From contig JASBSB010000001.1 of assembly GCA_030149205.1 (NCBI GenBank), forward strand, positions 134,357-198,356: a stretch of 64,000 bases of DNA, written 5' to 3'. This stretch comes from Candidatus Heimdallarchaeota archaeon. Lineage in GTDB: Archaea; Asgardarchaeota; Heimdallarchaeia; Heimdallarchaeales; Kariarchaeaceae. Below the pieces are notes generated by a model. That model was not told where the DNA came from, made no database searches, and was given only the letters and a program-made list of their open reading frames with translations. The translations under genes were made by a program, and so were the position numbers. Positions 1 to 64,000 of the stretch are shown here, piece by piece (the stretch's first letter is position 1; each line of letters opens with the position of its first letter).

Positions 1-114
1 TCAATAGTAGATTCTTATCAACAAAAAGCTGCGAAATTACCACTCCCTAAAATTCTGCTCAAGTTAATCAGTTTACTGATAGAGGGAGTACAAGCTAAGA
101 TAAAGATTCTATAA
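1..114 (+). CDS. 3' end of an ORF entering from upstream of the window (unknown product)
   Basis: Frame 1 is open from base 1 to TAA at 112-114 (...KLPLPKILLKLISLLIEGVQAKIKIL*). Only 37 codons are visible and no motif is recognised. Confidence 0.2.
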   Translation, partial: SIVDSYQQKAAKLPLPKILLKLISLLIEGVQAKIKIL

Positions 115-552
115 ATTATAATTGTAAAATCATATTTGCTCTAATGTCGATTTTTGATTTTAAATTTGTTCATGAAAGGTATTGTCCATTGTAACCAGAA
201 CATCCCAATGAATTTGGGATTAAAATGAAAGAAATAGTTATTGATCGTAAAAAGAGAAGAGAAGAGTTGAAAACCAATATGGGTAGTTATCTAATTTAGT
301 GGTTTAGGTAGTTTACTTTACTAAATTAATACAATATTACAGAAGATTACAAAGATTAGATGTTTTAATTGCAAATATCATAAAAAACATTTCATCTTAG
401 TAAATTTTTTAGTTTGTACTAAAGCAGAGTATTATTTCACAAAAAACAATCTAAGTTTGTTAGAACAGAAGATAAACAACCATTTTAAGGAAAAATATAT
501 GCAAAAAGAAATTTAAGTTCGGGTTAATTCTTTTCAATGACCTAATATAATT

Positions 553-1386
553 TCAAGTGTCAAACTCTAATAAATCTATAAAGTCACACAATTTACAAAA
601 TTGACATACCTTAGATGTGAAATCTTGTTCAGGTAACTTTTTTATATTATTTAATTGTTGTGATTTTTCGTATAAATTAGAAATCTCTTGCAATAATCCC
701 CCAATCGTTTTCTGGTCAATTTTTTGAATTTGATCAAATTTTGGTTTACTATACCAAAGTTCAAGATTTATTTGCTGGTCTGGAAAAGAACTGTATAATA
801 TTTCACCATAAATTTTTATTTGATTCTCATCTTCTAGTTTTGGAGTACCCGTTTTGTATTCAATTATTCGTAATCCACCTGTTTCAGAAAATGCTACCAA
901 GTCAATCTTACCACGTATTTGAAAATTGTGGTTAATTCTATTGATAACAGTAAATTCATCTTGAATTACAAGTGATGTTATCTCATTATTATTAATTGTA
1001 ACCAAACTTTCTGCCATAAGAGCAAGATTATGAAGTTGACTTGTAATTATATCAAAACTATTTGAAAATTCTTGGCGATGGTATTTCCATGGACCTGTAT
1101 TATTCATCCATATTTTTTTTATTGAATCTAATTCAATTTCCATTGATAATAATATTGCATCCTTTATATTCTTACTTTTACGGTGATAAAAAAATTCAAC
1201 ATTACTAAAATTTCTTAGGAATACTCTCTGTAAAATTAAATGTAAAAAATTTCCCGCGTATACAAATTTGTTAGGTGTAAATGGTATTTTTATCTCCTGT
1301 TGAGCATATAATACCTGTAACATTGTTCTTCTTTTACAATTAAATTCATTTACACTTGTAACTCCTAATCTTATTGATTTATTCAT
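553..1386 (-). CDS. Cas4-like PD-(D/E)xK nuclease with predicted 4-Cys (Fe-S) cluster; last gene of the Argonaute operon
   Basis: Motif order matches the Cas4/AddB family. N-terminal Cys (SVNEFNCKRR), GNFLH, GKIDLV...RIIEYKTG (D...ExK core), QIKIY (QxxxY) and C-terminal CQFCKLC. The ATG overlaps the upstream gene's stop by 8 nt (1379-1386). Confidence 0.8.
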   Translation of the reverse strand: MNKSIRLGVTSVNEFNCKRRTMLQVLYAQQEIKIPFTPNKFVYAGNFLHLILQRVFLRNFSNVEFFYHRKSKNIKDAILLSMEIELDSIKKIWMNNTGPWKYHRQEFSNSFDIITSQLHNLALMAESLVTINNNEITSLVIQDEFTVINRINHNFQIRGKIDLVAFSETGGLRIIEYKTGTPKLEDENQIKIYGEILYSSFPDQQINLELWYSKPKFDQIQKIDQKTIGGLLQEISNLYEKSQQLNNIKKLPEQDFTSKVCQFCKLCDFIDLLEFDT

Positions 1387-3148
1387 TTAATGTCCTCCTA
1401 TTTTCCAATAAAAATTCTGAAGAATAGTGCATAGCTAATCCAAGGATAAATGGAAATTTCGGTTTTGATAAACTGTATGGGTTTATGAAGGTTTGATAAA
1501 ATACATCTTGAAGTATTTCTTGGATATCATGCAATCCTTTGATTTTTTCAATAAATAATGGTTTGGGAATACCTTCAAATAAATCATTAGGATATCCATT
1601 TGTCATAATTAATGACTTGTTATCATTAATACTAACTGATAAGCCATCAATTGCTTTAGAAGTATTTTCGATCTGTCCATAAAGGATTGAGTGTGATGAA
1701 TTAACTAAAACTAAACAAAAATTATAATGGGAAATTTTATCAATTAAAGGTAATAACTGTCTGTCTGAAATTTGAATTAAGAAGTGGTCTGAATCACTAA
1801 AATTAATCAATTTTTGTAAGAAATCATTAATTTTAACTTTTTCATCGATATTTTTGTCTCTATCATTATAAAAAATATCATGTGAAATGTTAATATTTCC
1901 CTTATTAGAACTAACACCTGATAATATCATCCATTCTCCTGCATAATATGGTGTTATATGAAGAGCGATTATATTCTGATGATACTTCATTGATACATTT
2001 TGATATAATTTTCGAGTGTATCTAAATCTAATATTCAACCAAATTAGTTTTACAATTTTTCCCCAATCATCTTCTAATATTGTTGAAAATTTAATGATTT
2101 TATTTGGAATTACAATTTTTTCTTTAGTTTTATTGTATACATATCCTGAACCCTTTATTCTATCGTCGATACATATTATAGCTGCATCTGCCTCAAATTT
2201 ATGAAGCTTGGAGACATAATAGCTTTGAATTGTAATATTTAATCCTGTAACTTCTGCAAAATATGAAATAAAATTCTGAATCTTAATGGGGGTATTATCT
2301 GTCACAGATTTATCAATTAAAAATAATATATTGCTAATAAATGGATCAAATGAAATGTTATCCTCTAAAATATCTACTAATGGAGTAGTGTTTAAAGTTT
2401 CAATAGTGTTTGAATTGATTTTTATCGACGGACTATTTATTAAATCCCCTTTCAGATTCTCAATAACAGATAATCTTACATTTCCGATTTGATTTGTATT
2501 TATTACTTTGATTATTTTAAGGAATCTTTGTTCCACTGATTCAAAATTTCGATGTAATTGTAATACTTCTTTTTCTATTACACCAGGTATTAATTTATTA
2601 GATGTTAAGTTAAATGAATTTTCAGATATTTCATGTCTGGGATCATAAAAAACCATAACCTTATCATCTCGCATCTCATGGCATTCAAACCTTTCAGCTT
2701 GAAAAATCGAATACGTGAATGTTTCATTAAACTGTTCAACAGTTTTTTCTACGATAGGATTTATTCTTTGACTAGCTACTCCTTTAGATTTTCCAATAAA
2801 TGACAGTACCTCACTGGGTCTATAATAACCTTTGTTTGAAAATGTAATATATAAGGCTGTCAATACGAATATGTCAAGATTTTGTATTTCTTTCTTTTCA
2901 TTAATCTCTGTAGTACAGATTGAAACAGGGATTGTAGCAATCTCCAAATGTGAAGGTGGTTTTTGTGCGAAAAGGTAATATGAATCCTTTACATATATAA
3001 TTGTAAATGGAACATCTGATAAAAAATCACCATTTTTTAATGCAAAGGTCAGAAAGCTAAATTCATAGTTGTACTGCATGGAAACTTTGTACATTTTTAA
3101 TACAGCTGTATCAATTTGTGCTATCCAACCAAGTATTTTGCATATCAT
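1379..3148 (-). CDS. Second, highly diverged Argonaute-like protein (MID-PIWI-like C-terminal half; N-terminal ~300 aa unassigned)
   Basis: By eye, aa ~325-592 follow the MID->PIWI motif order. YVYNKTKEKIVIPNKII is MID-like; KLIWLNIRFRY sits at the aKlGG helix position; HFLIQISDRQL at the hRDG strand position. GIPKPLFIEKI is GtprP-like and the C-terminal KPKFPFILGLAMHYS sits at the lPxPxxYA position. The ATG at 3148-3146 overlaps the pAgo TGA at 3147-3145 (ATGA). The track's GTG start at 3157 is the alternative. Confidence 0.55.
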   Translation of the reverse strand: MICKILGWIAQIDTAVLKMYKVSMQYNYEFSFLTFALKNGDFLSDVPFTIIYVKDSYYLFAQKPPSHLEIATIPVSICTTEINEKKEIQNLDIFVLTALYITFSNKGYYRPSEVLSFIGKSKGVASQRINPIVEKTVEQFNETFTYSIFQAERFECHEMRDDKVMVFYDPRHEISENSFNLTSNKLIPGVIEKEVLQLHRNFESVEQRFLKIIKVINTNQIGNVRLSVIENLKGDLINSPSIKINSNTIETLNTTPLVDILEDNISFDPFISNILFLIDKSVTDNTPIKIQNFISYFAEVTGLNITIQSYYVSKLHKFEADAAIICIDDRIKGSGYVYNKTKEKIVIPNKIIKFSTILEDDWGKIVKLIWLNIRFRYTRKLYQNVSMKYHQNIIALHITPYYAGEWMILSGVSSNKGNINISHDIFYNDRDKNIDEKVKINDFLQKLINFSDSDHFLIQISDRQLLPLIDKISHYNFCLVLVNSSHSILYGQIENTSKAIDGLSVSINDNKSLIMTNGYPNDLFEGIPKPLFIEKIKGLHDIQEILQDVFYQTFINPYSLSKPKFPFILGLAMHYSSEFLLENRRTLNE

Positions 3149-5346
3149 ATAAACCACGGCTTTTTAAAATGGAAATTCGCCATATCTTTAGGAATTTTGC
3201 CCATACCTCTACTTGATGAATGAATTGGAACTGGGAGCTTAGTTTCAATTCTATCCCATCCAGAATAACAATGGCATAAATCAAAAATCTCATAAAGAAG
3301 TTTTTCAAATCTCTCCTCATCACATTTAATATTTCTTAATACAATTGGATTTTGAGTCCCAACATTTCCTTGTGTTGAAATTAAACCAACTTCAGTCTTA
3401 GATATCCAATAAAAAGTCCCAATATGTGGCCGAAATATTCTATTTTTTTCATTCTTTGAATAAATACGAAGTGGAGACGAAGAAATTACCTCAACAATTG
3501 AATGTTTTAAATTAAGAATATTAAGGCTATGTTCAATATCTTTTAATTCTCTATCATAAAATTTTCCATTCTTTATTAAAACTACTTCATCATTATTTTT
3601 AGTGAGTAACTTAAAAGCACTTTCAAAATTTTGTTGACGATTTTCGACGTTATCAGAAATGTAGTATCCTCCACTAAATCTACCCGAATTATAATATGAA
3701 TTTAGTAACCCCCGATATTTAGTTGCATCTAGTGAGATGTTTTGAGATTGCAAACCAATATATTTTACAAAACCATTTTCATTAACATTCAGTAACCATG
3801 AATGTAGACCTAACTTTGCAATTATACCCAAAAATATATTCCGAAAATACCCATTTTGTCTTGATTCAATTTTATCCTTCAGAACATTAAAATTAATTCC
3901 CTGATGAGGATATTCATTTTTTATTAATTCACCAGATACTAATTCTTTGAATTCACTATCTACACTATCATTATCAGAATGAACCACTATGATACAATTG
4001 TTGTTATTTACAAATTTATCCATATATTCTGATAAGTCTCCCTTTTTTTCGAGAAGTTTTATTTCATCAAACTCAATTTCTGTACTAAGAAATTGTTGAA
4101 GAATGATTATTTCTTTTGTTTCTTTTAGAAATGGCTTTTTTATTAATCCTAATTGATATTCATTATACTCTCGATATAATAAAATCGATATTTTTAACTT
4201 TTCGGGACCCTTATCAAATATCCCATATTTTTGAATTTCTAATGCTGGGTAATCAGTCCTATGTGAATTACCAATAATGTAATTATTCAAATCTAATAGT
4301 CCAGAGTTACATGAGTTCCAAGATTGAAAGTTTCTAATTGGATTTAGAGTTATTGAACCCACGGTTAAATTACCTATAAAACGCATATAATTCTGTGATC
4401 GTTTAAATCTAATCGGAGGGTCAGGCCTAATTTGTTTCATCAGGGCACCTCTATCATGATAATCCAAATGTGAAAATGTTGGTAATTCTCGAATTCTTTC
4501 TAAAGGGTATGAATAATACTCATCATTATCATTTTTATAGAATGATAACGCAATAGGTGGTTCATCTTGTATAAATTCACCAAGCACGGGTGCTCTAGGA
4601 CAAATGAATTTTTGTTTGTGAAACTCAATTATATCTAAATTATCAATTATTACCTCTGAAGGTTTCTTATTTACAATTTTTTTCAATTTCACAGTCTTCC
4701 CAGTTCCAGCATATCTACAGTTTGAGAAAGGATCCTGTTTTTCTGGACATTGAATAATTGGACAAGTATCTACATAATAATTTTTCGGATTTATTTCTAT
4801 ACTAGAATATGAAAGTTTCTCTCTCAATGATACGGATGAATGAAATTTATATTTGAGATCAACTATTACTCCAACTTCACCATTTTTAAGCAAAATTGGA
4901 GCATATTGAAATCCTGGGAAAACATCAATTTTTCCAAAACCCTCGATGGTCTCAGGGCTAGAAACCTCAAATATTGAATTGTAAGTTTCTTGTATCTTCC
5001 ATAATTTATTACTATGTCGTAAATTGACAGCAATAGCATCTCCAATAATTCTTTTCAATAGATCTAAATCATCATCATTTTGGGCTGAAACTAATCTACT
5101 AGTAGGAGGAAATAAATTTACTGCCAAATCTTTTTCGAAATCATCTTCAAGTAATTCGGTTGAAATTATCTTATCTCCAAATTGAATTATAATTTTACGT
5201 CGATTATCTGGAACTTTCCTAAGATTAAGTAATACATCACCAAGTTTTCGAAAGTTTATTTCTTCTTTTTTCCTATATTCAAAGACTGTAACTTTATCTT
5301 TGAATGGTGTTTTTTCAAATTTTAAAATATTAGTTATTATTTCCAT
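3145..5346 (-). CDS. Long prokaryotic Argonaute (N-PAZ-MID-PIWI), predicted catalytically inactive
   Basis: N-terminal TNILKF; PAZ-like block DVFPGFQYAPILLKNGEVGVIVDLKYKF. The MID/PIWI junction reads YPHQGINFNVLKD...FRNIFLGIIAKLGLHSWLL. The PIWI C-terminus reads GTQNPIVL...ETKLPVPIHSS. The hRDG strand reads IKNG (nt 3565-3576), so the third catalytic Asp is Asn. Confidence 0.85.
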   Translation of the reverse strand: MEIITNILKFEKTPFKDKVTVFEYRKKEEINFRKLGDVLLNLRKVPDNRRKIIIQFGDKIISTELLEDDFEKDLAVNLFPPTSRLVSAQNDDDLDLLKRIIGDAIAVNLRHSNKLWKIQETYNSIFEVSSPETIEGFGKIDVFPGFQYAPILLKNGEVGVIVDLKYKFHSSVSLREKLSYSSIEINPKNYYVDTCPIIQCPEKQDPFSNCRYAGTGKTVKLKKIVNKKPSEVIIDNLDIIEFHKQKFICPRAPVLGEFIQDEPPIALSFYKNDNDEYYSYPLERIRELPTFSHLDYHDRGALMKQIRPDPPIRFKRSQNYMRFIGNLTVGSITLNPIRNFQSWNSCNSGLLDLNNYIIGNSHRTDYPALEIQKYGIFDKGPEKLKISILLYREYNEYQLGLIKKPFLKETKEIIILQQFLSTEIEFDEIKLLEKKGDLSEYMDKFVNNNNCIIVVHSDNDSVDSEFKELVSGELIKNEYPHQGINFNVLKDKIESRQNGYFRNIFLGIIAKLGLHSWLLNVNENGFVKYIGLQSQNISLDATKYRGLLNSYYNSGRFSGGYYISDNVENRQQNFESAFKLLTKNNDEVVLIKNGKFYDRELKDIEHSLNILNLKHSIVEVISSSPLRIYSKNEKNRIFRPHIGTFYWISKTEVGLISTQGNVGTQNPIVLRNIKCDEERFEKLLYEIFDLCHCYSGWDRIETKLPVPIHSSSRGMGKIPKDMANFHFKKPWFI

Positions 5347-5348
5347 AT

Positions 5349-6035
5349 TTATCTCTCTTTGTTTTTAAGTAACTCAAATGAACTTATCACCGCAAGGTCT
5401 GTGTTAACCGTTTTTGTTAGTATTTTCTTACAAGCTGAATGCATTATGAAAAATCCTGTACCTAACGCAGTTTTCATTAACTCGTTTTTTGCGGATTGCA
5501 ATAAAATATCATTAACTATTATTTCAGGATGAACTGATGTTGAAAAATATACTTGGATTGTAAATGAACTCGTATCATCCAAAAACAAAAAAGAATTTAT
5601 TCCATCTTTTTTCCAATTACACTTCAGTGAAAAAAGATCTTCAATTCTTGAATTAAACCCGTCTAATCTATTAAATTCTTCGCTAATTTCTTTGATAGGT
5701 AGTATAATTGAAGATTTTAACAAATAATTCCCCATAACTCTCAGGTGCCAATTAGAATTAAATTTATCTACGTCTAATACTTGTATAGTTTGATTGGATT
5801 GATACAATCCTGTATCTTCTTCATAAGAAAGCAGATTATCTTTAGTTAATTGGCTAAGTATCATTTCAACTTCTACATTTGGTATATGATCAAAATATAG
5901 ATTACTTCTCCCAGAACTCATCCAAATATGTTTCACTATATTTGATTTTTTTGCACTACCATAATCTCGCAGGAAATCAAGAATTAATTTTTTAATTGCT
6001 TTCTCCATTGAATCTTTAGGTTTCATATCAATCAC
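5349..6035 (-). CDS. Winged-helix (wHTH)-like N-terminal domain protein with uncharacterised C-terminal domain; Argonaute-operon gene 2
   Basis: The N-terminal ~75 aa (EKAIKKLILDFLRDYGSAKKSNIVKHI...ILSQLTKDNLLSYEEDTGLY) has a wHTH-like helix/wing pattern. The GTG at 6035 overlaps the upstream TGA (GTGA); an ATG at 6026 is the alternative. Only 2 nt separate its stop from the pAgo ATG. Confidence 0.5.
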   Translation of the reverse strand: MIDMKPKDSMEKAIKKLILDFLRDYGSAKKSNIVKHIWMSSGRSNLYFDHIPNVEVEMILSQLTKDNLLSYEEDTGLYQSNQTIQVLDVDKFNSNWHLRVMGNYLLKSSIILPIKEISEEFNRLDGFNSRIEDLFSLKCNWKKDGINSFLFLDDTSSFTIQVYFSTSVHPEIIVNDILLQSAKNELMKTALGTGFFIMHSACKKILTKTVNTDLAVISSFELLKNKER

Positions 6036-7072
6036 CTGACTATCTCCTTAATCTTTGACTTTAGTTCTTCAGAATTATCTACAATTACAACATTCTTAAA
6101 ATTGTAGCGTATTTCATCATAATATTGATTAGAATTGTTTAAAATAATAAAATGGGTAATATCAATAAACGAAGTAAAAGCAAAATTAATTTCATCTACC
6201 TCTTCAGAAGGTAAATGCATATCTACAATCCATAATCCAATTTTTAGGTTATTCAATTCAATGTAAATGGGAATTGTTATACTCTCATTCTGACTATTTG
6301 TAATCTTTATTTCCTTACGGATAAAAATTGGATTGAATTCTTGAATTACATTGAGGAAGCTTTGACCAATTTTCTCCTGTAAATACTTGAAATCATCACT
6401 GAAAGCCGGAATTCCAGATATTTCCTCAAAATCTTTTGCTGTGTATTTTGTTCTCATTTGAGAGCTTGATTTTGTAATTATTTGTTCTATTATATCTTGA
6501 AATATTTGTTTAGGATTACGAATTAGAATATTATATTTTGATAGCTCTTCAAGACATTTACTCTTAATATTATCGAATGGACTTGATGGATGATTGGGGG
6601 CAAAATAATTCCAAACAAATTCTATTTTTTTGAATACTTCAATTTTTTTCTGATCTGTGAATTTTCCTTTGAAAAGAGAATTTATTCTACCTTTATCAGC
6701 ATTTGAAATTTCTAAATTGTTCTGAAGGTTTTGTTGAATTTGCAGTAGTTCAGTAATTTCTGCATTCCAACCCGATTGAGTTGTAAATCGAAATTTAATT
6801 TCTTTTCCAGATAAATTTTTTTCATCTTCCTGTATGAACTTTGTTAAAATTGGTATCAAACTTGATTTATTCCAGACACTATGTTCTTTTTTCTTTACCT
6901 GTTCAAATATAAAGTACCCAGTATATTCTATGTTAATATCTTCTAATTCATCATCCTTTGATTCAAATTCAATTGATAAAATCTGATCTCCTTTAATGAA
7001 TTCAATGACTCTTAGTACTCCAACCATATTTTGGTAATTAATACCATAGTTTGTATCAATTCCACTTGGCAA
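6032..7072 (-). CDS. DUF4297 / Cap4-type dsDNA-endonuclease-like (PD-(D/E)xK fold) N-terminal domain protein; first gene of the Argonaute operon
   Basis: The N-terminus (YGINYQNMVGVLRVIEF...IEFESKDDELEDINIEY...FEQVKKK) matches the G-x-x-YQ ... E..D.D ... QxK pattern of DUF4297 nuclease domains. The C-terminal ~220 aa are unassigned. A TTG start at 7072 is needed to include the YQ motif. Confidence 0.6.
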   Translation of the reverse strand: MPSGIDTNYGINYQNMVGVLRVIEFIKGDQILSIEFESKDDELEDINIEYTGYFIFEQVKKKEHSVWNKSSLIPILTKFIQEDEKNLSGKEIKFRFTTQSGWNAEITELLQIQQNLQNNLEISNADKGRINSLFKGKFTDQKKIEVFKKIEFVWNYFAPNHPSSPFDNIKSKCLEELSKYNILIRNPKQIFQDIIEQIITKSSSQMRTKYTAKDFEEISGIPAFSDDFKYLQEKIGQSFLNVIQEFNPIFIRKEIKITNSQNESITIPIYIELNNLKIGLWIVDMHLPSEEVDEINFAFTSFIDITHFIILNNSNQYYDEIRYNFKNVVIVDNSEELKSKIKEIVR

Positions 7073-7091
7073 TATTTTAAATCTAGTTTTC

Positions 7092-7102
7092 TTTATAATA
7101 AT
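7092..7102 (-). promoter_or_regulatory. TATA-box-like element upstream of the Argonaute operon
   Basis: The minus strand reads attattataaa about 25 nt upstream of the TTG start at 7072, a spacing compatible with a leaderless or short-leader archaeal transcript. TATA-like strings are common in this AT-rich DNA. Confidence 0.3.
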
Positions 7103-7454
7103 TCAGAGATATTGTAATAATCAAAATGAAAGTTTTAAAAATTTAAATATACAATATGTGATATCAAAAAAATTTTATTGCAAAGACTTAAAATAAATGA
7201 GAACTCGAAGCTGGATAAAGACCTATAACCGTGATTTCCTTGAAATATCTCGGATATAATCAAGAAAATAAATTAGTAAATCTAAATCTTGATTGAAATA
7301 TTCTTCGTCTACTAATTATTCTTATTATATTGTTATCTTATAAGAGTTGGAAGTACACAGATATTCGACTTGCTAAGTCAGTATACAATATATATTCAAC
7401 CAGTATCTTTCAACTATGACTACCAATTCCAAAAAAAAAATGAAATTGAATGAA

Positions 7455-8597
7455 TTAATCCAGGTGTTTATTGTTTTTCTTAATATGCTGCAATGTATCT
7501 TCATTGTGAGCTGCCAAATACTCAAAAGAATTGTCATACATAGTTTGATTTAATCTATGAATAATGTCACTTTTTACGAAAATACTATATTCAACAGGAG
7601 TTTTGTTATCAATTGTAGATAAATTATTTGTTATGTATTTCATAAAATTTTCCAGATTTAACAATCCTATCGCAATTGTGGGATTAATTGGTATGTAATA
7701 TTCTAACATAACTGATACTCCATTTACTATTAACTCTGCTATAATCAATGGATTGTCTGAAGTAATTAATTCTACAGGGTGGTCTTGAGGATTTAGTCCA
7801 GATAGATTAATTATGATGATCGGCCTGAGTTCAGTATGTTTTAGTGGTTTATCAACTGTTTCATCAGGCAATTTTTGTAAAACTTCTCTGATTTTATTTT
7901 CAATTTCGATTTGACTATCTTTATGATCTAAAGATTTCTTTATTCCGATACTAATATTTTTACTTATTAAGGATATCATACCTTGTAAGTCGTTTTTTAA
8001 AAAATACCCCTGTGCTTTTTGTAAAAACACCTCGTCATATTTAATATTACTTTGATATAGAATCTCCTGTGTTTCAGTGCTAATAAAACTAAAATCCAAT
8101 ATCTTACTAAATTTCATGTAATTTCTAAATGAAGGTGTTCTAAACGTTAGATGATTAATAAAATCACATAAAATTTCGAAATTTGATTGCAAATGCATAG
8201 CATCTATGAAAGTCTCCGCAAATTTTTTTATATCTAATGATTTTTTGAATATGTTATCTCTATTACTAGGGTTGTAAATTTTTATTTTCTCAGTTTGAAA
8301 ATTTAATTTTTCTAATCCAGTAAAGAACTTAGCGACTTTATCCTCAGCTTCACTCATCAAATCGTCAATCAGTTCCTCTAAAAACCTTGGAGAATAAAAA
8401 CTTTGATTAATCTTTTTTTTGTCAATATCCCCAGTCTTTTTGTTCAACCTAAATACTCTTTTCTTTTTGTTATCTTTTTCAAAATCCTCCTCAATAACAA
8501 AATTTCGTAGAAACCACTGAGGAATATAATGTTGTTTTCTGCCTGACATGAACATAACTGTGGAATAATTGTATATTATAGTATTTGAACGAGACAT
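7455..8597 (-). CDS. DUF4238-like protein (function unknown)
   Basis: The N-terminal motif GRKQHYIPQWFLRNF matches the H-Y-[IV]-P-Q-x-[FY]-L-x-x-F signature of DUF4238. The rest is unassigned. It lies in the same low-GC block as the Argonaute operon. Confidence 0.55.
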   Translation of the reverse strand: MSRSNTIIYNYSTVMFMSGRKQHYIPQWFLRNFVIEEDFEKDNKKKRVFRLNKKTGDIDKKKINQSFYSPRFLEELIDDLMSEAEDKVAKFFTGLEKLNFQTEKIKIYNPSNRDNIFKKSLDIKKFAETFIDAMHLQSNFEILCDFINHLTFRTPSFRNYMKFSKILDFSFISTETQEILYQSNIKYDEVFLQKAQGYFLKNDLQGMISLISKNISIGIKKSLDHKDSQIEIENKIREVLQKLPDETVDKPLKHTELRPIIIINLSGLNPQDHPVELITSDNPLIIAELIVNGVSVMLEYYIPINPTIAIGLLNLENFMKYITNNLSTIDNKTPVEYSIFVKSDIIHRLNQTMYDNSFEYLAAHNEDTLQHIKKNNKHLD

Positions 8598-8704
8598 TAC
8601 AAAATTAATCGATAATTAGATCATTTTCTGAAATTTCAAAGGTTTGTGTTAACAAAAATAATATTAGTCAATATTTCAGACTTGTGTTTCAATCAACAAC
8701 TAAT

Positions 8705-9319
8705 CTACGAATCGAAACCTTCAATTTCTTCAAGATCGTCATAGGTCTGTCTAACTGCTTGATGAACTTGATCTTCGGTCTTTGCACCAGTACACACAAG
8801 ATTCCCACTTTGGAAGAGCAACAATACTGTTTTAGGTTCTTTTAATCGATAGATAAGTCCAGGAAACTGCTCAGGTTCATACATTGATTGTTCTAACCAC
8901 ATGTTTGCGGCTTCAAGGTTAATCACCCTATTGTTGAAATTCCCAGAGGCAACAATATTTTGGACGATAATTTCAGGAGTCTCTTCAATGGTTGTGCCCA
9001 CAGTTCTTAGGATATCAATCATCTGATAAACACCTTGATGAACCATTTCCTCAGATTTTGCACCCGTTATAACCAGTTTACCACTTGAAAACACAAGGGA
9101 TGAGATTTTAGGCTTTTTAGTTTTTAAGATCAGACCAGGAAACTGTTCTGGGTTATAGCTTACTTCTAATTCATCATCATCAATTAACTGTTGAAAGATA
9201 CTGACTAAATCTATGTTTGTGAACAGGTTAACTGAAGCTACACAGTTTTGGATTATAATTTTGAAATCTAATCCGTCGTCTTTGTTTTTTTCTCTTGAGG
9301 GAAGTGTTTCTTGACTCAT
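8705..9319 (-). CDS. tbp: TATA-box binding protein
   Basis: Two direct repeats are present, each with QNxVAS...EQFPGLI...SGKLVITGAK / SGNLVCTGAK. Confidence 0.95.
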   Translation of the reverse strand: MSQETLPSREKNKDDGLDFKIIIQNCVASVNLFTNIDLVSIFQQLIDDDELEVSYNPEQFPGLILKTKKPKISSLVFSSGKLVITGAKSEEMVHQGVYQMIDILRTVGTTIEETPEIIVQNIVASGNFNNRVINLEAANMWLEQSMYEPEQFPGLIYRLKEPKTVLLLFQSGNLVCTGAKTEDQVHQAVRQTYDDLEEIEGFDS

Positions 9320-9461
9320 CTTGATTCAAAATGATTAAGAACTTGCTCTTTTATAAGGCTTAGTAAAAATATCTTTTATTTTGTATGTTCTGATACATAA
9401 AAACACACGCTTGAATTGTAAAGAGAATGCATTTTTCTACAATTTTCCTACGACACAGTAA

Positions 9462-10007
9462 CTATTTTCTTACAAGCTTTTGGTTATCTTGAATCTTCCC
9501 AGCAATTTGCTCAATTTTTAATTCTAGAACCTTGATGATTTTTGTATTGTCGAACTCTTCAAGTGTTTCCCCACATTTTGGACAGATGAAATCATACTCC
9601 ATAGCTTCGTTGAACGTCAAACGGTAACACTCCTTCTTTCCACATGTGAAAAACATGTTTTCCTTCTCATGTTGAAGCCGTTCCATAAGTTTCCATTGTA
9701 TTGCCCTCTGTTTCTTAATAACGACAGAGTTTATGTTTTCAGTCAGTAGTTTCCAAAAATAAATATACCAACCTGTGTTTTTATCCCTGATCCTACGAAA
9801 ACTTGCTATCTCCAAATCATGGAGTTTATACAAGGATTTTCTAACCTCATCAAGTTTAATGTTTAGCTCATCTGCTATAAATTCATCTGTAACCTCTTCA
9901 TCTTGATCAATAAGTAGAATGGTTACTTTTCGGATCTCAGGTCCGGCTACATCCTCCACCATATCTAATAATGTTTGTCTTTCTTGCTCGTTAACTACCA
10001 AATCCAC
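9462..10007 (-). CDS. tfe: Transcription factor E (TFE alpha, TFIIE-alpha homologue)
   Basis: N-terminal wHTH (DEFIADELNIKLDEVRKSLYKLHD) followed by a Zn-ribbon (FFTCGKKEC...FICPKCGETL). Confidence 0.85.
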   Translation of the reverse strand: MDLVVNEQERQTLLDMVEDVAGPEIRKVTILLIDQDEEVTDEFIADELNIKLDEVRKSLYKLHDLEIASFRRIRDKNTGWYIYFWKLLTENINSVVIKKQRAIQWKLMERLQHEKENMFFTCGKKECYRLTFNEAMEYDFICPKCGETLEEFDNTKIIKVLELKIEQIAGKIQDNQKLVRK

Positions 10008-10175
10008 AACCTTTATCGAATTGATTACCAGAGGAATACCCTAATTAACATTAATTTTTGGTATTAAAACCCATATGATGTTGTACTAATCAATTTCACA
10101 TAAATTAGCATCAAGCTGAATAATAACTTTTTATTTGCAAAACTAACAAAGGTTTTAGATTTACCTAACAAATAT

Positions 10176-10766
10176 GTGGTTGTGTTAAAGCTAATTCATC
10201 TAAACATTATGAGGATGGTGGATGGAAAACCTCAGGGAGTGCCAATTTGGAAGACCCCACTAGATCCTGAAAAACACCCAAATTTGTCAGATGATACAAT
10301 CACAACGACGCTAGTGAGTCTTTCAAAGCGATTTGTACGACCATCCTTAGAGGGAAAAAATTATAATTTTGTAAAACTTTCCTTTAATAACATCATTTTT
10401 GATATTTACCTCCCTTCCAGTGGAAAAGATCAGTTTGCTTTAATCACTATCTTTCAATCTGAACCCCCAATAAAGACAACAGAAAAAGAAAGAGATGAAT
10501 TGATTTTAACCTTAGTCTCAAAGATTAAGAAGATAGAAGAATTTAGAAAGGTATTCACAAAAAGTTTTGGGGATCAAAGTTTAGAGATTGAATTCAATTC
10601 CACTCTGTACAAAAAAATCCTCAGTGTGGTCTTTGATGAGGTCGAAAAGTTCAACAACATTAAACTGCATAAACTGAAAGAGGAGATTGAAAAGAAAAGG
10701 AGGATACAGGAGGAGAAAATAGAAAAATTCATGTCAGATACTGAAAATACAGAGGATAATGAATAA
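10176..10766 (+). CDS. Hypothetical protein; possible Roadblock/longin-like alpha/beta domain plus C-terminal charged coiled coil
   Basis: The ORF starts with GTG; ATG codons at M12/M14 are alternatives. A beta-beta-alpha-beta-beta-beta-alpha-like hydrophobic pattern is seen by eye only. The C-terminus is EEIEKKRRIQEEKIEK. Confidence 0.4.
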   Translation: MVVLKLIHLNIMRMVDGKPQGVPIWKTPLDPEKHPNLSDDTITTTLVSLSKRFVRPSLEGKNYNFVKLSFNNIIFDIYLPSSGKDQFALITIFQSEPPIKTTEKERDELILTLVSKIKKIEEFRKVFTKSFGDQSLEIEFNSTLYKKILSVVFDEVEKFNNIKLHKLKEEIEKKRRIQEEKIEKFMSDTENTEDNE

Positions 10767-10829
10767 ATCATCACTCTAAATTACCTCTGTGATGAAAATA
10801 TTTAATATAAAAGTGAATTATGTTAAGTA

Positions 10830-11672
10830 TTGAATCTTTTTGATAAGTATTCCCCGAATAAAAAGAATACAGAAATCAGGGTGGGGACTGTAGAAGAGAA
10901 TTTTGTTTTAGAAGAACAACCATCAAGGGAAATTGTTTTTAAGTCAGCCAGTGAAATATTAGAGGACTCAAAGCTCTCCCAACCAATAAGTACTGGGGTC
11001 TCGGGTCTAAATCAGCTTTTGCATGGAGGAATAGAGCGAGGTAGTATTACGGAAGTGTTTGGCTCTCCCACGGTTGGCAAATCTCAATTTGCCTTTCAAA
11101 TAACCAAGAATAATTCTCTTGGGAAGTATAAACCAATTAGCATTTTTATTGATACCGAAGGTACTTTTAAACCTCAAAGAATTGTACAAATGTTGAAACA
11201 TCAAAAAGCAAGTCAATCATCAACCAAAGATGTTCTTGACAATATTATGGTGTTCTCAGTGAGTAATTATAAGGATCAAATAAAGGTGGTTCAAAGCATT
11301 TTTCAAATGCCAAATCTGGAGAATGTTGGGCTAATTGTAATTGATTCTCTAACAAACCTTTTCAGAGCTCAATTGAGCTCAAAAAGCCAAATTATCAGAA
11401 GACAGCAACTTATTAATCTTCAACTGTCGAAATTAAGAAGTTTAGCACAGAGAAACAAAATCGCAGTTCTTGTTACAAATCAGGTCGGAATGGATTACCA
11501 AGCCCAACGAAATATTCCAGTTGGTGGAAATATTCTTGCACATGGGGTGACCCATAGGCTACAGATAGAGAGAATGGACGGTGGAAATAAACGATTGTTT
11601 AAAATCGTTAGCTCTCCTTTCATACCAGAAGGTGTAATTGAATTACGTTTGACTGAACAAGGGTTAATCTGA
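10830..11672 (+). CDS. RadA/Rad51-family recombinase paralogue lacking the N-terminal HhH domain (RadB-like)
   Basis: Walker A GSPTVGKSQ, IDTEGTFKPQRIVQ, Walker B LIVIDSLTNLFRA, RRQQL...VLVTNQV and VGGNILAHGVTHRL. TTG start. Confidence 0.8.
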   Translation: MNLFDKYSPNKKNTEIRVGTVEENFVLEEQPSREIVFKSASEILEDSKLSQPISTGVSGLNQLLHGGIERGSITEVFGSPTVGKSQFAFQITKNNSLGKYKPISIFIDTEGTFKPQRIVQMLKHQKASQSSTKDVLDNIMVFSVSNYKDQIKVVQSIFQMPNLENVGLIVIDSLTNLFRAQLSSKSQIIRRQQLINLQLSKLRSLAQRNKIAVLVTNQVGMDYQAQRNIPVGGNILAHGVTHRLQIERMDGGNKRLFKIVSSPFIPEGVIELRLTEQGLI

Positions 11673-12020
11673 ATTCTCAAAGAAATCTGTAATACTCTTT
11701 TGACTCATCCTTTTTTCTAATCTCTCTAGCTTCATATCTTTGAATTCTTGAAGCAGTGAATTTGCTTCGTCATCCAATGCAAAAGCGAGAACAATTTGAT
11801 CTTTTAGAACATCCACATCAGCTAACTCCTCAATAAAATTGGTAAAAAAAAGATTGTTGTTATCGGTCAACTTGATAACACCATCCTTTGTGGCTTGTCT
11901 TAGTTTGATTGTTGCTTGAAGGAGTTCACCTAACTCTTCAATTAGTTTGTCTATCTGATGATTGATCCCAAATGTCTTGACTGCTTTTAAACTGATCTCC
12001 CGTCGTTTGTTAGCATCCAT
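11664..12020 (-). CDS. MazG-like nucleotide pyrophosphohydrolase domain protein
   Basis: Paired EExxE/D helices are present: IEELGELLQA and IEELADVDVL. Confidence 0.65.
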   Translation of the reverse strand: MDANKRREISLKAVKTFGINHQIDKLIEELGELLQATIKLRQATKDGVIKLTDNNNLFFTNFIEELADVDVLKDQIVLAFALDDEANSLLQEFKDMKLERLEKRMSQKSITDFFENSD

Positions 12021-12143
12021 CTCTATTCATTTAGTATTTCCTTAAATTATAAAGTCATCTATGAAATCAAGGGAACATTAATTCAGTAACCAATTAATTT
12101 CTAATAATTTTATTCATCGTTTTATGAAACCCTTTATACTGAT

Positions 12144-12548
12144 TTATTCATATCTCCAGCTAATTACAGTATTATTAACAGGAACCATCTGGTCGACTGC
12201 TAAAGAACCCCGAACATTATTGAGGTAGTATATCCAAAATGCATTTGATCGATTAATGTTGTTAAACACTCCATCAATGGAGGTAACAAAATATCCCAAA
12301 TTAGGATACACCTTAATTGTAACGTTGTTATCAAGGATTGTCAAGTTATAAACTGTAAGTGTGGTGTTGAGGAGATAAGATTTTTGGATATCCGGTTTTA
12401 TTCCATTAAACTTGACTTCTAGAGAATAATAGATTAAACCAACCGAAACACCTCCTTTTTGTTGATTTTGATTAAAGAGATACAAAGCGCCAGTTAATGT
12501 AATTAAGATAAATAACAACATCACCAAGAACAATAGAGTTCTTTTCAT
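12144..12548 (-). CDS. DUF4430-domain membrane-anchored protein (commonly next to ECF/cobalamin-type transporters)
   Basis: N-terminal TM helix. The C-terminus (GYFVTSIDGV...NAFWIYYLNNVRGSLAVDQ...VISWRYE) matches the DUF4430 pattern. ATGA overlap with the upstream gene. Confidence 0.6.
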   Translation of the reverse strand: MKRTLLFLVMLLFILITLTGALYLFNQNQQKGGVSVGLIYYSLEVKFNGIKPDIQKSYLLNTTLTVYNLTILDNNVTIKVYPNLGYFVTSIDGVFNNINRSNAFWIYYLNNVRGSLAVDQMVPVNNTVISWRYE

Positions 12549-13174
12549 TTATTGACCCCACGTGATTGAAGTAAATAATCATAGTTTATCTGTACGACGG
12601 GTAACACTGTTCTTTCTATATAGGGCAATGTGGCAAATAGATAGCTGTTTGCAACTACATGAATAATGGTAAAATTTATTCCAAATATAAATGTGGTCAG
12701 ATAGACCGAGATAAATTCAAGAGGAGTTGTAATGAAGAACAAGCTTGTTCCTAAGGTCACCACCATATCCCAAATAAGTGTAAAGAAGGCACCAATTATC
12801 AGAAATTCATAAGCCTTCTCGACTTTGAACTTATAACTTAAATGACCAGCAATCAAAAATAACAACCAGCCTATAACTTTAAGTGGGAATACAAGCAACC
12901 CTAACCCAAAAGTAAGTGAGGCTAATACTTCCCAGGAAAATATTATAACCAAACTCGTCACCAAGGCAAATTTTGTCCTAAATAAATACCCAATGAAAAA
13001 GATACTAAAAGAAATTATCTCCACATTTGGTATAGTGATGAGTAACCAGTTAATTCCAAGAACTGCTGCTCCAAGTTCAATCATTAATGCTTTGGTTTGC
13101 AGCTTCTCATCTGTGGACTCGAAATTTGAGATAATTTCATACGTATTTTCCTCTGTCTTAGTATGTGAATTCAA
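12545..13174 (-). CDS. Polytopic membrane protein, ECF-transporter S-component-like
   Basis: About 6 hydrophobic helices. It lies divergent to an ECF A-A-T module and is coupled to the DUF4430 gene. The assignment rests on context. Confidence 0.45.
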   Translation of the reverse strand: MNSHTKTEENTYEIISNFESTDEKLQTKALMIELGAAVLGINWLLITIPNVEIISFSIFFIGYLFRTKFALVTSLVIIFSWEVLASLTFGLGLLVFPLKVIGWLLFLIAGHLSYKFKVEKAYEFLIIGAFFTLIWDMVVTLGTSLFFITTPLEFISVYLTTFIFGINFTIIHVVANSYLFATLPYIERTVLPVVQINYDYLLQSRGVNK

Positions 13175-13223
13175 TTGATTTCTTTACCTAGTTTAATTAA
13201 TAGGATTTTTAACCTATAACTTA

Positions 13224-14531
13224 GTGACAGGTTCAACTGAACCTAGATTAACAACAGAAGACCTAGGAATTTCGTATACTCACCCATCAGAGGTTAAAGT
13301 TTTCGAGCACGTAGATTTGACCATTACTCAGGGGAAGATTGTACTAATCACCGGAAAAAATGGATCGGGAAAGTCTACGCTAATTTCAACTTTACTTCAA
13401 GCACATGCTAAAGGCTCAATCAAAAGCTCAGGAAGAATAAAAATTCTAAAAGGTGAAACGTTAAACTATTTATCACAAAAACCGGCATTCCACCTTCTAA
13501 CGCAGCGGGTAGATGAAGAGCTAGCCAGCCCCTTAGGATTTAAAAGAGTCCCAAGGGAAGAAAGGAGACATAGAGTTATTGATGTAATAAATCAATTTAA
13601 TTTCAAACCGACTCTCGAAAGGAATCCATTAAAACTGTCTTCGGGTGAACAACAGCTTCTGTTATTGATGGTGGGAAAAATTTCAGATTCTGATATTTTT
13701 CTTTTAGACGAACCATTTTCAATGCTTGATAAAACAAACGAAGAGTCAGTCATCAGTGCGTTGAACGTCTTAAAGGGACTCGGGAAGAGTATAGTTGTCG
13801 TATCACATCGACCACCTTTAAATTTGCTAAAATATATTGACAACATATTTTTGATTGAAGATTTTAGATTAAAACAAACTTCAATTCCCACATTCAAAAA
13901 TCACTTAGAACATTTGCAGGAGTTTGTAAATAGCTTACTGTCCAAATCAACTCAAAAGGAAAGGAATTTAGCCATTTATTGGGACAGTATGATATCTGTA
14001 GGAAGAGCTGAGATGTTATTTCAATGCCCTCCCATGAATATTAACTCTGGAGAGATCGTATGTTTTAGTGGATCAAACGGTTCAGGTAAAACTACATTTT
14101 TGTTAACCCTACATGGAAGCATTTCACCATTGGAAGGGTCGGTAACCAAAAAAGCAAAGACAAAGTTTGTACCTGCTGATCCACTACTTTTCTTTATGGA
14201 TGGAGAAATAAAGTCCTTGCTTAAAGAATACAAAATTGATAAAATGGATATTCCTAACAAATTCAAATCTGTGGAGACAATATTCCAACTTTCAGAGGGA
14301 CAACAAAAACTATTTGGCTTGTTCTTGGTATTTTTTAGTGACACAGAGATTCTTTTATTAGATGAGCCTACGTTTGCATTAGATAGTGAAAACATTAAAC
14401 TCCTATTAAAATGGTTAAGTGAGACTGAAAAGACTGTAATTATCGCATCGCATGAAGTTTTATTGTTTGGAAAACTACCTAATAAGTCGTACACAATCAC
14501 TTCCAAAAAGGCAATTAAGATGAGGAGATAA
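13224..14531 (+). CDS. ECF/ABC transporter ATPase, fused double ATP-binding cassette (EcfA1-EcfA2-like)
   Basis: Two cassettes are present: GKNGSGKST / LSSGEQQLL / FLLDEP and GSNGSGKTT / LSEGQQKLF / LLLDEPT. GTG start. Confidence 0.85.
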   Translation: MTGSTEPRLTTEDLGISYTHPSEVKVFEHVDLTITQGKIVLITGKNGSGKSTLISTLLQAHAKGSIKSSGRIKILKGETLNYLSQKPAFHLLTQRVDEELASPLGFKRVPREERRHRVIDVINQFNFKPTLERNPLKLSSGEQQLLLLMVGKISDSDIFLLDEPFSMLDKTNEESVISALNVLKGLGKSIVVVSHRPPLNLLKYIDNIFLIEDFRLKQTSIPTFKNHLEHLQEFVNSLLSKSTQKERNLAIYWDSMISVGRAEMLFQCPPMNINSGEIVCFSGSNGSGKTTFLLTLHGSISPLEGSVTKKAKTKFVPADPLLFFMDGEIKSLLKEYKIDKMDIPNKFKSVETIFQLSEGQQKLFGLFLVFFSDTEILLLDEPTFALDSENIKLLLKWLSETEKTVIIASHEVLLFGKLPNKSYTITSKKAIKMRR

Positions 14532-14536
14532 CTTAA

Positions 14537-15217
14537 ATGGAAGTTGAATTTCGAATAAAATTGCTGCTCGTACTGCTCCCCTTTGGATTAACATTTCTAA
14601 ACGTACTTCCCTCTCTACATTTTCTGCTTGTATTTTCTCTCGGACTTGCTCTCGTTAGTCTAGGTTATAGAAAAGTTATTTCTCTATTGTGGTCACTCAA
14701 ATGGATTATTTTGTTGGCCTCGTTGATTTTAATCCTAATTTCCCCCAATTTTTTAACTTTAAATTTCCTTGAGAAATTTTTGATAATGATTGGATTATTG
14801 GCTTTTTTAACAACTCAACTCAACTCTAGTGAGCTTTATGACCTGATGATTAAATCAAAGTTCCCTCATACATTTGCTTGGACAGTAACTCAAATTCAGA
14901 GAAATATGGAGTTTTTTGTTGATGAATTTCAAATTCTCCTTGAGATTCATAAAAGTAATCTAGATCAGGGATTCTTGTTACAAAGAATTAAAGCCCGTGT
15001 TAAATTTTCCACGTCGCTTTTAATCCTGGCATATGTTAGAGCTATACAAAGAGCAAAAATTCTTCCAATAACCTTACGTTCAAGAGGATGGAAGGGGGCA
15101 CACGAAAATTTATTTTTAAACATCACTCCAAAGCCTACAAATTGGCTAACAGTGCTGTTGATCTTTTCTGTCGAATTAATCGCAATTATTGGTACATATA
15201 CATTCACACTTACATAA
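14537..15217 (+). CDS. ecfT: ECF transporter transmembrane (T) component, CbiQ/EcfT family
   Basis: Multi-TM protein immediately after the ATPase. It has coupling-helix Arg motifs (AYVRAIQRAKILPITLRSRGW). Confidence 0.7.
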   Translation: MEVEFRIKLLLVLLPFGLTFLNVLPSLHFLLVFSLGLALVSLGYRKVISLLWSLKWIILLASLILILISPNFLTLNFLEKFLIMIGLLAFLTTQLNSSELYDLMIKSKFPHTFAWTVTQIQRNMEFFVDEFQILLEIHKSNLDQGFLLQRIKARVKFSTSLLILAYVRAIQRAKILPITLRSRGWKGAHENLFLNITPKPTNWLTVLLIFSVELIAIIGTYTFTLT

Positions 15218-15248
15218 AATATAGATAGAAGAAGATGGAATCTAAGTT

Positions 15249-16481
15249 ATGGCTGAAGCCCTTGATCAATACGAGATTGACCTGAGAATTTATGATGGTG
15301 TGGAGGGAAACTTCCTCTGGTACCAAAATTATTTTCAAACTCAGAGGGAAGATTATTTTAACAAGGGAATTGAAGGCTCGGTAACATCTAAGGTCATATC
15401 ATATTTTTTTGGTGGAATGGAGAACTTGGTAAAGGCTGATTCTTATTTTTGGAAGGGTGATTTCAAATCAGCTGTAAATGAATATACAAAGTCTCTCCGT
15501 GAGTTTAGTCTTTTTAAATCTTCAAGAGGAGCGAGCTTTAAACTTGATCTGTTAACACTTAAAAATATTCATTGGGTTAAAGGTATGATAGCTCTAAGCA
15601 GAGCCCTTCAAATGCCAGGTGACAAAAAATCCTTTGATTACTTCTCCGAAGCCCTGTTAGAATTTAACAATGAAGTTAATCAATCCACTGAAATGAAAGA
15701 AGAAATTAGTATGCTGGTGTCATTTTCGAGAGCTTCATTAACAGAAGCATTACTCTGGCAAGCGCGTGGAAACCAGGTAGAGATTGATAACAGCGCCGAA
15801 GCAAAAAGAAGATTGATGAAGGCAAGATCCGCAGTCCGACAGGCACAATACATTAACAAGTTAGTGACTGAATTTACCGAAAGTATAGAAGAAAATCTAG
15901 ATAACTTAACTCGAAAGCGGATTTTGGTGAAAGCAGATAAACTTGCGGTCCAAGGAACCATTGCGTCAGAAAAATCCGATTATCTTTCAGCAAAACAACT
16001 CTTTATTCAATCCAATCTTTTTTATAATAGAGCTGCTCAATTAGCCGAATCTGCGGGAAATAGAAGGATATTACTTTCAATGTCTAAGGTTATGGAAGCA
16101 TCAATTTTTGAATGTGACGCCAATGAGATGTATCGAAAAAATAACAATCTCAAAGAGGCACAGCTCAAATTTGATGAGGGCTCTTTGATAATAGATAAAG
16201 CAATCGCTTTATTGGGGTCATTGGGTTCATCGGAACTTAGAGACTCGTTCACTGCCCAAAGAGATTACTATTCAGCAATGGCTCTCTATTGTAAAGCAAC
16301 ACAAAGCTTTGATGAAGAAATTTATGATGAAGCTAAGGAGTTGTACCTGACTGCAAAGGACAAATTCCTCTCAGCAATTCAATTAGGTAAGAAATCTCAG
16401 AACACCACTATTGTGGAATTAACAGGTCAAGCACTTGCAGAAGTAGAAAGTTATTTACAACTGTGTGATACATTTCTTTAG
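15249..16481 (+). CDS. Hypothetical all-alpha (TPR-like?) protein
   Basis: Long ORF with amphipathic-helix periodicity. No catalytic or binding motif recognised. Confidence 0.45.
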   Translation: MAEALDQYEIDLRIYDGVEGNFLWYQNYFQTQREDYFNKGIEGSVTSKVISYFFGGMENLVKADSYFWKGDFKSAVNEYTKSLREFSLFKSSRGASFKLDLLTLKNIHWVKGMIALSRALQMPGDKKSFDYFSEALLEFNNEVNQSTEMKEEISMLVSFSRASLTEALLWQARGNQVEIDNSAEAKRRLMKARSAVRQAQYINKLVTEFTESIEENLDNLTRKRILVKADKLAVQGTIASEKSDYLSAKQLFIQSNLFYNRAAQLAESAGNRRILLSMSKVMEASIFECDANEMYRKNNNLKEAQLKFDEGSLIIDKAIALLGSLGSSELRDSFTAQRDYYSAMALYCKATQSFDEEIYDEAKELYLTAKDKFLSAIQLGKKSQNTTIVELTGQALAEVESYLQLCDTFL

Positions 16482-17332
16482 ATTATTTCAGATTTATTGG
16501 GGGGGACATACGGGGAATAGCCATTGGGATCAAAAGATACTTCTTTATACCCGAATTTCTTTAAAATTGATTTTATACGATCTATATTTGAGCTTAGTAT
16601 TCCAATTTCATCTCTGGACACTTGAATAAGTGCCTCATCATTCCCTAGATCACGAACACGGAGGATACGAAATTCAAAATTTTGCCTCAGGTACGATTCA
16701 GAGCTGTCTACTCTTTTTAATATATCCTGATCAATTTTGACGCCAGTATACACCCTACTTGCAAGACAAGGTAATGAAGGTTTATTCCAATTTGTCAATC
16801 CATTTTCATGAGCTATAGTTCGTATTTCTTCCTTTGTTAATTTGAAATCTGCAAGAGGTGTCGCTGCTCCTAATTCACTGATAGCTTTGTAACCTGGTCT
16901 ATGACCTGAAAGGTCAGAATAATTTGTTCCATTAACCACAACGTCATAAGAGAGTTCCACTCTTAACTGCTCTAGCTTTGAATGAAGAAGCTGTTTACAA
17001 TAATAACACCTGTTTGCAGGGTTTTGGGCATAATTAACACTTTCTTCAAATTCATTGTACTTGATCACATGTAACCCTAGATTCAATTGCTTTGCGACAT
17101 TTCGAGCATTTTCAATCTCACCTGATGCAAGACTGTCACCATCTTGAATAACTAGGAGAACAGAATTTGCTATTTTGGATAGTAGGAATGCAACTACCGT
17201 TGAGTCTACACCACCTGAAAAGGCTACAATTACCCTTTTGTTTTTGAACATATCCTGTAGTTTCTTTATTTTAACCTCTATAGCATCGCGATTCAGAATT
17301 TGTAACAACTTTACTTCTCCCAACCTGACCAA
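16478..17332 (-). CDS. larE: LarE-family PP-loop ATP pyrophosphatase (sacrificial sulfur transferase for the nickel-pincer cofactor)
   Basis: PP-loop AFSGGVDST. ENGLTNWNKPSLPCLASRVYTG closely parallels the LarE block ELGLTNWNK..SC..SRFPYG and includes the sulfur-donor Cys position. Confidence 0.85.
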   Translation of the reverse strand: MVRLGEVKLLQILNRDAIEVKIKKLQDMFKNKRVIVAFSGGVDSTVVAFLLSKIANSVLLVIQDGDSLASGEIENARNVAKQLNLGLHVIKYNEFEESVNYAQNPANRCYYCKQLLHSKLEQLRVELSYDVVVNGTNYSDLSGHRPGYKAISELGAATPLADFKLTKEEIRTIAHENGLTNWNKPSLPCLASRVYTGVKIDQDILKRVDSSESYLRQNFEFRILRVRDLGNDEALIQVSRDEIGILSSNIDRIKSILKKFGYKEVSFDPNGYSPYVPPNKSEII

Positions 17333-18375
17333 CCTAACTTTTTCTTTTTATCAGGTGGTACTGGAGCTCCTTCAGGTATGTCTTCTTTATCTATATGTTT
17401 TTCACTCTTCGATTTTTCAGGTTTAGGAATAGATGGAGCAGGGATGTTATACTTGTTAGTTTTTACCTTTCCAATATTTTGACCCTCAACATTTTTCTCT
17501 GGAAGTGAAGACAGAGGAATATTTGAATTTGGGGCAACTTTATCAGGTTTCATTTCCATCTGATCTGAACTGTTTGAAGATGTAGTATTCTTAGGCGATG
17601 GGATATCTGCGTTAATTAAGGGGTTAACTTTTGGATTTGGGGGACTCACAGCTTCGACTTTGTCCTCTCTTTGATGCTTTAAAATATCGGAGGGCTTTGC
17701 CCATTGATCATCAGTGTAATTATCCTCTGCTTTTGGTTCTTGCCATTCTATATTAGTTGAGCTTGCCTCTTCTGTAACGTACTTGTTATCGATCGGTTTT
17801 GGCTGTTGTTGGTTATTGGGCATATTTTTTTCTTTAAGCACATCTGAAAAAAGGTCTTCCTGTTCATCTACTGATGGTGTTGATGAGTCACCGTTCAATA
17901 AACTTGCCCAAATTCTCGGAGAAGGTTTTGAAAAAGCAGACACATATTTCCCTGATAAGACATGAGTATAGTTAACGTTAAGCGGCACCCTAGAGGGAAT
18001 TTGGCGTGATACTGTATTTATGGTTGTTGTTGCTTTAGGTTGTATGGGCTCAACATTGAGTATTTCTGAACTTTCCTCTGCAGTGACCAACTTTTCGTTG
18101 CTCATCGCAGCAGTTCTTAAATCAGAAGCATCTTCTGATTTTTTGGACAGCTCTTCCGGGATTTTCTCCCAATTAATTGTTAGACGAAGAAAATTGTTTT
18201 GTTCAGATTGATTTATTTCAAATTCCAGTTGAATATCCTTTGAAACGGATATAGATAATTTAGAGTCGCCAAGAGGTAGCTCAAGTGATTGATTTGTTCT
18301 GAGACTCTCAGAAAAGAGTGCAAACAACTCCGCAACTTCATTTGTGCTAAGATCAACATTCGTCTTTAAATCCAT
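17311..18375 (-). CDS. Amphi-Trp-like N-terminal domain protein with long Pro/Ser/Lys/Glu-rich disordered tail
   Basis: N-terminus LSTNEVAELFALFSESL...IQLEFEINQSEQNNFLRLTINWE. The remaining ~270 aa are low complexity and contain one KPSDIL motif. Confidence 0.45.
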   Translation of the reverse strand: MDLKTNVDLSTNEVAELFALFSESLRTNQSLELPLGDSKLSISVSKDIQLEFEINQSEQNNFLRLTINWEKIPEELSKKSEDASDLRTAAMSNEKLVTAEESSEILNVEPIQPKATTTINTVSRQIPSRVPLNVNYTHVLSGKYVSAFSKPSPRIWASLLNGDSSTPSVDEQEDLFSDVLKEKNMPNNQQQPKPIDNKYVTEEASSTNIEWQEPKAEDNYTDDQWAKPSDILKHQREDKVEAVSPPNPKVNPLINADIPSPKNTTSSNSSDQMEMKPDKVAPNSNIPLSSLPEKNVEGQNIGKVKTNKYNIPAPSIPKPEKSKSEKHIDKEDIPEGAPVPPDKKKKLGWSGWEK

Positions 18376-18554
18376 CTATAATTTTTAGTATCCTTGAGTG
18401 TTTAATATCTTTCCTTCAAAGTCTAAGTAAAGTAATAAGCTTCTAAAAATATTTGCACACTTCTATACGGGTTTACATTTCGTTATCCCAATGTAAATAT
18501 TGCAATCCTAAGAAATTGTTTTATCTTAGTAATCCTACAGCAAAACGATATCCA

Positions 18555-19319
18555 ATGAAGTTTGCCGATTCACATGCCCACTTACATCCTCCTGAGTTTA
18601 CAAACAACAATTTAAATCAAATTGTAGCTGAAGCTCTAGAGGCAAATGTGACTACAATTGTAAATTGTGCATCATTTCCAAAGGATTATTTCTTTGTTAG
18701 GTCTTCTAGTAGTTTTGATGAAGTTTACTTTACTCTTGGAATTCAACCAACAATTGCTCAATATCATAGGGGGACAGATTGGGAAATATTGTTTGCAGAT
18801 ATTTTAAACGAAGAAGTAAAATTTAAAGGAATTGGGGAGGTTGGTTTAGATTATTACTGGGTGAAAACAGAGAAGGAGAGAAAAATCCAACAGGAGGTAT
18901 TTAAAACACTTATTGAGACAGCAAATTCATTGAATTTAAACCTCATAATTCATTGTCGAAAAGCTGAAGAGAAAACTTTAGAATTGCTTGAGATGCTCGC
19001 AGAGGTTCCTGTGCTTCTGCATTCATTTGAAGGAAATTTAGAAGCGTGCAACAAAGCAAAAGACCTGGGGTACAAAGTAACAGTTCCTACAAATGTAACC
19101 ATTAGAAAAAATCGTAAAAAGGTAGTTCAACGTATGGGACTGGAGAACATTCTTCTTGAAACAGATTCTCCCTATTGCTCTCCCTCACCAGAAATAAAGA
19201 TAAACTCACCCAAAACCGTTCCAATTGCTGCTCAAACAGTAACCAAGGTCTTAGGGGCGACTTTAGAAGATGTAGCGAATGTTACCACTAATAATTTTAC
19301 AAAATTTTATAAAATTTGA
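18555..19319 (+). CDS. tatD: TatD-family metal-dependent hydrolase/DNase
   Basis: MKFADSHAHL, GEVGLDYYW, IIHCR, LHSF and ETDSPY motifs. The start is moved to the ATG at 18555, because the track ORF starts 34 codons earlier in non-conserved sequence. Confidence 0.85.
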   Translation: MKFADSHAHLHPPEFTNNNLNQIVAEALEANVTTIVNCASFPKDYFFVRSSSSFDEVYFTLGIQPTIAQYHRGTDWEILFADILNEEVKFKGIGEVGLDYYWVKTEKERKIQQEVFKTLIETANSLNLNLIIHCRKAEEKTLELLEMLAEVPVLLHSFEGNLEACNKAKDLGYKVTVPTNVTIRKNRKKVVQRMGLENILLETDSPYCSPSPEIKINSPKTVPIAAQTVTKVLGATLEDVANVTTNNFTKFYKI

Positions 19320-19502
19320 GAATCACAAATTTCTAAAATTCATCGAACTTATTGATAAATTCATAGGTCACTGTATTCTGATAATAATATTTTACATTTT
19401 AATATATTGATAAGTATTCTTAGGATGAGTACTTTAAGTCTATCATTTCGACTAATACAAATGTAAAATAAGTTATAATTAATTAGTAAGGCTTCTTTTA
19501 AC

Positions 19503-20054
19503 TTATCTTTTTCTTTTGACCACTACGACGGATGTAACTAGTAATGCAAATAAGGCACCTAAAATTTCATAACCTGGAAGAAAACTACCTGCTACACTTC
19601 CCACAACCAATGTTCCCTTCATACCAGCATCTTTATGACCTGAGACTGTGCACCAAAAATCAGTTTTTACATCTACATTTGGCATCTGAATGTTAAGTGA
19701 ATTAACTGCACCATCATATACCGTCTTACCATTAACTGTTGTTTCCCCTTCAATCATAAACGCTTTTACGTCTTTGTTTGTTGAGTTTTGTACGGCAAAA
19801 TCATGAAGTTGAGTATCTTTATTTACAAGGGTGAAGGTTACACAAGCACCTTTAGGTACCTTAATCTCGCTAACATTATATTTTAACCCTGGTCCTGCCT
19901 GAATGGTAACAGACTCAGTTGGAGTAGTACAATTACTTTTCATTATATATCCTAAGCCCATCTGTGGTGTTGCAGAAACATTATAGTTTGAGAAAACCAA
20001 CAGGAAAAGGATCATTGACATGAATAATGATGTCTTTATTACTTTGTTGTTCAA
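19503..20054 (-). CDS. Secreted type-1 (blue) copper protein, cupredoxin fold, with C-terminal membrane anchor
   Basis: Signal peptide present. Cu ligands are HDF ... CTVSGHKDAGM (C-x4-H-x4-M). The C-terminal LPGYEILGALFALLVTSVVVVKRKR resembles a PGF-CTERM-type sorting tail. Confidence 0.8.
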   Translation of the reverse strand: MNNKVIKTSLFMSMILFLLVFSNYNVSATPQMGLGYIMKSNCTTPTESVTIQAGPGLKYNVSEIKVPKGACVTFTLVNKDTQLHDFAVQNSTNKDVKAFMIEGETTVNGKTVYDGAVNSLNIQMPNVDVKTDFWCTVSGHKDAGMKGTLVVGSVAGSFLPGYEILGALFALLVTSVVVVKRKR

Positions 20055-20377
20055 TTTATCACCTGTTAAGATGAGCTAACTAAAAATTTGTTGTTTTTAA
20101 ATATATCGGGGATTGTCCTATTAATTTGTATTCAATCTATATTGATAGTAGAGACATAAGCATTAAATCTTTACTAAGTATAGTTGTTTTCAGGGGTAGG
20201 ATAAAAAAAATATCCACCCATTTGAAAAATTAAGACAATTTAATTTTTTTCTATTCATTAAGAGTTGAATAATATAGTGTGTAATATTTTCGATTTACCT
20301 AAATTTATAATATCTGAATTTCAATAAATTTCCCGTAACATTACTAAGATTTTAATCTTCAACTAATACCTAAGCTT

Positions 20378-22024
20378 ATGTCTGATCAAAAATCTTTACA
20401 GGAAGAGATTGTAGAGGTGTGCTTAAGAAGGGGGATAATATTCCCGACTGCAGAAATCTACGGAGGTGTGGCAGGTTTTTATGAGTTTGGCCCTGTTGGG
20501 CAGACACTTCGTCTACAGTTGATCAACCTCTGGAGACAACATTTCATTCAATCTGAAGAAAACATAGTTGAAATATTTGGTTCAACTATTTTGCCAGAGA
20601 AGGTTTTTGAAGCAAGTGGCCACATCGAAGGTTTTAGTGACCCATTAACTCAATGTGATAAGTGTAAATCAATGTATCGGGCAGATCATCTTCTTGAGAA
20701 TCATGATACTGAAACTATTAATTTTGATGTATTGACACTCCAAATGCTTGATACACGAATAAACGAATTAAAGATCAGGTGCCCAAGCTGTGGTGGTAAC
20801 CTTCTCCCAACTAAAAAGTTTAATTTGATGTTTGAAACCACAATTGGACCATCCTCAGATAAAAAGGGATATCTAAGACCTGAGACGGCACAAAATATTT
20901 TTATAAATTTCAAGAGAATTGCTAATTTTCTAAGAGATAAGTTACCTTTCGGAGTAGCTCAGATTGGAAAAGCTTACAGAAATGAAATTTCGCCAAGAAA
21001 TTTTTTGGTTAGGATGAGGGAATTTGAACAGATGGAGATTGAAATGTTTGTTAACCCAGATGAAATAAACGAACACCCAAGTTGGGATGAGATCTCTGAC
21101 CTTGAAATTAACATACTAACCAGAGAAAACCAACTGAAAAAACAAAAGTTCAAGAGAATGACAGTTCAAAAGGCATTAGACGATAATATCATTCCCAATC
21201 AATACTTTGGTTACTATCTTGCTCTTGAAAGTGAGTTTATAGAAATGTTAGGTGTAGAGACAAGCCAATTTTGGTTTAGACACCTACTCGAAGATGAGAC
21301 TGCACATTATAGCAAGGCAAACTTTGATTTAGAGGTTCAATTTCCTTTTGGCGTAGTTGAATGTGTGGGAAACGCTTACAGAACAGACTATGATTTAAAG
21401 AAGCACCAAGAGTATTCTAAGGCTAATCTCTTCGTGGTTACCCCAGAAGGAAAAAAGATAGTCCCTCATGTGATCGAACCATCTTTCGGTGTAACTAGGT
21501 TAATTTACATAATCTTGTTAAATGCATATCAAAATAAAAGCAGGGATTGGACCTGGTTCAAATTTCCCAATGTTCTTGCACCATATGAGGTACTGGTAGC
21601 GCCTCTGATGAAAAAAGATGGATTGAAAGAAGAGGCGTATAATTTCTTTTGGGAGTTAAAAGACGAAGGAATTGATGTGATTTATGATGAGTCCGGTAAA
21701 ATTGGAAAACGGTATGCTCGAGCAGACGAAGTTGGTGTCCTGTATTGTATTACTATAGATTACCAATCATTAGAGGACGAAACAGTTACCATTCGAGACC
21801 GTGATACTACTATCCAATATCGAATCCCAACGGATGCAACTGCTCAGGTGGTAAAAGAACTAGTTTTAGGATTGATCTCTTTTGAGGATCTACAGCAAGA
21901 ATTTGAAGAAATTAATGCTGGTGACACTAAAGGAGTAGAAAAGCGCAAAGTTGAAACGAACAAAACTCAACAGAATACAAAAAAAGGTAGAAGCAAGAAG
22001 AAACAAAACAAGAAAAGCTCGTAA
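20378..22024 (+). CDS. Glycine--tRNA ligase (archaeal/eukaryotic alpha2 type)
   Basis: Class II motifs are present (YLRPETAQ, FRNEISPR, REFEQMEIE, GVTRL). It has an anticodon-binding C-domain and a Lys-rich ~40 aa tail. Confidence 0.95.
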   Translation: MSDQKSLQEEIVEVCLRRGIIFPTAEIYGGVAGFYEFGPVGQTLRLQLINLWRQHFIQSEENIVEIFGSTILPEKVFEASGHIEGFSDPLTQCDKCKSMYRADHLLENHDTETINFDVLTLQMLDTRINELKIRCPSCGGNLLPTKKFNLMFETTIGPSSDKKGYLRPETAQNIFINFKRIANFLRDKLPFGVAQIGKAYRNEISPRNFLVRMREFEQMEIEMFVNPDEINEHPSWDEISDLEINILTRENQLKKQKFKRMTVQKALDDNIIPNQYFGYYLALESEFIEMLGVETSQFWFRHLLEDETAHYSKANFDLEVQFPFGVVECVGNAYRTDYDLKKHQEYSKANLFVVTPEGKKIVPHVIEPSFGVTRLIYIILLNAYQNKSRDWTWFKFPNVLAPYEVLVAPLMKKDGLKEEAYNFFWELKDEGIDVIYDESGKIGKRYARADEVGVLYCITIDYQSLEDETVTIRDRDTTIQYRIPTDATAQVVKELVLGLISFEDLQQEFEEINAGDTKGVEKRKVETNKTQQNTKKGRSKKKQNKKSS

Positions 22025-22121
22025 AACACCCAATTAATTTAAGGGTCTAAAGGTTTTATATTTGTTTAAGCCTAGGGTCTCTACTGAAAAGTACATATAC
22101 TAAATTTCGAATACTTTAATT

Positions 22122-22265
22122 ATGACAGAATATAGATGTTTACGCTGTAGAACAAGGATCAATCCCACAGAACTTGTTGATGAGAAAATTCAATGCACAT
22201 ACTGTGGGTACAGAATTCTTGAAAAAACCAGACCTGCAGTTATTCATCGAATTAGAACTGATTAA
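22122..22265 (+). CDS. rpoP: DNA-directed RNA polymerase subunit P (Rpo12 / RPABC4 homologue)
   Basis: 47-aa ORF absent from the supplied track (below its size cut-off): MTEYRCLRCRTRINPTELVDEKIQCTYCGYRILEKTRPAVIHRIRTD. CxxC-x15-CxxCG-x-RIL-x-K-x-R is the RpoP zinc-ribbon pattern. Confidence 0.75.
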   Translation: MTEYRCLRCRTRINPTELVDEKIQCTYCGYRILEKTRPAVIHRIRTD

Positions 22266-23017
22266 ACACCTTCTCTGAAATTAGATAAAATATCATTTAC
22301 AACTTTCCATTCATCTGAATCGAGCCAAGGTGCTGACAATATTATTCCATCAACATTTAACTGGTTTAGATCTAACAATCTGTTTTTAAGATTATTTGTT
22401 GTCAGTTCAATCTGAGTTCTATCTCTTTTACCTACCATTCTTTTAACCCACCCATTATACTTTTTAAAAGATCTAGGGGGAAGATCCTTAAGCAATAGGG
22501 GTGCATATACCATTATTTTATTGAAAGAGTACCCTTCAGTAATTTTTTTGACTTCAACTGGTGATGACGTATTCAATACTACACCAAACCCCTGATCAGA
22601 AGACCATTTTAATACCTTCGAAGACATAGAACCCACTAAGACTTTATCTTTTGGGAGGCTCTGAATAATTGAATCTAGGGAGTAAATAAGTTTTTGACTA
22701 GGCGAGGAAGGAAACATTTCCAGTTTCTTCAAACGTTCAAAATCTCCTAAGCCCAATCCTAAATACATGTCCAGTGAATTTACGGTGCTTGAATACTGTT
22801 TTAGCAGGTTGGTGTTGTTTGCAAGTATTATTGCTGATGCAATAGCTACTCCTACTGGCTGTAAAGTCTGGGATAACCTTTTTCTTTCGATAATCGCTTT
22901 GATGACCTCCTCCTCAGAAGAAGAGAGAGATGTCCCAAACCAAACCCTATCGTGCACCAAGTCCTTGGGTAGATTGGAGCCAATAGATTGGTTTATCCCA
23001 ATTTCTAACCGTGGCAT
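22262..23017 (-). CDS. Hypothetical protein (possibly a TIM-barrel/luciferase-like fold; not supported by clear motifs)
   Basis: 251-aa ORF whose stop overlaps the rpoP stop region by 4 nt (convergent). No diagnostic motif. Confidence 0.4.
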   Translation of the reverse strand: MPRLEIGINQSIGSNLPKDLVHDRVWFGTSLSSSEEEVIKAIIERKRLSQTLQPVGVAIASAIILANNTNLLKQYSSTVNSLDMYLGLGLGDFERLKKLEMFPSSPSQKLIYSLDSIIQSLPKDKVLVGSMSSKVLKWSSDQGFGVVLNTSSPVEVKKITEGYSFNKIMVYAPLLLKDLPPRSFKKYNGWVKRMVGKRDRTQIELTTNNLKNRLLDLNQLNVDGIILSAPWLDSDEWKVVNDILSNFREGV

Positions 23018-23023
23018 GAAGAT

Positions 23024-23350
23024 CTATTTTCGTATCAAATCAATACTTTCCCTTTCAAAACCAATTTCTTCCAATAAGTCGAGAATTCTAAACTCATGAT
23101 TTCCCTGAAGCTCTATTAAATCTCCTTTTACGGTTCCCCCACAAGCGAGCTTTGTTTTAAGGGTGTTGGCAATTTGTTTTAAATTGAATTCTTTGGGATC
23201 CAGACCTGAAATTACAGTATAGATCTTTCCCCATTTTCTTTTTTCTAGGACTACCTTTAACCTTGCTTCACCTTTTGCGACTTCATCACAAATGCACAAT
23301 TCTTCTGGTAATCCACATACTGAGCAAGTTTCTACTTCATCATCGAATAT
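23024..23350 (-). CDS. Translation initiation factor aIF1 (SUI1 family); start codon unresolved
   Basis: SUI1 core: KRKWGKIYTVISGL...LKTKLACGGTVKGDLIELQGNH. The Zn-knuckle ETCSVCGLPEELCICDE extends upstream of the TTG at 23299. The 5' limit is set at the in-frame ATA at 23350; the in-frame stop is at 23357-23359. Confidence 0.85.
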   Translation of the reverse strand: MFDDEVETCSVCGLPEELCICDEVAKGEARLKVVLEKRKWGKIYTVISGLDPKEFNLKQIANTLKTKLACGGTVKGDLIELQGNHEFRILDLLEEIGFERESIDLIRK

Positions 23351-23467
23351 TGTTGTTCAACCTCTTATAATTTGTTTCCATCTTTTGATGTTAAATCATA
23401 GTTACAGTAATCTATAATAAAGATTACCTCTATGCACTTTATATAAGCCAAAAAAGTGAATAATTTT

Positions 23468-24445
23468 TCAGATTGTGGTTACCTTCGCGCCTGACTCTTC
23501 GATGATCATTGTATGTTCAAATTGAGAAATAACAGCCTTTGAATCTGTTGCTCTAAGAACATGATATTCTTGTATCCCTGCAACTTTTCGAAGTTCCATC
23601 ATCCCCATCTTTAGTTCTGGTCTGGTGACACCCTTTTCAATAAGCCATCGTTCTGCAAAGGGAAGCCCTTGAAACTCATGAATAGCAAGCTTTTGAATTT
23701 TCTTAGCTGGTTTTGTTCTCAAAGGAACTTTGAATGGTGCAACTCTGAAAATGTTAACTTTGGAATAGTCCTGCCCAAGACCTCCTGGGTGAGTGCTAAC
23801 AAAAGGTTCAATTGCGAAGACCTCACCTAACTCAACTTTATCCCCTTTTTCTACCCTCACATTCGGAACAGTTTTCCCAGCATGAACTGCGAATCTTTCC
23901 ACTGAATGACCTCTTAATTCTCTAATTGGATAAAATCCTTCATCTGTTACAATTTTCTCAATAATACCACCGATTGACCCAGTGTCAGCCCCTGGTCTCA
24001 TAAACTGAATCGCTTCATCCAATGCCTTTTGATTTACTTCCAGAAGTTTGGAATAACTTCCATCCAGGTCCACTGAAGTTGCTGTATCGGAAATATACCC
24101 TTCAAGTGATACACCTACATCAATCTTTACCACTCCTTTCTTAGGTATCTTCAAATCATCTTCTGGAGTACCTGTGTAATGAGCAGCCACATCATTAATC
24201 CCAATATTAATGGGAAAAGCTGGCTTTGCCTCATTCTCTCTAATGAATGAATCTGCGATATTACAAAGATCGAGTACGGATGCATTAGGTTTTACCTCTA
24301 ATGCCATTTTATCCCGCAATTGTTTTCCAAGATCACCAGCTTTTAACCAAAGTTCATGTTCTTCCTCCTTAGAGTAGTCTTTTACCTTAAGGCTGGGATG
24401 TTGAACCTCATTTTGTAGGGCTAATGCTCTCTTGATGCTATACAT
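23468..24445 (-). CDS. map: Methionine aminopeptidase, type 2
   Basis: Pita-bread fold metal-ligand blocks are present: VKIDVGV, GYISDTA, LRGHSV, FAIEPF and QFEHT. Confidence 0.9.
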   Translation of the reverse strand: MYSIKRALALQNEVQHPSLKVKDYSKEEEHELWLKAGDLGKQLRDKMALEVKPNASVLDLCNIADSFIRENEAKPAFPINIGINDVAAHYTGTPEDDLKIPKKGVVKIDVGVSLEGYISDTATSVDLDGSYSKLLEVNQKALDEAIQFMRPGADTGSIGGIIEKIVTDEGFYPIRELRGHSVERFAVHAGKTVPNVRVEKGDKVELGEVFAIEPFVSTHPGGLGQDYSKVNIFRVAPFKVPLRTKPAKKIQKLAIHEFQGLPFAERWLIEKGVTRPELKMGMMELRKVAGIQEYHVLRATDSKAVISQFEHTMIIEESGAKVTTI

Positions 24446-24941
24446 AAATTATGTTATGAATATCAAAATTAAAAACCCTAGGTTAAATTCAAGGTGTTGA
24501 AAAGTAAAAGTAGTTGTTGTTTGATAGAAATTTTGGTGTATTTTTTATTTGGGGTCGTAAGATGAGCATTTCTTTACGTTTGGATAGTCTTTTTTGAGCA
24601 CCAAACATAGAAAGCTTTTCCCCTTAAAGGAACACGAAAGACACAATGAGTCTAATTCAACCAACTGCTCATGTACTCTGTCGATCATGTTTTGGTTTGT
24701 TATGATGTTTGTTACAGTCATTTTTGATTACCTTTGAATGTTTAATTCAACAGGTAGCCAACGAACCAAAGCTCGTCTATAGGTGTGATCAGAAAATCCC
24801 GTGGGATTTAATGTTAATCTTAGGTACGAATTAATCTTTATAAAGATTGTTTTTATGAAGAAATAACAGCATATTTTGTTATATAATAGCTAAATTTGTT
24901 GAACATTTTCCAGAAAATCTCGAAATTTATAAAAAATTTTA

Positions 24942-25700
24942 TCACTTAAATTTCGATTTGTCCTCGGTTAAATCATCATCATACTCATCATCATATGAGA
25001 GTGAAATCAATTGTTGACGTAAACTGCTTGCCTTTGTCTTCAACGTGGTAAGATCAATCCCGGTTAAAGCAATTTTTTCAAAGACTGTTAATACATTAAA
25101 TGCAGCCAAGTAGTCTGGAAGTTCTGGAATACAATCAGATAAAATGCTTATCACATTAATATCCTCAAGATAACCTTGCAATAAAGATAGAGCAACGGAA
25201 CCAAAAACTAAGCCTGATGTGGTAAATGATAGATTCGTCTTAGATAAAATTTCTTCTCTCAGTTTCTCATCTGATGTACCAAGATGATACGGGAGTTCAT
25301 CAGCGTCTCCTCGTCTCCCCGTTGGTAAACCTCCAAGAACATAAACTCTTGAAACCTCACCCTCTTTATAGGTTTTAAAAAGTAATTTGATTAGTGGTTT
25401 TAAATCAGATTTAGTAATATTTGCATTATTCACTACCGCAATATAACGATCGTTTTGAAAAATCCGCATAGGATGTTTGACAACCCCATCACGAACCACA
25501 GCAACATTTGGGATTAAATCACTCTCAATAAATGCCACCTCATCCAAGTCTAGAGATTGAATTAGATGATAAGAAGCCAAATTTCCAACAAATCCACTAC
25601 CCGTGAAAGATTGAAAGACTGTTTTACCCTTTAGAATTAACTCAGAATCTGAGATTTGGTTAATTTGAAGCTCCATGAAAATATTTAAAATTACTGACAT
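24942..25700 (-). CDS. PAC2-family protein (archaeal proteasome-assembly-chaperone-like)
   Basis: FTGSGFVGNLASYHLIQSLDLDEVAFIES...HPMRIFQ is typical of the PAC2/DUF75 family. The acidic C-terminal tail ends in a hydrophobic residue. The ATG at 25676 is an alternative start. Confidence 0.6.
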   Translation of the reverse strand: MSVILNIFMELQINQISDSELILKGKTVFQSFTGSGFVGNLASYHLIQSLDLDEVAFIESDLIPNVAVVRDGVVKHPMRIFQNDRYIAVVNNANITKSDLKPLIKLLFKTYKEGEVSRVYVLGGLPTGRRGDADELPYHLGTSDEKLREEILSKTNLSFTTSGLVFGSVALSLLQGYLEDINVISILSDCIPELPDYLAAFNVLTVFEKIALTGIDLTTLKTKASSLRQQLISLSYDDEYDDDLTEDKSKFK

Positions 25701-25753
25701 TAAAAGACTTAGATTGAACTGTCAAAATAGTTTATGATTTAAAGGTATGAAAC

Positions 25754-26755
25754 TCAATTTTCTCGTATGATTAATTCGTCCGATCCTGGTCCTGTAGATA
25801 GATATTTCACTGGTACACCTGTTTCAGATTCAACAGACTCAATAAATTTGATAGCTTCGGGAGTCAACTTATCCATTGTTGTTGCACTTTTGACCTCAGG
25901 AAATAGAACATCAAGCTTTGTCAAAGCGATCGCAGTTGCACCATTTAATCTTACTGATTTCTTAGCTAAAGTGTAATCAAATGGAGCTGCTCTTCTTAGT
26001 CTTCCAGTGACTGTACCATACTCGGTCCAACCTCTTTTTATTACCTCTTCCTCTGAAAGTTCACCATTCAATGGACCAGTTCCCACACGGGTTGTAAATC
26101 CCTTGAAAACGACTATAACCTCATCTACATAGGTTGGACCCACACCAACATCAGCAAGACATGTGGGCGCAGTGACATCTTTTGAAGTAACAAACGGATA
26201 GGTTCCGTGAATGAGACTGAGATGTGTTGCCTGTGATCCTTCGATAATTATGTCTTTACCTTGTTCAAGAAGATCGTTTAATTCATTAGAAACATCAATT
26301 AAATATTGTTTTAACTCTGGCATCTCTCTTGCCAATTTGAGCTTTCTTGATGCTCTGTCTTCATTAGCTGGACCACATCCAGTCCCAGTAGAACCAATTT
26401 TGTTATGGAGATGATCATCCTTGCGATCTCTATCAATATGATTTTGCTCAATGATCCCAGTGTGATAGTCCACGAAGACTCTCCCTGAAGTATTTGTTTC
26501 TTTTATCTCATTTAACAATATTGAAGGATTTACGAGGACACCCGCGCCAACGTATAACTTAAGATCTTTGTTGAAAAAGCCAGAGGGAAGTAACTGAAGC
26601 TTATAGGTTTGCCCATGATGAACCACAGTATGTCCTGCATTAGGCCCGGTTCCCGCTCTTGCAATTGCAGAGTATTTTGAACCAGTGGCAAGATATGAAA
26701 CTATTTTCCCTTTTCCTTCGTCTCCAAATTGACCCCCCACTACGATTGTGATCAC
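25754..26755 (-). CDS. purA: Adenylosuccinate synthetase (short archaeal form)
   Basis: GGQFGDEGKGK, GPNAGHTV, GSTGTGCGP, TTRVGTGP and GTVTGRLRR. Confidence 0.95.
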   Translation of the reverse strand: MITIVVGGQFGDEGKGKIVSYLATGSKYSAIARAGTGPNAGHTVVHHGQTYKLQLLPSGFFNKDLKLYVGAGVLVNPSILLNEIKETNTSGRVFVDYHTGIIEQNHIDRDRKDDHLHNKIGSTGTGCGPANEDRASRKLKLAREMPELKQYLIDVSNELNDLLEQGKDIIIEGSQATHLSLIHGTYPFVTSKDVTAPTCLADVGVGPTYVDEVIVVFKGFTTRVGTGPLNGELSEEEVIKRGWTEYGTVTGRLRRAAPFDYTLAKKSVRLNGATAIALTKLDVLFPEVKSATTMDKLTPEAIKFIESVESETGVPVKYLSTGPGSDELIIREN

Positions 26756-26939
26756 AGGTAAACAGTTACCTCATGATTAATAAAACTGTTAGTCGAGACT
26801 AGTCAAATTGTTAATAAATTAAAGTTAGACTTTATCAAACCATATAATTTAATCCTTATTTTTGAGAGTTTCAAGCAATACTTGTCTAGTCTTACAAAAA
26901 ATATTTATAAACTCACGAAAATGAATTTTTGCAAACCAA

Positions 26940-27506
26940 ATGAAGAGGTACATCTCAAAACTTGTGCTCTGTGGTGAAATGGCTGTAGGTAAGACCAGTA
27001 TCAGAAGAAAATATTTTGGTGAAAGATTTCTCAAAGAACACTTAGCCACACTGGGAGCAGATTTCAACATTAAGAGACTCACATTGGACGAAAACAACAC
27101 CTTAGAATTGCAAATTTGGGATATTGCAGGTCAAACCAACTTCCAAGGACTTCGAAAACGCTTTTTTAGAGGCGCCACTTGTGCGTTCATGATATTTGAT
27201 CTAACACGAAAAGATACTTTTTACAAACTTGAAAAATGGATTAATGAAGTTTGGGATGTAAATAAAAGCAAAGAAATGCCTATCGCGATAATTGGAAATA
27301 AGATGGATCTTGAAACTCCGGAGGTTAAAATGGAAGATGTCCTGCAATTTCTAAACAAAATTCGTTCTGAAAATGATCTGTCTGATAGCACCTTTCTGAA
27401 ATACTATGAAACAAGCGCTATGACTGGTGAGAACATAAATATCTGCTTTGAAGAAATGGCAAAGGCAGTAATAGAATTCAACAAAAAGTTTACCGAGGTA
27501 ATTTAA
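26940..27506 (+). CDS. Small GTPase of the Ras superfamily (Rab/Ras-like)
   Basis: G1 GEMAVGKTS, G2 TLGADF, G3 WDIAGQ, G4 GNKMDL and G5 ETSAM. There is no C-terminal Cys (no prenylation box). Confidence 0.85.
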   Translation: MKRYISKLVLCGEMAVGKTSIRRKYFGERFLKEHLATLGADFNIKRLTLDENNTLELQIWDIAGQTNFQGLRKRFFRGATCAFMIFDLTRKDTFYKLEKWINEVWDVNKSKEMPIAIIGNKMDLETPEVKMEDVLQFLNKIRSENDLSDSTFLKYYETSAMTGENINICFEEMAKAVIEFNKKFTEVI

Positions 27507-27556
27507 CAATTCTTCCATAGAACAAGCTTTTAAATAAATATCTTAGAATAAAATAC

Positions 27557-28378
27557 ATGAATACTCCCTTTTCAGTTTTGGATATATTGCAAGCAAAAAC
27601 TGATGGCAAAAAGCTTGTTGAAATAACAGCATATGACTATTCCTTTGCAAAACTAATTGATAAGACTTCTAACGTTGATATGATTCTGGTTGGAGACTCA
27701 CTAGGGATGGTTGTGCAAGGTAACCCTACACCTATCCCTGTGACAATAGACCAGATGGTCTATCATACCAACATGGTTAGTCGAGCGGCAGAACATGCGA
27801 TGGTCATTGGAGACATGCCTTTCTTGTCATACCAAATTGATGAAACCAGCGCAGTCAAAAACGCAGGAAGGTTAATTCAAGAAGGTGGAGCAAACGCAGT
27901 AAAATTAGAGGGAGCTGGAAGAATGACTCCTATTATTAAGCATCTCGTAGAAATCGGAATACCAGTTCAAGGACACCTGGGTTTGACTCCTCAATCTATT
28001 AACTTGCTCGGAGGTTGGAAGGTTCAAGGAAAAACAAAGTCTTCCGCAGAAAAAATCAGAGACCAAGCATTGGAACTTCAAGAGGCAGGTGTTTTTTCAA
28101 TTGTTCTCGAGGGACTACCAATTGACACCGCTAGATTTGTAACTGAAGCAGTTTCAGTACCAACTATTGGAATCGGTGCTGGATGGCACTGTGATGGTCA
28201 AGTTTTAGTAATGCATGACTTACTAGGTCTCTCTGAATTTTCACCTCGATTTGCAAAAAGGTACGCTGATCTTGGAAAGATGGTTAGTGATGCAGTTGAT
28301 GGTTATGCAAAAGAGGTTAGGGAAGGAATTTTCCCGAATGAGGAATATTCCTACAAAACCAGAGTTAATCTTTCTTAA
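27557..28378 (+). CDS. panB: 3-methyl-2-oxobutanoate hydroxymethyltransferase
   Basis: ITAYDYSFAKL, ILVGDSLGMVVQG, GDMPF, VKLEG, GHLGLTPQ and IGIGAG. Confidence 0.95.
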   Translation: MNTPFSVLDILQAKTDGKKLVEITAYDYSFAKLIDKTSNVDMILVGDSLGMVVQGNPTPIPVTIDQMVYHTNMVSRAAEHAMVIGDMPFLSYQIDETSAVKNAGRLIQEGGANAVKLEGAGRMTPIIKHLVEIGIPVQGHLGLTPQSINLLGGWKVQGKTKSSAEKIRDQALELQEAGVFSIVLEGLPIDTARFVTEAVSVPTIGIGAGWHCDGQVLVMHDLLGLSEFSPRFAKRYADLGKMVSDAVDGYAKEVREGIFPNEEYSYKTRVNLS

Positions 28379-28481
28379 ACATAAAAATATATTGAAATCA
28401 ATAATAACTCTAAAAAGAGCTAATCACCTTAGTTTATTGCACGTGTCCCACAGCAAACACAGATTAAATATTCGTATCATC

Positions 28482-30398
28482 ATGCTGATTCTTGCAATGG
28501 CTGCCTTTGCCACTGGAATCCAAAGAACAGTGCTATCTAGTTATACTGGGCAGCTATCTACAGGTATCGCGGTTTTACTCGCCAGTGGTATTGGTTTGGT
28601 TATCTATGGTTCAGCAAAATCCTTAGGAAATATATTTGGTGGGTTTGGTTCTGAGCGTATTGGTCGCAAAATTACAATGATTTACTCTACTGTCATCATC
28701 TTTATTGCTTCTGGTATTATTTTCTTATTTCAAAATCTAACAATGTATCTAATAGGCCTCTTATTTTTAGGGGTAGGTACAGGTCTATTATTTGCATCTG
28801 CTTCAATTGCTCTATCTGATCTTTACGGTATAAATGGTAGAACTCAAGCATTCTCATCAATGGAACTGGCTGTTTACTCAGGAACTGCTGCAGGAAGTTA
28901 TCTTGCGGGGACATTATCAGCAGGACTTTCATTCTCATTAGTCTTTGTGGTCAGTTTAGTTGTTGCTGCATTTTCAATTTTTGTTGTGTTTTATTTTATA
29001 AGGGATACCTCAGAGGAACAAAAATTAGAGGTTGAATCTATGGAGATTAGCTCTATAGATATTAAAGAGCAAATAAAAAAGTCTGTGAATGATCTTGGAC
29101 TTACAAAGGGTTCAGGAGAAAAATTGTTAGAAAATATAAATTACGATCTAAGTGTTTCACCTAAAAAACTTAGAAAACTTTTACTTAATCCAACAATCAT
29201 CTTAACTTTTACATTAGGTACTTCCACGAGACTCTTTGACACTATCTTTATAATCTTAACCCCGCTTTATTTGTCATTGAAATTTTCGGAAAATATTTTC
29301 TTCTATGGAACCCTGAACACAATATTTCTCTTAGCATGGGGTTTAGGCATCTTAGTTTCACCTTACGTTGTCAATTTCACAGGTCGAAAATTCCCTGTGG
29401 TTTTTGGATTTATTATACAGGGTATTGCCTTATTTATGATTGAAACAGTTCCTGTAGAATTAATGGTAATGATCTCGGTTTTCTTTGCAGGGTTTGGAAT
29501 TGGATTGTATTATCCCTTAGGTAGTACAATTACAGCAGATCTATTTGCACCTGATCAAAAGGGAATTGTAGTCGGAATCTACAGACTATTTCTTGATGGG
29601 GGTTATTTAGTAGGATTTGCTCTGTTATATTTACTCAGTGAGTTTATTGTTCCTGCAATTACTCCAAACCTTTCTACTTTAAGAAATTACAGTTTGACTT
29701 CACAGATAGTAGCAGGAGTTCTAATCACTATAGGCATTCTACAATTTATGTTTATGAAAGACACAAAACCTGTGTGGGGGCAGCTTCCCTTACTTGTCAA
29801 ACATGCTCAAAAAGCACGTGAAACTATTTTGTACAGCCTTTGGGGTATTCTTTCCTTTTTAGGTCAGAATAATATGACCAACGAAAACTATATAGCTAAG
29901 GCGAAAAAGGCAGAAAGAGAGGCTGATATACTTCTTGATAATTTGACCCACATTACATACATGTATTCAATTCCAAGAAGGGACGCTGTTGAGCTATTAA
30001 ATACTGCATCCTTAATTGACAAGTCTGCCGGGAGAGCCTTTAGAGCCTTAAAGAGAATAAATCTATATTCTGGCCCAATTGGTGAGGACTTAAAGGAAAA
30101 TTTGATTGAATATTCAATTTTACTGCTAACTCAGATTGATTCATTTATTAAAACAATTGAAACAATGAATCATACTATTAGCCTAACTGGCTTGAAAAGT
30201 CAGGAGGTTTCTCTGTTTGAAGAGATGATGGACAAGCTCTATGAAAACATGTGGAATGAGATTAAAGATTTGCATATTCAAGATCTGTTTGATTTTAGGT
30301 CATTGACCGACACAGTTGATCTTTTGGAAAAATCAGCGAACATTATAGAAGATGCAGGTCAACTTGTGAAATTATTGACCTACAAATATTATGTTTGA
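28482..30398 (+). CDS. MFS-type transporter fused to a C-terminal DUF47/PhoU-like cytoplasmic domain
   Basis: About 12 TM helices with GSERIGRK between TM2 and TM3. The C-terminal ~200 aa contain KAEREADILLDNL...IPRRDAVELLNTASLIDKSA (DUF47-like). The start is moved to the ATG at 28482 (GTG 28443 possible), because the track start at 28251 lies inside panB. Confidence 0.7.
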   Translation: MLILAMAAFATGIQRTVLSSYTGQLSTGIAVLLASGIGLVIYGSAKSLGNIFGGFGSERIGRKITMIYSTVIIFIASGIIFLFQNLTMYLIGLLFLGVGTGLLFASASIALSDLYGINGRTQAFSSMELAVYSGTAAGSYLAGTLSAGLSFSLVFVVSLVVAAFSIFVVFYFIRDTSEEQKLEVESMEISSIDIKEQIKKSVNDLGLTKGSGEKLLENINYDLSVSPKKLRKLLLNPTIILTFTLGTSTRLFDTIFIILTPLYLSLKFSENIFFYGTLNTIFLLAWGLGILVSPYVVNFTGRKFPVVFGFIIQGIALFMIETVPVELMVMISVFFAGFGIGLYYPLGSTITADLFAPDQKGIVVGIYRLFLDGGYLVGFALLYLLSEFIVPAITPNLSTLRNYSLTSQIVAGVLITIGILQFMFMKDTKPVWGQLPLLVKHAQKARETILYSLWGILSFLGQNNMTNENYIAKAKKAEREADILLDNLTHITYMYSIPRRDAVELLNTASLIDKSAGRAFRALKRINLYSGPIGEDLKENLIEYSILLLTQIDSFIKTIETMNHTISLTGLKSQEVSLFEEMMDKLYENMWNEIKDLHIQDLFDFRSLTDTVDLLEKSANIIEDAGQLVKLLTYKYYV

Positions 30399-30568
30399 AA
30401 ATAGCACTTCTTTGCTTTGGGTTTATGATGAGTTGTATTATTTTAATAAATAATACAATTATTTGTATAGTTAGTATGGTGCAGAAAAATGAATTTTTTT
30501 ATCAAACTTCGAATTATTATAGCTAAACCTTTAATAATTTATTTTACCCACACAGTATTGGGCAACCT

Positions 30569-31321
30569 ATGACACAACTTGCAGATTTACTAAACATCAA
30601 GTTACCATGGTATGTTTACCTTACAATACTCATTTTTGGTATTATGTTTGCCGTTCTGAAAGAAGTTTTAGAAATCGAAATTCCTGGTTCTGCTGAGTTT
30701 AGTCTCTCACTTCCCTACGCGATGTTTGTTTGGGGCATTTTTGGACTTGCAGGTGTAACCGAACCCTCCTCTTTCCTCATGGGGTTTTGTGGAGTTTTGA
30801 TCATATTCTACATGGTTTATAATTCTGTCATCTATGATTATGATGCTGAAGCTGTAATCATAGGCACTGAAGCTGAAGTTACTGTACCATTCGGAGATGA
30901 ACGCTCCTCTGGTGAAATTAAGTTTATGTCAAGACAAGGGATGCAGTTCAGAATCGCAAAAGGTACCTCCGATAAAAAGGGAGGATTCAAGAAGGGAGAC
31001 TTAGTTTATATCCAAGCTATTGAAGGAGCATTTGCAGTTATTGGCTCTAATAAGGTGGACTACACCATTAAAAGAAAACCTGTTGAAAGAGTCAACACAC
31101 TTAGAAAATTGCTGAGAGAACTCAGGTTTAGACCTAACAAGGATGAACTTTGTCAGATCTGTTATTCTAAAGTCTCTTATTCAGAGCTGGTAAACTGTCC
31201 CTGGTGTGATGCAAAGTTTCATGAGAACCATCTAGCAGATTGGTTATCAGTGTCTCCTAGGTGCCCTAACTGTCGTCAAGGGTTATTAATGCACGACAGT
31301 TCAATTATCAAGAGAAATTAA
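30569..31321 (+). CDS. NfeD-like membrane protein (C-terminal OB domain) fused to a RING-like cross-brace zinc finger
   Basis: N-terminal TM helices. NfeD OB block: GTEAEVTVPF...GEIKF...GDLVYIQAIEGAFAVI. aa 195-235 read CQIC-x11-CPWC-x4-H-x2-H-x10-CPNC, with FHENHLADWL...CPNCR resembling the RING-H2 core. Confidence 0.7.
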   Translation: MTQLADLLNIKLPWYVYLTILIFGIMFAVLKEVLEIEIPGSAEFSLSLPYAMFVWGIFGLAGVTEPSSFLMGFCGVLIIFYMVYNSVIYDYDAEAVIIGTEAEVTVPFGDERSSGEIKFMSRQGMQFRIAKGTSDKKGGFKKGDLVYIQAIEGAFAVIGSNKVDYTIKRKPVERVNTLRKLLRELRFRPNKDELCQICYSKVSYSELVNCPWCDAKFHENHLADWLSVSPRCPNCRQGLLMHDSSIIKRN

Positions 31322-31331
31322 GTGATATACT

Positions 31332-32669
31332 ATGACAACTAAATATTGGATGATAACAATCATCTTTGGAGCAACAGTGCTTGGATTTGCATATTGGGTT
31401 AATCCAGCATTGGGTGCTGGACTTACGATAGCCTTTATTATTGCATTTATCTTAATGCTCAGGTCGTACACTGTTGTGGATCTACAATCTATCCATGTCC
31501 TTTCAGGAAATGGAAGAGTTACTGAAAAAGTAGGGGGACAATCTTACATTTATCTACCCTTTGTAACCAAAAGGTCGATAGTTCCTCTTCAAGTATTGGA
31601 AATTGCAATTCCAAGAATAAAGCTTTTGGACATGAACAATCTACCATTTGGTGTTGAAATTAGCTGCAAGGTTCAAATTAGCGACGCAAGAACATCAGTC
31701 AGATCTTTAAATAGAACCACCCCTAATGAAATCAGACCTATTGTGGATGATACTATTCAGTCTGCTTCCAGAGCACAAGCCATGAAACAAACATTGCTGA
31801 AAATTATGCGAGAGAGAGATGAGGTTGAACAGTCAATTTTGACAGCAACGAATGACAGCCTATCCAGAATAGGAATAAGAGTAGTTCTATTCGACATCAA
31901 GAACATTGTGGATGTTCCAGGTTCAACTGTAATTTCTGATATGGAACGTGTGAAATCTGCTGAATTGGAGAGAATGGCTAGAGAAGCGGAAGCCCGTGAA
32001 AATAGCTCTGCAGAGATTGTTGAGGCGCAAAAAAAGGCTGAGGCAGAAATTCAAAGACAAAAAGCGTTCGAACAAAGTGAGCTTGCAAGGCTTAATCAAG
32101 AGATGATGATTGCTGATAAAGAGCGAGAACTTAAATTAAAGCGGATGGATATTATTAATGCTGAGAAGAAACGACAGGCAGAAATTGAGGCTGAGCGAAT
32201 TGAAATTGAATCAGCTGGTATTGCAAACAAGCAAAGAGAGCTTGCACAAGCAGAGGCAGACACCAGATTAATTAATATAAAAGCTGAAGCGGAGGCTATA
32301 GAGTTAAAAGCACAGGCTGACTCCACATCATTAAGATTGAAAGCTGAGGCAGAGGCAGAGGCAATAAATCTCAAACTTCAAGCGGAGGCCGAAGGTACTA
32401 CAAAATTAGCTGTTGCACTTAATAAATTCAATGAAAAAGCAATTAGTGTAAAGCTAGCTGAGATTCAGGCATCTGTACAATCCTCAGCAGCAGAATCAAT
32501 TGCAAGAGGTATCCAACATAACAGCAAACTAATTCTTCCTTCAAACGGTATGTCAAGCTTCTTTACAGAGATGATCACAGGGATAAACCTATTAAAAGAG
32601 AGTGGAGTCTCAATAGGCGATCTTTTCAATGGGAAGAAGAAGCTAGCCACACAAATTAAAGAAGAATAG
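31332..32669 (+). CDS. SPFH/Band-7 protein, flotillin-like
   Basis: N-terminal TM, then an SPFH domain. A long EA-rich coiled coil follows (AEAEAIELKAQA..., KAEAEAEAINLKLQAEAEG). It starts 10 nt after the NfeD-like gene. Confidence 0.85.
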   Translation: MTTKYWMITIIFGATVLGFAYWVNPALGAGLTIAFIIAFILMLRSYTVVDLQSIHVLSGNGRVTEKVGGQSYIYLPFVTKRSIVPLQVLEIAIPRIKLLDMNNLPFGVEISCKVQISDARTSVRSLNRTTPNEIRPIVDDTIQSASRAQAMKQTLLKIMRERDEVEQSILTATNDSLSRIGIRVVLFDIKNIVDVPGSTVISDMERVKSAELERMAREAEARENSSAEIVEAQKKAEAEIQRQKAFEQSELARLNQEMMIADKERELKLKRMDIINAEKKRQAEIEAERIEIESAGIANKQRELAQAEADTRLINIKAEAEAIELKAQADSTSLRLKAEAEAEAINLKLQAEAEGTTKLAVALNKFNEKAISVKLAEIQASVQSSAAESIARGIQHNSKLILPSNGMSSFFTEMITGINLLKESGVSIGDLFNGKKKLATQIKEE

Positions 32670-32752
32670 GAACCAAAAACCATTAAATTAATAATTTAAC
32701 TAGTTTTACTCAATTAGATAAATAAACAAAGCTGCTAAGCACATATTACGCA

Positions 32753-33532
32753 ATGATTCACCTCCTACTTTTAATAGACCGTAAAAAGAGTGTAGGATTG
32801 GAGCTTTTCAAAGATAACACAATCACATTTGATTCAGAACTGCTTATTCCCTTGATACAATCTATTCTATTAATATCACAGAGTTTTGGCAACTCTAAAC
32901 CGAAGGGCGAATTAAGAGAGTTAGAAATTGGCGACTACCAAATTGGAAGTTACGAGTTAGACAACCTTGCATATGTAATTATACAAGACACCTATGACAA
33001 TGAACCTTTCACCAAACAAATTCTTACATCGATAATTAATGAATTCCATGATAAATTTCTATCTATGGACTTTAGTAGAGAAATCCAGGGCTTAGGTTCA
33101 ATCAAAGAAAGGATAGTGGAACTCACAACGACAATGAAATTTCCAACCCAAGTCTTACAAAGTTTTCAATATAGGATTAAGGAGTTATTAACACGTGTTC
33201 AAGGGGTTGAGACTATATTTCTTGCAGACCTTGATGATGGTGTAAAACATATATGGCTTCGAAGAGAGAACAATATCATAACAGTTTTGATGGAAATTTT
33301 AAGTGAAATTCCTTTTGAAAGAAGTTGGTTGGGAGAAGTGAGACTTTTTAAACCCATCGAATTCAATGGTATAAGTTATACACACGAAGCTTGGATCATA
33401 GTGAGAATCGGTTTAACTGATTTTTGCATATTAGCTCGAGGATATTTTAACCAAAGTTTTAGAGATATCATGTTAAGCGAGTTTGAATCTCTTGCAGAAG
33501 AGTTTAACGAGGAGATATTGAAACACCTTTAG
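32753..33532 (+). CDS. Hypothetical protein; possible tandem Roadblock/longin-like domains
   Basis: Two segments (aa ~1-100 and ~140-240) show an alternating strand/helix hydrophobic pattern (IHLLLLIDRK...LIPLIQSILLISQSF...AYVIIQD). This is a by-eye call only. Confidence 0.35.
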   Translation: MIHLLLLIDRKKSVGLELFKDNTITFDSELLIPLIQSILLISQSFGNSKPKGELRELEIGDYQIGSYELDNLAYVIIQDTYDNEPFTKQILTSIINEFHDKFLSMDFSREIQGLGSIKERIVELTTTMKFPTQVLQSFQYRIKELLTRVQGVETIFLADLDDGVKHIWLRRENNIITVLMEILSEIPFERSWLGEVRLFKPIEFNGISYTHEAWIIVRIGLTDFCILARGYFNQSFRDIMLSEFESLAEEFNEEILKHL

Positions 33533-33546
33533 AGATTATTCCCAAG

Positions 33547-34245
33547 TTAATCATCACCTTTTTCGATGAGATTTTTGATCTCATCAATATTCTTTGTATC
33601 CATTATTATCTCCCCCTTATCAAGTACGAGAAATCGTTCTACCATCTTAAGAAGTTCCCAAGAATTGGAAGTACAAATTAATGTGGTATTCTTCTTTAAC
33701 TGTCCCAGTATCCCAATCAGCTGTTTTTGTGTCCAAAAATCTAATCCTGTGAACGGATGATCTAAAATAATGATTTTCGGATCAATTACAAGTATACCAA
33801 GTAATGCAACCAATTTTTTCTCACCAAAACTCAATGATGAGATTGATCTTTCAAGTAGATGAGAGATATTTAGTAAATTTGCCTTTACTTGCAACCTATG
33901 TAGGCTTTCCCTGCGTGAGAACCCAAGGTTTTCTAACCCAAATAGAACATCAGAACTAACTTTTGGCATGAAAATTTGATCTTCTGGATTTTCAAATAGG
34001 TATCCTATCAAATGAGGAAGATTAGACTGTGATTTAACAGAACGGACATATTTTCCGATTTTAATCTCACCATGTTGTAATTCAATAGCCCCAGTTAACA
34101 GATGCAATAAAGTTGTTTTTCCCTGTCCGTATTTTCCAAGGATTGCAGTAAATTCCAGTTCAAATAGTTCAAGATTTAGTTTGTGGAAAACTGCCCCATT
34201 ACCATAGCTGAAGCTTAAATCAGAAACACTGATAATAGGCACCAC
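33547..34245 (-). CDS. ABC/ECF transporter ATP-binding protein (CbiO/NikO-like)
   Basis: Walker A GKYGQGKTT, signature LSFGEKKLV and Walker B IILDHPFTGLD. It lies downstream of the CbiM-CbiQ-like gene. Confidence 0.85.
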   Translation of the reverse strand: MVPIISVSDLSFSYGNGAVFHKLNLELFELEFTAILGKYGQGKTTLLHLLTGAIELQHGEIKIGKYVRSVKSQSNLPHLIGYLFENPEDQIFMPKVSSDVLFGLENLGFSRRESLHRLQVKANLLNISHLLERSISSLSFGEKKLVALLGILVIDPKIIILDHPFTGLDFWTQKQLIGILGQLKKNTTLICTSNSWELLKMVERFLVLDKGEIIMDTKNIDEIKNLIEKGDD

Positions 34246-34298
34246 AGATTCACTTCAATAGATGAGAGTCTTAAACCATTGCGAGTAAAATTAAATTA

Positions 34299-35684
34299 TT
34301 ACAAATTCCAGAATCTAGTACTAAGCAAGATTAAACAAATCAAGCATGTAACAGTGATGAATATTATTTCTGTGACGGTATAACTCGAATTATATGTATA
34401 CTCTGGATGTGAAATACCCCGGAGTTGAATCGCTAGGCTAATCTTACGGAAATAATCATTGGATTGTAAGAAGAGGTTCTTGAACAAAAGGTATTGATGA
34501 TAGAAAACCCTATAATCCCTTGATTTTAAGCTAAATCCGAGATTAATTCCCCTTACTTTAGCTGCTTTTTTCGTTTCACTAAACCACTCAATTTGATCAA
34601 AGATGATTTTGTTTGCAAATAAAACCACTAATAACAGGGTATTCGGTAATTTGAGTTCAAGAATTCCACTCAAAAGTTCATTAACAGACCCCTCAGAATC
34701 TAACAGAATTGATGAGTGAGTAATTGAAGTTAAATACCTTAATCCAAGGGTCATAGTCAGACCTAAGTTATTTAGACTTAGGTAAAAAGTAAATGTGACA
34801 AGGGTGATAATTGGAAGAGAGTAGACGATTCTCTTTACAAAAAAGGATTTAGGACGATAAAGAAAGTATAGAGGGAGAGACAGAACAAAAAGTAGAGATG
34901 CTTGTAAAATAGTTGTACTCACCCCAAGTGTGATCAAAATAGTAAAAGTCATAATGATTTTGAGTTTTCTACTGATTAGATGTTTATCCTCTGTCAAGTT
35001 ATCAGAAAGAGGGGGATTATCTTTTGAAAATGATGGTAACGATTGAAGCAATAGTTTATTTTCTTGGAATCGCAGTTTAGTCTCTTTTGAGGTGTAAAAC
35101 AAATTAAAAGCCACAATTGAAAGCACCCCCTCTAGAAGGGCAGCTAAGCTTATCCAGATTAAAAGGATAAGAAGTATTGAGGAATCAATCTGTAAATTTG
35201 ATAAATACAATTCAACTAGTATTATCAGAAATTGTGAATAAATAAAACCAACTGCTGTGATAAAAACAAGAAGAGATTTTAACTTCCTCGGTTTCACTCT
35301 AAGAAGAAGAGTTCTTAATGGAACAACCCAAATTATTGTTGTAATTATTAAGTTCATCCCTTGTACACCCACGGAGCCTAAAAACCCAGGAATTAATAAA
35401 CTGGTAATGAAAATTGAAACTAAGCTTACTAAAATCCCCCGAAAAATTCCAAGTATTAATATTGCCGCTGGGATCCCTGTTAGACCAATTGTGACAGGGA
35501 ATCCTAAAAAGGGGATATTGGCTAGTTGAAGTATTATTTCAAGAGAAACTAGTAACCCCATTTTACTGTAATCTAAAACTTCATAATTTTTTCTTTTGAC
35601 AGTTAAAATCAAAAGTATGATGATGTAAGTTACCCAGCCTATTATGATTAACTCACTAGAATATAATCCGTCAGGTATCCTCAC
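34299..35684 (-). CDS. CbiM/NikM-like substrate-capture component fused to a CbiQ/EcfT-like T component
   Basis: The N-terminus MRIPDG compares with the canonical MHIPDG of CbiM/NikM. The protein has more than 10 TM helices. The C-terminal half carries a T-component Arg motif (AAKVRGINLGF). Confidence 0.6.
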   Translation of the reverse strand: MRIPDGLYSSELIIIGWVTYIIILLILTVKRKNYEVLDYSKMGLLVSLEIILQLANIPFLGFPVTIGLTGIPAAILILGIFRGILVSLVSIFITSLLIPGFLGSVGVQGMNLIITTIIWVVPLRTLLLRVKPRKLKSLLVFITAVGFIYSQFLIILVELYLSNLQIDSSILLILLIWISLAALLEGVLSIVAFNLFYTSKETKLRFQENKLLLQSLPSFSKDNPPLSDNLTEDKHLISRKLKIIMTFTILITLGVSTTILQASLLFVLSLPLYFLYRPKSFFVKRIVYSLPIITLVTFTFYLSLNNLGLTMTLGLRYLTSITHSSILLDSEGSVNELLSGILELKLPNTLLLVVLFANKIIFDQIEWFSETKKAAKVRGINLGFSLKSRDYRVFYHQYLLFKNLFLQSNDYFRKISLAIQLRGISHPEYTYNSSYTVTEIIFITVTCLICLILLSTRFWNL

Positions 35685-35747
35685 AGTGTATATTCTTTAG
35701 ATAGTTTGATTTTTAAGACGTTGTATGAAAAATTATTGAAATTCCTT

Positions 35748-38036
35748 TTATCCAGAAGAACCCATGATCAACGTTTGGAGTGTATCAATTAATATTTCAA
35801 ATGGGAAGGGTTCTGTCTTAACCCTGTCTCTCGTGGATTGTTCCATGTTTGCGAACATTGTCCCAATTGAATATACCTGTTGGGCTGTTCCTTCTGCATC
35901 AGGAGCTCCACTGGCACCTACTTGATCTGCACTAGAGTAAGCCAAGTCTTTGGCACTAGACCAGTTTGATATGGCTTCAGAATAATTTTTGTTAAGAGTT
36001 GCAACAGTTGCATTTAGTGCCTTTTCAATTGCTTCGATAAAGCTAATTGCACCAGTTAAGTTGCCCTTTAAGACTTTGAAAAAATCCCAGTTCACAAGAG
36101 AACCTCTAATTATTATGGGTGCTTGATTCTTTAACACTGCATCCAAGGCTACCAGAATATCTGAGAGTGCGGATTTAAAGGTATCGAGTTCCATTATGTC
36201 ATAAGCCATAATCCCCGGCTTTCCAGAACCCTTTCCTAAAGCGGAGCTCTCTATCAATACTGCAATTTTGTTAATGAAGGTGAACTGGATAAGAGCAGAC
36301 CTAAGCTGAATCTCAGCGATTAACCCCCTTAGGAGAGCATTTTTTGCAATTGGTTTTAATACGGTCTCAATTGTCTCCTGTAATGGCCCGGTGTTGTCCT
36401 TGGTACAATAGGAAATTGCATCAAAAATTAAAAAGTAAGATTTAGCCCTCATCATTAATTCTTTAACCGGGTTAGAACCAAATTCATTTTCTGCGATTGA
36501 TTGGATTTGGATTGCTTCAGTTGCTTCATTAATGGCATATAATTCTGCGACTGCCTGATCAGTGAATTCGCTTTGGTTAGGAAGTAGGAGAAATGAAACT
36601 AGAAGTAGATCAAGATGTCTGTTTATGTGAGTTAGTTGGCTGGGAGGTAACCCCTGTTTGAGAGCTTGCATCCACTGTGTTGTTAAGTGTTGAAAGGCCA
36701 CCTTAAGCCTCTCCTCCAAGGAATTGAACCGACTATTTATGAATTCCAAGTCTTTTTTACTGTTCTCTCCGTTTTCTTCATCTGCGATATGAGACACATA
36801 CGCAAATATATTATCATAAATCAAGGGAAAAGTCGATATAAACTGCAAATCTCCTTTTCCAAGCATTTCTTGTATGAGATTCTCTGAGTCTTTGATTTGT
36901 TTTTTGATACTCTTGAAATCCTTTTTCTGTATTAATTCCTCGATCCCTTTATATTTAATGTTAAGCTCGCAGATGGATTTGGAAAGGAAAAACAACTCAC
37001 GCTCTTCTTCAAGTGTATATTCAGTCCATCCATCAATGACCTCAAGTAATGCAGCTGGATCGTCCTCAGAAACGTTTATTAGGTTAAATGCCATTTGGAA
37101 GTAACTTCCAGCAGATTCTAAGTCTTTTGACGAAAGGGCATTAATTGCTAGAGTCTTGTAATGTTGAGCTAAATACGCGTTTGCAAGAAGTTCGGCACGT
37201 ACATGGTTAGCATCATAGACATCCAATATCTCTTTAGCCAAATCAGATGTAGTTTTCTCCAAGTTGTCTTTCATTGACTCCATATGGTTTAATGCATGAG
37301 ATACCATGGAATGCATTACGATTGGGTCTTGCCACCACCAACTAGTCAGACCAGAGGATAAACGTTTAAGCACGACAGTTAACAAGAAGTTGAATTGACC
37401 CATGTCATAAGTGCTTAGGAGTTGAGCTTTCTCTTCATTGAATGTTTTTGGGTCATAAATTTCACCTAAATAATTTAACCGTTTTTGGATTTGGTATAAC
37501 CTCAACAGTTCAATTAAGGAGGATAGTGCTTCTGGAGTGAACGAGGGTTGATCCTTAAAAGCTAATAATGTTAATTCATCTAACTTTAGTTTAGTATTAA
37601 CATATCCCTCTGTTTTTTTGTAAAGATTTGACTCTTTTAGAATTCCACTTCTCATCATAGTGGCATATGCATATCCCATTACATTTATATCAAACCAAAA
37701 ATCGGTAATAGATTGAATTCTTTTGAAATCTTCAGGTTTAACTTTTTCAGGAGACCTTTTCAATTCATCAATTATTCTATTGTATAATGATTCTGTTAAA
37801 TCCATTACAGATAACAGGTGTTCTACCACAGTCTGAGAAAAGTCATTCCAATCTCTTGCAATCTCACTTGTTTCATCTATATCAAGATAATTCTTGTATA
37901 ATAATTTATTTGCGTTAATCAATGATTCAAATTTCGAAAAAACAAGTCTTTCATCTAATTGAAACTTTAAATCCATCACTAGAATAATAGGATACTCTTT
38001 TTTTAATGTTTGGTAGTTTCTAATGTAATTCTGCAA
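35748..38036 (-). CDS. Large hypothetical all-alpha protein (762 aa)
   Basis: Uninterrupted ORF with helical-repeat-like composition. No recognisable motif. Confidence 0.5.
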   Translation of the reverse strand: MQNYIRNYQTLKKEYPIILVMDLKFQLDERLVFSKFESLINANKLLYKNYLDIDETSEIARDWNDFSQTVVEHLLSVMDLTESLYNRIIDELKRSPEKVKPEDFKRIQSITDFWFDINVMGYAYATMMRSGILKESNLYKKTEGYVNTKLKLDELTLLAFKDQPSFTPEALSSLIELLRLYQIQKRLNYLGEIYDPKTFNEEKAQLLSTYDMGQFNFLLTVVLKRLSSGLTSWWWQDPIVMHSMVSHALNHMESMKDNLEKTTSDLAKEILDVYDANHVRAELLANAYLAQHYKTLAINALSSKDLESAGSYFQMAFNLINVSEDDPAALLEVIDGWTEYTLEEERELFFLSKSICELNIKYKGIEELIQKKDFKSIKKQIKDSENLIQEMLGKGDLQFISTFPLIYDNIFAYVSHIADEENGENSKKDLEFINSRFNSLEERLKVAFQHLTTQWMQALKQGLPPSQLTHINRHLDLLLVSFLLLPNQSEFTDQAVAELYAINEATEAIQIQSIAENEFGSNPVKELMMRAKSYFLIFDAISYCTKDNTGPLQETIETVLKPIAKNALLRGLIAEIQLRSALIQFTFINKIAVLIESSALGKGSGKPGIMAYDIMELDTFKSALSDILVALDAVLKNQAPIIIRGSLVNWDFFKVLKGNLTGAISFIEAIEKALNATVATLNKNYSEAISNWSSAKDLAYSSADQVGASGAPDAEGTAQQVYSIGTMFANMEQSTRDRVKTEPFPFEILIDTLQTLIMGSSG

Positions 38037-38060
38037 TCTTGAGATAATTCTTAGGGATAT

Positions 38061-38360
38061 TTATTTCTTGAATTTAACTAATTCTTCTTGTGGGTCTATT
38101 TGAGCAACGTATTGCCCATCTTTTAGCCATTGAATTGGGACAATTTGAAACCTTCCATTATTGAATTGCCGTCTAATTCCAATAGGTAGTACTCTTGCAT
38201 TCAACTCTTCAGTGGCGAGTTTGATGGGGGGCAAACTGATATTTTCCATCTGCATGAGTACAGGAGCTCCATAACTAATTTGTAGCGCTCTTGCTCCAAC
38301 AATTCTGGCTCTTTCATACCTAGTAAGATATGGTGGTCCAACCTCAACCTTATCAGACAA
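38061..38360 (-). CDS. rpoK: DNA-directed RNA polymerase subunit K (Rpo6 / RPB6 homologue)
   Basis: [24 protein letters not shown] ... PIKLATEEL ... LPIGIRR. TTG start. Confidence 0.9.
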
Positions 38361-38643
38361 AATCTCTTTAGAAATTAACCTTCACCTAATAGTTGAATAT
38401 AACATGCTTGTTTTTAACTTTTGCAAAGCTTTCAACACAAATTGAAAGGATGTCCCATTGACCTCAAAACAGAGATATAATTTTTTCTATTTTTTTGCCC
38501 ATTTTCATAAATTATTGCCTCAAAAACCGGTTTTTTTCTAAATATTTCCTCAATTTAAACATATTCAAAAAAAAACAGAGAATTTATTACGAAAATCACG
38601 TAAGTAGAATGGATATTATAAGCACTGTAAAATTTAGTCACTT

Positions 38644-40047
38644 ATGTCTAGGGTAATTTCTCATCTACTAAGAGATATATCCAGCTTAACAAGATACCAT
38701 CAGGATGCATCTTCAAGGTTATGCTTTCTACTTGGTGCAAGAGAAGCAATAAGATTAATGATGGCTGTTAAAGATGCAGCAGAAAATCAATTTCTTATAT
38801 TAAATGTTCCACCCAAAGAAAAAAACATGGAGAGAGTAATGGAGAAGGTCATAAAGGAAATCAAGATTCAAGGTTATGAGTTTGAATTGAGAGAAGACTT
38901 AGGCAATGTTATAAGCATAAAGACCCGAGATCGAAAACTTGAACTTGAAAGAAGAATTGAAGAGGCCGAAAACGAAGAAGAGAAGAGTGAGATCCTTAAC
39001 AGGTTTGATATTGAATATGTTAAGCAGAAGGGAATTCCCACAGCAGTTGTTCGAAGGGAAGCATCAATTGCTGCCTCATTAGGCGCCTCTATTGTCTCTG
39101 GAGATATTCTACAGGATTCAAATATTCAACCACAACAGGAAGTTGTGATTCAAAACATCTACTATGACATTGTTGCTTATGGTATAGCTGAGCTAAGCAG
39201 TGAAGAGATAAAAAGATCTCCAAGAAGAATTGCCATCAGAACACTAGAAGGAAGGTTTGACACCTTTAATGTTCATCATCAAAAAAGGTTCAGGAATGGT
39301 CTTTACTCCGTCACAACTTTACCTAGAATTTTAGGTTTAAATTTGCTCAAATTTAAAAAATCTACTCCTGCAAACGTCTTGGTTATCGCAGAGGATAAAG
39401 GTGAAATTGCAGTTGAGCTTTTTAAGAAAGTACCTGAAGAATCACAAATTGCTATCGTCATCAATAATGACGCCCACCGAAGAGATGTGGTGGAGACAAT
39501 AGAACGACTGGGATTTGAAGAAAGCAACTTTAAATTCATCATTGATGGGATCGATAGATACGCTAAAAGCAGACCAAGGCGAAAATTTACACACTTCTTT
39601 ATTGAGTTTCCTTCATCAAACACGGGTATCCGACCTAACCCCTTTGTTGATTTAGAAGAAAAGAATATCATCAGCTATGCCAGAGGACAATTTCAGGGTA
39701 TACGTGCATTATCATTGCTTGGAACAAACGAATCACAGGTTGCTTATGTTTCCCATTCGATAGATCCAAGTGAAAATGAAGATATTGTGGTTCAATCGTT
39801 CAGGCAGGGTTACTTTTCACCTTTGGTTTTAACTGATGAACTAAGAAAAACCTATCCAATAATAATGCGAGCACTTCCAGAAATTCCCACAATTTCTCAA
39901 GGAGGAACAATTGATGGTTCCAGATTAAAGCAAGAAGAAATGTTTGCCTCCTGCTGGTTAGCAGTGGATCCGGAGATCCATAAATCAGATGCAGGGTTTG
40001 TTGCTTACTTTGAATTACTCCTTAAACCGAGTGGAAGAAGAAGATGA
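38644..40047 (+). CDS. Nop2/Sun (RsmB/Trm4)-like protein with PUA-like insert, predicted catalytically dead
   Basis: Colinear with m5C RNA methyltransferase motifs but degenerate. The SAM loop reads VIAEDKGEI (canonical DxCAAPGGK). Motif IV reads IEFPSSNTG (canonical DAPCSGTG). Motif VI reads YVSHSIDPSENE (canonical YSTCSxxxEENE). Confidence 0.5.
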   Translation: MSRVISHLLRDISSLTRYHQDASSRLCFLLGAREAIRLMMAVKDAAENQFLILNVPPKEKNMERVMEKVIKEIKIQGYEFELREDLGNVISIKTRDRKLELERRIEEAENEEEKSEILNRFDIEYVKQKGIPTAVVRREASIAASLGASIVSGDILQDSNIQPQQEVVIQNIYYDIVAYGIAELSSEEIKRSPRRIAIRTLEGRFDTFNVHHQKRFRNGLYSVTTLPRILGLNLLKFKKSTPANVLVIAEDKGEIAVELFKKVPEESQIAIVINNDAHRRDVVETIERLGFEESNFKFIIDGIDRYAKSRPRRKFTHFFIEFPSSNTGIRPNPFVDLEEKNIISYARGQFQGIRALSLLGTNESQVAYVSHSIDPSENEDIVVQSFRQGYFSPLVLTDELRKTYPIIMRALPEIPTISQGGTIDGSRLKQEEMFASCWLAVDPEIHKSDAGFVAYFELLLKPSGRRR

Positions 40048-40102
40048 AATCAAGGTTACTTATACATTTATTCAAATAGGAATTTACCATAGGTCACTTA
40101 GA

Positions 40103-40819
40103 ATGACATTATCTTTAGTGAACGAGGAAGATTCAAACGATGTCATTTCTCCAATATTAAAATCATTCCTTGCAAAAGATTTGGCAGAGGATATCGGAGA
40201 AACACTCCTAGACATGATAAAGTTTAATGAGGTTTCCTTGTATAAGATTTCAAATGATAAGAAATTAATTGGATTCCTGATCCTAAATGAACAGATGGAT
40301 TTTGATGATGATGATAAACCGTTTAAACTATTAGTCATAGATGAAATTTGGGTCTTACCTGATGTTGACACAGACGATTCTTCTCTTCAAGAGATACCTG
40401 GAGAGGTCCTTAAAATTGCAGAAACTAAAAAAATTAAATTTATTGAGATTGTTGTTAACGAAGGAAACATGTGGTTGAATAGATTCTTAGAAGAACAAGG
40501 ATTCTTAATAAGGGAAATACAAGGAAGAAAAATTGTGCCACATCCAGATTATGTAGCCGACATCATGTCACTTATTGAGAGCACATTACCTGATGTGGAT
40601 AAACTTGTTGAACTTTCATTTTCAAAAGATGATGAGAACATCAACGAATTTGGCATCAGTACAGATGAGATAATTGAGTACCGTAATGAGGGATGGATAC
40701 CTGAATTAGTCAATGTTTATTACGAGGTCAATTCAAAGGATGCAAGTAAAATAATTTCTGAGACCAGTCAAATTATTAATTGGGATGAGATTCAGGTAGT
40801 ATTTAAGAATATACAATAG
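40103..40819 (+). CDS. Hypothetical protein, GNAT-acetyltransferase-like N-terminal half (tentative)
   Basis: IGFLILNEQ...LLVIDEIWVLPD...IKFIEIVVNEGNMWLNRFLEEQGF has a GNAT-like strand/helix order. The start is moved to the ATG at 40103, because the track start at 39989 overlaps the previous gene. Confidence 0.4.
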   Translation: MTLSLVNEEDSNDVISPILKSFLAKDLAEDIGETLLDMIKFNEVSLYKISNDKKLIGFLILNEQMDFDDDDKPFKLLVIDEIWVLPDVDTDDSSLQEIPGEVLKIAETKKIKFIEIVVNEGNMWLNRFLEEQGFLIREIQGRKIVPHPDYVADIMSLIESTLPDVDKLVELSFSKDDENINEFGISTDEIIEYRNEGWIPELVNVYYEVNSKDASKIISETSQIINWDEIQVVFKNIQ

Positions 40820-40828
40820 GTGAGCTAA

Positions 40829-42430
40829 TTGGAAACTGATGAAAAGGTCACACATTGGACCGATAAGATAATTGATGAAGCTACGACAAAATTTGGTGGG
40901 AAGCATGTGATTATGGGAGGGTGGTCTCCCTCCGGAATTTTTCATATTGGAAATTCTAGAGAGATAATCACAGCAAATGCAATTAATAGAAAATTAAAGG
41001 ATTTAGGAATAACCTCAAATTTTGTTTTTGTAATTGACGATTTTGATGGACTAGAAAAAATTCCATCAACCCTAAAAAAATATAAAGGAAGCTTAAAAGA
41101 ATATATTGGTCATCCCTTATGTAGGGTTCCTGATCCAACTAAGCAATTTGCCTCATATAGTGAATTGTTTGCAAGTAGTCTCAAAGCAGCATGTAAAGAA
41201 TGGAACATTGATGTAGAGTTTTTAAATGCCTCTGACCTTTACAAGGAAGGAAAATATGATAAATTTTACAGTCTATATTTACAGAACTACCAGAAAGTTC
41301 AGGAGATCTTAAAGGATGTATCCGGGTCTGAATTATCCTCTTTTCTGATTGTCATTTGTCCGAACTGTGGTTCAAATAAGTCAACTGAGGTTCTCAAGAT
41401 GGATGATACCAAGATAAGTATAAAATGCCAAACATCAGGTCAATACAAAGGGTGTAACACCACGAGTGAAGTTTCCGTTGAGAGTCACGAGTGGAAATTG
41501 AAATGGAGATTAGATTGGCCTGCTAGACAAACATTTTGTGGTGTGACTATTGAACCTGCAGGTAAAGACCACTCTGTAGAAGGTGGATCCATAGATACCT
41601 CAATAGCCATCCATCGAGAAATATTAAACCATCAACCACCAGTCATGCCAAGGTATGGCTTCATTACTATTAACGGGAAAAAAATGAGTGGTAGCTCAGG
41701 GTTAGGATTACCAGTGGAAAAATTAAGTGAGATTGTTGATCCTAGCAGTTATTTATACCTGGTCTACAAAACTAACTTGACTAGAGATGTTGATTTTGAT
41801 TATAAGAGCATGAACTTACTAAATCTGATTGATGAATACATAGGTATCTGGAGGGATGAACTCTTTGGGGACAAATATGAAGGAACTACTCAACAGGTTA
41901 CTAAACTAAAGGCTGCGTTTTTGTTAACTAAAACCCCTTACCATGAGAAAAATAACCCATTATACATTAAAATGACTGAATTGTTGTTGTTGTACCAAAT
42001 TAGCTTGGAAAATTGGGATAGACTTCTAGATAAGCTAAAAAGCTTAGGAAAGTTAGAAGAGGATATTTCTCTGGAAGAGCTTTCTCTAAGACTTAAAAGA
42101 GCAATGAATTGGTTAAATACATATGGGCCAGATAACCTTAAATTTAAAATAAATGAAATTCCACCTGAAGGGGTCAACAAATATTGGACTAAGACTTACA
42201 AAGACATCTGGTTAGAGACTCTTAATACCCTTGATAAGAACAGTACCAAGGATGATATCTCAACTATATTGAGAGCAAAAGCAAACGAAAAACAGGTCCA
42301 ACCAAAGGAGTTGTTCAAACCCTTCTATCAACTGATTATCAGTAAAGACCGTGGCCCTAATGCTTCTCAATTGATTGTGTCATTGGGTTCTGAAACAGTC
42401 CTTAAGTTAATTTCTAAAATCGAAGTCTAA
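40829..42430 (+). CDS. lysK: Lysine--tRNA ligase, class I
   Basis: SPSGIFHIGNSREI (HIGH-type), DDFDGLEKIP, a Zn-binding insert CPNCG...C...C, and KMSGSSG (KMSKS-type). TTG start. Confidence 0.9.
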   Translation: METDEKVTHWTDKIIDEATTKFGGKHVIMGGWSPSGIFHIGNSREIITANAINRKLKDLGITSNFVFVIDDFDGLEKIPSTLKKYKGSLKEYIGHPLCRVPDPTKQFASYSELFASSLKAACKEWNIDVEFLNASDLYKEGKYDKFYSLYLQNYQKVQEILKDVSGSELSSFLIVICPNCGSNKSTEVLKMDDTKISIKCQTSGQYKGCNTTSEVSVESHEWKLKWRLDWPARQTFCGVTIEPAGKDHSVEGGSIDTSIAIHREILNHQPPVMPRYGFITINGKKMSGSSGLGLPVEKLSEIVDPSSYLYLVYKTNLTRDVDFDYKSMNLLNLIDEYIGIWRDELFGDKYEGTTQQVTKLKAAFLLTKTPYHEKNNPLYIKMTELLLLYQISLENWDRLLDKLKSLGKLEEDISLEELSLRLKRAMNWLNTYGPDNLKFKINEIPPEGVNKYWTKTYKDIWLETLNTLDKNSTKDDISTILRAKANEKQVQPKELFKPFYQLIISKDRGPNASQLIVSLGSETVLKLISKIEV

Positions 42431-42455
42431 TGTTTTTAGTTAAATTTTACTAATT

Positions 42456-43553
42456 CTAGTAAGATGGAGGTAAAATTTGATCAATTTTTGAAATATATTC
42501 CCTTAATTCTTCGTTAATCTCTTTCACTTCAATCCTGTCTTTAACCGTGATTTCAAGTTTGTTCACTATTTCATCCAACCCTTGGATTATATTTCTTACT
42601 GCTTCCTGATTTAGTTGGTTGTTTTCAATAATCTGTTCAACATCAAAATTAATATCTGACCTAATTGTTGAATAGGACTCTGCGAACTTTATAGATAATT
42701 GCTCCAGATTTTTAAATACCTCTCGACTGTTGGATGATATTTCTTGGAATTGTTCTTGTTCAAGATTTGCCGATTCTATAGCAATATTGATTGTGATCAG
42801 ATTCAAGCTTTCTGTAATTTCACGCATTTCTTCAGCCATTTCACCAAATGAAATTTCATATTCCTCTCTCCAAGACTTGGTTTGATTATAAATTTCCCTT
42901 AGATCATTAAGAAAAATCTGTTGATTGGATAAAAACCCTGAAAATTGGTTCAGGAGTTCCTGATAATTAAAGGTTCTTTGGTTTGTCTCACTGATTTTTC
43001 TCTCAACATCATTCACCCTCTCTTTTAATTTGTCAAAATATTGGTTTGCCATGTCAATTCTGTTCGCAATCTCCATGGTTGCCGAGTTGAAGGTCTTGGC
43101 AAACATTCGAAATTCAAAAGCACCCAACTCTATAAATCTAACAAAAAGTGCCTTATTTCCATACATGTCTAAGGCAGCTGTGATTTGTTGTACCGGAAAA
43201 ATTAACTGTTCTTCTACACCTCTTTTGCTGATAATGAAAAACAACAATCCAATAACAATGAGTGACAAACTCAACGCTAAAACGTCCCAACCAGCAATCC
43301 ATGATAAAAATCCATTGCTTGATATAGTGTCAGGAGAAACCAGTCTATTATTGAGCAATTCGAAAATTCCAATCCCTAAAAGAATACCACCTACAAAATT
43401 AAGGAAGGTCAACCTCCTTTCTAACCTCTTTATTCCACCTGATGGGTACTTCATTGAATTTAGGATTGTAAATATTCCTACCACAATTAGCAATAAAAAC
43501 ACAATTACGGCAGTGATTTGAAAGACCATGATTGTTGTTAAGATAATAATCAA
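42456..43553 (-). CDS. Membrane protein with coiled-coil cytoplasmic domain resembling a degenerate methyl-accepting-chemotaxis signalling hairpin
   Basis: Three N-terminal TM helices. ITESLNLITINIAIESANLEQEQFQEISSNSREVFKNLEQLS is colinear with the MCP tip QTNLLALNAAIEAARAGE.GRGFAVVA.EVRKLAE.S, but the tip residues are not conserved. Confidence 0.4.
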   Translation of the reverse strand: MIIILTTIMVFQITAVIVFLLLIVVGIFTILNSMKYPSGGIKRLERRLTFLNFVGGILLGIGIFELLNNRLVSPDTISSNGFLSWIAGWDVLALSLSLIVIGLLFFIISKRGVEEQLIFPVQQITAALDMYGNKALFVRFIELGAFEFRMFAKTFNSATMEIANRIDMANQYFDKLKERVNDVERKISETNQRTFNYQELLNQFSGFLSNQQIFLNDLREIYNQTKSWREEYEISFGEMAEEMREITESLNLITINIAIESANLEQEQFQEISSNSREVFKNLEQLSIKFAESYSTIRSDINFDVEQIIENNQLNQEAVRNIIQGLDEIVNKLEITVKDRIEVKEINEELREYISKIDQILPPSY

Positions 43554-43608
43554 TTAAATTCTTTGGGTGAACCTTATGTGAAAGCTTGATTTACTCTTAT
43601 GAATTGAT

Positions 43609-44067
43609 TTATGTTGATGGTTGGTTCGGACGAATTTTACCTAGATACAAATAAATTATATTTACAATTGCTATAAAGTCGATACTTGATGTTATAAGTA
43701 TTGGAGGATAGAACAATAAGCCTTCATAAATAATCAAAGACATGTTTAATGTCAGATCAAAGACAAACCCCAATAGAAATCCAACACTTCCTATAAGCAG
43801 TGATCTGGTGGATTTCACCCTATCCCAAAATTGAGAAATGATCCCAATGAAAAAAAGCCCAACTAAGGAGACGAGGTAAATAACCTGTCCAATTGTCCAA
43901 GAGAATGTGGAAACATCCAGTATAACCACCAAAATGGAGTAATAGACCAATATTTGTCCTGTATCTGAGGTTTTTAGCCAAAGTATCCATAATCTTTTAG
44001 CCCTTGGAGGAAGGTTCCGTATGAATGTGAGTAGATTTTTGAGGAGAGACCTTAAAATTGACAACAA
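43609..44067 (-). CDS. Hypothetical membrane protein (4 predicted TM helices)
   Basis: ORF with hydrophobic-helix pattern. No motif. Confidence 0.45.
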   Translation of the reverse strand: MLSILRSLLKNLLTFIRNLPPRAKRLWILWLKTSDTGQILVYYSILVVILDVSTFSWTIGQVIYLVSLVGLFFIGIISQFWDRVKSTRSLLIGSVGFLLGFVFDLTLNMSLIIYEGLLFYPPILITSSIDFIAIVNIIYLYLGKIRPNQPST

Positions 44068-44109
44068 TTAAAATTTACTATACACTCTTTTATCTTTTTT
44101 GATGACGAT

Positions 44110-44394
44110 TTAAGAAGCTGCAACATTAATTCCCCATTTAATTGGCTTAGGAGAGTTAATAAAAATTGTTGGTAGTTTGATTAATTTAGCTTGAAGTAAG
44201 GTCAAAGTTGATGCCTTATAGATTGTCGAACAGGTAGGACATTTAAATAGACACCTCTCAATCGCCACTTGTCCCTCAGCTATCGCAAGCTCTTGATGTG
44301 TTCGTGGGAAAATTATTGGCGAAAACTCCTGGCCACAAGTGTCATTCTTGCAGTGAAATAATTCATCTTTGTCCAAATCAGGAGGTAGTTCCAT
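44110..44394 (-). CDS. Small zinc-finger protein (CxxxxC ... CxxC)
   Basis: HCKNDTCGQEF ... CLFKCPTCSTIY. The start is moved to the ATG at 44394, because the first 15 codons of the track ORF translate a TATA-like element. Confidence 0.45.
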   Translation of the reverse strand: MELPPDLDKDELFHCKNDTCGQEFSPIIFPRTHQELAIAEGQVAIERCLFKCPTCSTIYKASTLTLLQAKLIKLPTIFINSPKPIKWGINVAAS

Positions 44395-44421
44395 TGGTAT
44401 ATTCAGTTTCAACACCTGAAG

Positions 44422-44429
44422 TATATAAA
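44422..44429 (-). promoter_or_regulatory. TATA-box-like element for the zinc-finger gene
   Basis: The minus strand reads tttatata starting 35 nt upstream of the ATG at 44394. Confidence 0.3.
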
Positions 44430-44603
44430 CTTGTGCCAAATGAATTTTTATATCACAAAATCTTTCGAAATCCGCGCAGTTTAACCTTAAAAAGCGCTTT
44501 TTTTCAGGGTTTTTGACTGTAGAGCGCGCGCTTTGGTTTTTTTATTGAGAAAACCAGTAAAAAATGGGTCTAATCTTGTTCATACCTAATATGAAAGAAC
44601 TAG

Positions 44604-45062
44604 CTAGTGACCCTCAGTTTCGAAGTTTCTGGCTGTTTTTGACAGCACCACATAGGTGTTAGTGTCTTTAACACCAGGGATCCTTCGAATATCTTCTATT
44701 CCTCTTTTTAGAAGTACATCTTTTTGGGTATTCAAGATAACAAACAAATCAATTTCACCTGTAACCTCATAGATTGCCTCAATACCATCTCCAACCTTCT
44801 TAATAATTTCATCTTTGATAGTCGTTGGTTCAACAGTACCTCCAATCACAACACCAACTACTGCACGTATTCCAGAAAGACGGTCGGTCAGTTCTATGGT
44901 AAACCGTTCAATTACACCGTTTTCCTTTAGTTTTTTAATTCTCTTCCTCACAGCTCCCTCCGTAATATCTAACTGACGAGCAATAACAGTGTTCTTTTCT
45001 CTGGCATTTGAAGTGAGGATCTGTAGGATTTTCTGATCAATCTTGTCAAGCATCTCTGACAT
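44604..45062 (-). CDS. Lrp/AsnC-family transcriptional regulator
   Basis: LDKIDQKILQILTSNAREKNTVIARQLDITEGAVRKRIKKLKENGVI (HTH) plus a C-terminal RAM-like domain. The start is set at MSEMLDK (45062), because upstream track codons cover a TATA-like element. Confidence 0.85.
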   Translation of the reverse strand: MSEMLDKIDQKILQILTSNAREKNTVIARQLDITEGAVRKRIKKLKENGVIERFTIELTDRLSGIRAVVGVVIGGTVEPTTIKDEIIKKVGDGIEAIYEVTGEIDLFVILNTQKDVLLKRGIEDIRRIPGVKDTNTYVVLSKTARNFETEGH

Positions 45063-45091
45063 TGGAATCAGTTGTTCATATTTGACAGACA

Positions 45092-45100
45092 TATATAAAT
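45092..45100 (-). promoter_or_regulatory. TATA-box-like element for the Lrp/AsnC gene
   Basis: The minus strand reads atttatata about 30-35 nt upstream of the ATG at 45062. Confidence 0.3.
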
Positions 45101-45241
45101 TATTTGAACTTACGAATTTCGTTTGTATGAAAAAAAAATGCATTGAAATCAACTGGTATGATACCTGTACATTTCCCAAATGAAGCACTAAAAGAATGAT
45201 AGAATACGATTTTCAGCCAAATGTGAAGTTTTTCGTAGTTT

Positions 45242-45475
45242 TTATACGATTTCAGACCTGATTCTAACAAGTTTGCTATGAGGAACAAAATTTATTCGAT
45301 TTTTTGCAATACGTGCCATTTCCTCAAAGGTAACACCTGCCAAATCGATTGCTAAGATTTTACAGTCAGATATAGAATTTACTTTACCAGCTTCCTCAAT
45401 GAAGATAGTGTACTCATTTTTCCTTTTCTCTGTTAGCTGTTGCATATGAACTGCACCATAATTCCCAGAAGTCAT
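45242..45475 (-). CDS. Hypothetical small protein (77 aa)
   Basis: ORF upstream of, and on the same strand as, the Lrp gene. No motif recognised. Confidence 0.35.
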   Translation of the reverse strand: MTSGNYGAVHMQQLTEKRKNEYTIFIEEAGKVNSISDCKILAIDLAGVTFEEMARIAKNRINFVPHSKLVRIRSEIV

Positions 45476-45603
45476 AAAATTTAGTTATTATATACGAATA
45501 AAAATTTTGTTAGGGAAGGGATACTATTTTTACAATTCATAGATGATATATGACAGGTTCAATTTAACAAAACTTCTAAACGCAATTACGGTAATCATGA
45601 TGA

Positions 45604-46530
45604 TTGAAGGCAAATTTACGCGCAGAGTACATCTTGCTCATTGGAATTCTAGCGGTCACTTCATCCAGCTTCATTATTCTTGCTGCTTATGAACCAAGTG
45701 GTGCACAGGTCGATAGGGTGAGTCTTGCTTTTGTTAGAGTTCTTTTTACAGCTTTGTTAAGTTTGACCATAGTTTGGATAAGAAGGAGCAAAACTCACAA
45801 ACTTGTGAAACATACCTACTCAAAGAAAGATTTCTTAGTAATCTCAAGCTCTGGACTAGCATTAGCTCTCCATTTCTCGTTTTGGTTCATTTCTTTGGAC
45901 TATCTCCCAATTGGTGTGTCTTTAGCACTTACAAACACAGCTCCAATTTGGATACTTGCATTTATGTTTATCTTTTATCGAGAAGTCCAAAAAGTTAAAC
46001 AAGTGATTGGGGTTTTAGTGGGAGTGGGAGGAGCAGTGGTGCTTAGTGTCAACAACTTGACATTGTTTTTAGACAAAGGACTTTCTTTGGGTGCACTCTT
46101 AGCTCTAATTTCTGCTTTTGGACTGGCTATATACTTGGCTCTTGCAAAGTATGGTGTGGACAAGTTTGGGCTATGGTTATATTTTGGGCAGGTTAATCTG
46201 GTTGCTGCGGTTGGGCTTTATATTTATTTAACAATTTCTGGAAATTTATCTCACGTCAGTCTTATGGCGATCACTTATGGACTTAGTCTGGCTTTAATCC
46301 CAGGACTACTTGGTCACGCATCATTTCAATATTCAATGAGCAAACTTCCCTCATCACTGGTGTCTATAGCAACTTTGGGAGAACCTCTTCTTGGAGCACT
46401 GTTTGCTTGGTTCATCTTCTCGCAAAAATTATCATTTGTTGAGGTCGTAGGGATGTTGTTAATCCCTATGGGCGTATTTTTAACACTTAATTTCAATGGA
46501 GATTCCCCCATTAATTATGAAGATCAATGA
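45604..46530 (+). CDS. EamA/DMT-family transporter
   Basis: Ten TM helices in two EamA-like halves. TTG start. Confidence 0.8.
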   Translation: MKANLRAEYILLIGILAVTSSSFIILAAYEPSGAQVDRVSLAFVRVLFTALLSLTIVWIRRSKTHKLVKHTYSKKDFLVISSSGLALALHFSFWFISLDYLPIGVSLALTNTAPIWILAFMFIFYREVQKVKQVIGVLVGVGGAVVLSVNNLTLFLDKGLSLGALLALISAFGLAIYLALAKYGVDKFGLWLYFGQVNLVAAVGLYIYLTISGNLSHVSLMAITYGLSLALIPGLLGHASFQYSMSKLPSSLVSIATLGEPLLGALFAWFIFSQKLSFVEVVGMLLIPMGVFLTLNFNGDSPINYEDQ

Positions 46531-46756
46531 GAGAATTGGCGGTACAATTATACCATTGGTAATTTACAAAAGGTATCAATCCTTCTAATTTCTAACAACT
46601 TCAGCCAATTTAGCTGTAAATTAGAAATTTAGTAAATTATTGCTTATTCATCATCACAATAATTTGGTTGAAGCTTTGCACCATATCTTTAAATTTAAAA
46701 TAGAAATTGATATAATTTAATTAGAAGTTCCAAAACAAAACTGTGGAGGATAAATT

Positions 46757-48385
46757 ATGAGTTTAACAGGACAACCAGTAATCATACTCAGAGAAGGCAC
46801 AACCAGAACAAAAGGAAAAGATGCTTTAAGAAACAATATTCAAGCTGCAAAAGTCATTGCAGAAGCTGTAAGATCTGCCCTAGGTCCAAAAGGTATGGAT
46901 AAGATGTTAGTTGATGGGTTTGGAGATGTTGTCATCACAAATGATGGTGCAACAATACTCAAAGAAATTGACGTTCAACATCCTGGGGCCAAGTTTGTTG
47001 TAGAACTTGCAAAAACACAGGATCAAGAGGTGGGTGATGGAACAACAAGTGTCGTTGTCCTCGCCGGTGAATTATTGAAGAAAAGTGAAGACCTTCTTGA
47101 TCAAAACATTCACCCAACAGTTATAGTTGAAGGATACAGACTTGCGAGAGAAAAGTCTCTGAACATTTTGAAGGAAAATTCCATCAAGGTGGATGTAAAT
47201 GACAGAAAACAATTAATTAATATCGCAAAAACATCAATGTCATCAAAGATAGTTTCTAATCAAAGTGACTTTCTTGCAGATTTAGTTGTAGACGCTATTC
47301 TTTCAGTTGCTGAGAAAAAGGAAGATGGGACATACACTGTAGATTTAGACAAAGTCGTGAAGGTTAAAAAAGTTGGTGAGAATTTAGAGAAATCAGAACT
47401 GGTTAAAGGATTAGTGCTTGATAAAGAGGGAGTTCACCCTGATATGCCTAACTATGTGAAGAATGCAAAAATTCTTGTGGTTAATTCTGCCTTAGAAATC
47501 ACTAAAACTGAATTTGATGCCAAGCTAACAATTTCTACTCCTGAAGAAGTTAAAAGCTTCTTGAAACGAGAAAAAGAGATGTTAAGAGAGATGGCTGATA
47601 AAGTTATTAACTCAGGAGCTAATGTTATCTTTACCCAAAAAGGGATTGATGATAATGTTCAACATTACCTTGCGGAGAAAAACATTCTTGCAGTAAGAAG
47701 GGTTAAGAAATCAGATATTTCAAGAATTTCTGAAATTAGTGGAGCCACAATTGTTACAAACATTAATGACATTGAAAAGTCTTACTTAGGTTCTGCTGGT
47801 TTAATTGAACAGGTTCCAATTGGTGGAGATGAGGTCATGGTATTAAGAGAAGCACCTCATGGTTCCGTAGTAACCCTTCTGATCAGAGGAAGTACAGAAT
47901 TCGTGCTTGATGAATATGAGAGATCAATCCATGATGCACTATCTGTAGTTCGAAACATTGTTGAGGATCAAGAACTTGTGTCCGGAGGAGGTGCAGTTGA
48001 ACTCCTTCTATCAAGAAAATTAAATGAGTTTGCAGATACTCAATCACCAAAAGTACAACTTGCAATTAGAGCATTTTCTCAGGCGTTACTGGCCATACCA
48101 AAAGCATTATCAGAAAATGCTGGTTTAGACCCCATTGAAATCATTGGTGAAATGAACAAAAAATTTGCCGAAGATAAAACCTCATTTGGTATCAATCCAT
48201 ATACAGGGAAAATAGATGATATGGCTGTTTTAGGTGTCTTAGAACCACTGAGGGTTAAATACCAAGCAATCTCTTCCGCTTCTGAAGCGGCTTCCATTTT
48301 GCTCAGAATTGACGACGTCGTTTCTGCAAAAGACCTTGGAGGATCTCCAGCCCCACCAGGTGGAGATATGGGAATGGACTATTAG
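46757..48385 (+). CDS. ths: Thermosome subunit (group II chaperonin)
   Basis: [32 protein letters not shown] and a C-terminal GGDMGMDY tail. Confidence 0.97.
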
Positions 48386-49478
48386 AAAAAGCATATTTTT
48401 ATATCATTACAATTTCAGATTTATCATCCATCACAAAAAATCGTTTTTATTCTTAATTGTTCTTATCTTGCTAATCAGTCAAAACCCTTTACACGCTAAA
48501 ACGGTAGAAAAACTACAACCCATTTCGCAGGTTGAAATTACAAAAACCATGAAAAATCAGCTTGATTTTGGTCCAAGGTACCCTGGATCAGAAGGTATCA
48601 AGTTATTTAGAGACTATTTTCAATCATTCGTTGACCAGTACCCAAATTGGGTGATGCGAGAGGAACCATTTCAATATAAGGGAGTAACTCTAGTAAATAT
48701 ATTTGTACATGAAAGAAATTACCCTGAGTTGCCTCAAATTCTTATAGGAGCTCATTATGATACAAGAAAGAGAGCCACCAAAGACCCTAATTATCCCACT
48801 CTTCCTATCTTAGGAGCTAATGACGGTGCCTCGGGAGTCTCTTCAATTATGGAGCTAATTCGAGTGATGAATAAAACACAGAATGGTAAGATTGGATTTG
48901 TCCTGTTTGATGGGGAGGACCAAGGATTTGACACTGGATTTGGAATGGAAGGATGGGAATGGATTGTTGGCTCAACTCATTTTGTTGATTTTCATAAAAA
49001 TGAGATCAATAACATCAAGAACTTTATATTACTGGACATGATTGCGAACAAAAATCTTCAGATATTTTACGAGGGAGGAAGTAACCTGACCCTTGCATCA
49101 AAAATCTGGGATGTTGCACACAAATACAATTTCACTAAAGAATTTGTCAAAAAGGTGGGATATTATCTAATTGATGACCACACACCGTTTGTCAAAGCTG
49201 GGGTTAATTCTGTTGATATAATCGACTTCAATTACCCCGAACATCATACATTGGCTGATGATCTACAGTCTATATCAACATTATCCATAACAATAGTCAC
49301 TAAGGTTGTTTATGAATGGATAAACCTTGAACTACAACCAACAACCACAAAAATCTCACAGAGCTTATCAACCAAAACCCCTGCAACCCTATTTGAAGTG
49401 ATTGCAGCAGGTGCCTTAAGCTTGATTATAATTGTTAAGAAATCGGGTAAGCGACGAAATGGGCACGCTGCACATTAA
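48309..49478 (+). CDS. Secreted M28-family metallopeptidase (aminopeptidase / glutaminyl-cyclase-like) with C-terminal TM anchor; start unresolved
   Basis: GAHYDTR, GANDGASGV, FVLFDGEDQG and DDHTPF. The signal-peptide-like KKSFLFLIVLILLISQNPLHA lies after the thermosome stop. The only upstream ATG (48309) is 77 nt inside the thermosome gene, and the next ATG is at 48549. Confidence 0.7.
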   Translation: MTTSFLQKTLEDLQPHQVEIWEWTIRKSIFLYHYNFRFIIHHKKSFLFLIVLILLISQNPLHAKTVEKLQPISQVEITKTMKNQLDFGPRYPGSEGIKLFRDYFQSFVDQYPNWVMREEPFQYKGVTLVNIFVHERNYPELPQILIGAHYDTRKRATKDPNYPTLPILGANDGASGVSSIMELIRVMNKTQNGKIGFVLFDGEDQGFDTGFGMEGWEWIVGSTHFVDFHKNEINNIKNFILLDMIANKNLQIFYEGGSNLTLASKIWDVAHKYNFTKEFVKKVGYYLIDDHTPFVKAGVNSVDIIDFNYPEHHTLADDLQSISTLSITIVTKVVYEWINLELQPTTTKISQSLSTKTPATLFEVIAAGALSLIIIVKKSGKRRNGHAAH

Positions 49479-50006
49479 ACTAATTTTCTTTTGGCTGATT
49501 TTTCCTTTGTTTTGCTTCAGGTAGAGATACAATAGACCAGCAAAAATTGTGAGTGATTCTTCCCTAGAATTATTTGATGGTTGAAAATTCAACAGAAACC
49601 TCCTAAACTCAGGAACAAGGACATTTAATTTATTTAATGGTTGATCAAAAATCCAAATTAGGTCTACGAGAGAGATTTGGATGGGTTTGAGACCTAATTT
49701 GCTCATGATTTCAACATAGGCAGTATAAGTTTGAGGAGAAGACAATTGGTTTGCAATTTGATGAGGGAAAAGCAAATGGTTAGATATAATTCCATAGTAA
49801 ACTATTCCAGAAAAAATATCGCGATTTAAAGCGATGTTTTTCCTTTGTAGAGCTGAAGAGACCACAAGCACACGAACTTTGAGTCTATAACCCAAATATT
49901 GTATGGAATCCTTAAGATAACCATCCAGATATGGTTCATACTTTGAATACAGGGTGTGAAATTTTGATTCTATGACACGCAAGAATGCCAAAGAGTATGA
50001 AAGCAC
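49416..50006 (-). CDS. Hypothetical helical protein with C-terminal HTH-like segment (cyclin/TFIIB-core-like?)
   Basis: ISQKKISLMCSVPISSLTRFL at the C-terminus. The ORF's 3' end overlaps the peptidase gene by 63 nt (convergent). Confidence 0.35.
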   Translation of the reverse strand: MLSYSLAFLRVIESKFHTLYSKYEPYLDGYLKDSIQYLGYRLKVRVLVVSSALQRKNIALNRDIFSGIVYYGIISNHLLFPHQIANQLSSPQTYTAYVEIMSKLGLKPIQISLVDLIWIFDQPLNKLNVLVPEFRRFLLNFQPSNNSREESLTIFAGLLYLYLKQNKGKISQKKISLMCSVPISSLTRFLNNYNQA

Positions 50007-50166
50007 GTAGGTCTAGCAATTAGATGGATTTTAAAAAAGTAAGCTTTCTCATTAAAATTATTCTCTAATTAGAACATTAATGGCTCTCAATTGTTTTCAG
50101 ATTTTAAGTTAGGTTAATTAAGGACAAGAGAAGGAAATAGTAAGAGACTTCCAGGAGGATAAATTT

Positions 50167-51165
50167 GTGAAAAATTTTATTATTATAGTTCCTCAGAGTA
50201 AAAAGGATGTGCTTGCAGAATCTCTTCAAGAAATGAACATCCCCTACCATCTTATTCTGGGAGAAGGTAATGCAACCTTCAACTTTATCATCCAAACCGA
50301 ATATTCTAACACCTTGCTACATGAACTTAAATTGAGGGGGGTCGGGACTGTTTTTGGTGAGATTGTTGTAGCACCAATAGTAACTCACCTTTCTCCAAAG
50401 AACCCATCACCGAGTATCAAGAAATCAGGGGGGGCAAATGTGGAAGAGATCAGATCAGTGTTACTTGAATCTGGGGACTTAAATATAAATTATATCATTC
50501 TTGTACTACTTTCTGCGATTTTAGCTAGTTATGGTTTGTATGCCAACAATGTCGTTATAATTATAGGATCTATGATTGTGGCACCTCTTATGGCCCCTAT
50601 TGCATTGACATCTTTGGGAGCAATTTTACCAGGCTCTAGACTTTTGCAAAAAGGATTAATAGCTGAAATTCTAGGGATTTCCTTAACTGTTATTGTGGGG
50701 TATATAGTTGGGATAGTTGTTAATGTTCATTCAACTCCAATTGATACCTTACCTGAGCTTAAGTCACGAGGTGTGATCGATGGGGTAGCATTAATTTTTG
50801 CATTGGTTTCAGGTCTTGCTGCCGGAATAATAATTGCAAAGGGGTCAAACCTATCTATTGTTGGTGTGGCAATTGCTGCATCATTAGCACCACCAGCAGC
50901 AGCCATTGGTCTATTCTTAGCGGGTACTATGTGGAAATATGCGTCAGAAGCATCATTGTTGCTCTTATTAAACATAGTAGCCATCAATCTAGCTTGCTCT
51001 TTAGTTTTCCTATTTTTAGGACTTGCTTCGACGACAGGAGAATCCAGGAGGTCAACTGAAATTGCAAGCCGTACGAATAAAATATTGATTTATGTTGCCA
51101 GTGTAATTCTGTTAGCAATTATTTTAGTAATTGCAAATAATAACAGGGTATTTGGACCAATCTAA
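50167..51165 (+). CDS. DUF389 / TIGR00341-family membrane protein
   Basis: A soluble N-domain followed by the hydrophobic repeat IIGSMIVAPLMAPIALTSLG. GTG start. Confidence 0.7.
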   Translation: MKNFIIIVPQSKKDVLAESLQEMNIPYHLILGEGNATFNFIIQTEYSNTLLHELKLRGVGTVFGEIVVAPIVTHLSPKNPSPSIKKSGGANVEEIRSVLLESGDLNINYIILVLLSAILASYGLYANNVVIIIGSMIVAPLMAPIALTSLGAILPGSRLLQKGLIAEILGISLTVIVGYIVGIVVNVHSTPIDTLPELKSRGVIDGVALIFALVSGLAAGIIIAKGSNLSIVGVAIAASLAPPAAAIGLFLAGTMWKYASEASLLLLLNIVAINLACSLVFLFLGLASTTGESRRSTEIASRTNKILIYVASVILLAIILVIANNNRVFGPI

Positions 51166-51211
51166 ACATAGGAAATTTATTTGGATTTGTGCCGATATTA
51201 CATATTGAGTA

Positions 51212-52645
51212 TTAACGGCTGTTTCGACCATCTCTGCCTTTTTTTAACCTGCGTGAGTGGAGTAAGGACTTTAAATCTCTTGGTTTTTCTCTCTCTTCTT
51301 TGAGATTTTTAATTCTACGTTGGTTAAGATGTTCCTCCCAGAATTTCTTCCTCTCTTGAAAATTCATCCTAGACATATCATCAGGTTCAACTTTGTTTCC
51401 TTGAATTATGTTTCTTTTAAACCGTTTTTCCAAACTTTGACTTCCCTTAGAACTGGTTTCAGAACCCGTTTCAGAACTCGCAGCGGAACTAGTGGAAGAA
51501 GAAATATCAACCCTTGAAATTCTGTTTTCCCATAATTTCTTTCTCTCTTCAAATTGTTCCTTAAAATTTTTTAATTCATTTAACCTACTTGACTTTTTAG
51601 AGGTTACCTCAGTCTTTTGATTTCGAACACCTATTCTCGAAGGTGATCGGGGAGTAACAGAAATAGGTTCAGCCATTACATCCCCAATTTTTTGATAAAC
51701 CCTATGACTACCAGATATTGTTTTAAGAGTGTTTTTCCAACTTCCAAAAAGAGTTTCAGTTCTCCCAATGATTAAGAACCCACCAGGGTTCAATGATTCT
51801 ACAAATTTCTCAATTATCCTCCTCTGTTCCTGCTTATCAATATAAATTAAAACATTTCTGCAGAAAATTGCATCAAATCCCTTTGGATAGGTATCTTTAT
51901 TGAGATCGTGTAAAGAGAAGTTTACTCTATTACGAATTTCCTTATTTACCTTGTAATACCCTTCCCCTGTAAGTTTAAAATATTTTGTGGCTTCAATCTT
52001 ACGAGTCTCACTTAAATAAGAGCCATCGTAAGTCGCATGTCGAGCAATTTCGAGTAAATCTGGATTGACGTCTGTGGCTAAAATTCTCAACCTCAGGTCA
52101 TTTGTTCTTAATTTGTCTTCGAATATCATTGAGATCGTATAAGGTTCTGCTCCCACTGCGCACCCTGCTGACCAAATTTTGATTTCACTCCCTTTCCTCG
52201 AACCATTGGAAGTGATCTGTGGTACAATATGATCTCTCACAAGTTCAAATGTATCTCTGTTTCTGAAGAATCGAGTTACATTGATTGACAATGACTCCTT
52301 GATTTTCGAAATTTCACCAAAATTTCTTTTGATATAGGCCAAATACTCAGAATAAGAACTCATGTTTAACCTATTCATTCTCATCCTTATCCTACGAGTG
52401 ATATATCGCTCTTTGTAAGCTGAGGTTTCGATTCCTTGCTTTTTAAGATGAGATAGCAAATAAGGCAGGTTGGTCTCATCTAGTTTACGCTCTTTTGTAT
52501 TAATTGAAAATAGCCGTTCAGAAACAGTTGAATTACCCTTTCGAGGCGATTTACTTGAAGTTTTGTTCAAATAAGATTCTGGACCTAATCCCCGACCGAG
52601 GGTTGCTCCTTTTGCAACTTTTGGTTTATCTTTACCTGAGACCAC
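51212..52645 (-). CDS. cheR: CheR-type protein-glutamate O-methyltransferase with basic N- and long Ser/Lys/Arg-rich C-terminal extensions
   Basis: TRFFRNRDTFE, IKIWSAGCAVGAEPYTISM, ILATDVN, IFCRNVLIYID and LNPGGFLIIG. Confidence 0.8.
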   Translation of the reverse strand: MVSGKDKPKVAKGATLGRGLGPESYLNKTSSKSPRKGNSTVSERLFSINTKERKLDETNLPYLLSHLKKQGIETSAYKERYITRRIRMRMNRLNMSSYSEYLAYIKRNFGEISKIKESLSINVTRFFRNRDTFELVRDHIVPQITSNGSRKGSEIKIWSAGCAVGAEPYTISMIFEDKLRTNDLRLRILATDVNPDLLEIARHATYDGSYLSETRKIEATKYFKLTGEGYYKVNKEIRNRVNFSLHDLNKDTYPKGFDAIFCRNVLIYIDKQEQRRIIEKFVESLNPGGFLIIGRTETLFGSWKNTLKTISGSHRVYQKIGDVMAEPISVTPRSPSRIGVRNQKTEVTSKKSSRLNELKNFKEQFEERKKLWENRISRVDISSSTSSAASSETGSETSSKGSQSLEKRFKRNIIQGNKVEPDDMSRMNFQERKKFWEEHLNQRRIKNLKEEREKPRDLKSLLHSRRLKKGRDGRNSR

Positions 52646-52680
52646 AATAATAATAAGATTTACTCAAATAAAACTCTTAT

Positions 52681-54189
52681 CTATCTTTTTAACTTTCTAA
52701 TAATTACCAAAATTAGTGTGAAAATAACGAATGAGATAATCGTAAAGGGAACAGGAGTAGTTTTGCTGTCAAACTGAGCGGACAAAATCCCTGAATTTTT
52801 GATTTGTCTAACCCATAGCCCATTAGAGTTTTGACTATCTAGCAAGGTAGTTGTTAATCTTTGAATTGTATTGTTGACTATCCCCGATAGTTGGAGAATC
52901 CGCAAAGTTTCATAATTTTTAGCCAAAACCTGCAATACCCCAGCTATACCTTCAGAATAGGAAAGATCGAAAAATCGATCTTCTTTATTAGACGAGTGGA
53001 TCAGATAATAATTCCAACTACCTGTTTGGACGTTGGTTACATTCACAATTTGTGAGTTAAGAAAGTCAAGAAAGGCAGATTTTAGAGATGTCTGTTGAGT
53101 CCGAGTAAGTTTATTATAACTACTCAAAAGGAAATCAAAAACACCAAGGACACCTGAACTTAGGGAGTTTAGTTGAATTGAACTGTTCGGTTGCACGTGA
53201 AAATAGGGGGAGACAGAGGAAAGTTTATTCATCACTAATTGGAGTGGTGTTTGTATCTCTTTTGAATAATCAGTTTGTGAGCTTCCTAAAGATTCAAGGA
53301 TACCAGAGACACCTGAATTAAGATTGTAATTAAGCTCAGTTGTATCGTTTTCCGTATTCCAAAGACCATTGGGTAGCTGCCTAGAGACCAAGTAGGAATA
53401 CACCTTTTTGGAAAAATCTAATATTGAGGAATTTTGACTTATTCCTGCAAAATTTTGAAGTGATAGGGCTATTCCTGCCATTCCCTTCCCATATCCGTAT
53501 ATTTCAACTCCAGCAAACCCCTTTTCAAATGGGTACCAAGGTATTGATATCCCCGATTGGTGTTTGGTTGAAATTGAATACAACCAATTCACTACTTTTT
53601 CTCCCCATTTAAGATAGGTTTGATTCTTTGTTAATTTATACAAGGAACCAACTGCTCCTAAGATTCCTGCTGAGCCGAATTCAAGTCCTGACAGAGGGAT
53701 GCCAAATGCTTTGCTCACATTTGAATCCGCATATCCCCAGAAAGCCTTGTTTCCATCCAAAATTGAGCGGGTAAATAATAAATTGAGGGCGGACTGAGCC
53801 TGGTCAAACCAAATCCTATTCTTTGAAAAATTGTAATAGGACAACAACGAATTAATTATTCCTGACTGACCATATTTATCACCAACATAAATTACTGAAT
53901 AATTATCAACCGTTTTTCGCCAAAGGGAGAGGGGGGTCCCATATAGGTCATTTATACGCTCATTTAAAAGGCCCTGATAAAATTGACTTAAGCTCCTGTT
54001 TACTTCACCCTGTAACTTAACTGGGAGAATAGGGTAGACTTTAATCAAAGTTTTTGCAATACCAGCCCCACCATATTCAAATCCCAGGTATGTTGAATAG
54101 TCTTGTTCTGGAAGCGGTGGTGCTTGAGAATGAACTGTCAGAGGCAAAATAAGAATTAATACTATAAATAACCCGGAAAATAACCTCAC
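52681..54189 (-). CDS. Secreted, C-terminally anchored LanC-like (alpha/alpha-toroid) repeat protein without cysteines
   Basis: Signal peptide present. There are at least 7 G-x-[AS]-G-I motifs at helix starts: GGAGIAKTL, GQSGIINSL, GSAGILGAV, GMAGIALSL, GVSGILESL, GVLGVFDFL and GIAGVLQVL. The C-terminus is a TM helix plus RKLKR. Confidence 0.5.
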   Translation of the reverse strand: MRLFSGLFIVLILILPLTVHSQAPPLPEQDYSTYLGFEYGGAGIAKTLIKVYPILPVKLQGEVNRSLSQFYQGLLNERINDLYGTPLSLWRKTVDNYSVIYVGDKYGQSGIINSLLSYYNFSKNRIWFDQAQSALNLLFTRSILDGNKAFWGYADSNVSKAFGIPLSGLEFGSAGILGAVGSLYKLTKNQTYLKWGEKVVNWLYSISTKHQSGISIPWYPFEKGFAGVEIYGYGKGMAGIALSLQNFAGISQNSSILDFSKKVYSYLVSRQLPNGLWNTENDTTELNYNLNSGVSGILESLGSSQTDYSKEIQTPLQLVMNKLSSVSPYFHVQPNSSIQLNSLSSGVLGVFDFLLSSYNKLTRTQQTSLKSAFLDFLNSQIVNVTNVQTGSWNYYLIHSSNKEDRFFDLSYSEGIAGVLQVLAKNYETLRILQLSGIVNNTIQRLTTTLLDSQNSNGLWVRQIKNSGILSAQFDSKTTPVPFTIISFVIFTLILVIIRKLKR

Positions 54190-54275
54190 AACTTTACTTG
54201 AATTCTCATGCTTATTATTTTAGTCATAACTTCAAGACTTCACGAATAATTTTTTCTAAACTTGTAAGGTTTTCT

Positions 54276-54899
54276 CTAAATTGCCTTCAACCAATGGAGA
54301 ACCTGTTCTCCTAACAGATCAAAAGCCTCCTTAACGTTTAATCCGGTTTTTGCAGAGGTATCAAGGTAATGTACTTCAAACTTACCTTTACTGTATGATT
54401 TGTTCAAATTGGAAATAAAGTCTTCTATTTCTTCGGCTGGAACGCCTGTCCCGTCCTCCACCAAATCAGCTTTGTTTCCAAGGATAATTAGAGGGACATG
54501 TCCTCTAGAGCTATGTTTAGATAATTCTTCTAGCCAATGTTTCAAATTTTGAAATGAGGATGGTCTCGTTCTATCGAAGACTAATATTCCACCAAAACAT
54601 CCCTTGTAATACATCGATCTCACCGAATTAAATGTTTCCTGACCTGCAAGATCCCAAATTTGAAAAGTTACATCATATTTCTTCCCATTAAACTCGTACT
54701 TCACAGATTTAGCAGCGAAATCCGCACCAATTGTTAAGATGTGCTCCTCAGTAAACCCTACACCAAGGTAATTTCGTCTTAGGCTAGTTTTTCCAACTGC
54801 ACCATCTCCCATAAGCACGAGTTTTATAAAGTAAGCAGATGGATCATCTTTCTTTGATTTTTGAGTGGTGGGTTCTGAGGACTTCTTTTTCCAAAACAA
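54276..54899 (-). CDS. Small GTPase of the Ras superfamily (Rab-like)
   Basis: G1 GDGAVGKTS, G2 TIGADF, G3 WDLAGQE, G4 GNKADL and G5 TSAKTG. It has a ~20 aa basic N-extension and no C-terminal Cys. Confidence 0.85.
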   Translation of the reverse strand: MFWKKKSSEPTTQKSKKDDPSAYFIKLVLMGDGAVGKTSLRRNYLGVGFTEEHILTIGADFAAKSVKYEFNGKKYDVTFQIWDLAGQETFNSVRSMYYKGCFGGILVFDRTRPSSFQNLKHWLEELSKHSSRGHVPLIILGNKADLVEDGTGVPAEEIEDFISNLNKSYSKGKFEVHYLDTSAKTGLNVKEAFDLLGEQVLHWLKAI

Positions 54900-55166
54900 A
54901 CTAATTCAAACCTCCGTGTAATCTGAACTATAAAAAATTACTCTATTCGAAGATAAGAATTTCTAAAATTATTTAGCAAGCTTCACAGACTTAGTAACTA
55001 TTTTAAATTGACTAAAAATCACCTACAATAAACTTTTATAGCCAATTATGATAAATACATTTGTTTACAATAGAGGTATGTAACTATTCTTTGTCCTAAA
55101 TGTCAGTCATATTTTGTAAGATACCCATGTCCGGAATGCGGAGCCACTGAGGCAGATGCAGACAAA

Positions 55167-55739
55167 TTGATGGAACAATCCGTTGATGAAGCAATAGAGA
55201 CTAAAGCCGAAGAAGTGGAACATGTTTTAACACCAAAGGAATATCTTGCCAAAAAAAAGCAGGAAGCTAACCCAGAGCCTGAAGAACGATTGCTTAAGCC
55301 TTCTGAATTGATGAAAACAAAAGAAGATATGCCAGAGCCTGAAGAATCAAAGGAAATTCAAAAACCAACTGCCAAAGAACTACCAGTGAAACCGTCAGAT
55401 GTTTATCAGAAAGCTATGGAAGAAAAATATGGGAAAGATGAGAAAAATCTCAAACCCTCTGAACTTATCAAATCACAAGACTCAAGGTTTGGAACCCCAG
55501 AATCAACTTCAAAGGATACGCTAAAGAAACCATCAGAAATTGCCAAGCAAGGTGTGATACAAAGACCCGCTCAACCTCCAAAAAAATATGACCCCGTCAT
55601 TACAGATACGCGATATATTGATGGAGACTTACCAAACCATATTGAGAGAAAAGATGGGGAAACTGATGAAGAATACAAAGAAAGAGTAAAGGACACTCTA
55701 CAAGAAGTGGTTTCATTACTTGAAAAGCTGTTAGATTAG
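55167..55739 (+). CDS. Lys/Glu/Pro-rich protein with four KPS[ED] repeats; probable N-terminal Zn-ribbon encoded upstream of the first canonical start
   Basis: The track ORF starts at TTG 55167. The in-frame upstream codons 55086-55166 encode ILCPKCQSYFVRYPCPECGATEADADK. Repeats: LKPSELMK, VKPSDVYQ, LKPSELIK and KKPSEIAK. Confidence 0.55.
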   Translation: MMEQSVDEAIETKAEEVEHVLTPKEYLAKKKQEANPEPEERLLKPSELMKTKEDMPEPEESKEIQKPTAKELPVKPSDVYQKAMEEKYGKDEKNLKPSELIKSQDSRFGTPESTSKDTLKKPSEIAKQGVIQRPAQPPKKYDPVITDTRYIDGDLPNHIERKDGETDEEYKERVKDTLQEVVSLLEKLLD

Positions 55740-55747
55740 GTGGTCTT

Positions 55748-56002
55748 ATGGTCTATAAAACCAGAATTGCTTTTTCCTGTCCAGAAGAATTGAATCAAGA
55801 ACTATTTAGGCTGGCTAAACAGCAAGGAATCCCCAAAGGAACTTTAATTTCAGAGCTTTTGGAATACGCGATATCTGTTAAATATGACTTTGAAATCGAA
55901 AAATCAAACCTCAAGAGGATCAAAGAACTCGAAACGGACATTAGAGAACTTAAGAAATGGAAACATGAAACAGAAAAGATTCTTAAAAAGCTGTCAGAAT
56001 AA
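55748..56002 (+). CDS. Ribbon-helix-helix (CopG-like) small protein with C-terminal coiled coil
   Basis: KTRIAFSCPEELNQELFRLAKQQGIPKGTLISELLEYAI fits strand-helix-helix. Confidence 0.45.
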   Translation: MVYKTRIAFSCPEELNQELFRLAKQQGIPKGTLISELLEYAISVKYDFEIEKSNLKRIKELETDIRELKKWKHETEKILKKLSE

Positions 56003-56068
56003 GAAGTAATGTGCTAAAATCTTTCAGTGCTGAGATAGTTTTAAGTTCCTTTAAAAATTATAATAACT

Positions 56069-56368
56069 ATGGTTAAAACCTTGTATTACTCCGGGGGAGA
56101 ATTTAAGGAACAAGTTAAGGGAGAAGCACTAGCCACTCTAGAGCTTATTCCTGATGGAAGCGATGGTATAGCTAATTTAAACTTTAACGGAAATGTAGGA
56201 ATCGTCAAACAAAGAACCATTATTAGACAATCAAATAACCTATGTGTCAGTGGATTCAAATTAGGTAGTGGAGAAATGATTGGAAGAAATTTCAAATTGG
56301 TGGTTCTCAATGAGGCTGAGGTTGAGGACAAATTAAAGGGTGCAAGAGACAGCTTTAAGGCGAGATAA
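56069..56368 (+). CDS. Hypothetical protein (99 aa)
   Basis: ORF only. It lies directly upstream of the EutA-like gene. Confidence 0.4.
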   Translation: MVKTLYYSGGEFKEQVKGEALATLELIPDGSDGIANLNFNGNVGIVKQRTIIRQSNNLCVSGFKLGSGEMIGRNFKLVVLNEAEVEDKLKGARDSFKAR

Positions 56369-56436
56369 ACCTGATTTAATAGAAAGTAGATGGAGCTTAT
56401 TGGTTAATTAACAAAGATTTTTGAAAACACTAAAAC

Positions 56437-57897
56437 TTGAAGCCTATGAATGACGATCGAATTGTCTTGCTCAGTGTAGGAATTGATATTGGGTCTTCTA
56501 CCAGTCACTTGGTATTTAGTAACATTACATTAGAGAGAAATGAGCATTCTTACTCAAGAAGGTTTGAAATTGTAGACAGAAAGGTTGTATTTTCATCCAT
56601 TATAATCGATACCCCCTTACTGAATCCCACAACAATAGATGTAAAACAATTGGTTAAATTCTTACAAGATCAGTACGAACTTGCAAAAATTACAAAAGAG
56701 CAGGTACAGACTGGTGTGGTCATAGTTACCGGTGAAACAGCAAAGAAGGAAAATGCAAAAGAAATAGTTGAAACCTTGGCAGAAGATGCAGGAAGCTTTG
56801 TTGCTGCAACAGCTGGACCAAATTTTGAGTCACTAATTGCAGCATATGGAAGTGGTGCAGTTCAAAGGTCAGAACGGGAAGAAATAGCAATTCTTTCATG
56901 TGATATCGGAGGAGGCACCTCGAACATTGCCATTTCTAAAGGTGGCTTAGTCCAAGAAACCTCCTGTATTTCAGTCGGAGGTCGACTCATCGCATTTGAC
57001 AAGGATAGGATTATAACCAGGATTGATGGACCAGGAAGACTGGTACTTGATGAACTGGGACTGAATCTAAATATAGGTTCTGAGATAACAGAGACCCAAC
57101 AGAAACAGGTTGCTGAAAGGCTTGCGACTGCATTACTAAATAGTATTACTCGAAACCATTCGGATAAGCTTGTTGATAAACTTCTGATGACGGAAAACGT
57201 TTCAATACCTATTTCAGAAATCGACGAGGTGTTCTACTCTGGTGGAGTCTCAGAGTTTGTTTATGGATCAAAAAGAGAGTACTATAATGATCTAGGATAC
57301 GAGCTAGGTAAAGCAATTAAGGTCAAAACAGAAGAATTAGGGATCCAAATGTTTGAACCAGAAAATAAAATTAGGGCAACGGTAATTGGTGCTGGAAACT
57401 ATACACTTCAGGTGTCAGGTTCTACCTGTTTCCTAGATGATATGGATTTTCCAATAAAAAATATACCCGTCTTGGAAGCAAACATCCAAAGAGAATTCTT
57501 GAGTGAAGATCATGTAATAGAAGAGATTTCTAAGGCTTTCAAGAGATTTGACTTCATTGAAGGAGAAGAGATAGTAGCTTTTCACTTTAAAGATCCTGTG
57601 AGAGCTGCATATCAAAAATTGAAGACCTTTGCGATCTCATTAGAGAAAGCACTTCCTAACACAATAAAGTCAGGGATACCTGTGATCTTGATTTTTGAAA
57701 GAGATATTGGAAATTCGGTTGGGAATGTAATCAGACGTGAAACAGCCATTGAAGATAATCTCATAAGTATTGATGAGATACATGTAAAAGAAGGAGATTG
57801 GATAGACATTGGCAAACCAATGGTAAGTGGTCAAGTTGTTCCAGTAACTGTCAAATCATTAGTCTTCTCCAAAACAAACAATAATAATGGAAGATAA
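56437..57897 (+). CDS. EutA-like ASKHA (actin/Hsp70-fold) ATPase
   Basis: LLSVGIDIGSSTSHLVFS (phosphate-1), VIVTGETAKKENA and SCDIGGGTSNIAI (phosphate-2). Its length is close to ethanolamine ammonia-lyase reactivase EutA. Confidence 0.7.
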   Translation: MKPMNDDRIVLLSVGIDIGSSTSHLVFSNITLERNEHSYSRRFEIVDRKVVFSSIIIDTPLLNPTTIDVKQLVKFLQDQYELAKITKEQVQTGVVIVTGETAKKENAKEIVETLAEDAGSFVAATAGPNFESLIAAYGSGAVQRSEREEIAILSCDIGGGTSNIAISKGGLVQETSCISVGGRLIAFDKDRIITRIDGPGRLVLDELGLNLNIGSEITETQQKQVAERLATALLNSITRNHSDKLVDKLLMTENVSIPISEIDEVFYSGGVSEFVYGSKREYYNDLGYELGKAIKVKTEELGIQMFEPENKIRATVIGAGNYTLQVSGSTCFLDDMDFPIKNIPVLEANIQREFLSEDHVIEEISKAFKRFDFIEGEEIVAFHFKDPVRAAYQKLKTFAISLEKALPNTIKSGIPVILIFERDIGNSVGNVIRRETAIEDNLISIDEIHVKEGDWIDIGKPMVSGQVVPVTVKSLVFSKTNNNNGR

Positions 57898-57919
57898 ACA
57901 AATTACACCTAAGACCTAT

Positions 57920-58405
57920 TCACTTTGAGTAAGCTGTTTTGATAGTCTCCCGAATATCCTGTCGAACATTCCCCGGGAGCTCTTTTAACATTTCAAGAAC
58001 GGATTTAACCTCCGTTGGAATGTCTCTTTTGACGAAATTGTCATAGCCAACAACAACTCTGGAAATGTAGCCTGACGCACAGATCTCTCCAGTTTCTTTG
58101 TTCACAATAACATGATTTGTTGTGAAGGAATGATTTCCAATCCTAGAAACATAACACAAAACTTCTACCTCATCACCAAATTTCAACGGATGGTGAAAGC
58201 TGGTCTTATGTTCAATTATTGGTAGCAAAAAATCCAACTTTTTGTGAGCTTCCCAATCCAATCCATAATACCGAAGAATTCCTAAAAAATTCTCATCAAA
58301 GTAAGTGGCAAATGACCCAAAGTACAGTATACCAGCTGCATCCGTGTCACTGAATCTCACTATCTCAGTTGTTTTATACATAGTAAATAGTCTCGAGAAG
58401 GTCAT
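57920..58405 (-). CDS. Acyl-CoA thioesterase, 4HBT/YbgC-like hotdog fold
   Basis: VRFSDTDAAGILYFGSFATYFDE carries the catalytic Asp motif. Length is also consistent. Confidence 0.8.
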   Translation of the reverse strand: MTFSRLFTMYKTTEIVRFSDTDAAGILYFGSFATYFDENFLGILRYYGLDWEAHKKLDFLLPIIEHKTSFHHPLKFGDEVEVLCYVSRIGNHSFTTNHVIVNKETGEICASGYISRVVVGYDNFVKRDIPTEVKSVLEMLKELPGNVRQDIRETIKTAYSK

Positions 58406-58460
58406 ATAAATTTAGCTTAAGAGATAAAGTTTGATGTTTACTCAACTAAATTTCCATTGA

Positions 58461-58802
58461 TCAGATTGACTTTTCTCTCAGAGTTGATATCTTTACGATG
58501 CGAGGTTTCTCAATCGTAATTGATTCTACTACCTGTCGGGAAATCCACTTTGAGATAGTCTTAAACTGTCTGATATCGTTGACTATTTCCTTTCCTCGAT
58601 TAGTTAGCTTAAACAGACTAAACCTTTGAACTACCAACCCATCATCCATAAACTCTTTTAAGAAGCGATTTGTGGTTTTAGCCTTAAGCCCAAATTCCAT
58701 AAGCTCTTTAATTGTTCCAAGTCCCAGTGAATCTAGTGCAACCAAAGTTTTTGCCCTTAATGGTGTTCGAAGGCTATAGGGATAATCATCCTTGTCGAAC
58801 AT
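58461..58802 (-). CDS. Winged-helix DNA-binding-like small protein
   Basis: LVALDSLGLGTIKELMEFGLKAKTTNRFLKEFMDDGLVVQ...KLTNRGKE has a MarR/ArsR-like layout. Confidence 0.45.
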   Translation of the reverse strand: MFDKDDYPYSLRTPLRAKTLVALDSLGLGTIKELMEFGLKAKTTNRFLKEFMDDGLVVQRFSLFKLTNRGKEIVNDIRQFKTISKWISRQVVESITIEKPRIVKISTLREKSI

Positions 58803-58843
58803 GACATCAAATGAGTTTCAAGATATAAAAACTCATGACTAAT

Positions 58844-60520
58844 TCAACTGGGTGTTAGTATATACCTAGTAAACCAATCAAATACTGCTTCAGACGAACT
58901 AATAGGATCATCTTTGGCTTTCCATGCAAGTGTGCTTATCGTATCCTCATCATTTAGGGTAAATTCATTTGAAAACAAGGATTTTCGTGTAAATTTGTAA
59001 TCTGATTCTAATATATTCCGATTTAAAAAATTTGAAAAGCTGGATTTAGCCTTAGAAAACAATGAATCAGTACGTTCGATCTCTATTTCAGAGTGGTTAA
59101 CATCACTCATTGCCTCCAGCAATTCGATAGGTGAAGCATCAAAGCTTTTGAAACTAAACATGCCCTCTGAACTCTTGTTAATTAGCAAAGCAATTGCACG
59201 AGATAAATCTAGTTCAGTTATCCATGAAATTTTATTCTTACCAGAGCTTGGTAATGAGATCCTCTGAAGTTTCACACCTTTGCAAAATTCAAATGTAAGT
59301 TCTCTATCAAAAGCACCGAAGTAGAATCCTGGTCTTAGTATGCTTAATTTGGGATAGTAGGGTTCTTCCTTTTCACTAGGCTGATCTGAAAGGTCTGGAT
59401 CAAGAGATTCTTCAACTGTATTACTTAAATTAGGGACATTGGGTTTACCATCTAAGTTAGGGACACTGGGTTTACCATCCAAGTTGGGAACGCTCGATTT
59501 ACCATCCAAGTTGGGGACATTGGGTTTACCATCTAAGTTAGGGATACCAGGCTTATTGTCTAAATTGGGGACACTGGGTTTGCCATCTAGATTAGGGACA
59601 CTGGGTTTACCATCCAAGTTGGGGACACTCGGTTTGCCATCTAAGTTGGGGACACTCGATTTGCCATCCAAGTTGGGGACACTGGGTTTACCATCTAAGT
59701 TAGGGATACTAGGCTTATTGTCTAAATTGGGGACACTCGGTTTGCCATCTAGATTGGGGACATTGGGTTTACCATGTAAATTGGGGACACTCGGTTTGCC
59801 ATCCAAGTTGGGGACACTCGGTTTGCCATCCAAGTTGGGGACACTCGGTTTGCCATCCAAGTTGGGGACACTCGGTTTGCCATCTAGATTGGGGACATTG
59901 GGTTTGCCATCCAAGTTAGGTGAAGAAGTAGAGATTTTTATATTTTTATCAGATTCCGAAGGGTCTTCATTTGTGTTTGATTTGAATCCTGTTCCTTCGG
60001 AGGACCTTATAGAATCCATCCATTCATCGTAATTTGAAGGTGTTCCAAAGTCTGAATGAGAGAAGTAGTTTTTACATACTTCAATTGCTCCAATCAAAGA
60101 CAAATGATAAGGGTCATTCGTGTCATAATCAGAGTCGGGAGAGATAAATTTCATAGAGTTCCAACTTAAGAACATTGGAACCACGCTTATGACCTGTTTG
60201 ACCTTTTTCTCCTTTGCAATAGCCAGCAAATTGATTAACCCCTGTCTATGTAGTATCATAGAATCCATTGATGAAAGTCTTGGATTCAAGGAGAAATCAA
60301 CTTGGCCGTTTACCACAATATCATTTTCTTGAAATATATGTTTTAAGCTCTCAGGATATCTGACATCTGCAAGATGTAAATCAAACCTTTGAAATATCCC
60401 TCGTGGAGCAGACCCCTCAGAGCTGCAAAATACCAGATCCTTAATTGGCATCCGTGGAATGAGATATCTTGCAAAGATACTTCCCACCAAATAATCCACT
60501 CCAAGAATGACAACTCTCAT
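58844..60520 (-). CDS. NAD-dependent epimerase/dehydratase-like (extended SDR fold, degenerate motifs) protein interrupted by an ~18.5-copy nonapeptide repeat
   Basis: N-terminal Rossmann-like MRVVILGVDYLVGS. C-terminal block ILRPGFYFGAFD...ISWITELDLSRAI. The central array of PNLDGKPSV units spans aa ~200-365. Confidence 0.7.
   Translation of the reverse strand: MRVVILGVDYLVGSIFARYLIPRMPIKDLVFCSSEGSAPRGIFQRFDLHLADVRYPESLKHIFQENDIVVNGQVDFSLNPRLSSMDSMILHRQGLINLLAIAKEKKVKQVISVVPMFLSWNSMKFISPDSDYDTNDPYHLSLIGAIEVCKNYFSHSDFGTPSNYDEWMDSIRSSEGTGFKSNTNEDPSESDKNIKISTSSPNLDGKPNVPNLDGKPSVPNLDGKPSVPNLDGKPSVPNLDGKPSVPNLHGKPNVPNLDGKPSVPNLDNKPSIPNLDGKPSVPNLDGKSSVPNLDGKPSVPNLDGKPSVPNLDGKPSVPNLDNKPGIPNLDGKPNVPNLDGKSSVPNLDGKPSVPNLDGKPNVPNLSNTVEESLDPDLSDQPSEKEEPYYPKLSILRPGFYFGAFDRELTFEFCKGVKLQRISLPSSGKNKISWITELDLSRAIALLINKSSEGMFSFKSFDASPIELLEAMSDVNHSEIEIERTDSLFSKAKSSFSNFLNRNILESDYKFTRKSLFSNEFTLNDEDTISTLAWKAKDDPISSSEAVFDWFTRYILTPS
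59425..59920. repeat. 27-bp tandem repeat array (about 18.5 units), in-frame within the CDS 58844-60520
   Basis: Plus-strand units such as ttagggacattgggtttaccatctaag and ttggggacactcggtttgccatccaag are repeated head-to-tail. Boundaries are approximate (+/- 10 nt). Confidence 0.9.
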
Positions 60521-60634
60521 AAATTAAATATTAGCTTTACGCTTAAATTTATTTTGGAAAGGAATAAACATTTGTCCGTCCAAGTTTTCCAAAAAACTTT
60601 TAATTTAGACTATGAATCATAATACTATTTTGGA

Positions 60635-60919
60635 GTGAACTTATTGGAACAAAACGATTCTGATCTAACTACTTGGTTGAGACTCGGGGAACTTGAAAAA
60701 GTGAACTTATTGGCGGTTCATTCAGATTTACCCATCGAAATATTAGTAACTGCAGCTAAAGACTCGTCTCTAAGTGTGAGGATGTCCCTACTGTCACACT
60801 TACACTCCATTTCTCCTTTAAATTTTAATATAGTAAGAATTCTTCAGATGGTTGAAACAAAAGACCCCGAAGACATTGTCAGAAAATCAGCAAGCCATAT
60901 ACTTAAGAAGGTCAGGTAG
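60635..60919 (+). CDS. Hypothetical small protein, HEAT-like repeats (tentative)
   Basis: AAKDSSLSVRMSLLSHL and DPEDIVRKSASHILKKV resemble PBS-lyase HEAT-like units. GTG start. Confidence 0.35.
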   Translation: MNLLEQNDSDLTTWLRLGELEKVNLLAVHSDLPIEILVTAAKDSSLSVRMSLLSHLHSISPLNFNIVRILQMVETKDPEDIVRKSASHILKKVR

Positions 60920-61604
60920 ATTTAATTAAATTCGCTATACGTACAGCTATAGCAGCAGCAGAAATACCATTCCCTATGTTGACCACTGATAAACCAGGGG
61001 AACAGGATTGTAGAGCAGAAAACAAGGCTGCCTCACCTTGTCCTCCTTTCCCATATCCAACAGGAGAGGGTACTGCAATTACAGGTATTGAAAACAAAGA
61101 ATTAACAACTGAGAACAGAGCACCCTCAAAACCTGCAACTACAATAACTGAGGTGAAATCTGCCTCATCAATGTTAGAATAGAGAGACGAGAGTCTTCTT
61201 AAATTTGCGACACCAACATCTTGGTAACTTTCAAAGCCTAAACCATGAAATTCTAAAGCTAATGCAATTTCTTCAACAACAGAAATATCACTTGATCCCC
61301 CAGATAGGATTAATACTTTACCTGTTCGTATCTTTGGTTTACCACCCCCAATAATATAAGTTGACCCAAATCTGGATTTTTTGTAAACTGTCACATTTTT
61401 CTCTTTTAATAGATAAGCCTGTTCCTTAGTCACTTTAGAGAGCAGAAAAAGAGTATCATTTAGATTGTCTGTGATTTGATCTAATATTTCTAGAAAGACC
61501 TCATTTGGTTTTCCTTCACAATAAATTACCTCAGTGAACCCTTGACGGTTCTCCCTATCAAACTCAAAATTAAAGTATTCACTCATTTTATTCACGACCT
61601 CCAT
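60912..61604 (-). CDS. larB: LarB-like nickel-pincer-cofactor biosynthesis protein (PurE/AIR-carboxylase-related)
   Basis: VLILSGGSSDISVVEEIALALEFHG, VIVVAGFEGALFSVVNSL and IPVIAVPSPVGYG. It overlaps larC by 17 nt. Confidence 0.8.
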   Translation of the reverse strand: MEVVNKMSEYFNFEFDRENRQGFTEVIYCEGKPNEVFLEILDQITDNLNDTLFLLSKVTKEQAYLLKEKNVTVYKKSRFGSTYIIGGGKPKIRTGKVLILSGGSSDISVVEEIALALEFHGLGFESYQDVGVANLRRLSSLYSNIDEADFTSVIVVAGFEGALFSVVNSLFSIPVIAVPSPVGYGKGGQGEAALFSALQSCSPGLSVVNIGNGISAAAIAVRIANLIKST

Positions 61605-62835
61605 CTTTAACTATATCTTGTTTCTTAGTTTTCTCCTTATTTGATTCAATCTTTTCAATAGCTTGATCAAAAGAGAGTCTTTGTTGAAGCTCTAAAGGAG
61701 TAATACCAAGATGCTTTGCTGCATTCTGAAGATCTTCAAATTCATATTTCTTGGAATATAACCCACGTTTAATTCGTATTTGTGGGTTCATGTCAACAAC
61801 AGATTCAACTTTTCTACCGCTGATATGACGGAATGCTGTCGTTATTCTAACACCTAATGTCCCAGTTTCCCTCATCACCAGTTCTGAGACCTTATCAACA
61901 TCTTGAATTTTAGTTAGTACTCTTAAACACCAACCTGGCCTGTTTTTTTTCATAATTAGAGGATAGTAGGAGACATCCAATGCACCAGCGGTTGCTAAAC
62001 TTTCAAAACTGTGACCGAGGAATTCTCCAGAGATATCATCCAAATGTGTCTCTATAACTGCAATTTCAGAGGGAGTTTGTGCTAAATAGCCAATTCTAAG
62101 TCGAAGAAAGTTTGAAAAGTTCTCGAACTCTTTGACCCCAAATCCTAATGCAGATCCAGTCCAAATTACTTGGTTCACAGATTTGAAATTCTGAAATAAT
62201 GAGCGAATAATTGACGCTCCGGTTGGTGTGAGGAACTCTCCTGAAACGATGGAGGGTACTGTCTGTAGTGGAACTCCCTCCAAAATTTTCAGAGTAACTG
62301 GACTGGGAACAGGAACGACACCATGAGAGGTTTTAACTCTTCCAGATCCGACATTAATTGGAGAAAACCCAACAAATTGAACGCTGAGAAAATCTAAGAG
62401 GTATGCTGTTGAATAAATATCAAAAAGAGTATCTAAAGTCCCAAGCTCATGTAAATGAAGATGCTTGGTTTCAACACCATGAACATCCTTTTCTGAACTT
62501 ACCAACAAATCTAGTGCTTCCTGCCCAAATGACCTGTATTTTTCTCTTAAATTAGTACTAAATTCAACTAGGTTGTTCGATAATTCTTGAACCGTTTGCC
62601 TTTTTTCGAGACCAGTTAACATGAGTTGGTAACCAGAAAATCCGTGACTATTGACCTTTTTAAGATCAATTGTTACTCCTTCGCTGACCTTTGAAAACTT
62701 GGTTAAAATGTTCTCCAAAACCTTAATTCGATCAGATTCAGATAACAGACCTAGTAAGGCTGAAACCACCATATCACCCGAAGCCCCAGCCACAGCGGCA
62801 TCAACCCAGAGAACCAAATTTGTAATTTTCTTCAA
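61588..62835 (-). CDS. larC: LarC-like nickel insertion protein (DUF111 family)
   Basis: N-terminus VLWVDAAVAGASGDMVVSALLGL (DUF111 GxSGDM motif). LHLHELGTLDTLFDI. Length about 415 aa. Confidence 0.8.
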   Translation of the reverse strand: MKKITNLVLWVDAAVAGASGDMVVSALLGLLSESDRIKVLENILTKFSKVSEGVTIDLKKVNSHGFSGYQLMLTGLEKRQTVQELSNNLVEFSTNLREKYRSFGQEALDLLVSSEKDVHGVETKHLHLHELGTLDTLFDIYSTAYLLDFLSVQFVGFSPINVGSGRVKTSHGVVPVPSPVTLKILEGVPLQTVPSIVSGEFLTPTGASIIRSLFQNFKSVNQVIWTGSALGFGVKEFENFSNFLRLRIGYLAQTPSEIAVIETHLDDISGEFLGHSFESLATAGALDVSYYPLIMKKNRPGWCLRVLTKIQDVDKVSELVMRETGTLGVRITTAFRHISGRKVESVVDMNPQIRIKRGLYSKKYEFEDLQNAAKHLGITPLELQQRLSFDQAIEKIESNKEKTKKQDIVKDGGRE

Positions 62836-63012
62836 TATGTCTGCTTATTTAGATTTTTGAAAAAATTATCTAAAGGGGGACACGAATAGAGGAATTTTAT
62901 AACACGACACTGTATTTTTGGACTCTTTTATATATTAAATTTTATATTATACGATTCCAAAGACGATAAGAAATAAATACACCTGTAGGGGAAGGTTCGA
63001 GATTGAGAATTT

Positions 63013-64000
63013 ATGGTCAGAGACTTAATCGAAAGAGTGAAAAATTTTTATTCCTCTGAGCACCCATTCTCCGAATTAACACTTTCTGAGTTTGATATTC
63101 AATTAAAGGCAGCCTTTGAAACCAGACAATACTTCTCTTTAGGAAAGAATTCTGTTGTGGTTCCGGGATGGATACTTGAGCAACTTGCCCCTGGTGGAAA
63201 GGCAAAGCATGGTTTAGCTGCACTGCCAATCATTTCAAACAATGAGTATAGAGATTACTATGCGGTGGGGTCTCCTGATTCTAGTATTGAACCTGTAATA
63301 GACCATAGAGGAGGTATAATCCCAAAACCTGACTCCTACACTCTCGTTGTAGGGACAATTGTAAATGATAAACCAATTTACTCCTCTGAAGCAGGTAAAA
63401 TTGATATTCAGCTCCATGATGACGGATTCCCTATAGTCATGGTGAATTGGAAAGTTGACGGAGATGAATGCTCGTATGAATGTGTTGCAGACAGAGATGA
63501 AGAAGGAGTAGAGACTCTCGCTATCAATGTTGTTAGAGGTTTTGCTAATCACCAACTACTTCTGACACTCACACCACTTGATCAGGTGAAACTTACAAGG
63601 GTTGAGACCCTTGAATGGATGGATAAGTCCCAGACATTAATTGTCAATGGGAAAGCACAAATCAAAGTTTCAGAAAAGCCCCTCAACGCTGTTGCATTAC
63701 CTATTGAAAGAGGTCATGCTGGAAGGTGGGTCAATAAGCTTGAACCATCACACGTAGCGACTTGTAAATCTCAAGCTGCTTCGTGGGCCGTAAGGTTTCC
63801 TGTAAGAACCAGAGTTTCAATTCTTGTTAACTTGACTGAGGGACAAGAATTTGAGATGGTTGACTCTGATGATGTAGAGGATAAATGGATAGAGGAGATT
63901 GAAAACTTTCCAATAATCCACACTGGAGACCCTTTAGTTGACACTTTGTTTAAGAATAGTGCAATAACACTGAGATTACTCCTCGATAAAATCAATGATG
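63013..64000 (+). CDS. 5' part of an unlisted ORF running off the 3' end of the window (unknown product)
   Basis: Hand translation from the ATG at 63013 (MVRDLIERVKNFYSSEHPFSELTL...) is stop-free for 329 codons to the window edge. The three minus-strand track ORFs in this interval are short and low-complexity, consistent with antisense shadows. Confidence 0.6.
   Translation, partial: MVRDLIERVKNFYSSEHPFSELTLSEFDIQLKAAFETRQYFSLGKNSVVVPGWILEQLAPGGKAKHGLAALPIISNNEYRDYYAVGSPDSSIEPVIDHRGGIIPKPDSYTLVVGTIVNDKPIYSSEAGKIDIQLHDDGFPIVMVNWKVDGDECSYECVADRDEEGVETLAINVVRGFANHQLLLTLTPLDQVKLTRVETLEWMDKSQTLIVNGKAQIKVSEKPLNAVALPIERGHAGRWVNKLEPSHVATCKSQAASWAVRFPVRTRVSILVNLTEGQEFEMVDSDDVEDKWIEEIENFPIIHTGDPLVDTLFKNSAITLRLLLDKIND

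What the first reader, a model, noticed from the sequence alone, without database searches (positions are those of the whole stretch)
3145..5346. Full-length pAgo with a disrupted catalytic strand (RDG -> KNG) and a Cys cluster in the PAZ-region insert
Seen in the sequence: the strand that normally reads h-R-D-G reads I-K-N-G (nt 3565-3576). The GxDV-type first catalytic strand is ambiguous: IGLQS at aa 530-534, or ISLDAT at aa 537-542. The tail reads LPVPIHSSS rather than P.P..YAH/D. Four cysteines (CPIIQCPEKQDPFSNC ... FICP, aa 195-249, nt 4600-4764) sit inside the PAZ-like region and could form a Zn site. A long PAZ-containing architecture combined with an inactive PIWI and accessory nucleases differs from typical long-B pAgos, which have a reduced PAZ.
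Basis: partly seen in the sequence, partly recalled or inferred. Interest (0 to 1): 0.55.

Follow-up and report, generated by a model that had tools for sequence, protein, structure and literature searches.

The report
Dead archaeal Argonaute in five-gene operon
This gene encodes a full-length archaeal Argonaute that has lost its cutting residues, carries four invariant cysteines in its guide-3'-end (PAZ) domain, and sits in a conserved five-gene operon with a second, degenerate Argonaute-like protein and two nucleases, which looks like a new variant of Argonaute-based defence.

Summary

All four catalytic positions are substituted: D1→Q533 (IGLQS, not ISLDAT), Glu finger ≈Q571, D2→N593 (IKNG), D/H→S712.

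The four cysteines are invariant in all 28 full-length relatives, down to 19% identity, and are absent from the nearest active relatives.

The clade is small and archaeal. It resembles long-A more than long-B pAgos.

New here: the downstream 589-aa gene is a degenerate MID-PIWI paralogue (hhalign 98%, E 3e-14). About ten loci conserve the operon [effector]–[~230 aa]–[pAgo]–[PIWI-like]–[Cas4-family nuclease].

The first gene varies between loci: a Cap4/HamA-type nuclease here, a caspase-like protease or an HD protein elsewhere.

Best reading: a guide-directed sensor that activates a swappable effector, with a Cas4-like guide processor. This is a new variant of a known kind. No function was tested.

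The parts
3145..5346 (-). Catalytically inactive long pAgo, 733 aa (P0001), with N-L1-PAZ-L2-MID-PIWI architecture.
4477..4956 (-). PAZ region, about aa 131-290 (approximate boundaries), including the second subdomain: beta-hairpin 190-225 and helix 239-242 with an (I/L)IE(F/Y)H motif.
   Evidence: DSSP of the model. Profile alignment to the CpAgo/CbAgo PAZ, where 'LIDYY' aligns with 'lieYh'. Definition of the PAZ subdomains from PMC6299218.
4600..4764 (-). Cys4 cluster: C195-x4-C200-x9-C210 in the hairpin loop, plus C249 after the PAZ helix. Presumed structural metal (Zn) site and hallmark of the clade. The extended motif is D-x-C-P-x3-C-x-E-K-x-D-P-x-S-x-C.
   Evidence: Positions. Invariant in 25/25 and in all 28 full-length sequences plus fragments. 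Absent from the active relatives P0052-P0060. The loop is an insertion relative to CpAgo/CbAgo. Loop pLDDT is 87-91 without secondary structure. Metal binding itself is an inference.
3802..4206 (-). MID domain, about aa 381-515. Q482, N503 and K511 of the 5'-end pocket are conserved. The canonical first two pocket residues (Y, K) are replaced (K467/S471 by MAFFT) and vary within the clade.
   Evidence: Alignment columns. Invariant and near-invariant lists. The conserved C-terminal PWF(I/V) tail appears.
3148..3801 (-). PIWI domain, about aa 516-733, with all four catalytic positions substituted: Q533 (nt 3748-3750), about Q571, N593 (nt 3568-3570), S712 (nt 3211-3213).
1379..3148 (-). Partner protein, 589 aa (P0003; the ORF can be extended to a GTG at 3157). 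The N-terminal ~320 aa has no detectable homology. The C-terminal ~270 aa (nt about 1418-2191) is a degenerate MID(C-half)-PIWI domain without conserved catalytic residues. Its start overlaps the pAgo stop.
   Evidence: hhalign of partner profile against pAgo family: 97.2% / 3.4e-11, 98.3% / 2.6e-14, 98.7% against A2. Controls were all <=0.5%. In the profile search of the PDB, the top 11 hits are all Argonautes at the PIWI C-terminus; CtAgo scores 6.2e-5. PADLOC PIWI hit at 1.2e-5. The AF2 model failed (pLDDT 33).
553..1386 (-). Cas4-family PD-(D/E)xK nuclease, 277 aa. Invariant C17 + C261/C264/C267 give an Fe-S 'staple' pattern. D162, E176-x-K178 and Q189/Y193 are also invariant. It resembles Argonaute-associated Cas4 enzymes (ACE).
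   Evidence: Pfam PDDEXK_1 5e-11. PADLOC Cas4c, Cas4 and Aga_Cas4-like_Nuc. Invariant residues. The best PDB matches are 9iab/9iac at E 5e-3; these I take to be the ACE1 structures because their codes are consecutive with CtAgo 9iad. ACE definition from PMC12094033.
5349..6035 (-). Conserved ~228-aa protein of unknown fold, with a possible N-terminal winged-helix-like segment. It always lies immediately upstream of the pAgo. Proposed adaptor.
   Evidence: Homologues at the same position in L001, L007, L005, L012, L015 and L016. No Pfam or PADLOC hit. Only a weak PadR-like PDB match, E 1.4.
6032..7072 (-). Cap4/HamA-type (DUF4297) PD-(D/E)xK nuclease, 346 aa, with invariant E37, D45 and Q58-x-K60, plus a ~140-aa C-terminal domain. 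Proposed effector and first gene of the operon.
   Evidence: Pfam Cap4_nuclease 9.7e-10, 39.4 bits against cut-off 26.2. PADLOC LmuA and HamA. Invariant residues. PDB 8zue 'Anti-bacteriophage protein A' at 2.6e-5. The C-terminal domain is shared with the caspase-like protein of L015.
7073..7454 (-). AT-rich intergenic region upstream of the first gene; presumed promoter of the five-gene operon. The genes within the operon overlap or lie 2 nt apart.
   Evidence: Sequence. ORF coordinates. Promoter function is an inference.

Best explanation
The gene encodes the sensor subunit of a multi-component, Argonaute-based defence system of uncultured archaea.

The long pAgo has lost slicer activity but keeps a full guide-binding architecture. 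The MID pocket keeps its Q/N/K residues and the C-terminal tail. The PAZ is complete, and its second subdomain is probably stapled by a Cys4 metal site. I infer that the pAgo binds a small nucleic-acid guide and recognises complementary invader nucleic acid.

It probably works as a complex with the co-translated, degenerate MID-PIWI paralogue encoded immediately downstream and with the ~228-aa protein encoded immediately upstream.

The Cas4-family (ACE-like) nuclease most likely generates or trims guides, as ACE1 does for CtAgo.

Target recognition is then relayed to the protein in the first gene slot. Here that is a Cap4/HamA-type DNase, which would degrade DNA, either the invader's or collaterally (abortive infection). 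In other members the slot holds a caspase-like protease or an HD-domain protein.

Shown here: the fold, the dead tetrad, Cys4 invariance, PIWI homology of the partner, intact nuclease motifs, operon conservation and effector swapping. Inferred: guide binding, complex formation, activation logic, the defence role and metal binding.
For: - Full-length Argonaute fold.
- Tetrad replaced by Q533 / ~Q571 / N593 / S712. No member of the Cys4 clade has an intact DEDX.
- Guide-pocket residues Q482, N503 and K511 and the C-terminal PWF(I/V) tail are conserved.
- Cys4 is invariant across 28 full-length homologues.
- The partner is a PIWI-family protein.
- The genes are tightly packed or overlapping.
- The core [~230 aa]-[pAgo]-[partner]-[Cas4-like] is conserved in the window, L001, L005, L007, L008, L012, L014, L015, L016 and the P0006 contig, at 25-64% pAgo identity. 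L006, where the contig is cut inside the pAgo gene, keeps pAgo-partner-Cas4.
- The effector slot holds a Cap4-like nuclease, a caspase-like protein at 1e-15, or an HD-CE protein at 2e-34.
- The Cap4-like and caspase-like proteins share a C-terminal domain: hmmsearch 2.8e-6, hhalign 61%.
- Nuclease catalytic residues are invariant.
- The nearest solved pAgo is CtAgo and the nearest solved relatives of the Cas4-like gene are 9iab/9iac. The APACE1 mechanism is described in PMC12094033.
- There is precedent for inactive long pAgos activating nuclease effectors: BPAN, PMC10620215.
Against: - No experimental or expression data exist for any member.
- The locus sits among housekeeping genes (TBP, TFE, RadB-like), not in an obvious defence island.
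- The canonical Y/K half of the MID 5'-phosphate pocket is missing, so guide binding could be atypical or lost.
- Complex formation is inferred only from gene order and overlap.
- The shared effector C-terminal domain rests on a weak match: 16 bits, hhalign 61%.
- Two related loci abut the HerA-NurA-Mre11-Rad50 operon. That could point to a DNA-repair role instead of defence.
- The partner structure could not be modelled.
- Cys clustering was not measured.
Confidence: 0.55

Rival explanations
1. DNA-repair or end-processing accessory. The dead pAgo, its PIWI-like paralogue and the two PD-(D/E)xK nucleases would work with the archaeal HerA-NurA-Mre11-Rad50 end-resection machinery in recombination, replication termination or chromosome processing, rather than in immunity.
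For: Two independent loci place the operon directly next to HerA-Mre11-Rad50 (L012) or NurA-HerA-Mre11-Rad50 (P0006 contig), on opposite sides of that operon. The window has a RadB-like gene 3.7 kb away. The Nitrososphaera viennensis relative is followed by an SMC_N/AAA_23 protein. From general knowledge, some pAgos act in decatenation or recombination.
Against: A caspase-like protease and an HD protein in the same slot as the nuclease are typical of defence effectors, not repair. Most loci (the window, L001, L005, L007, L008, L014, L015, L016) are not next to HerA-NurA. Adjacency could equally reflect guide generation from resection products, which fits a defence role.
Confidence: 0.15
2. Stand-alone guide-directed binder. 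The pAgo would silence targets simply by binding, as originally proposed for RsAgo, and the neighbouring genes would not be mechanistically coupled to it.
For: The pAgo is inactive yet retains PAZ, MID and PIWI. More distant Cys4-clade members (N. viennensis P0022, P0027) lack the partner and Cas4 genes.
Against: The partner, the Cas4-like gene and the ~230-aa gene keep the same order and overlap with the pAgo across homologues down to ~25% identity. Chance does not maintain such synteny.
Confidence: 0.1
3. Still a nuclease. The pAgo would cleave targets using non-canonical residues, for example E568, D540 or H692 in place of DEDX.
For: P0001 has acidic or His residues near the active-site strands: E568, D540 in ISLDAT, H692 in LCHCY.
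Against: D540 and H692 are already changed in the 64%-identical homologue. E568 is not conserved in the clade. All three carboxylate positions that bind metal are substituted (Q, N, S) and vary freely among relatives.
Confidence: 0.03
4. The Cys cluster is not a Zn site. It could be a [4Fe-4S] or other Fe-S/redox centre, or disulfides, possibly sensing redox state rather than just stabilising the PAZ.
For: Four invariant Cys. The hosts are likely anaerobes from vent or sediment metagenomes. The co-encoded Cas4-like protein itself has an Fe-S type Cys pattern.
Against: The spacing C-x4-C-x9-C-x38-C, with a CPxxxC knuckle in a hairpin loop, is more typical of structural Zn sites (general knowledge). 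No data discriminate between the options.
Confidence: 0.15

Closest known systems
APACE1 (cyanobacterial long-A pAgo CtAgo/MaAgo + ACE1 Cas4-family nuclease; PMC12094033)
   Different: CtAgo has an intact DEDX and cleaves DNA; this protein has Q/Q/N/S. Identity to CtAgo is only 16%. APACE1 is a two-gene system. This operon has five genes, including a PIWI-like paralogue, a ~228-aa protein and a separate effector. CtAgo lacks the Cys4 insertion. The host here is archaeal, not cyanobacterial.
Long-B pAgo systems BPAN/BPAS/BPAM (PMC10620215) and RsAgo
   Same: A catalytically inactive full-length pAgo is co-encoded with a PD-(D/E)xK nuclease or another toxic effector. The likely logic is that target recognition activates the effector.
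Short pAgo systems (SPARTA, SPARSA, SPARDA, SiAgo-Aga1-Aga2)
   Same: These are inactive PIWI proteins that work as obligate heteromers with partner proteins and activate interchangeable effectors (TIR, SIR2, DREN nuclease, membrane protein). The partner gene here resembles a short pAgo in retaining only MID-PIWI.
   Different: Here the MID-PIWI-only protein accompanies a complete long pAgo rather than an APAZ protein. No APAZ, TIR or SIR2 domain was detected. The effectors are Cap4-like nuclease, caspase-like protease or HD protein.
AfAgo / AfAgo-N heterodimer (split Argonaute of Archaeoglobus fulgidus; PDB 8pvv)
   Same: It is an archaeal precedent for an Argonaute function assembled from two adjacent genes.
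   Different: AfAgo-N supplies the missing N-L1-L2 half to a truncated pAgo. Here both genes carry a PIWI domain and the long pAgo is already complete.
Hachiman HamA / CBASS Cap4 / Lamassu LmuA nuclease effectors (PF14130, DUF4297)
   Same: The first gene has this nuclease domain above Pfam's cut-off, with the D...QxK residues invariant.
   Different: It is not accompanied by a HamB helicase, a CD-NTase or an SMC partner. It is fused to a different C-terminal domain that is shared with a caspase-like protein in a sister operon.

Membership tests
Argonaute/PIWI superfamily, long pAgo | Bilobed N-L1-PAZ-L2-MID-PIWI architecture with an RNase H-like PIWI fold | tested here: met
Argonaute/PIWI superfamily, long pAgo | MID 5'-end pocket (Y/R-K-Q-K type) and a C-terminal carboxylate tail | tested here: inconclusive
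   Q482, N503, K511 and the C-terminal PWF(I/V) are conserved. The first Y and K positions are K467/S471 and vary within the clade. Binding itself cannot be tested with these tools.
Catalytically active (slicer) pAgo | Intact DEDX tetrad | tested here: not met
   The positions are Q533, ~Q571, N593 and S712 by alignment to CtAgo, CpAgo and CbAgo. No clade member is intact.
Long-B pAgo clade (Ryazansky 2018) | Phylogenetic placement within long-B on a MID-PIWI tree | tested here: inconclusive
Long-B pAgo clade (Ryazansky 2018) | Incomplete PAZ* lacking the second subdomain (typical of the clade, not universal) | tested here: not met
   The beta-hairpin 190-225 and helix 239-242 are present and align with the CpAgo/CbAgo PAZ. 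The Cys loop is an extra insertion there.
Long-B pAgo clade (Ryazansky 2018) | Absence of the catalytic tetrad | tested here: met
APACE1 (long-A pAgo + ACE1) | Co-encoded Cas4-family enzyme with a D-(D/E)xK motif and 1+3 Cys | tested here: met
   C17, C261, C264, C267, D162, E176 and K178 are invariant. Pfam PDDEXK_1 hits at 5e-11. The best PDB hits, 9iab/9iac, score only E 5e-3. Clade assignment as ACE1, ACE2 or other was not tested.
APACE1 (long-A pAgo + ACE1) | Catalytically active, siDNA-guided DNA-cleaving pAgo in a two-gene cyanobacterial operon | tested here: not met
   The tetrad is dead. The operon has five genes. The host is archaeal, with TBP, TFE and a thermosome in the window.
PIWI-domain protein (for the 589-aa partner) | Detectable homology to MID-PIWI of Argonautes | tested here: met
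   hhalign gives 98.3% / 2.6e-14 over 260 columns. Controls were <=0.5%. The top 11 PDB profile hits are all Argonautes. No structure is available, because the AF2 model has pLDDT 33.
Cap4/HamA-type nuclease (PF14130) for the first gene | Pfam gathering score and conserved PD-(D/E)xK-type catalytic residues | tested here: met
   39.4 bits against a cut-off of 26.2. E37, D45, Q58 and K60 are invariant in four homologues. The motif aligns to AbpA 8zue.
Structural Zn (Cys4) site | Four Cys thiolates within coordination distance, with bound metal | not testable with these tools
   Only invariance and high pLDDT of an otherwise unstructured loop are available. Model coordinates cannot be read.

The most novel reading that the evidence does not exclude
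A 'double-Argonaute' immune sensor. A dead long pAgo with a metal-stapled PAZ forms a heteromer with a degenerate PIWI paralogue. Through a small adaptor and a common docking domain, it activates interchangeable effectors, including a caspase-like protease. That would be the first Argonaute system with a protease output and the first with two PIWI-family subunits. It may take its guides from the archaeal HerA-NurA-Mre11-Rad50 resection machinery via a Cas4-like trimmer.
Probability: 0.3. Interest if true: 0.8.

Novelty: new variant of a known kind. Interest (0 to 1): 0.62.

Why it matters
Inactive pAgos that trigger effectors (SPARTA, SPARDA, BPAN, SiAgo) are a fast-moving field, but every known system pairs one PIWI protein with an APAZ-type or effector partner.

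This archaeal clade would add four things:
- a full-length dead pAgo that is nearest to the long-A slicers rather than to long-B;
- a clade-defining Cys4 site in the PAZ subdomain that holds the guide 3' end;
- a second, degenerate PIWI-family subunit;
- a swappable effector slot that includes a caspase-like protease.

If the model is right, it shows a new way of wiring Argonaute recognition to cell-level responses. It also links ACE-type Cas4 nucleases to inactive pAgos.

The family is rare: 65 representatives among 1.84 billion proteins, all from uncultured archaea and Nitrososphaera. No PADLOC pAgo model fits it closely, so current annotation would at best call it a generic or solo pAgo.

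Tried and rejected
- Pfam gave no hit for the pAgo, the partner or the 228-aa protein.
- The word-indexed homologue search found only one relative of the pAgo and of the partner, and only five partner sequences with a profile. The exhaustive HMMER search was needed.
- AF2 of the partner with a 2-sequence alignment failed (pLDDT 33). No fold search of the partner was therefore possible.
- The partner's N-terminal 320 aa shows no significant similarity to the pAgo N/L1/PAZ region (hhalign 1.6%) or to any PDB chain.
- The 228-aa protein has no significant PDB or Pfam match. Homology of the L014 236-aa protein to it was not supported.
- AFDB Foldseek was not available.
- The first search for related loci attempt, with the 30-sequence alignment, was rejected for lack of conserved stretches.
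- Rfam found nothing in the window.
- Host identity could not be established. Accession searches in the literature led only to an unrelated mention of 'Dive100' vent samples.
- Literature searches for a Zn-binding PAZ in pAgos, for tandem pAgo/PIWI partners, and for pAgo with Cap4/DUF4297 found no description.
- The DUF4238 gene upstream (7455..8597) is not conserved next to the operon in L001, so it was left out of the system.
- ISLDAT as the catalytic strand, and H692 as the fourth residue, were considered and rejected.

Full report
**1. The observation**

The minus-strand ORF 3145..5346 is intact, with an ATG start and 733 aa.
- IKNG, aa 591-594 (nt 3565-3576)
- IGLQS, aa 530-534
- ISLDAT, aa 537-542
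- LPVPIHSSS, aa 704-712
- CPIIQCPEKQDPFSNC, aa 195-210
- FICP, aa 247-250

Pfam does not recognise the protein. Several PADLOC pAgo models do, at 1e-39 to 1e-7. phmmer finds one solved relative, CtAgo (9iad), at E 2e-5.

**2. It is a full-length Argonaute**

The exhaustive HMMER search of 1.84 billion representatives returned only 65 proteins. With an alignment of 30 of them, AlphaFold2 gave a confident model, with mean pLDDT 91.9 and pTM 0.89.

**3. The catalytic tetrad**

Three alignments to solved proteins agree: phmmer to CtAgo, and family profiles to CtAgo, CpAgo and CbAgo.
- IGLQ aligns with IGLD, so D1 becomes Q533.
- V-L-I-K-N-G aligns with L-I-Y-R-D-G, so D2 becomes N593.
- In the tail, P705-V-P-I-H-S-S-S712 aligns with CbAgo P720-I-T-T-G-Y-A-D727. 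The fourth residue is therefore S712.
- The Glu-finger column falls at about Q571 and is unconserved.

D540 is already lost in the 64%-identical homologue, and so is H692.

Across 28 full-length relatives, none has an intact DEDX. The more distant hits P0052-P0060, which lack the Cys motif, have GLD/RDG/D-or-H and are CtAgo-like active long-A proteins.

**4. The cysteine cluster**

C195, C200, C210 and C249 are four of only fourteen invariant columns in 25 sequences that share 19-64% identity with the query. They are present in every full-length member, and in every fragment as far as the fragment extends. They are absent from the active relatives.

The extended motif is D-x-C-P-x3-C-x-E-K-x-D-P-x-S-x-C. 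It is an insertion relative to CpAgo and CbAgo.

In the model, the first three Cys lie in a 23-residue loop joining strands 190-193 and 217-225. C249 follows the short helix 239-242, which carries the conserved (I/L)IE(F/Y)H motif. That hairpin-plus-helix is the second PAZ subdomain, the part missing from the long-B PAZ* (PMC6299218). The loop has no secondary structure yet scores pLDDT 87-91.

All this fits a structural metal site stapling the 3'-end pocket. I could not read model coordinates, so spatial clustering and the identity of the metal remain untested. I found no report of a metal-binding PAZ in pAgos.

**5. Guide-binding features**

Q482, N503 and K511 of the MID pocket, and the hydrophobic C-terminal PWF(I/V) tail, are conserved. 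The canonical first Y and K positions are not. I infer that nucleic-acid binding is retained but that 5'-end recognition may be atypical.

**6. Which kind of pAgo?**

A profile built only from the inactive Cys4 clade scores as follows:
- CpAgo: 167 bits
- CbAgo: 145 bits
- AaAgo: 135 bits
- CtAgo: 119 bits
- KmAgo: 107 bits
- EcAgo (long-B, of BPAN): 81 bits
- RsAgo (long-B): 53 bits

Inactive long-A pAgos with nuclease neighbours are a known category: 21% of long-A lack DEDX, and 53% of those have nucleases in their operons (PMC6299218).

No clade member scores above about 250 bits on any PADLOC pAgo model, whereas the active relative P0052 scores 665 bits. The clade is not specifically modelled there.

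**7. The surroundings: a five-gene operon**

All five genes are on the minus strand and overlap or lie 2 nt apart.
- 6032..7072 encodes a Cap4/HamA-type nuclease. Pfam PF14130 scores 39.4 bits against a cut-off of 26.2. E37, D45 and Q58-x-K60 are invariant. The best PDB match is 8zue, at 2.6e-5.
- 5349..6035 encodes a conserved 228-aa protein with no recognisable family.
- 3145..5346 is the pAgo.
- 1379..3148 encodes a 589-aa protein, described in section 8.
- 553..1386 encodes a Cas4-family nuclease. C17, C261, C264, C267, D162 and E176-x-K178 are invariant. Its best PDB matches are 9iab and 9iac. I take these to be the ACE1 structures of the APACE1 study, because their codes are consecutive with CtAgo 9iad (PMC12094033).

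So both the pAgo and its Cas4-like neighbour have their nearest solved relatives in the same published system.

**8. The 589-aa neighbour is a second, degenerate PIWI protein**

The evidence comes from four sources.
- Single-sequence hints: PADLOC PIWI at 1.2e-5 and SPARTA short pAgos at E 0.1.
- Profile-profile comparison: 97.2% / 3.4e-11 with four sequences. With six sequences it is 98.3% / 2.6e-14 over 260 columns, covering the second half of MID and all of PIWI.
- Controls: unrelated alignments, ten column-shuffles and a reversed profile all gave 0.5% or less.
- PDB search with the six-sequence profile: CtAgo at 6.2e-5, and the eleven best hits are all Argonautes matched at the PIWI C-terminus.

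The catalytic positions of this protein are not conserved. Basic residues K350 and R376 are invariant at the columns of the pAgo's Q482 and K511.

Its N-terminal 320 residues match nothing, and its AF2 model failed.

I found no description of a long pAgo paired with a PIWI-like paralogue.

**9. Conservation and modularity**

The core [~230 aa]-[pAgo]-[PIWI-like 589-653 aa]-[Cas4-like 273-304 aa] recurs in L001, L005, L007, L008, L012, L014, L015, L016 and one JGI contig, at pAgo identities of 25-64%. L006, where the contig is cut inside the pAgo gene, keeps pAgo-partner-Cas4.

The first gene varies:
- Cap4-like nuclease in the window, L001, L005, L007 and L012
- caspase-like Peptidase_C14 in L015 (1e-15)
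- HD-CE protein in L008 (2e-34)
- unassigned proteins in L014

The C-terminal ~140 residues of the Cap4-like proteins match the C-terminus of the caspase-like protein (hmmsearch 2.8e-6 among six sequences; hhalign 61%). This suggests, but does not prove, a common docking domain.

More distant Cys4-clade pAgos have other neighbours. Examples are Nitrososphaera viennensis EN76 (record CP007536; organism name from my own knowledge of that accession) and P0027.

**10. Mechanism**

Swapping a nuclease, a protease and an HD protein on a constant sensor core is the signature of sensor-effector defence systems. The closest precedents are inactive long-B pAgos that activate a nuclease on guide-directed target recognition (BPAN, PMC10620215) and ACE1 trimming guides for CtAgo (PMC12094033).

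I therefore propose the following. The dead pAgo, probably in complex with the PIWI-like paralogue and the 228-aa protein, binds guides processed by the Cas4-like nuclease. It recognises invader nucleic acid and activates the Cap4-type DNase.

Only the parts list, the motif states and the synteny are shown. Binding, assembly, activation and the defence role are inferred. My confidence is about 0.55.

The main rival is a DNA-repair-linked role. It is prompted by two loci that abut the HerA-NurA-Mre11-Rad50 operon. That adjacency would also fit guide biogenesis from resection products.

**11. Verdict**

The comparison with long-B is misplaced, and the Zn site is likely but unproven.

The locus is more interesting than described, because it is a conserved five-gene system with a second PIWI-family subunit and a swappable effector. 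I rate it a new variant of a known kind, with interest 0.62.

Noticed in passing
L012 1-5002 and the JGI 3300042731 contig (P0006; no DNA held): In two related loci the pAgo operon lies directly beside the archaeal DNA-end-resection genes. In L012 the order is HerA(DUF87)-Mre11-Rad50, then the operon. On the P0006 contig it is the operon, then NurA-HerA-Mre11-Rad50. The operon sits on opposite sides of the resection genes in the two cases. This may be a functional link, such as guide generation or repair.
   Followed up: partly
L005 507-6007: Immediately upstream of a sister operon, and divergent from it, lie Tn7-like genes. They are a 1041-aa protein with weak TnsA-like N-terminal and Mu-transposase C-terminal hits, a TniB/TnsC-like ATPase (431 aa, 3e-12) and a 373-aa protein. 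The pAgo system may be transposon cargo there.
   Followed up: no
L015 144-1322 and L008 277-1464: Sister operons carry a caspase-like Peptidase_C14 protein or an HD-CE protein in the slot occupied by the Cap4-like nuclease in the window. To my knowledge, a protease effector has not been described for Argonaute systems.
   Followed up: partly
window 7455-8597 (-): A DUF4238 protein (380 aa, Pfam 6e-15) lies just upstream of the operon on the same strand, 382 nt away. It is not conserved next to the operon in L001. Its function is unknown.
   Followed up: partly
window 8705-11672: The system is embedded among core archaeal genes rather than in an obvious defence island: TBP (8705-9319), TFE-alpha (9462-10007) and a RadA/RadB-like ATPase (10830-11672).
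   Followed up: no
L010 (CP007536; Nitrososphaera viennensis EN76 by my knowledge of the accession) 8001-10319: A cultivated thaumarchaeon encodes a Cys4-PAZ pAgo (P0022). It has D1 retained, D2 changed to E (KEG) and the fourth residue changed to N. Its neighbours differ: a 269-aa upstream gene and an SMC_N/AAA_23 1120-aa protein downstream. It could be a tractable organism for testing the Cys4 site.
   Followed up: no
window 51212-54189 and 56437-57897: Unrelated to the finding: a CheR methyltransferase, a LanC-like protein and an EutA-like protein are encoded in the same window.
   Followed up: no
window 1-64000: No Rfam family reaches its gathering score anywhere in the window.
   Followed up: yes

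Follow-up and report, generated by a model that had tools for sequence, protein, structure and literature searches.

A conserved five-gene operon of Asgard-type archaea that joins a predicted Cap4-type nuclease and a small operon-specific protein to a degenerate Argonaute

Inactive Argonautes are known to leave the killing step to partner effectors, which may be of the SIR2, TIR, RecB-like, HNH or membrane type. The locus described here raises the question of whether a Cap4-type (DUF4297) nuclease may be controlled by such an Argonaute as well, and what role should then be given to the small protein encoded between the two. The locus is part of a stretch of 64,000 nucleotides from a Candidatus Heimdallarchaeota archaeon, below called the window, whose genes include the archaeal markers TBP, TFE, thermosome and class I LysRS. 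ORF calling finds exactly two genes, g1 and g2, at positions 5349-7072, both on the minus strand, and they are collinear with three further genes in the order g1-g2-g3-g4-g5 (Table 1). The GTG of g2 overlaps the stop of g1 by four nucleotides (GTGA), as the first-pass annotation of this DNA had read it. Two nucleotides separate the g2 stop from the ATG of g3, while g3 and g4 overlap by 13 nucleotides and g4 and g5 by eight. By its junctions on either side, g2 is translationally coupled both to g1 and to g3. Since every downstream junction is either an overlap or a gap of at most two nucleotides, the region upstream of g1 is the only sizeable untranslated gap of the unit, and it is presumed to be the operon promoter.

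Table 1. Features of the operon, numbered by their position in the window
Feature	Position	Strand	Description	Basis
g1	7072..6032	-	346 aa, TTG start at 7072, stop 6034-6032	
g1 aa 1-205	6458..7072	-	Cap4-type nuclease domain (predicted)	Pfam match and HamA alignment
g1 catalytic codons	D45 6940-6938; Q58 6901-6899; K60 6895-6893	-		
g1 aa 206-346	6035..6457	-	C-terminal domain of unrecognised fold; acidic, less conserved	
g2	6035..5349	-	228 aa, GTG start, stop 5351-5349	
g2 aa 1-88	5772..6035	-	Possible winged-helix domain, acidic	
g2 aa 89-228	5352..5771	-	Conserved alpha/beta domain of unrecognised fold	Six-member alignment
g3	3145..5346	-	733-aa long-type prokaryotic Argonaute (pAgo), degenerate catalytic tetrad	
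g4	1379..3157	-	592 aa (589 aa from ATG), weak PIWI-like C-terminus	
g5	553..1386	-	277-aa Cas4-like PD-(D/E)xK nuclease (predicted), four cysteines	
Upstream of g1	7073..7454	-	382 bp, AT-rich, presumed operon promoter	

The operon is found inside a low-GC island of about 9 kb, at whose boundaries no convincing flanking repeats were seen. The window gave no Rfam match at gathering thresholds, and thus neither a tRNA gene nor any other RNA gene was recognised in it. A DUF4238 gene adjoins the operon. One member of this family is a validated anti-phage protein; the gene was rejected as a part of the system since it is not conserved beside the operon in the related loci L001 and L006.

The same five genes in identical order are found in L001 (50-64% identity) and in L006, a contig from a Ca. 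Heimdallarchaeaceae MAG (26-39% identity), where the flanks are unrelated to those of the window. The partial contigs L002, L004, and L009 agree with this order, and wherever a locus has enough flank, both nuclease genes, g1 and g5, lie collinear with g3. When 1.84 billion protein representatives were searched exhaustively by HMM, relatives of g2 turned up only in these operons. The g2 family comprises about six lineages, all of them metagenome-derived, so the synteny amounts to few independent observations. Word-indexed searches with g1, g2, and g3 returned one or two relatives apiece, and a contig scan of genomes with g1 gave nothing beyond the contig already known. Metagenome scans using Argonaute alignments, with search patterns that were too degenerate, gave no further loci among the matches listed. 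Scans of viral sequences found no related locus, and there is thus no sign of a virus-borne system. The operon is rare and belongs to Asgard-type archaea. Its constant order across related loci supports the conclusion that g1 and g2 are firmly tied to the Argonaute genes, both physically and in evolution.

This conservation also bears on the idea that g1 and g2 are an independent module, toxin-antitoxin-like or a stand-alone nuclease defence, and stand next to an Argonaute-Cas4 system only as members of the same defence island. Defence genes do cluster, as the DUF4238 gene next door illustrates, and a nuclease encoded with a small acidic protein resembles nuclease-immunity pairs. It also fits this idea that g1 and g2 diverge faster (29% and 26% identity in L006) than g3, g4, and g5 (36-39%). 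However, the order and the tight coupling are kept in every lineage, even at 26% identity and between differing flanks, g2 has no relative outside the operon in the exhaustive search, and the DUF4238 neighbour, unlike g1-g2, is not conserved. An independent module is for these reasons considered very improbable.

When it comes to g1, residues 3-202 match Pfam PF14130 (Cap4_nuclease) over profile positions 2-200 of 200; the E-value is 9.7e-10, and the score of 39.4 bits exceeds Pfam's gathering threshold of 26.2. This bears out the DUF4297 domain that the first-pass annotation had placed at the N-terminus from short motifs. The L006 homologue stays below the threshold (23.1 bits), yet it is 29% identical to g1 over 300 amino acids. 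The motifs that had been pointed out, G10-I-N-Y-Q14, the acidic E44-D45, and Q58-V59-K60, are all present and invariant in the family. In a MAFFT alignment D45, Q58, V59, and K60 coincide with the equally numbered residues of E. coli HamA/AbpA, which are required for defence (PMC11914072), and none of them varies among the four g1 lineages. The modelled fold is restriction-endonuclease-like and most similar to solved Cap4-type domains, with D45, Q58, and K60 on the adjacent strands E43-50 and E53-60. Together these results support a genuine Cap4/DUF4297 nuclease domain in g1, with its active-site residues intact. The C-terminal domain of g1 has no Pfam or PDB sequence match and is modelled with a pLDDT of about 50-65. 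It has a pI of 4.7-5.2, and across the aligned lineages hardly any of its residues are invariant and no catalytic pattern is conserved. It is proposed to be a docking or oligomerisation domain. A profile comparison of g1 with g2 (hhalign) was not significant.

The GTG start of g2 is supported by homologues that begin with MID or MIN and by the four-nucleotide overlap shared with L001 and L004; one gene caller instead uses an ATG three codons downstream, giving a protein of 225 aa. No sequence match to g2 was found in Pfam, PADLOC, NCBIfam or PDB. The protein had earlier been described as a wHTH-like N-domain followed by a domain of about 150 aa. A division into two domains, the second of about 140 aa, appears only in an AF2 model of poor quality (pLDDT 48.7). 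The wHTH part fared less well, as no HTH or wHTH family matches any of the six members at E<=10 and all six lineages have an acidic N-domain (net charge -2 to -11, pI 4.4-5.6). Helix 3, the putative recognition helix, is acidic or neutral in every one of them. The modelled N-domain may thus be called a wHTH only tentatively, and because it is acidic, binding to DNA is unlikely. The six-member alignment shows the C-domain to be far better conserved, with D133, W141, G145, P170-E171, G194-F-F196, and K203 invariant, and it gave no match in any library searched. Resemblances of the model to Med18/20 and to IclR/GAF were not trusted; every Foldseek E-value was above 0.01.

A conventional role for g2 would be that of a wHTH transcription factor which keeps the toxic operon repressed, perhaps an IclR-type protein whose second domain binds a ligand, and not that of a structural subunit. 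The lack of any HTH family match and the acidic N-domain speak against this, as do the Foldseek values. Furthermore, the gene is situated in the middle of the operon, coupled to both neighbours, and the C-domain is by far the better conserved of the two domains. A repressor is accordingly held to be quite unlikely.

The Argonaute reported downstream of the pair is readily recognised. The g3 protein matches two PADLOC pAgo models (1.2e-39 and 9.2e-29) and CpAgo in PDB (6e-13). Where CpAgo has the catalytic GLD, g3 has GLQ and its L006 homologue GMS; in place of the RDG motif they have KNG and KHG, respectively, so that positions 1 and 3 of the DEDX tetrad are Q/N in g3 and S/H in L006. Judged by these residues, g3 is a long Argonaute predicted to be catalytically dead, as the first and third catalytic residues are missing. 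The similarity of g4 is weaker. It matches the PADLOC model PprPIWI over residues 508-575 (1.2e-5), a model name that was not traced in the literature, and the short pAgo 8ifk_B in PDB (0.0056), while its L006 homologue matches Pfam Piwi (0.021). It is probably a second, degenerate Argonaute-fold subunit; that it is a clear paralogue of the Argonaute is unproven, since the profile-profile comparison of g3 and g4 (hhalign) was not significant.

The last gene, g5, matches Pfam PDDEXK_1 (5e-11), the PADLOC models Cas4c (2.3e-7) and Aga_Cas4-like_Nuc (2.3e-4), and TIGR00372 cas4 (7e-5). Its translation displays D162...E176-Y-K178 as well as C17 and C262-x2-C265-x2-C268, and it is apparently a second nuclease of the operon, predicted to be active. 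The first-pass annotation made no mention of it. Because the operon holds this second nuclease, the effector role cannot be assigned to g1 by elimination. The operon falls in the class of inactive pAgos with an associated nuclease, as it encodes both a tetrad-deficient MID-PIWI protein and a nuclease conserved in the operon.

Inactive pAgos act through co-encoded nucleases (PMC6299218; PMC10620215; PMC13535254), and Cap4-type nucleases such as those of DUF4297-HerA and Lamassu LmuA are dsDNA-degrading effectors activated by oligomerisation or release. With slightly better than even confidence, the operon is taken to encode a pAgo system of the abortive-infection type. In this system g3, probably together with g4, would bind small guides and recognise invader nucleic acid. 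Recognition would activate g1 as a PD-(D/E)xK endonuclease with a D45/Q58/K60 site, most likely because g1 is set free from sequestration, oligomerises through its C-terminal domain, or both, and the activated enzyme would cut double-stranded DNA non-specifically, leading to an abortive-infection outcome. The g2 protein would be an adaptor or a safety catch, linking the nuclease to the Argonaute sensor and holding it silent, and not a DNA-binding regulator; its acidic N-domain speaks for such a role as a protein partner. By analogy, it is reasonable to regard g1-g2 as the effector/licensing half that had been suggested earlier. The g5 protein is more likely a DNA-end processor, used for guide generation or as a helper. 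That the proteins form a complex, how g1 is activated, what it cuts, and how the two nucleases share the work are inferred, as is the defence role of the operon. The low-GC island and the DUF4238 neighbour favour a defence role; against it, at least one Asgard Argonaute operon, HrAgo2, is linked to transposition and replication genes instead.

The roles of the two nucleases might also be swapped. In that case g1, possibly with g2, would be a guide-biogenesis nuclease that cuts invader DNA into the small guides of g3, and either g5 would be the effector, or there would be no suicide effector and the system would bind and block or mark its targets. Cas4-like nucleases have long been known as partners of inactive pAgos (PMC6299218), and co-encoded nucleases that supply pAgo guides are documented (PMC11162769). 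In addition, both nucleases of the operon have intact motifs, and g5 has its weak match to the Aga_Cas4-like_Nuc model. On the other hand, Cap4-type domains are terminal, non-specific dsDNA-degrading effectors in every characterised system, while Cas4/AddB-type enzymes process DNA ends. Swapped roles are regarded as unlikely, and g1 is kept as the candidate effector.

A fuller version of the preferred reading, which is possible and at present rather doubtful, is a heteromeric Argonaute machine, undescribed until now and specific to Asgard-type archaea, with g3 and g4 as the sensor, g2 as a new adaptor/inhibitor, g1 as suicide DNase, and g5 as guide supplier. If true, it would be the Argonaute version of the effector, middle-component, and sensor logic of Lamassu and ABC-3C, and the first Argonaute-controlled Cap4 nuclease. 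The operon is of unusual complexity, as it encodes two PIWI-like proteins and two nucleases in addition to one orphan protein. Its hosts belong to the lineage that attracts the greatest interest where the origin of RNA silencing in eukaryotes is concerned. The g2 protein is a clean, small candidate for a new nuclease-control module.

The nucleases listed for pAgo operons are SIR2, TIR, RecB2, DUF4365, Cas4, PLD, and HNH, and not DUF4297 (Ryazansky 2018, PMC6299218). Full-text literature searches for DUF4297 with Argonaute or for Cap4 with a pAgo system found nothing, in line with the first-pass annotation, to which the domain was not known as an Argonaute partner. The association of a Cap4-type nuclease with an Argonaute thus appears to be unreported so far. 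If the proposed system is correct, the Cap4-type nuclease, common to CBASS, Lamassu, Hachiman, Avs, and DUF4297-HerA, would join the effectors of Argonautes, and one plug-in nuclease would be wired to yet another class of sensor.

Cap4-type nucleases are also the effectors of CBASS Cap4, Lamassu LmuA, type I-B Hachiman HamA, Avs3, and DUF4297-HerA. Their sensors are a SAVED domain, an SMC/ABC ATPase, a helicase, a STAND NTPase, and HerA, whereas here the sensor would be an Argonaute. Pfam and PADLOC searches of g1, g2, and the operon found no SAVED, ABC-3C CTD/MC, DUF1837 or helicase domain. CBASS Cap4 was rejected as an identity for g1, as there is no SAVED match and no cyclase among the operon genes. 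The match to PADLOC LmuA (3.1e-4) covers only residues 3-136, the nuclease part, and a Lamassu LmuA or ABC-3C identity was rejected since neither g1 nor g2 contains a CTD/MC Pfam family and no operon gene is SMC-like. Similarly, residues 4-213 match PADLOC HamA (4.4e-4) only at model positions 12-227 of 539; as this stops short of the full model and the operon has no helicase gene, type I-B HamA was rejected as well.

Among the Argonaute systems, SPARDA, other short-pAgo/APAZ-nuclease systems, and SiAgo-Aga1-Aga2 share the principle of an inactive Argonaute that senses an invader and triggers a collateral effector, and small partners (APAZ, Aga1) complete their Argonaute architecture. The operon differs in that g3 is long and not MID-PIWI only, and in that the nuclease is not fused to APAZ. 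Profile comparison (hhalign) of g2 with g3 or g4 was not significant and detected no similarity to their N-L1-L2 regions, so g2 as an equivalent of APAZ/N-L1-L2 is unproven. Makarova is said to have described operons of a pAgo and a Cas4-like nuclease in 2009. This pairing (og_56/og_60 in Ryazansky 2018) is reproduced by g3 and g5, but the descriptions lack the Cap4/DUF4297 nuclease, the g2 family, and the second PIWI-like gene, all of which are present here.

The best functional analogue would be BPAN, which consists of a long-B pAgo and bAgaN (Song 2023, PMC10620215; Liu 2026, PMC13535254). Once BPAN has recognised a target by means of its guide, bAgaN, which is autoinhibited, is recruited into an oligomer with non-specific DNase activity (PMC10620215; PMC13535254). 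In both cases the gene of a full-length, catalytically dead Argonaute is accompanied by that of a separate PD-(D/E)xK DNase with two domains. However, bAgaN is RecB-like with a D-EVK motif and a C-terminal nuclease domain, while g1 is Cap4-type with D...QVK and an N-terminal one, and neither g1 nor g2 matches any Ago-associated model in PADLOC. BPAN is further a bacterial two-gene system, whereas the archaeal operon has five genes, with the small protein g2, the second PIWI-like protein g4, and the Cas4-like g5 in addition.

Exactly two open reading frames, both on the minus strand, occupy positions 5349-7072, and they are the first two genes of a five-gene Argonaute operon (g1-g5, see table). 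The TGA stop codon of g1 and the GTG start codon of g2 share bases as GTGA, an overlap already pointed out in the first-pass annotation. One gene caller instead places the start of g2 at an ATG three codons inside, giving 225 aa. The GTG is the better call, because the homologues start with MID or MIN and the 4-nt overlap with g1 is kept in two further contigs. The three remaining genes follow downstream on the same strand, with junctions that are either a 2-nt gap or overlaps, and the sole sizeable gap of the operon is the AT-rich stretch upstream of g1.

Positions of the operon genes and of other features in the window
Feature	Positions	Strand	Length	Remarks
g1	7072-6032	-	346 aa	Cap4-type nuclease; TTG start
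g2	6035-5349	-	228 aa	Small orphan protein; GTG start
g3	5346-3145	-	733 aa	Long Argonaute
g4	3157-1379	-	592 aa	PIWI-like protein
g5	1386-553	-	277 aa	Cas4-like nuclease
Gap upstream of g1	7073-7454		382 bp	AT-rich
DUF4238 gene	7455-8597	-	380 aa	Pfam 6.1e-15
Low-GC island	~1-8670		~9 kb	~8400-17400 in contig L003
MFS-PhoU_div/DUF47 ORF	28251-30398	+	715 aa	C-terminal PhoU_div/DUF47 domain
CheR-type methyltransferase and LanC-like protein	51212-54189	-	477 and 502 aa	Directly adjoining
Long ORF	15249-16481	+	410 aa	No Pfam match at E<=0.001
Long ORF	17311-18375	-	354 aa	No Pfam match at E<=0.001
Long ORF	35748-38036	-	762 aa	No Pfam match at E<=0.001
Long ORF	58844-60520	-	558 aa	No Pfam match at E<=0.001

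Related loci were traced through contigs on which relatives of g1 and g2 are encoded. L001, from an archaeal MAG, carries the five genes in identical order at 50-64% identity. The full operon is also found at 3475-10106 of L006, a 44.9-kb contig of a Candidatus Heimdallarchaeaceae MAG (JGI 3300033141), where identities are 29% (g1), 26% (g2), 39% (g3), 37% (g4), and 36% (g5). Its junctions are equally tight, and its flanking genes are unrelated to those of the window. Three short contigs (L002, L004, and L009) show the expected partial gene orders, and searches including 1.84 billion cluster representatives found no g2 relative outside this operon context. Which genes make up the operon and how well they are conserved is directly observed, and such strict collinearity across this divergence and in differing neighbourhoods is strong evidence that the five genes form one functional unit. 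The pair accordingly belongs with the Argonaute genes, as first proposed, and the same synteny argues against the minor alternative that g1 and g2 are an independent module. The g1 homologue of L006 scores 23.1 bits, below the Cap4_nuclease Pfam threshold, and is without annotation in public records; this nuclease would escape automated annotation.

The nuclease domain of g1 is real. PF14130 (Cap4_nuclease, formerly DUF4297) matches across the whole profile with 39.4 bits (E 9.7e-10, Pfam; gathering score 26.2 bits), and the LmuA and HamA models of PADLOC match weakly, over the nuclease part only. In an AF2 model computed from three family members, the mean pLDDT is 71.5, and the first ~155 residues reach 70-89. 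In the Cap4 domain of HamA, D45, Q58, and K60 coordinate the metal, and alanine swaps abolish defence (PMC11914072). When the N-terminus of E. coli abpA is aligned with the g1 family, D45, Q58, V59, and K60 of g1 fall in identical columns; all four are invariant in the four g1 lineages, one of which is only 29% identical. A tblastn comparison of g1 with the abpA locus gives a significant match across the first 71 residues (1.7e-5). The domain therefore looks catalytically competent as judged from its sequence, and the DUF4297 assignment of the first-pass annotation is borne out: both the DUF4297/PD-(D/E)xK match and the active-site residues, absence of either of which would refute it, are present. 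The C-terminal ~140 residues of g1 resemble nothing detectable in Pfam or among PDB sequences; they are acidic, modelled with low confidence, and without a catalytic-looking conserved pattern.

For g2, Pfam, NCBIfam, PADLOC, and the PDB sequences all lack a match, even when six family members are each scanned at E<=10. An exhaustive search of the 1.84 billion representatives with a g2 profile gave only three family clusters and one marginal match. The latter, P0011 (1561 aa, E 9.2e-4), aligns through five short stretches to g2 residues 166-219 and is probably a spurious hit to a repetitive protein. The wHTH-like N-domain suggested earlier stays tentative: a poor AF2 model (pLDDT 48.7) does have three helices followed by a β-hairpin, the winged-helix topology, but the libraries lack a match and the domain is acidic in every lineage (net charge -2 to -11, pI 4.4-5.6). 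Since the would-be recognition helix is also acidic or neutral, a winged helix here would more likely bind protein than read DNA, and these charges likewise speak against the minor alternative that g2 is an ordinary repressor. The better-conserved part of g2 is its C-terminal ~140 residues, with invariant D133, W141, G145, P170-E171, G194-F-F, and K203.

The g3 protein is by sequence an Argonaute, matched by the PADLOC pAgo models at 1.2e-39 and 9.2e-29 and by C. perfringens Ago (CpAgo, PDB) at 6e-13. The GLD motif of CpAgo is GLQ in g3 and GMS in a distant homologue, and the RDG motif is KNG and KHG, respectively. With the first and third catalytic positions replaced, g3 is predicted to be unable to slice. 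The weak, C-terminal PIWI-like matches of g4 are concordant across three libraries. Its grading as a second, degenerate protein of Argonaute fold goes no further than probable, because a comparison of its profile with that of g3 lacks significance. Its place directly after the Argonaute gene is kept in all full-length loci, which suggests a two-Argonaute-fold, perhaps heterodimeric, sensor. The last gene, g5, encodes a Cas4-like PD-(D/E)xK nuclease with an intact D162...E176-x-K178 motif and four cysteines (C17, C262, C265, and C268). The operon thus appears to carry two active PD-(D/E)xK nucleases of different families.

Catalytically dead pAgos serve as guide-dependent sensors and activate the effectors encoded alongside them. 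One example is the long-B system EcBPAN, in which RNA-guided recognition of target DNA brings an autoinhibited PD-(D/E)xK nuclease dimer into an 8:8 assembly whose DNase activity is non-specific (PMC13535254; PMC10620215). In each system where they have been studied (CBASS, Avs3, Hachiman I-B, Lamassu, and DUF4297-HerA), Cap4-type domains degrade dsDNA as the terminal effector, are followed by a fused C-terminal coupling domain, and are switched on through oligomerisation or release. Type II Lamassu places a small orphan "middle component" between its effector and its sensor, and until activation this component sequesters LmuA. Combining these templates, g3, probably together with g4, would be the sensor and g1 the DNA-degrading effector, while g2, an acidic orphan whose translation is coupled to that of both neighbours, may be an adaptor or safety catch. 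The second nuclease, g5, would more probably help to supply guides by trimming DNA ends; the main rival to this scheme has the roles of g1 and g5 swapped. From these templates we infer the contacts, the trigger, the substrate, and how g1 and g5 divide the work.

The window comes from an archaeal chromosome: TBP and TFE genes lie just upstream, and beyond them are housekeeping genes that include thermosome, class I LysRS, and PAC2. An MFS transporter fused to a PhoU_div/DUF47 domain, an unusual combination, is also encoded there. The operon lies in an island of 26-30% GC adjoining the TBP/TFE genes, the flanks having 33-38%. The far end is cut by the window start, and within the window neither convincing terminal direct repeats nor a tRNA turned up. 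The DUF4238 gene shares this island. A DUF4238 protein from a P2 hotspot, acting as a single-gene system, makes E. coli resistant to T7 (PMC9122126). The protein encoded here has no PADLOC match, and since neither L001 nor L006 has the gene next to its operon, it is regarded as a neighbour and not as a component.

The census of nucleases in pAgo operons by Ryazansky et al. lists SIR2, TIR, RecB2, DUF4365, Cas4, PLD, and HNH, and does not name DUF4297 (PMC6299218). In open-access full text (supplementary tables and subscription journals lie outside), DUF4297 and Argonaute, or Cap4 and pAgo, have only separate mentions, and two papers on Asgard defence and Argonautes do not describe the operon. 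Given this coverage, the association is provisionally unreported. What the operon encodes is a real and rare Asgard-associated Argonaute system, in which both the effector family and the orphan subunit are new. It belongs to none of CBASS, Lamassu, and Hachiman, since it lacks SAVED/CD-NTase, SMC/ABC, and DUF1837 and helicase components, respectively (Pfam, PADLOC). Nor is it a BPAN member, as nuclease family and domain order differ, while g3 and g5 reproduce the known pAgo-Cas4 association. By analogy, it would work like the abortive pAgo systems of the BPAN, SPARDA, or SiAgo type. It lends itself to direct testing, but in concept it stays within the known scheme in which an inactive Ago is paired with a nuclease.

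Follow-up and report, generated by a model that had tools for sequence, protein, structure and literature searches.

The locus described here lies within a 64,000-nucleotide stretch of contig JASBSB010000001.1 of Candidatus Heimdallarchaeota archaeon (hereafter, the window), which has a G+C content of 28-38%. On the reverse strand, at 23024..23350, we propose a coding sequence for the SUI1-family initiation factor aIF1, 108 codons long, that runs from an ATA codon to a TAG stop (23026-23024). Its upstream neighbour, on the same strand at 23468..24445, is a methionine aminopeptidase (MetAP)-like gene (Peptidase_M24, Pfam 8.4e-26) that starts with ATG, as does the MetAP gene in all seven of the relatives checked. 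A class-II aaRS (GlyRS-like) gene and an RpoP-like zinc ribbon lie downstream of aIF1, and the order MetAP-aIF1-aaRS is kept in most of the relatives whose flanking gene calls could be retrieved. The closest protein matches to aIF1 are from Heimdallarchaeota/Kariarchaeaceae MAGs, the top identity being 84%. Neither an Rfam scan nor a tRNA scan of the window gave a match.

The assignment of the product to aIF1 rests on profile and structure matches. The Pfam SUI1 profile (PF01253) matches it at 3e-19, scoring 69.7 bits where the cut-off is 25.5, and NCBIfam PRK00939 scores 132.1 bits (cut-off 98) in an alignment that begins at residue 9 and covers profile positions 3-100 of 102. M. jannaschii aIF1 (4mo0/5jb3) is matched with E=4.5e-29, query residues 7-105 aligning with residues 3-101 of the chain from E-T-C onward, and over these residues the two proteins are approximately 50% identical by eye. 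The window protein shares the SUI1 fold with the aIF1 proteins of M. jannaschii (PDB 4mo0) and P. abyssi and, like the M. jannaschii protein, it carries a zinc knuckle. The knuckle segment, C-S-V-C-G-L-P-E-E-L-C-I-C, is encoded at 23288..23326 on the minus strand and fits the published motif CX2CGLPX3C(phi)C, which is present in 64% of archaeal aIF1 proteins and absent from about 36% (PMC6237735). Unlike the M. jannaschii and P. abyssi proteins, which begin M-P-E-I-C from an ordinary start, the window protein and its clade have a specific (M/I)-F-D-D-E-V extension and, as argued below, a non-AUG start. By homology, we infer that the product is a putative 30S-binding factor that would discriminate against non-AUG codons.

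Direct reading of the minus strand from 23359 to 23288 gives TGA ACA ACA ATA TTC GAT GAT GAA GTA GAA ACT TGC TCA GTA TGT GGA TTA CCA GAA GAA TTG TGC ATT TGT, which is translated as stop-T-T-I-F-D-D-E-V-E-T-C-S-V-C-G-L-P-E-E-L-C-I-C. The in-frame TGA (23357..23359) closes the aIF1 frame two codons upstream of the ATA at 23348..23350. None of the 19 codons between this TGA and a TTG at 23297..23299 is ATG, GTG or TTG, and the sole entry for the locus in a mechanical ORF list is a 91-aa ORF that begins at the TTG (23024..23299). By a rough estimate, a run of 19 codons free of canonical starts has a chance of about 0.4 in AT-rich DNA and is, hence, unremarkable by its length; the stretch matters because it is homologous to the N-terminus of aIF1. 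The initial annotation had noted that canonical starts are missing between the TGA and the TTG and had claimed that the intervening codons supply the first CxxC of the knuckle. Both observations hold, the former with its coordinates when the strand is read and translated, and the latter in the translation, the PRK00939 match and the alignment with M. jannaschii aIF1.

We compared the locus in 18 distinct lineages (the window and 17 relatives) whose last 240 nt are no more than 77% identical in nucleotide sequence. The DNA was obtained from genome contigs, from metagenome contigs, which added one clade member (L081), and by exact protein look-up; L002 and L163, which are 96% identical, were counted as one lineage, and the P0012 locus partly duplicates L002. 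Directly before the invariant Phe-Asp-Asp, 11 lineages (the window among them) have ATA, four have ATT, two have TTG and one has GTG; AUA or AUU occupies this position in 14 of the 17 relatives. The codons ATG, ATC, TTA, CTN, GTA and GTT were found there in none of the 18 lineages. Two columns of the same alignment served as controls. The I/V column inside the CxC contains ATT (4), ATC (4), ATA (6), GTC (1), GTT (2) and GTA (1), and the Leu column that is TTG in the window contains TTG (4), CTT (5), CTC (1), TTA (7) and CTA (1). The four codons ATA, ATT, TTG and GTG make up 0.367 of the I/L/V/M codons in the long ORFs of the window, and their exclusive use in 18 of 18 lineages has p ~1.5e-8 under the assumption of independent lineages, which, given their kinship, overstates the case.

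The segment that contains this codon has the properties of translated sequence. The residues F, D, C, C, G, C and C are invariant in the 18 lineages, and synonymous change among their codons is free (TTC/TTT, GAT/GAC, TGT/TGC and GGN); therefore, the segment is translated in the aIF1 frame. Its upstream limit is set closely by stop codons. A stop directly adjoins the codon in L168 (TAG ATA TTC GAC GAT) and in L174 (TAA GTG TTT GAT GAT), one codon separates the two in L005 and L177, and the gap is two codons in L001, L081 and the window. No ATG, GTG or TTG occurs from the upstream stop to the first Cys in 13 of the 18 lineages; in three others, an ATG or TTG that is not conserved lies 15-18 codons upstream, on the far side of the Shine-Dalgarno (SD) sequence described below. 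In L001, the closest relative, an in-frame ATG lies two codons upstream of the conserved position and a mere 3 nt after GAGGT; given this ATG, some individual lineage may use an AUG start. When counted from the equivalent codon, the ORF is 107-110 codons long in all 18 lineages.

An SD-like GAGGT is located at 23360..23364 on the minus strand, 9 nt upstream of the ATA (distances are counted from the G that aligns with the last G of GGAGG). All 18 lineages have an SD-like motif 8-12 nt upstream of the proposed start, which is GAGGT in 14 of them and AGGAG or a weaker variant in the rest. This arrangement resembles that of the SD-led ATG and GTG genes of the window, in which GGAGG is followed by 7-11 nt and then the start codon. 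Many other genes of the window look leaderless, their ATG being preceded at 25-30 nt by a TATA-like box. A candidate TATA box for aIF1, TTTATTATA, is found at 23413..23421 on the minus strand and would yield a leader of approximately 40 nt that carries the SD.

The codons found in the alignment column, the stops that adjoin them and the SD at a distance of 8-12 nt make it very probable that the ATA at 23350-23348 is the start codon of aIF1, and they lend strong support to the first of two options put forward in the initial annotation, namely initiation at this near-cognate codon. A change of the genetic code by which AUA would specify Met was also considered and was rejected, as ATA is freely used at conserved Ile/Val positions.

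To place the clade among other archaea, all 177 fetched loci were analysed by an HMM search of stop-to-stop ORFs. An ATG lies within 12 codons of the knuckle in 141 loci, a GTG in five and a TTG in two; three loci have only a distant canonical start, two lack the knuckle, and 24 lack any canonical start. The five distinct loci of Hadesarchaea read ...GGAGGTGCRTGA(G/T)AG CTG CCA GAG GTN TGY, a frame that encodes 'M'-P-E-V-C-K-V-C-G-L-P and places CTG at the usual Met position of MPEVCxxCGLP. The TAG directly adjoins the CTG in three of these loci, two of which had been tallied among those with a nearby GTG because of a GTG, not conserved, that precedes the first Cys by one codon. Three loci of Hod/Wukongarchaeia conserve GGAAGGTG-TTATGTT-CTG, and in one of them the ATA further downstream is replaced by GTA. 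In one further lineage (L132), AGGAGG is followed, after 9 nt, by CTG. The SD is 9-10 nt upstream of the CTG in the Hadesarchaea, Hod/Wukongarchaeia and L132 loci. In contrast, among the 128 distinct aIF1 loci that start with ATG, 111 lack any 5-nt match to an SD within 22 nt. An SD is present at 22 of 24 near-cognate starts versus 17 of 128 ATG starts (Fisher p = 6e-14, a value that overstates the independence of related lineages).

These comparisons argue for the weak start codon being a conserved, selected feature of the Heimdall/Kariarchaeaceae clade. Selection for a weak codon is favoured over neutrality because ATG, which is one transition away from ATA, is absent in 18 lineages, and because near-cognate starts recur on aIF1 in other phyla with a different codon.

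We propose the following explanation, which in its full form, an AUA start behind an SD combined with self-limiting feedback, we regard as somewhat favoured. The aIF1 gene would be intact and translated from the AUA at 23350-23348 on a leadered mRNA. The GAGGU 9 nt upstream would pair with the 3' end of 16S rRNA and set the P site of the 30S subunit over the AUA, with which the initiator Met-tRNA would pair despite the mismatch at the third position. The product would be a 108-residue aIF1 that begins Met-Phe-Asp-Asp and has the complete CxxC...CxC zinc knuckle; both the identity of the first residue (Met) and the transcript's 5' end are inferred. When abundant, aIF1 would reject the AUA of its own mRNA, and when scarce, it would let the AUA through. 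Such negative feedback is the likeliest purpose of the weak start because aIF1, which is located near the P site, destabilises initiation complexes on non-AUG codons. That the AUA serves feedback at all we hold to be about an even chance. The aIF1 of S. solfataricus discriminates against AUU in vitro (PMC4705826, which summarises the result; PMC6237735), and near-cognate initiation sites have been detected in Haloferax by ribosome profiling (PMC7261190).

Autoregulation of fidelity factors through poor starts is established for infC, by its AUU, and for eIF1, by its start context (PMC4705826, PMC6237735). The resemblance to the bacterial gene infC, which encodes IF3, is that in both cases the gene for a factor that rejects non-canonical starts would itself have a near-cognate AUN start behind an SD, and the logic of the feedback would be identical. 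AUA, AUU and CUG belong to the IF3-sensitive class of codons in E. coli. The two systems differ in that IF3 and aIF1 have unrelated folds and belong to different domains of life, and in that the feedback of infC was demonstrated genetically, whereas what is seen for aIF1 is a conserved weak start. Moreover, the AUU of infC is fixed, whereas the codon of aIF1 varies (AUA, AUU, UUG and GUG, with CUG in other clades).

The eukaryotic counterpart is closer in descent, since eIF1 (SUI1) belongs to the orthologous family PF01253, has a role in start stringency and conserves a suboptimal start of its own. The archaeal group to which the window organism belongs is the one closest to eukaryotes. In 2010, Ivanov et al. 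(cited in PMC6237735 and PMC4705826) reportedly described the AUG of eIF1 as lying in a poor Kozak context and the gene as autoregulated. The means are different: eIF1 keeps the AUG and has a weak context read by scanning, whereas the aIF1 gene would combine a strong SD context with a weak codon. The parallel with infC and eIF1 is plausible, and it gains strength from the CTG starts that aIF1 shows in two or three further archaeal lineages. We consider it possible, though with somewhat less than even confidence, that a near-cognate start (AUA, AUU or CUG) behind a strong SD constitutes a genuine autoregulatory circuit of aIF1 with at least three independent archaeal origins, the Heimdall group included. 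Should this be true, all three domains would have converged on a start-codon proofreader that polices its own start; the conserved AUA/AUU/CUG start would supply the missing archaeal case, from Asgard archaea among others, and would give a testable handle on the stringency of archaeal start selection. The operation of the infC/eIF1 principle in the third domain, implemented as a strong SD with a near-cognate codon, would appear to be new. Literature searches on aIF1, archaeal initiation, recoding, Haloferax factors and Ribo-seq, incomplete in their coverage, returned no account of a non-canonical start or of autoregulation for aIF1.

One could envision, instead, that the AUA is the real start and that no feedback exists, the weak codon being tolerated because near-cognates are acceptable in SD-led genes and being kept either for a low constitutive level of aIF1 or by neutral drift. 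The SD-led genes of the window, on inspection of their upstream regions, use ATG, GTG and TTG starts in similar numbers, which is in keeping with such tolerance. Further evidence for it came from a scan of the window for an SD followed, after 6-11 nt, by a start-like codon and a long ORF, which yielded one further case. At 55086, an ATT that is 8 nt downstream of GAGGT and four codons past a TAG opens the sequence I-L-C-P-K-C-Q-S-Y-F-V-R-Y-P-C-P-E-C-G. The ATT aligns, residue for residue, with the Met of 11 of 11 homologues (M-x-C-x-x-C-G-x-x-F-V-R-Y-P-C-P-x-C-G), and the public protein call for this gene begins 28 codons later. The gene at 55086, therefore, appears to use a non-canonical ATT start, and SD-led weak starts are then not exclusive to aIF1 in this genome. 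However, the ATT of this gene is not conserved, as its homologues all start from Met, whereas it is the weak codon that is conserved in aIF1. Drift also leaves unexplained why ATG is absent from 18 lineages in which ATA, ATT, TTG and GTG interchange, and why the same design recurs with CTG on the aIF1 genes of Hadesarchaea and Hod/Wukongarchaeia. We, therefore, think that a weak start devoid of feedback is unlikely, although it deserves serious consideration. Given the second gene with an ATT start, the feedback proposed for aIF1 may extend to a small regulon of weak-start genes that are tuned by the aIF1 level in these archaea.

Another scenario accepts the AUA but has it reached by termination and reinitiation after an upstream ORF, rather than by direct SD-guided binding of the 30S subunit. 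The window does contain a 13-codon upstream ORF (ATG at 23381) that spans the SD and ends at the TGA at 23342-23340, and in Hadesarchaea the CTG is 0-1 codons past the stop that closes an in-frame ORF upstream, which may be the preceding gene. Within the Heimdall clade, however, the ATG-initiated upstream ORFs vary in presence, frame and end, and within 90 nt they are absent altogether from three lineages. The stop codon of the MetAP gene is approximately 115 nt upstream, and the leader lacks significant RNA structure, with an MFE that does not improve on shuffled sequences (z = 0.13). Coupling is, therefore, improbable as the route to the AUA of the window, although it could contribute in Hadesarchaea.

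The remaining two alternatives dispense with the AUA. One has translation begin at the TTG at 23299-23297, which would give a 91-residue aIF1 without the first CxxC and would make the upstream similarity a decaying remnant. The TTG is the sole canonical start in frame that ORF finders can use, and the absence of the knuckle from about a third of archaeal aIF1 proteins (~36%, PMC6237735) makes a protein of this kind conceivable. Nevertheless, no SD precedes the TTG, and the codon is an ordinary internal Leu codon that appears as CTT, CTC, TTA, CTA or TTG in relatives. The segment upstream of it is under purifying selection, with four invariant Cys and synonymous changes, and half of a knuckle, the CxC alone, could not bind zinc. 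The initial annotation had named, as a finding that would speak against a non-canonical start, orthologues without the first CxxC whose start corresponds to the TTG; the relatives all keep the four Cys, and we judge initiation at the TTG to be very improbable.

The other alternative, also raised in the initial annotation, is translation from the out-of-frame ATGATG at 23343-23338, with an extra base lost to assembly error or a -1 slip restoring the N-terminus M-M-K-V-E-T-C. In the sequence as it stands, this site reads ATG ATG AAG TAG (M-M-K-stop; 23332..23343, minus strand) and arises as a side effect of the two consecutive Asp codons, GAT GAT. With one nucleotide inserted, the resulting N-terminus would be plausible, and an earlier annotation had the aIF1 gene of S. 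solfataricus broken by a -1 frameshift; re-sequencing gave a full-length gene, suggesting a sequencing error (PMC8211752). The equivalent out-of-frame ATGs of the relatives open ORFs of 1-54 codons that have no shared end, junction or slippery site. The overlapping frames and conserved shift site that characterise programmed frameshifting, as in prfB, are lacking at this locus, the aIF1 frame being conserved upstream of the ATGs. Since 17 other lineages retain I/L/V-F-D-D ahead of the ATGs and in frame with aIF1, the F-D-D...CxxC frame being conserved in independent assemblies, and since the ATGs arise automatically from GAT-G, lead to stops after so few codons and are ~16-19 nt from the SD, this option is refuted and retains hardly any credibility.

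The AUA start also bears on how aIF1 is annotated. Public calls for the nearest orthologues disagree with one another: the N-terminus is MTIFDD or MFDDD in some, many are cut short (MPEDLCIC, MDLCIC, MAKTE... or VVLEKRK) and some bear N-terminal extensions that are not conserved. Three N-terminal forms of the window aIF1 were tried against a collection of 15 billion proteins, and none found a match. Standard gene callers, thus, truncate, mis-extend or miss an essential gene, and therefore completeness estimates and aIF1 alignments are affected for Heimdall-, Hod-/Wukong- and Hadesarchaea. Entries comparable with the window gene do exist, as NCBI (PGAP) lists two aIF1/'YciH' proteins with non-canonical starts, P0134 (Wukongarchaeota, MSTQQAICKVCGLP) and P0030 (Hodarchaeota, MCKVCGLP), called from the CTG and the ATA, respectively, of corresponding DNA (L045, L014). 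The two calls disagree in near-identical DNA, in which the conserved codon is the CTG. Non-canonical starts of aIF1 are, then, already implicit in some annotations, as unremarked decisions of a pipeline; other pipelines shorten the Wukong/Hod aIF1 proteins to 64-93 aa.

Most genes in the window carry a TATA-like A/T box approximately 25–30 nt upstream of an ATG and have no Shine-Dalgarno-like (SD) motif, as seen upstream of positions 24445, 20378, 27557 and 58802, and they therefore look leaderless. A clear GGAGG or GAGGT motif was found in only about 10 genes of the window, and the start codons among these SD-bearing genes are ATG, GTG, TTG, ATA and ATT.

The ATT at 55086–55088, in the gene at 55071–55739 (plus strand), is probably another non-canonical start in the window besides that of aIF1, as judged from the SD motif and the alignment of its N-terminus to homologues. 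A GAGGT at 55073–55077 on the plus strand is followed by 8 nt and then by the ATT, and a TAG lies four codons before the ATT. Reading from this codon gives I-L-C-P-K-C-Q-S-Y-F-V-R-Y-P-C-P-E-C-G, which, in the alignment, matches the M-x-C-x-x-C...P-C-P-x-C-G start of all homologues (11 of 11). These homologues are hypothetical proteins of Kariarchaeaceae, and the family gave no Pfam hit. The public call of this gene (P0121, 189 aa) starts at the ATG at 55170, and the zinc ribbon is missing from it for that reason. A mini-ORF, ATG-TAA, is located immediately 3′ of the SD.

A CTG is conserved at the Met position of aIF1 in Hadesarchaea (loci L053, L098, L099, L130, L133, L155 and L156), in Hod/Wukongarchaeia (L014, L045 and L100) and in a locus of a further lineage (L132), and it is preceded in these loci by GGAGGTG, AGGTG or AGGAGG at a distance of 9–10 nt. 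An in-frame upstream reading frame in Hadesarchaea ends 0–1 codons before the CTG, and the SD resides inside the 3′ end of that frame. The NCBI start of two Hod aIF1 proteins is ATA, not the conserved CTG.

The aIF1 of the window (23024–23350, minus strand) was not found in the public protein collection as a TTG-start, ATA-start or ACA-start form; a gene 32 kb away has a match of 100% identity on an NCBI contig. This essential factor thus appears to be either unannotated in the deposited genome or called with other boundaries. Both its SD and its ATA start are covered by a 13-codon upstream ORF on the same strand (23340–23381; ATG 23381–23379 to TGA 23342–23340), which is not conserved in the relatives compared.

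A 251-aa ORF (22262–23017, minus strand) that lacks a Pfam match begins 7 nt past the aIF1 stop and, given this short gap and shared strand, is probably co-transcribed with aIF1; relatives have a different gene, or a gene on the opposite strand, at its position. Small GTPase genes (Arf/Ras/Roc Pfam hits), which are typical of Asgard genomes, adjoin the pair formed by aIF1 and its methionine aminopeptidase-like neighbour in several relatives (flanks of L167, L168, L172, L174 and L176). The G+C content is 27.5–27.9% at positions 1–8000, as compared with 33–38% elsewhere in the window, and these positions may represent a foreign or differently constrained segment.

Follow-up and report, generated by a model that had tools for sequence, protein, structure and literature searches.

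A degenerate NSun6-like protein of Heimdallarchaeota and its GNAT-fold neighbour

Among the genes on a 64,000-nt stretch of a Candidatus Heimdallarchaeota genome (assembly GCA_030149205.1, contig JASBSB010000001.1, positions 134,357 to 198,356; hereafter the window) is one that encodes a 467-aa protein with the architecture of the NSun6 RNA methyltransferases, in which the residues used to bind SAM and to methylate cytosine have been exchanged for others. The gene is under strong purifying selection and is not decaying. The balance tips slightly towards its product being a non-catalytic NSun6 descendant, a binder of RNA acceptor ends that works with the GNAT-fold protein encoded next to it. 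The gene and its neighbours lie as follows, in window coordinates.

38644..40047, + strand: gene for the Cys-less NSun6-like protein, stop codon included; 467 aa, ATG start (open reading frame list, homology, AF2 model)
40103..40819, + strand: partner gene for a 238-aa GNAT-fold protein with a C-terminal alpha/beta domain of ~90 aa and an eroded acetyl-CoA loop (synteny, profile and fold matches)
40829..42430, + strand: class I lysyl-tRNA synthetase (Pfam PF01921, E = 8.9e-84), starting 9 nt after the partner gene
38061..38360, - strand: RNA polymerase subunit Rpo6/RpoK, the divergent upstream neighbour (Pfam PF01192, E = 8.2e-9)

A sequence-only reading of this DNA had assigned the protein to the Nop2/Sun family, and over its full length that assignment was borne out by a phmmer search of the PDB, by a custom HMM, and by an AF2 model searched with Foldseek. 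The phmmer match to Pyrococcus horikoshii NSun6 (PhNSun6; 5zvd) covers residues 130-388 with E = 5.5e-7, and an HMM purpose-built from 86 Cys-bearing relatives (the active-NSun6 HMM) gives E = 3.1e-29 and 96 bits. Pfam PF01189 matches at 16.2 bits (E = 0.0087), below the curated gathering score of 27, while the Pfam PUA model (PF01472) matches residues 133-200 with E = 1.4e-5 and 25.4 bits, barely exceeding its gathering score of 24.8. The AF2 model (pLDDT 90.2, pTM 0.90) has a seven-stranded Rossmann-like core, and its best Foldseek match is 5zvd_A (E = 1.3e-28, TM 0.85), followed by human NSUN6 (E about 1e-24). With these two matches at the top and a PUA domain inserted after the RRM-like N-terminal part and ahead of the Rossmann core, the architecture is that of NSun6, the tRNA m5C72 methyltransferase of P. 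horikoshii (PH1991; 5zvd) and of humans. The proposed colinearity with Trm4/Nop2-like enzymes therefore stands in one respect, since the protein is a colinear family member down to its PUA segment, but the parent is NSun6 of the PH1991 type and not Trm4 or Nop2. Searches of Pfam and with Foldseek did not relate the protein to enzymes outside this family.

The protein can be divided along the NSun6 plan into shared domains and segments peculiar to its own family.

38644..38928, + strand: N-terminal part with helices and a ferredoxin-like (RRM-like) fold, residues 1-95 (model secondary structure; colinear with the NSun6 N-terminal extension and RRM in active relatives)
38929..39033, + strand: charged helical insertion, residues 96-130, with a conserved D-R-K at its start; family-specific, a gap in active NSun6 relatives (alignment)
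39034..39258, + strand: PUA domain, residues 131-205, with an invariant EEIKRSPGR motif (Pfam PF01472); among the most conserved regions
39820..39954, + strand: insertion, residues 393-437, with an invariant L-P-E-I-P motif; family-specific (two alignments)
39994..40002, + strand: G451-F452-V453, whose Phe is equivalent to hNSun6 F458 and is kept in 32 of 35 family members

The first insertion is the least conserved segment within the family, and the model is less confident in the second (pLDDT 69-72). The counterpart of the last feature's Phe in the human enzyme, F458, stacks on the target cytosine (PMC5499824).

The motifs that in active enzymes carry out catalysis and hold the cofactor are all degenerate.

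39376..39411, + strand: degenerate motif I, V245-A256, VLVIAEDKGEIA, standing for D-x-C/A-A-A-P-G-G-K; Ile255 takes the place of the catalytic Lys
39448..39480, + strand: degenerate motif II, I269-R279; Ile273 stands where active enzymes have the Asp that binds the SAM ribose, and His278 (His in 34 of 35) where they have Arg/Lys
39604..39618, + strand: degenerate motif IV, E321-F-P-S324-S, standing for D-A/P-P-C-S/T, with a conserved T-G-x-R-P-N-P after it
39745..39780, + strand: degenerate motif VI, Y368-V-S-H371-S-I-D-P-S-E-N-E; all 35 family members have His in place of the nucleophile Cys, ahead of a preserved D-P-x-E-N-E

The earlier reading had claimed that the SAM loop and both catalytic cysteines were lost, and each replacement it listed was reproduced in a HMMER alignment to 5zvd. 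There VIAEDKGEI lies opposite DMAAAPGGK of PhNSun6 at motif I, FIEFPSS opposite LLDAPCT at motif IV, and YVSHSIDPSENE opposite YSTCTLSYEENE at motif VI, and the G-x-Y-x-x-Q-like entry, NGLYSVTTLP, pairs with KGYFYPQGLP. One detail did not hold: the Asp of the strand read as "A-x-D" (IAIVINND) does not correspond to that of motif II, whose position is occupied by Ile273. The idea that the motifs are merely shifted was rejected, since three independent alignments (HMMER to 5zvd, MAFFT with n = 18, MAFFT with n = 132) agree on which residues fall into the catalytic columns.

The 132-sequence MAFFT alignment includes 72 active NSun6-like relatives and 35 members of the window family, and the two groups separate cleanly at the catalytic columns. 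All 72 active relatives carry K at the motif I Lys column, D or E at motif II, D and C at the two motif IV columns, and C at motif VI; the 35 family members have no K (I, V, T or M instead), no acidic residue at motif II, 35 E and 33 S at motif IV, and 35 H at motif VI. Only P0012 and P0035 keep a relic Cys in motif IV. The Gly-rich SAM loop has become E-D-K-G-E, in which Gly253 is the only residue left of A-P-G-G-K; D251, G253 and E254 are nearly or fully invariant in the family. The window protein has just two cysteines, C27 and C437, both distant from the cleft.

Mutational work on human NSun6 indicates what such changes cost. Its residues K248, D323, C326 and C373 are the four that are strictly conserved across RNA m5C methyltransferases (PMC5499824), and of these three have given way here to residues of unrelated chemistry, the Asp having become Glu. 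The single mutants K248A, D323A and C373A are inactive, C326S retains about 4% activity, and D266A and K271A, which remove SAM-ribose ligands, do not bind SAM (PMC5499824); the equivalents of D266 and K271 in the heimdallarchaeal protein are Ile and His. The roles of the motif II positions are described in the same paper and in PMC6393295, which lists the residues that line the SAH pocket. Contacts to the CCA end and N73 are not kept as identities either, N98, Q107, Y112, E174 and S190 of PhNSun6 corresponding to R137, L146, V151, H212 and R228, and these residues also vary between human and archaeal NSun6.

Homologues of the protein form 35 clusters in Heimdall/Kari-archaeal MAGs, free of frameshifts, and intact full-length reading frames occur at 14 genome loci. 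Within the family pN is 0.10-0.30 against a saturated pS of 0.73-0.89. Conservation is highest in the PUA domain, around motifs IV and VI and in the helix that follows motif IV, and it has relaxed around motif I, from 1.32 times the mean in active enzymes to 0.99 times in the family. Columns that are at least 90% conserved include 17 Arg/Lys positions of the window protein. The earlier view of the protein as a pseudo-enzyme, presumably retained for RNA binding or regulation, agrees with all that the in-silico analysis covered, including the loss of catalytic and SAM-binding residues and the constraint on what remains (35 clusters, pN far below pS). A search of the 64-kb window and of 334 kb from related loci found no intact NSUN paralogue.

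The window family is not the only one of its kind. Further Cys-less clades in Asgard archaea comprise a "TNS" clade (P0040/P0048/P0053), P0062/P0086, P0041/P0044 and P0068, all of which, like the window family, have the NSun6 architecture and no motif VI Cys; the motif IV Cys is gone as well, except in P0062. P0041/P0044 group with the window family (bootstrap 82-96%), and both share T-H-S at motif VI. Elsewhere among these clades motif VI has Asn, Glu, Thr, Pro, Phe or Ser, and motif IV starts with Asn, Ser or His. The TNS clade lies nearer to the active enzymes, scoring 263-349 bits with the active-NSun6 HMM against about 96 bits for the window family, and unlike that family it retains an acidic residue in motif II as well as a G-x-G loop, two features that may still allow it to bind SAM. 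All Cys-less clades are monophyletic in a neighbour-joining tree with a bootstrap of 62%, which falls to 0% after removal of 59 motif columns, and a single origin is therefore not robust.

The gene directly downstream probably starts at 40103 rather than at 39989, the start given in the open reading frame list. Profile searches match its product to N-acetyltransferases in the PDB (E = 3.6e-4 to 4e-3), and its AF2 model (pLDDT 79.8) retrieves GNAT structures with Foldseek at E = 2.6e-6 and weaker; together with homology to a PF00583-positive 235-aa family, these matches identify a GNAT fold, though the window protein itself has no Pfam GNAT match. Relatives of this Asgard family (GNAT235) were retrieved with a profile query, and the partner aligns with the GNAT235 proteins that adjoin other Cys-less NSun6-like genes at hhalign probabilities of 94.5% and 89.4%. 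The acetyl-CoA loop that should follow strand beta4, Q/R-x-x-G-x-G/A, is absent from the partner, which has L-P-D-V-D-T-D-D-S-S-L-Q there, a stretch that varies from one orthologue to the next; at the same position the main 235-aa family reads R-E-S-E-I-A.

The pairing of the two genes is a recurrent one. The partner is found at 10 related loci, directly downstream of the NSun6-like gene in 8 of them and elsewhere on the locus in the other two (L006 and L007). At each of the loci examined for GNAT235 genes (L020, L022, L028-L033) the neighbour is a Cys-less NSun6-like gene. Two Cys-less clades, the window family and TNS, are linked to one GNAT-fold family of ~235 aa. This neighbour is missing from the sister THS subclade (P0041, P0044) and from a subclade at 35% identity (L012-L014). 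Homology of the partner to the RimI-like GNATs beside P0041/P0044 was rejected (hhalign probability 0.6%), as was homology to the L012 neighbours or to the 278-aa GNAT of L023. GNAT genes are common, and part of the neighbourhood signal could therefore be chance.

The wider surroundings include genes of translation and transcription. The order NSun6-like gene, partner, class I LysRS is conserved in 8 related loci, the LysRS linkage being confined to the core Heimdall clade. A RpoK-like reading frame also precedes the gene in L001 and L002, and in L018 RpoK is found close to P0041; genes for RpoN and RpoL (L025) and for ribosomal proteins S8 and L6 (L023) occur near other Cys-less NSun6-like genes. 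Scans of the 64-kb window for tRNA and Rfam families found nothing.

How might such a protein work? In the reading towards which we lean, SAM binding and m5C formation would have been lost while NSun6-style docking of RNA was kept, the PUA domain and linkers holding a 3'-CCA-type end. The motif IV/VI cleft could still hold a nucleotide, with Glu321 and Phe452 at cytosine-contacting positions. The protein would then serve as an RNA-recognition or adaptor subunit alongside its GNAT-fold partner, in a setting that the neighbours, RpoK on the upstream side and class I LysRS on the downstream side, suggest is related to translation. The recurrent pairing with an odd acetyltransferase-like gene points to a non-catalytic RNA-handling pair, and since the acetyl-CoA loop of the partner is eroded too in the window lineage, the pair may work through binding and not through catalysis.

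The same residues can be read in other ways. The former SAM and cytosine pocket might have been rebuilt as a His/Glu/Asp site (D251, E254, H278, E321, H371) for another ligand or a metal, with a non-methyl chemistry on cytosine or modified cytosine in RNA, or recognition of it, possibly together with the GNAT partner. The replacement residues are nearly or fully invariant over 35 clusters with no sign of drift, which is unusual for a purely dead pocket, the positions that contact cytosine are preserved (Asp to Glu321; Phe452), and conservation along the protein peaks in the regions of motifs IV and VI. That said, the His/Glu/Asp constellation is not common to the other Cys-less clades and resembles no other enzyme family that the searches found, and we regard a re-tooled enzyme as rather unlikely. 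A claim to residual methylation fares far worse. An m5C or other SAM-dependent methyltransferase with shifted or substituted motifs could point to the intact Rossmann-like fold of the model, to the retention of Gly253 and, in most members, of Asp304, and to the trace of activity left in hNSun6 C326S. Yet the only cysteines are remote from the cleft, His fills the nucleophile column throughout the family, and the alignment leaves no ambiguity, conserved residues on either side being in register; moreover, motif I has lost its Lys and motif II both its Asp and its Lys/Arg, when each single mutation in hNSun6 kills activity or SAM binding. Continued methylation is therefore highly improbable.

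Another view would make the protein a structural or assembly factor in the biogenesis of ribosomes or RNA polymerase, the NSun6 scaffold being simply a module that binds protein or rRNA and has nothing to do with tRNA acceptor ends. Nop2 has a methylation-independent role in pre-60S particles and, in that setting, is the next-best structural match after NSun6 in Foldseek, and Cys-less NSun6-like genes turn up repeatedly among information-processing genes (RpoK, RpoN, RpoL, S8, L6). However, the nearest relatives in both sequence and fold are the NSun6 tRNA enzymes, the PUA domain is conserved, and archaeal housekeeping genes are so densely packed that neighbourhood is weak evidence; an assembly role seems doubtful. 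Least tenable of all, to the point of being barely conceivable, is a decaying pseudogene or mis-called reading frame, which has nothing in its favour beyond the loss of the catalytic motifs and is contradicted by orthologues that are intact and full-length in 35 clusters and no fewer than 14 genomes, a confident AF2 model and conserved gene order; it was rejected on this conservation and on a pN much below pS.

The non-catalytic, acceptor-end-binding reading can be extended, speculatively and with small likelihood, into an Asgard two-protein module of a Cys-less NSun6-like protein and a GNAT of ~235 aa. The fossil would present a nucleotide or 3' acceptor end, and the GNAT or the His/Glu pocket would perform or sense some other modification, such as acylation of cytidine or of aminoacyl-tRNA, the operon-like Heimdall/Kari unit with class I LysRS being its most derived form. 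Should acceptor ends of tRNA prove to be what the pair binds, Asgard archaea would have a tRNA-handling factor of a new kind, and with it a clean natural experiment in the repurposing of an m5C methyltransferase pocket. In any case an NSun6 fossil is conserved in the archaeal lineage nearest to eukaryotes, linked to a GNAT-fold protein and, in the window clade, to LysRS as well. No description of an Asgard NSun6-like pseudoenzyme was found in the searchable literature, and annotation pipelines name its relatives "16S rRNA (cytosine967-C5)-methyltransferase", a label that almost certainly does not fit them.

Set beside the known systems, the protein has the domain order and fold of PhNSun6 (5zvd) and human NSUN6, along with their flanking motifs (G-x-x-x-x-[Q/T]-x-L-P, R-L-G, G-x-R-P, D-P-x-E-N-E and G-F-[FV]-[IV]-A) and the cytosine-stacking Phe. 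It differs from them in having other residues for the two catalytic Cys, for the Lys of motif I, for the Asp and Lys/Arg that bind the SAM ribose and for the A-P-G-G-K loop, in its insertions at 96-130 and 393-437, in its conserved GNAT-fold neighbour gene and in its sub-threshold PF01189 score. Dead paralogues of RNA-modifying enzymes often prove to be essential specificity or scaffold subunits, as with METTL14 (with METTL3), Trm6 (with Trm61) and ADAT3 (with ADAT2). The likeness to these lies in an inactive RNA-modification fold kept under selection, for which an RNA-binding or scaffold role is known in their case; each of them has for its partner an active paralogue that shares its fold, whereas the conserved neighbour here has a different one, that of GNAT. 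For the pair itself the working analogy is NAT10/Kre33 with THUMPD1/Tan1, an acetyltransferase and its RNA-binding adaptor, which likewise joins a GNAT-fold protein to a separate, non-catalytic binder of tRNA. There is no sequence relationship between the two systems, and the GNAT partner of the window lineage, unlike NAT10/Kre33, has no recognizable acetyl-CoA loop; the adaptor in Heimdallarchaeota would be a PUA-methyltransferase fossil in place of a THUMP protein.

The open reading frame at 38644-40047 on the + strand, which begins with ATG and encodes 467 aa, is real, and the PUA-like segment that the sequence-only reading saw in it corresponds to residues 133-200, where Pfam places a PUA domain (25.4 bits, the gathering score being 24.8; E=1.4e-5). 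Its proposed kinship with Trm4/Nop2-like enzymes required some refinement. Comparison with the Pfam profile PF01189 (RsmB/F methyltransferase) did reveal similarity, over profile positions 34-153 of 199 (16.2 bits, E=0.0087), but below the gathering score of 27, and no NCBIfam family matched the protein. Compared by phmmer with every PDB sequence, the protein had one significant match (E=5.5e-7, residues 130-388): PH1991 of P. horikoshii (5zvd; here PhNSun6), listed as a "hypothetical nucleolar protein" and characterised as the archaeal tRNA m5C72 methyltransferase NSun6 (PMC6393295). An HMM built from 86 relatives that keep both catalytic cysteines (the active-NSun6 HMM) recognised the protein at E=3.1e-29 and 96 bits, and no second match to it was found over the 64-kb window. 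The AlphaFold2 model computed from the family alignment (mean pLDDT 90.2, pTM 0.90) had PhNSun6 as its best PDB match (Foldseek E=1.3e-28, TM 0.85 on the target), followed by human NSUN6 in all crystal forms (about 1e-24), Nop2 in pre-60S particles (about 1e-15) and, lower still, aTrm4, RsmB and RsmF. The fold and domain order are therefore those of NSun6; homology to m5C methyltransferases stands, but the parent family is this PUA-bearing branch and not Trm4/Nop2 generally.

The functional motifs have been replaced, just as had been claimed. In the HMMER alignment, motif I of PhNSun6, D-M-A-A-A-P-G-G-K, faces V-I-A-E-D-K-G-E-I; motif IV, L-L-D-A-P-C-T, faces F-I-E-F-P-S-S; and motif VI, Y-S-T-C-T-L-S-Y-E-E-N-E, faces Y-V-S-H-S-I-D-P-S-E-N-E, so that the motif IV Cys has become S324 and the motif VI Cys H371. 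Residues K248, D323, C326 and C373 of human NSun6 are strictly conserved across the whole RNA m5C methyltransferase family; K248A, D323A and C373A have no activity, while D266A and K271A lose SAM binding (PMC5499824). The latter two residues are D233 and R238 in PhNSun6, whose 13 SAH-pocket residues were mapped through the same alignment, the PDB chain number being the native number minus 4.

SAH-pocket residues of PhNSun6 and their counterparts in the 467-aa protein
M208: I248
A209: A249
A211: D251
G213: G253
G214: E254
K215: I255
D233: I273
R238: H278
D260: D304
D277: E321
P279: P323
Y304: G348
F308: G352

Residue counts in an alignment of 132 full-length relatives, including 72 active NSun6-like proteins and 35 members of the Heimdall/Kari-archaeal family
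Motif I Lys column: active, K 72/72; family, I, V, T or M, no K
Motif II acidic column: active, D/E 72/72; family, T, I, L, V or A
Motif II Arg/Lys column: active, R/K 69/72; family, H 34/35
Motif IV Asp column: active, D 72/72; family, E 35/35
Motif IV Cys column: active, C 72/72; family, S 33/35, relic C in P0012 and P0035
Motif VI Cys column: active, C 72/72; family, H 35/35

The only cysteines of the protein, C27 and C437, are both remote from the cleft. Together with the column counts, this rules out the notion that the motifs are merely shifted, and SAM-dependent m5C synthesis is, judged from sequence, not a credible activity to propose for the protein. It is an NSun6 homologue, yet none of the catalytic features that mark the m5C methyltransferase family is found in it.

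Loss of these residues does not reflect a decaying gene. The homologue search returned 35 clusters at 35-72% identity, all of them full length or shortened by contig ends alone and the named ones from Heimdallarchaeota or Kariarchaeaceae MAGs, and 14 loci, all in Heimdall/Kari-archaeal MAGs, emerged when each GTDB species was scanned through a single genome. Orthologues differ by 0.10-0.30 nonsynonymous changes per site and by 0.73-0.89 synonymous changes, which are saturated; in the single pair that could be corrected, dN/dS is about 0.1. With full-length homologues under purifying selection, a pseudogene is effectively excluded, and a retained pseudo-enzyme with replaced catalytic columns, as originally suggested, is upheld. 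A 122-aa antisense ORF inside the gene (39303-39671, - strand) does not point to a further gene, its tblastn matches in 11 related loci being the shadow of the conserved sense coding sequence.

Selection is focused on the PUA domain and the cleft. The most conserved segments are the PUA domain, the motif IV region, the helix that follows it and the motif VI region, while the motif I region, which in active enzymes ranks second (1.32x the mean) after the motif IV region (1.39x), stands at 0.99x in the family. In hNSun6, F458 stacks on the target cytosine (PMC5499824); 32 of 35 members retain a Phe at the corresponding position, and at 17 positions the protein has an Arg or Lys where the column is at least 90% conserved. 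The cofactor-half replacements D251, G253, E254 and H278 are now invariant or nearly so in the family. In short, the RNA-facing half has been kept and the cofactor half freed from its former constraint.

Only 138 matches to the family profile were found among 1.84 billion representative proteins, and sorting the full-length ones by motif yielded further Cys-less NSun6-like groups.

Further Cys-less groups, by protein or cluster
P0037: divergent Kariarchaeaceae member
P0041/P0044: motif VI T-H-S
P0040/P0048/P0053: motif VI T-N-S (the TNS clade)
P0062/P0063/P0086/P0106
P0068

Genes that are hallmarks of Asgard archaea, among them Arf-family GTPases and ESCRT-II EAP30, occur on the contigs of these groups, and frequent neighbours of the genes are RpoK, RpoN, RpoL or ribosomal-protein genes. 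The closest active relatives come from Asgardarchaeia, Odinarchaeia and Hodarchaeota MAGs. A neighbour-joining tree gathers all dead sequences into one clade beside an active Asgard sequence, with a bootstrap of 62% that falls to 0% once 59 motif columns are taken out. The robust groups have bootstraps of 100% for the Heimdall family with P0035 and P0037, 82-96% for that group joined to P0041/P0044, and 100% for both the TNS and the P0062 clades. Scores on the active-NSun6 HMM form a gradient, from 263-349 bits (TNS) through 207-230 (P0062 clade) to 95-144 for the window's family, which by this measure ranks as the most eroded of the Cys-less clades. The TNS clade may bind SAM, since its G-x-G loop and motif II acidic residue are present. 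In the P0062/P0086 clade (L023, 8001-9263; L025, 8001-9224) motif VI reads T/P/F/E-S, and P0062 keeps the motif IV Cys; the genes next to it are those of ribosomal proteins S8 and L6, or else RpoN, with CDC48, RpoL and a gene for ESCRT-II EAP30 in the vicinity.

Genes downstream of the NSun6-like gene
40103-40819, + strand: GNAT-fold partner, 238 aa, directly downstream, with orthologues
40829-42430: class I LysRS, next after the partner gene

An earlier listed start for the partner, 39989, would make it overlap the gene before it and is probably an error; 40103 is the start that orthologues favour. An ORF of 230-237 aa follows the NSun6-like gene by about 50-110 nt in eight related loci, and class I LysRS comes next in 7/8 (gap 0-35 nt or slight overlap); the ORF lies elsewhere on the locus in L007 and in L006, which has an 8-kb insertion between the two genes. 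Within the L006 interval (3500-11470, about 8 kb, one Heimdall MAG), ORFs 5911-6390 and 6451-6837 have N-termini resembling tyrosine-recombinase/integrase core-binding domains, and the pair was probably split by a mobile element. Upstream of RpoK, a 762-aa ORF (35748-38036, - strand) without a Pfam match has counterparts of 33-44% identity in the equivalent place in 7 related loci. G+C is 0.27-0.29 over positions 1-8000, clearly below the 0.34-0.39 of the remainder, and this stretch may represent an island or another class of genes; the whole 64 kb holds no tRNA genes by ARAGORN and no Rfam families at the gathering threshold.

The 238-aa partner has no Pfam match. A profile of nine orthologues found solved GNAT acetyltransferases in the PDB (E=3.6e-4 to 4e-3), and an AlphaFold2 model (pLDDT 79.8) matched GNAT structures in Foldseek (E about 1e-6 to 1e-5) over its N-terminal ~145 residues, the C-terminal ~90 being modelled as an additional alpha/beta domain. 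By hhalign, the profile also matched a 245-aa protein two genes from Cys-less P0048 (94.5%) and a 235-aa protein two genes from Cys-less P0040 (89.4%), across about 200 columns that include a C-terminal W-D-E motif. A profile search then revealed that Asgard, Heimdall and Thor MAGs contain a highly uniform family of 235-aa proteins, "GNAT family N-acetyltransferase" (GNAT235). Four members picked blindly for locus inspection (P0216, P0224, P0203, P0254) showed the same arrangement in 4/4 cases: GNAT235 on the + strand faces two genes on the - strand, first RNase HII and next an NSun6-like gene (401-409 aa). This trio is fixed in all loci examined (L020, L022, L028-L033; e.g. L029, 6001-8676), and the translated NSun6-like genes of L028-L031 are Cys-less with T-N/E-S at motif VI. 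Next to the trio are genes for archaeosine tRNA-guanine transglycosylase and genes related to tetrahydromethanopterin.

An HMM restricted to the main 235-aa family detects the partners in L003, L004, L005, L008 and L010 (E=5e-13 to 6e-9) and misses the most divergent ones (window, L001, L002, L011). The acetyl-CoA loop of the main family reads R-E-S-E-I-A against the expected Q/R-x-x-G-x-G/A; in the window's lineage it is unconserved, without a recognisable motif. The partner is a fast-evolving member of the GNAT235 family, and both it and the NSun6-like protein look more degenerate in this lineage. Since the window's family and the TNS-type loci share this neighbour, two clades keep a Cys-less NSun6-like protein paired with GNAT235, and this conserved linkage is the strongest functional clue at hand. 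In loci of the sister subclade P0041/P0044 (L018, 6261-6767, - strand; L015, 9373-9852, + strand), which also hold an Lhr-type helicase, an Arf-family GTPase and RpoK, a RimI/Ard1-like GNAT (TIGR01575, E=1e-21 to 1e-23) directly adjoins the NSun6-like gene. It was ruled out as a GNAT235 homologue, nothing being shared beyond the fold, and because the families differ, a GNAT neighbour here again may reflect chance or convergent evolution. In the L012-L014 subclade no GNAT neighbour of either kind is present.

In NSun6, the PUA domain and linkers hold the 3'-CCA end while C72 is taken into the cleft (PMC5499824, among other sources). The window's protein would have lost SAM binding and methylation and would still dock on RNA in this manner, acting as a putative RNA-recognition subunit in complex with the GNAT-fold protein; LysRS downstream and RpoK upstream suggest a translation-related setting. 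The main rival holds that D251, E254, H278, E321 and H371 form no mere plug but a newly built site for a ligand or metal; all five are invariant or nearly so, which speaks for it. An assembly factor akin to Nop2 in its non-catalytic role is possible too, while residual methyltransferase activity, like pseudogene status, is effectively excluded by the replaced catalytic columns and the conservation already described. A recognition subunit paired with a GNAT-fold protein remains the preferred reading.

Neither NSun6-like proteins in Asgard archaea nor Cys-less NSUN proteins are mentioned in the literature searched. Databases label the relatives "hypothetical", "PUA domain-containing" or "16S rRNA (cytosine967-C5)-methyltransferase", and for the Cys-less proteins the last is almost certainly wrong. 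This is apparently an undescribed pseudoenzyme family, solid in itself, with a suggestive conserved partner and a putative role. METTL14, Trm6 and ADAT3 are dead-paralogue subunits of RNA-modifying enzymes, and THUMPD1/Tan1 are acetyltransferase adaptors. The window's protein may be likened to the former as a dead-paralogue subunit, and with its GNAT-fold partner it may resemble the latter.
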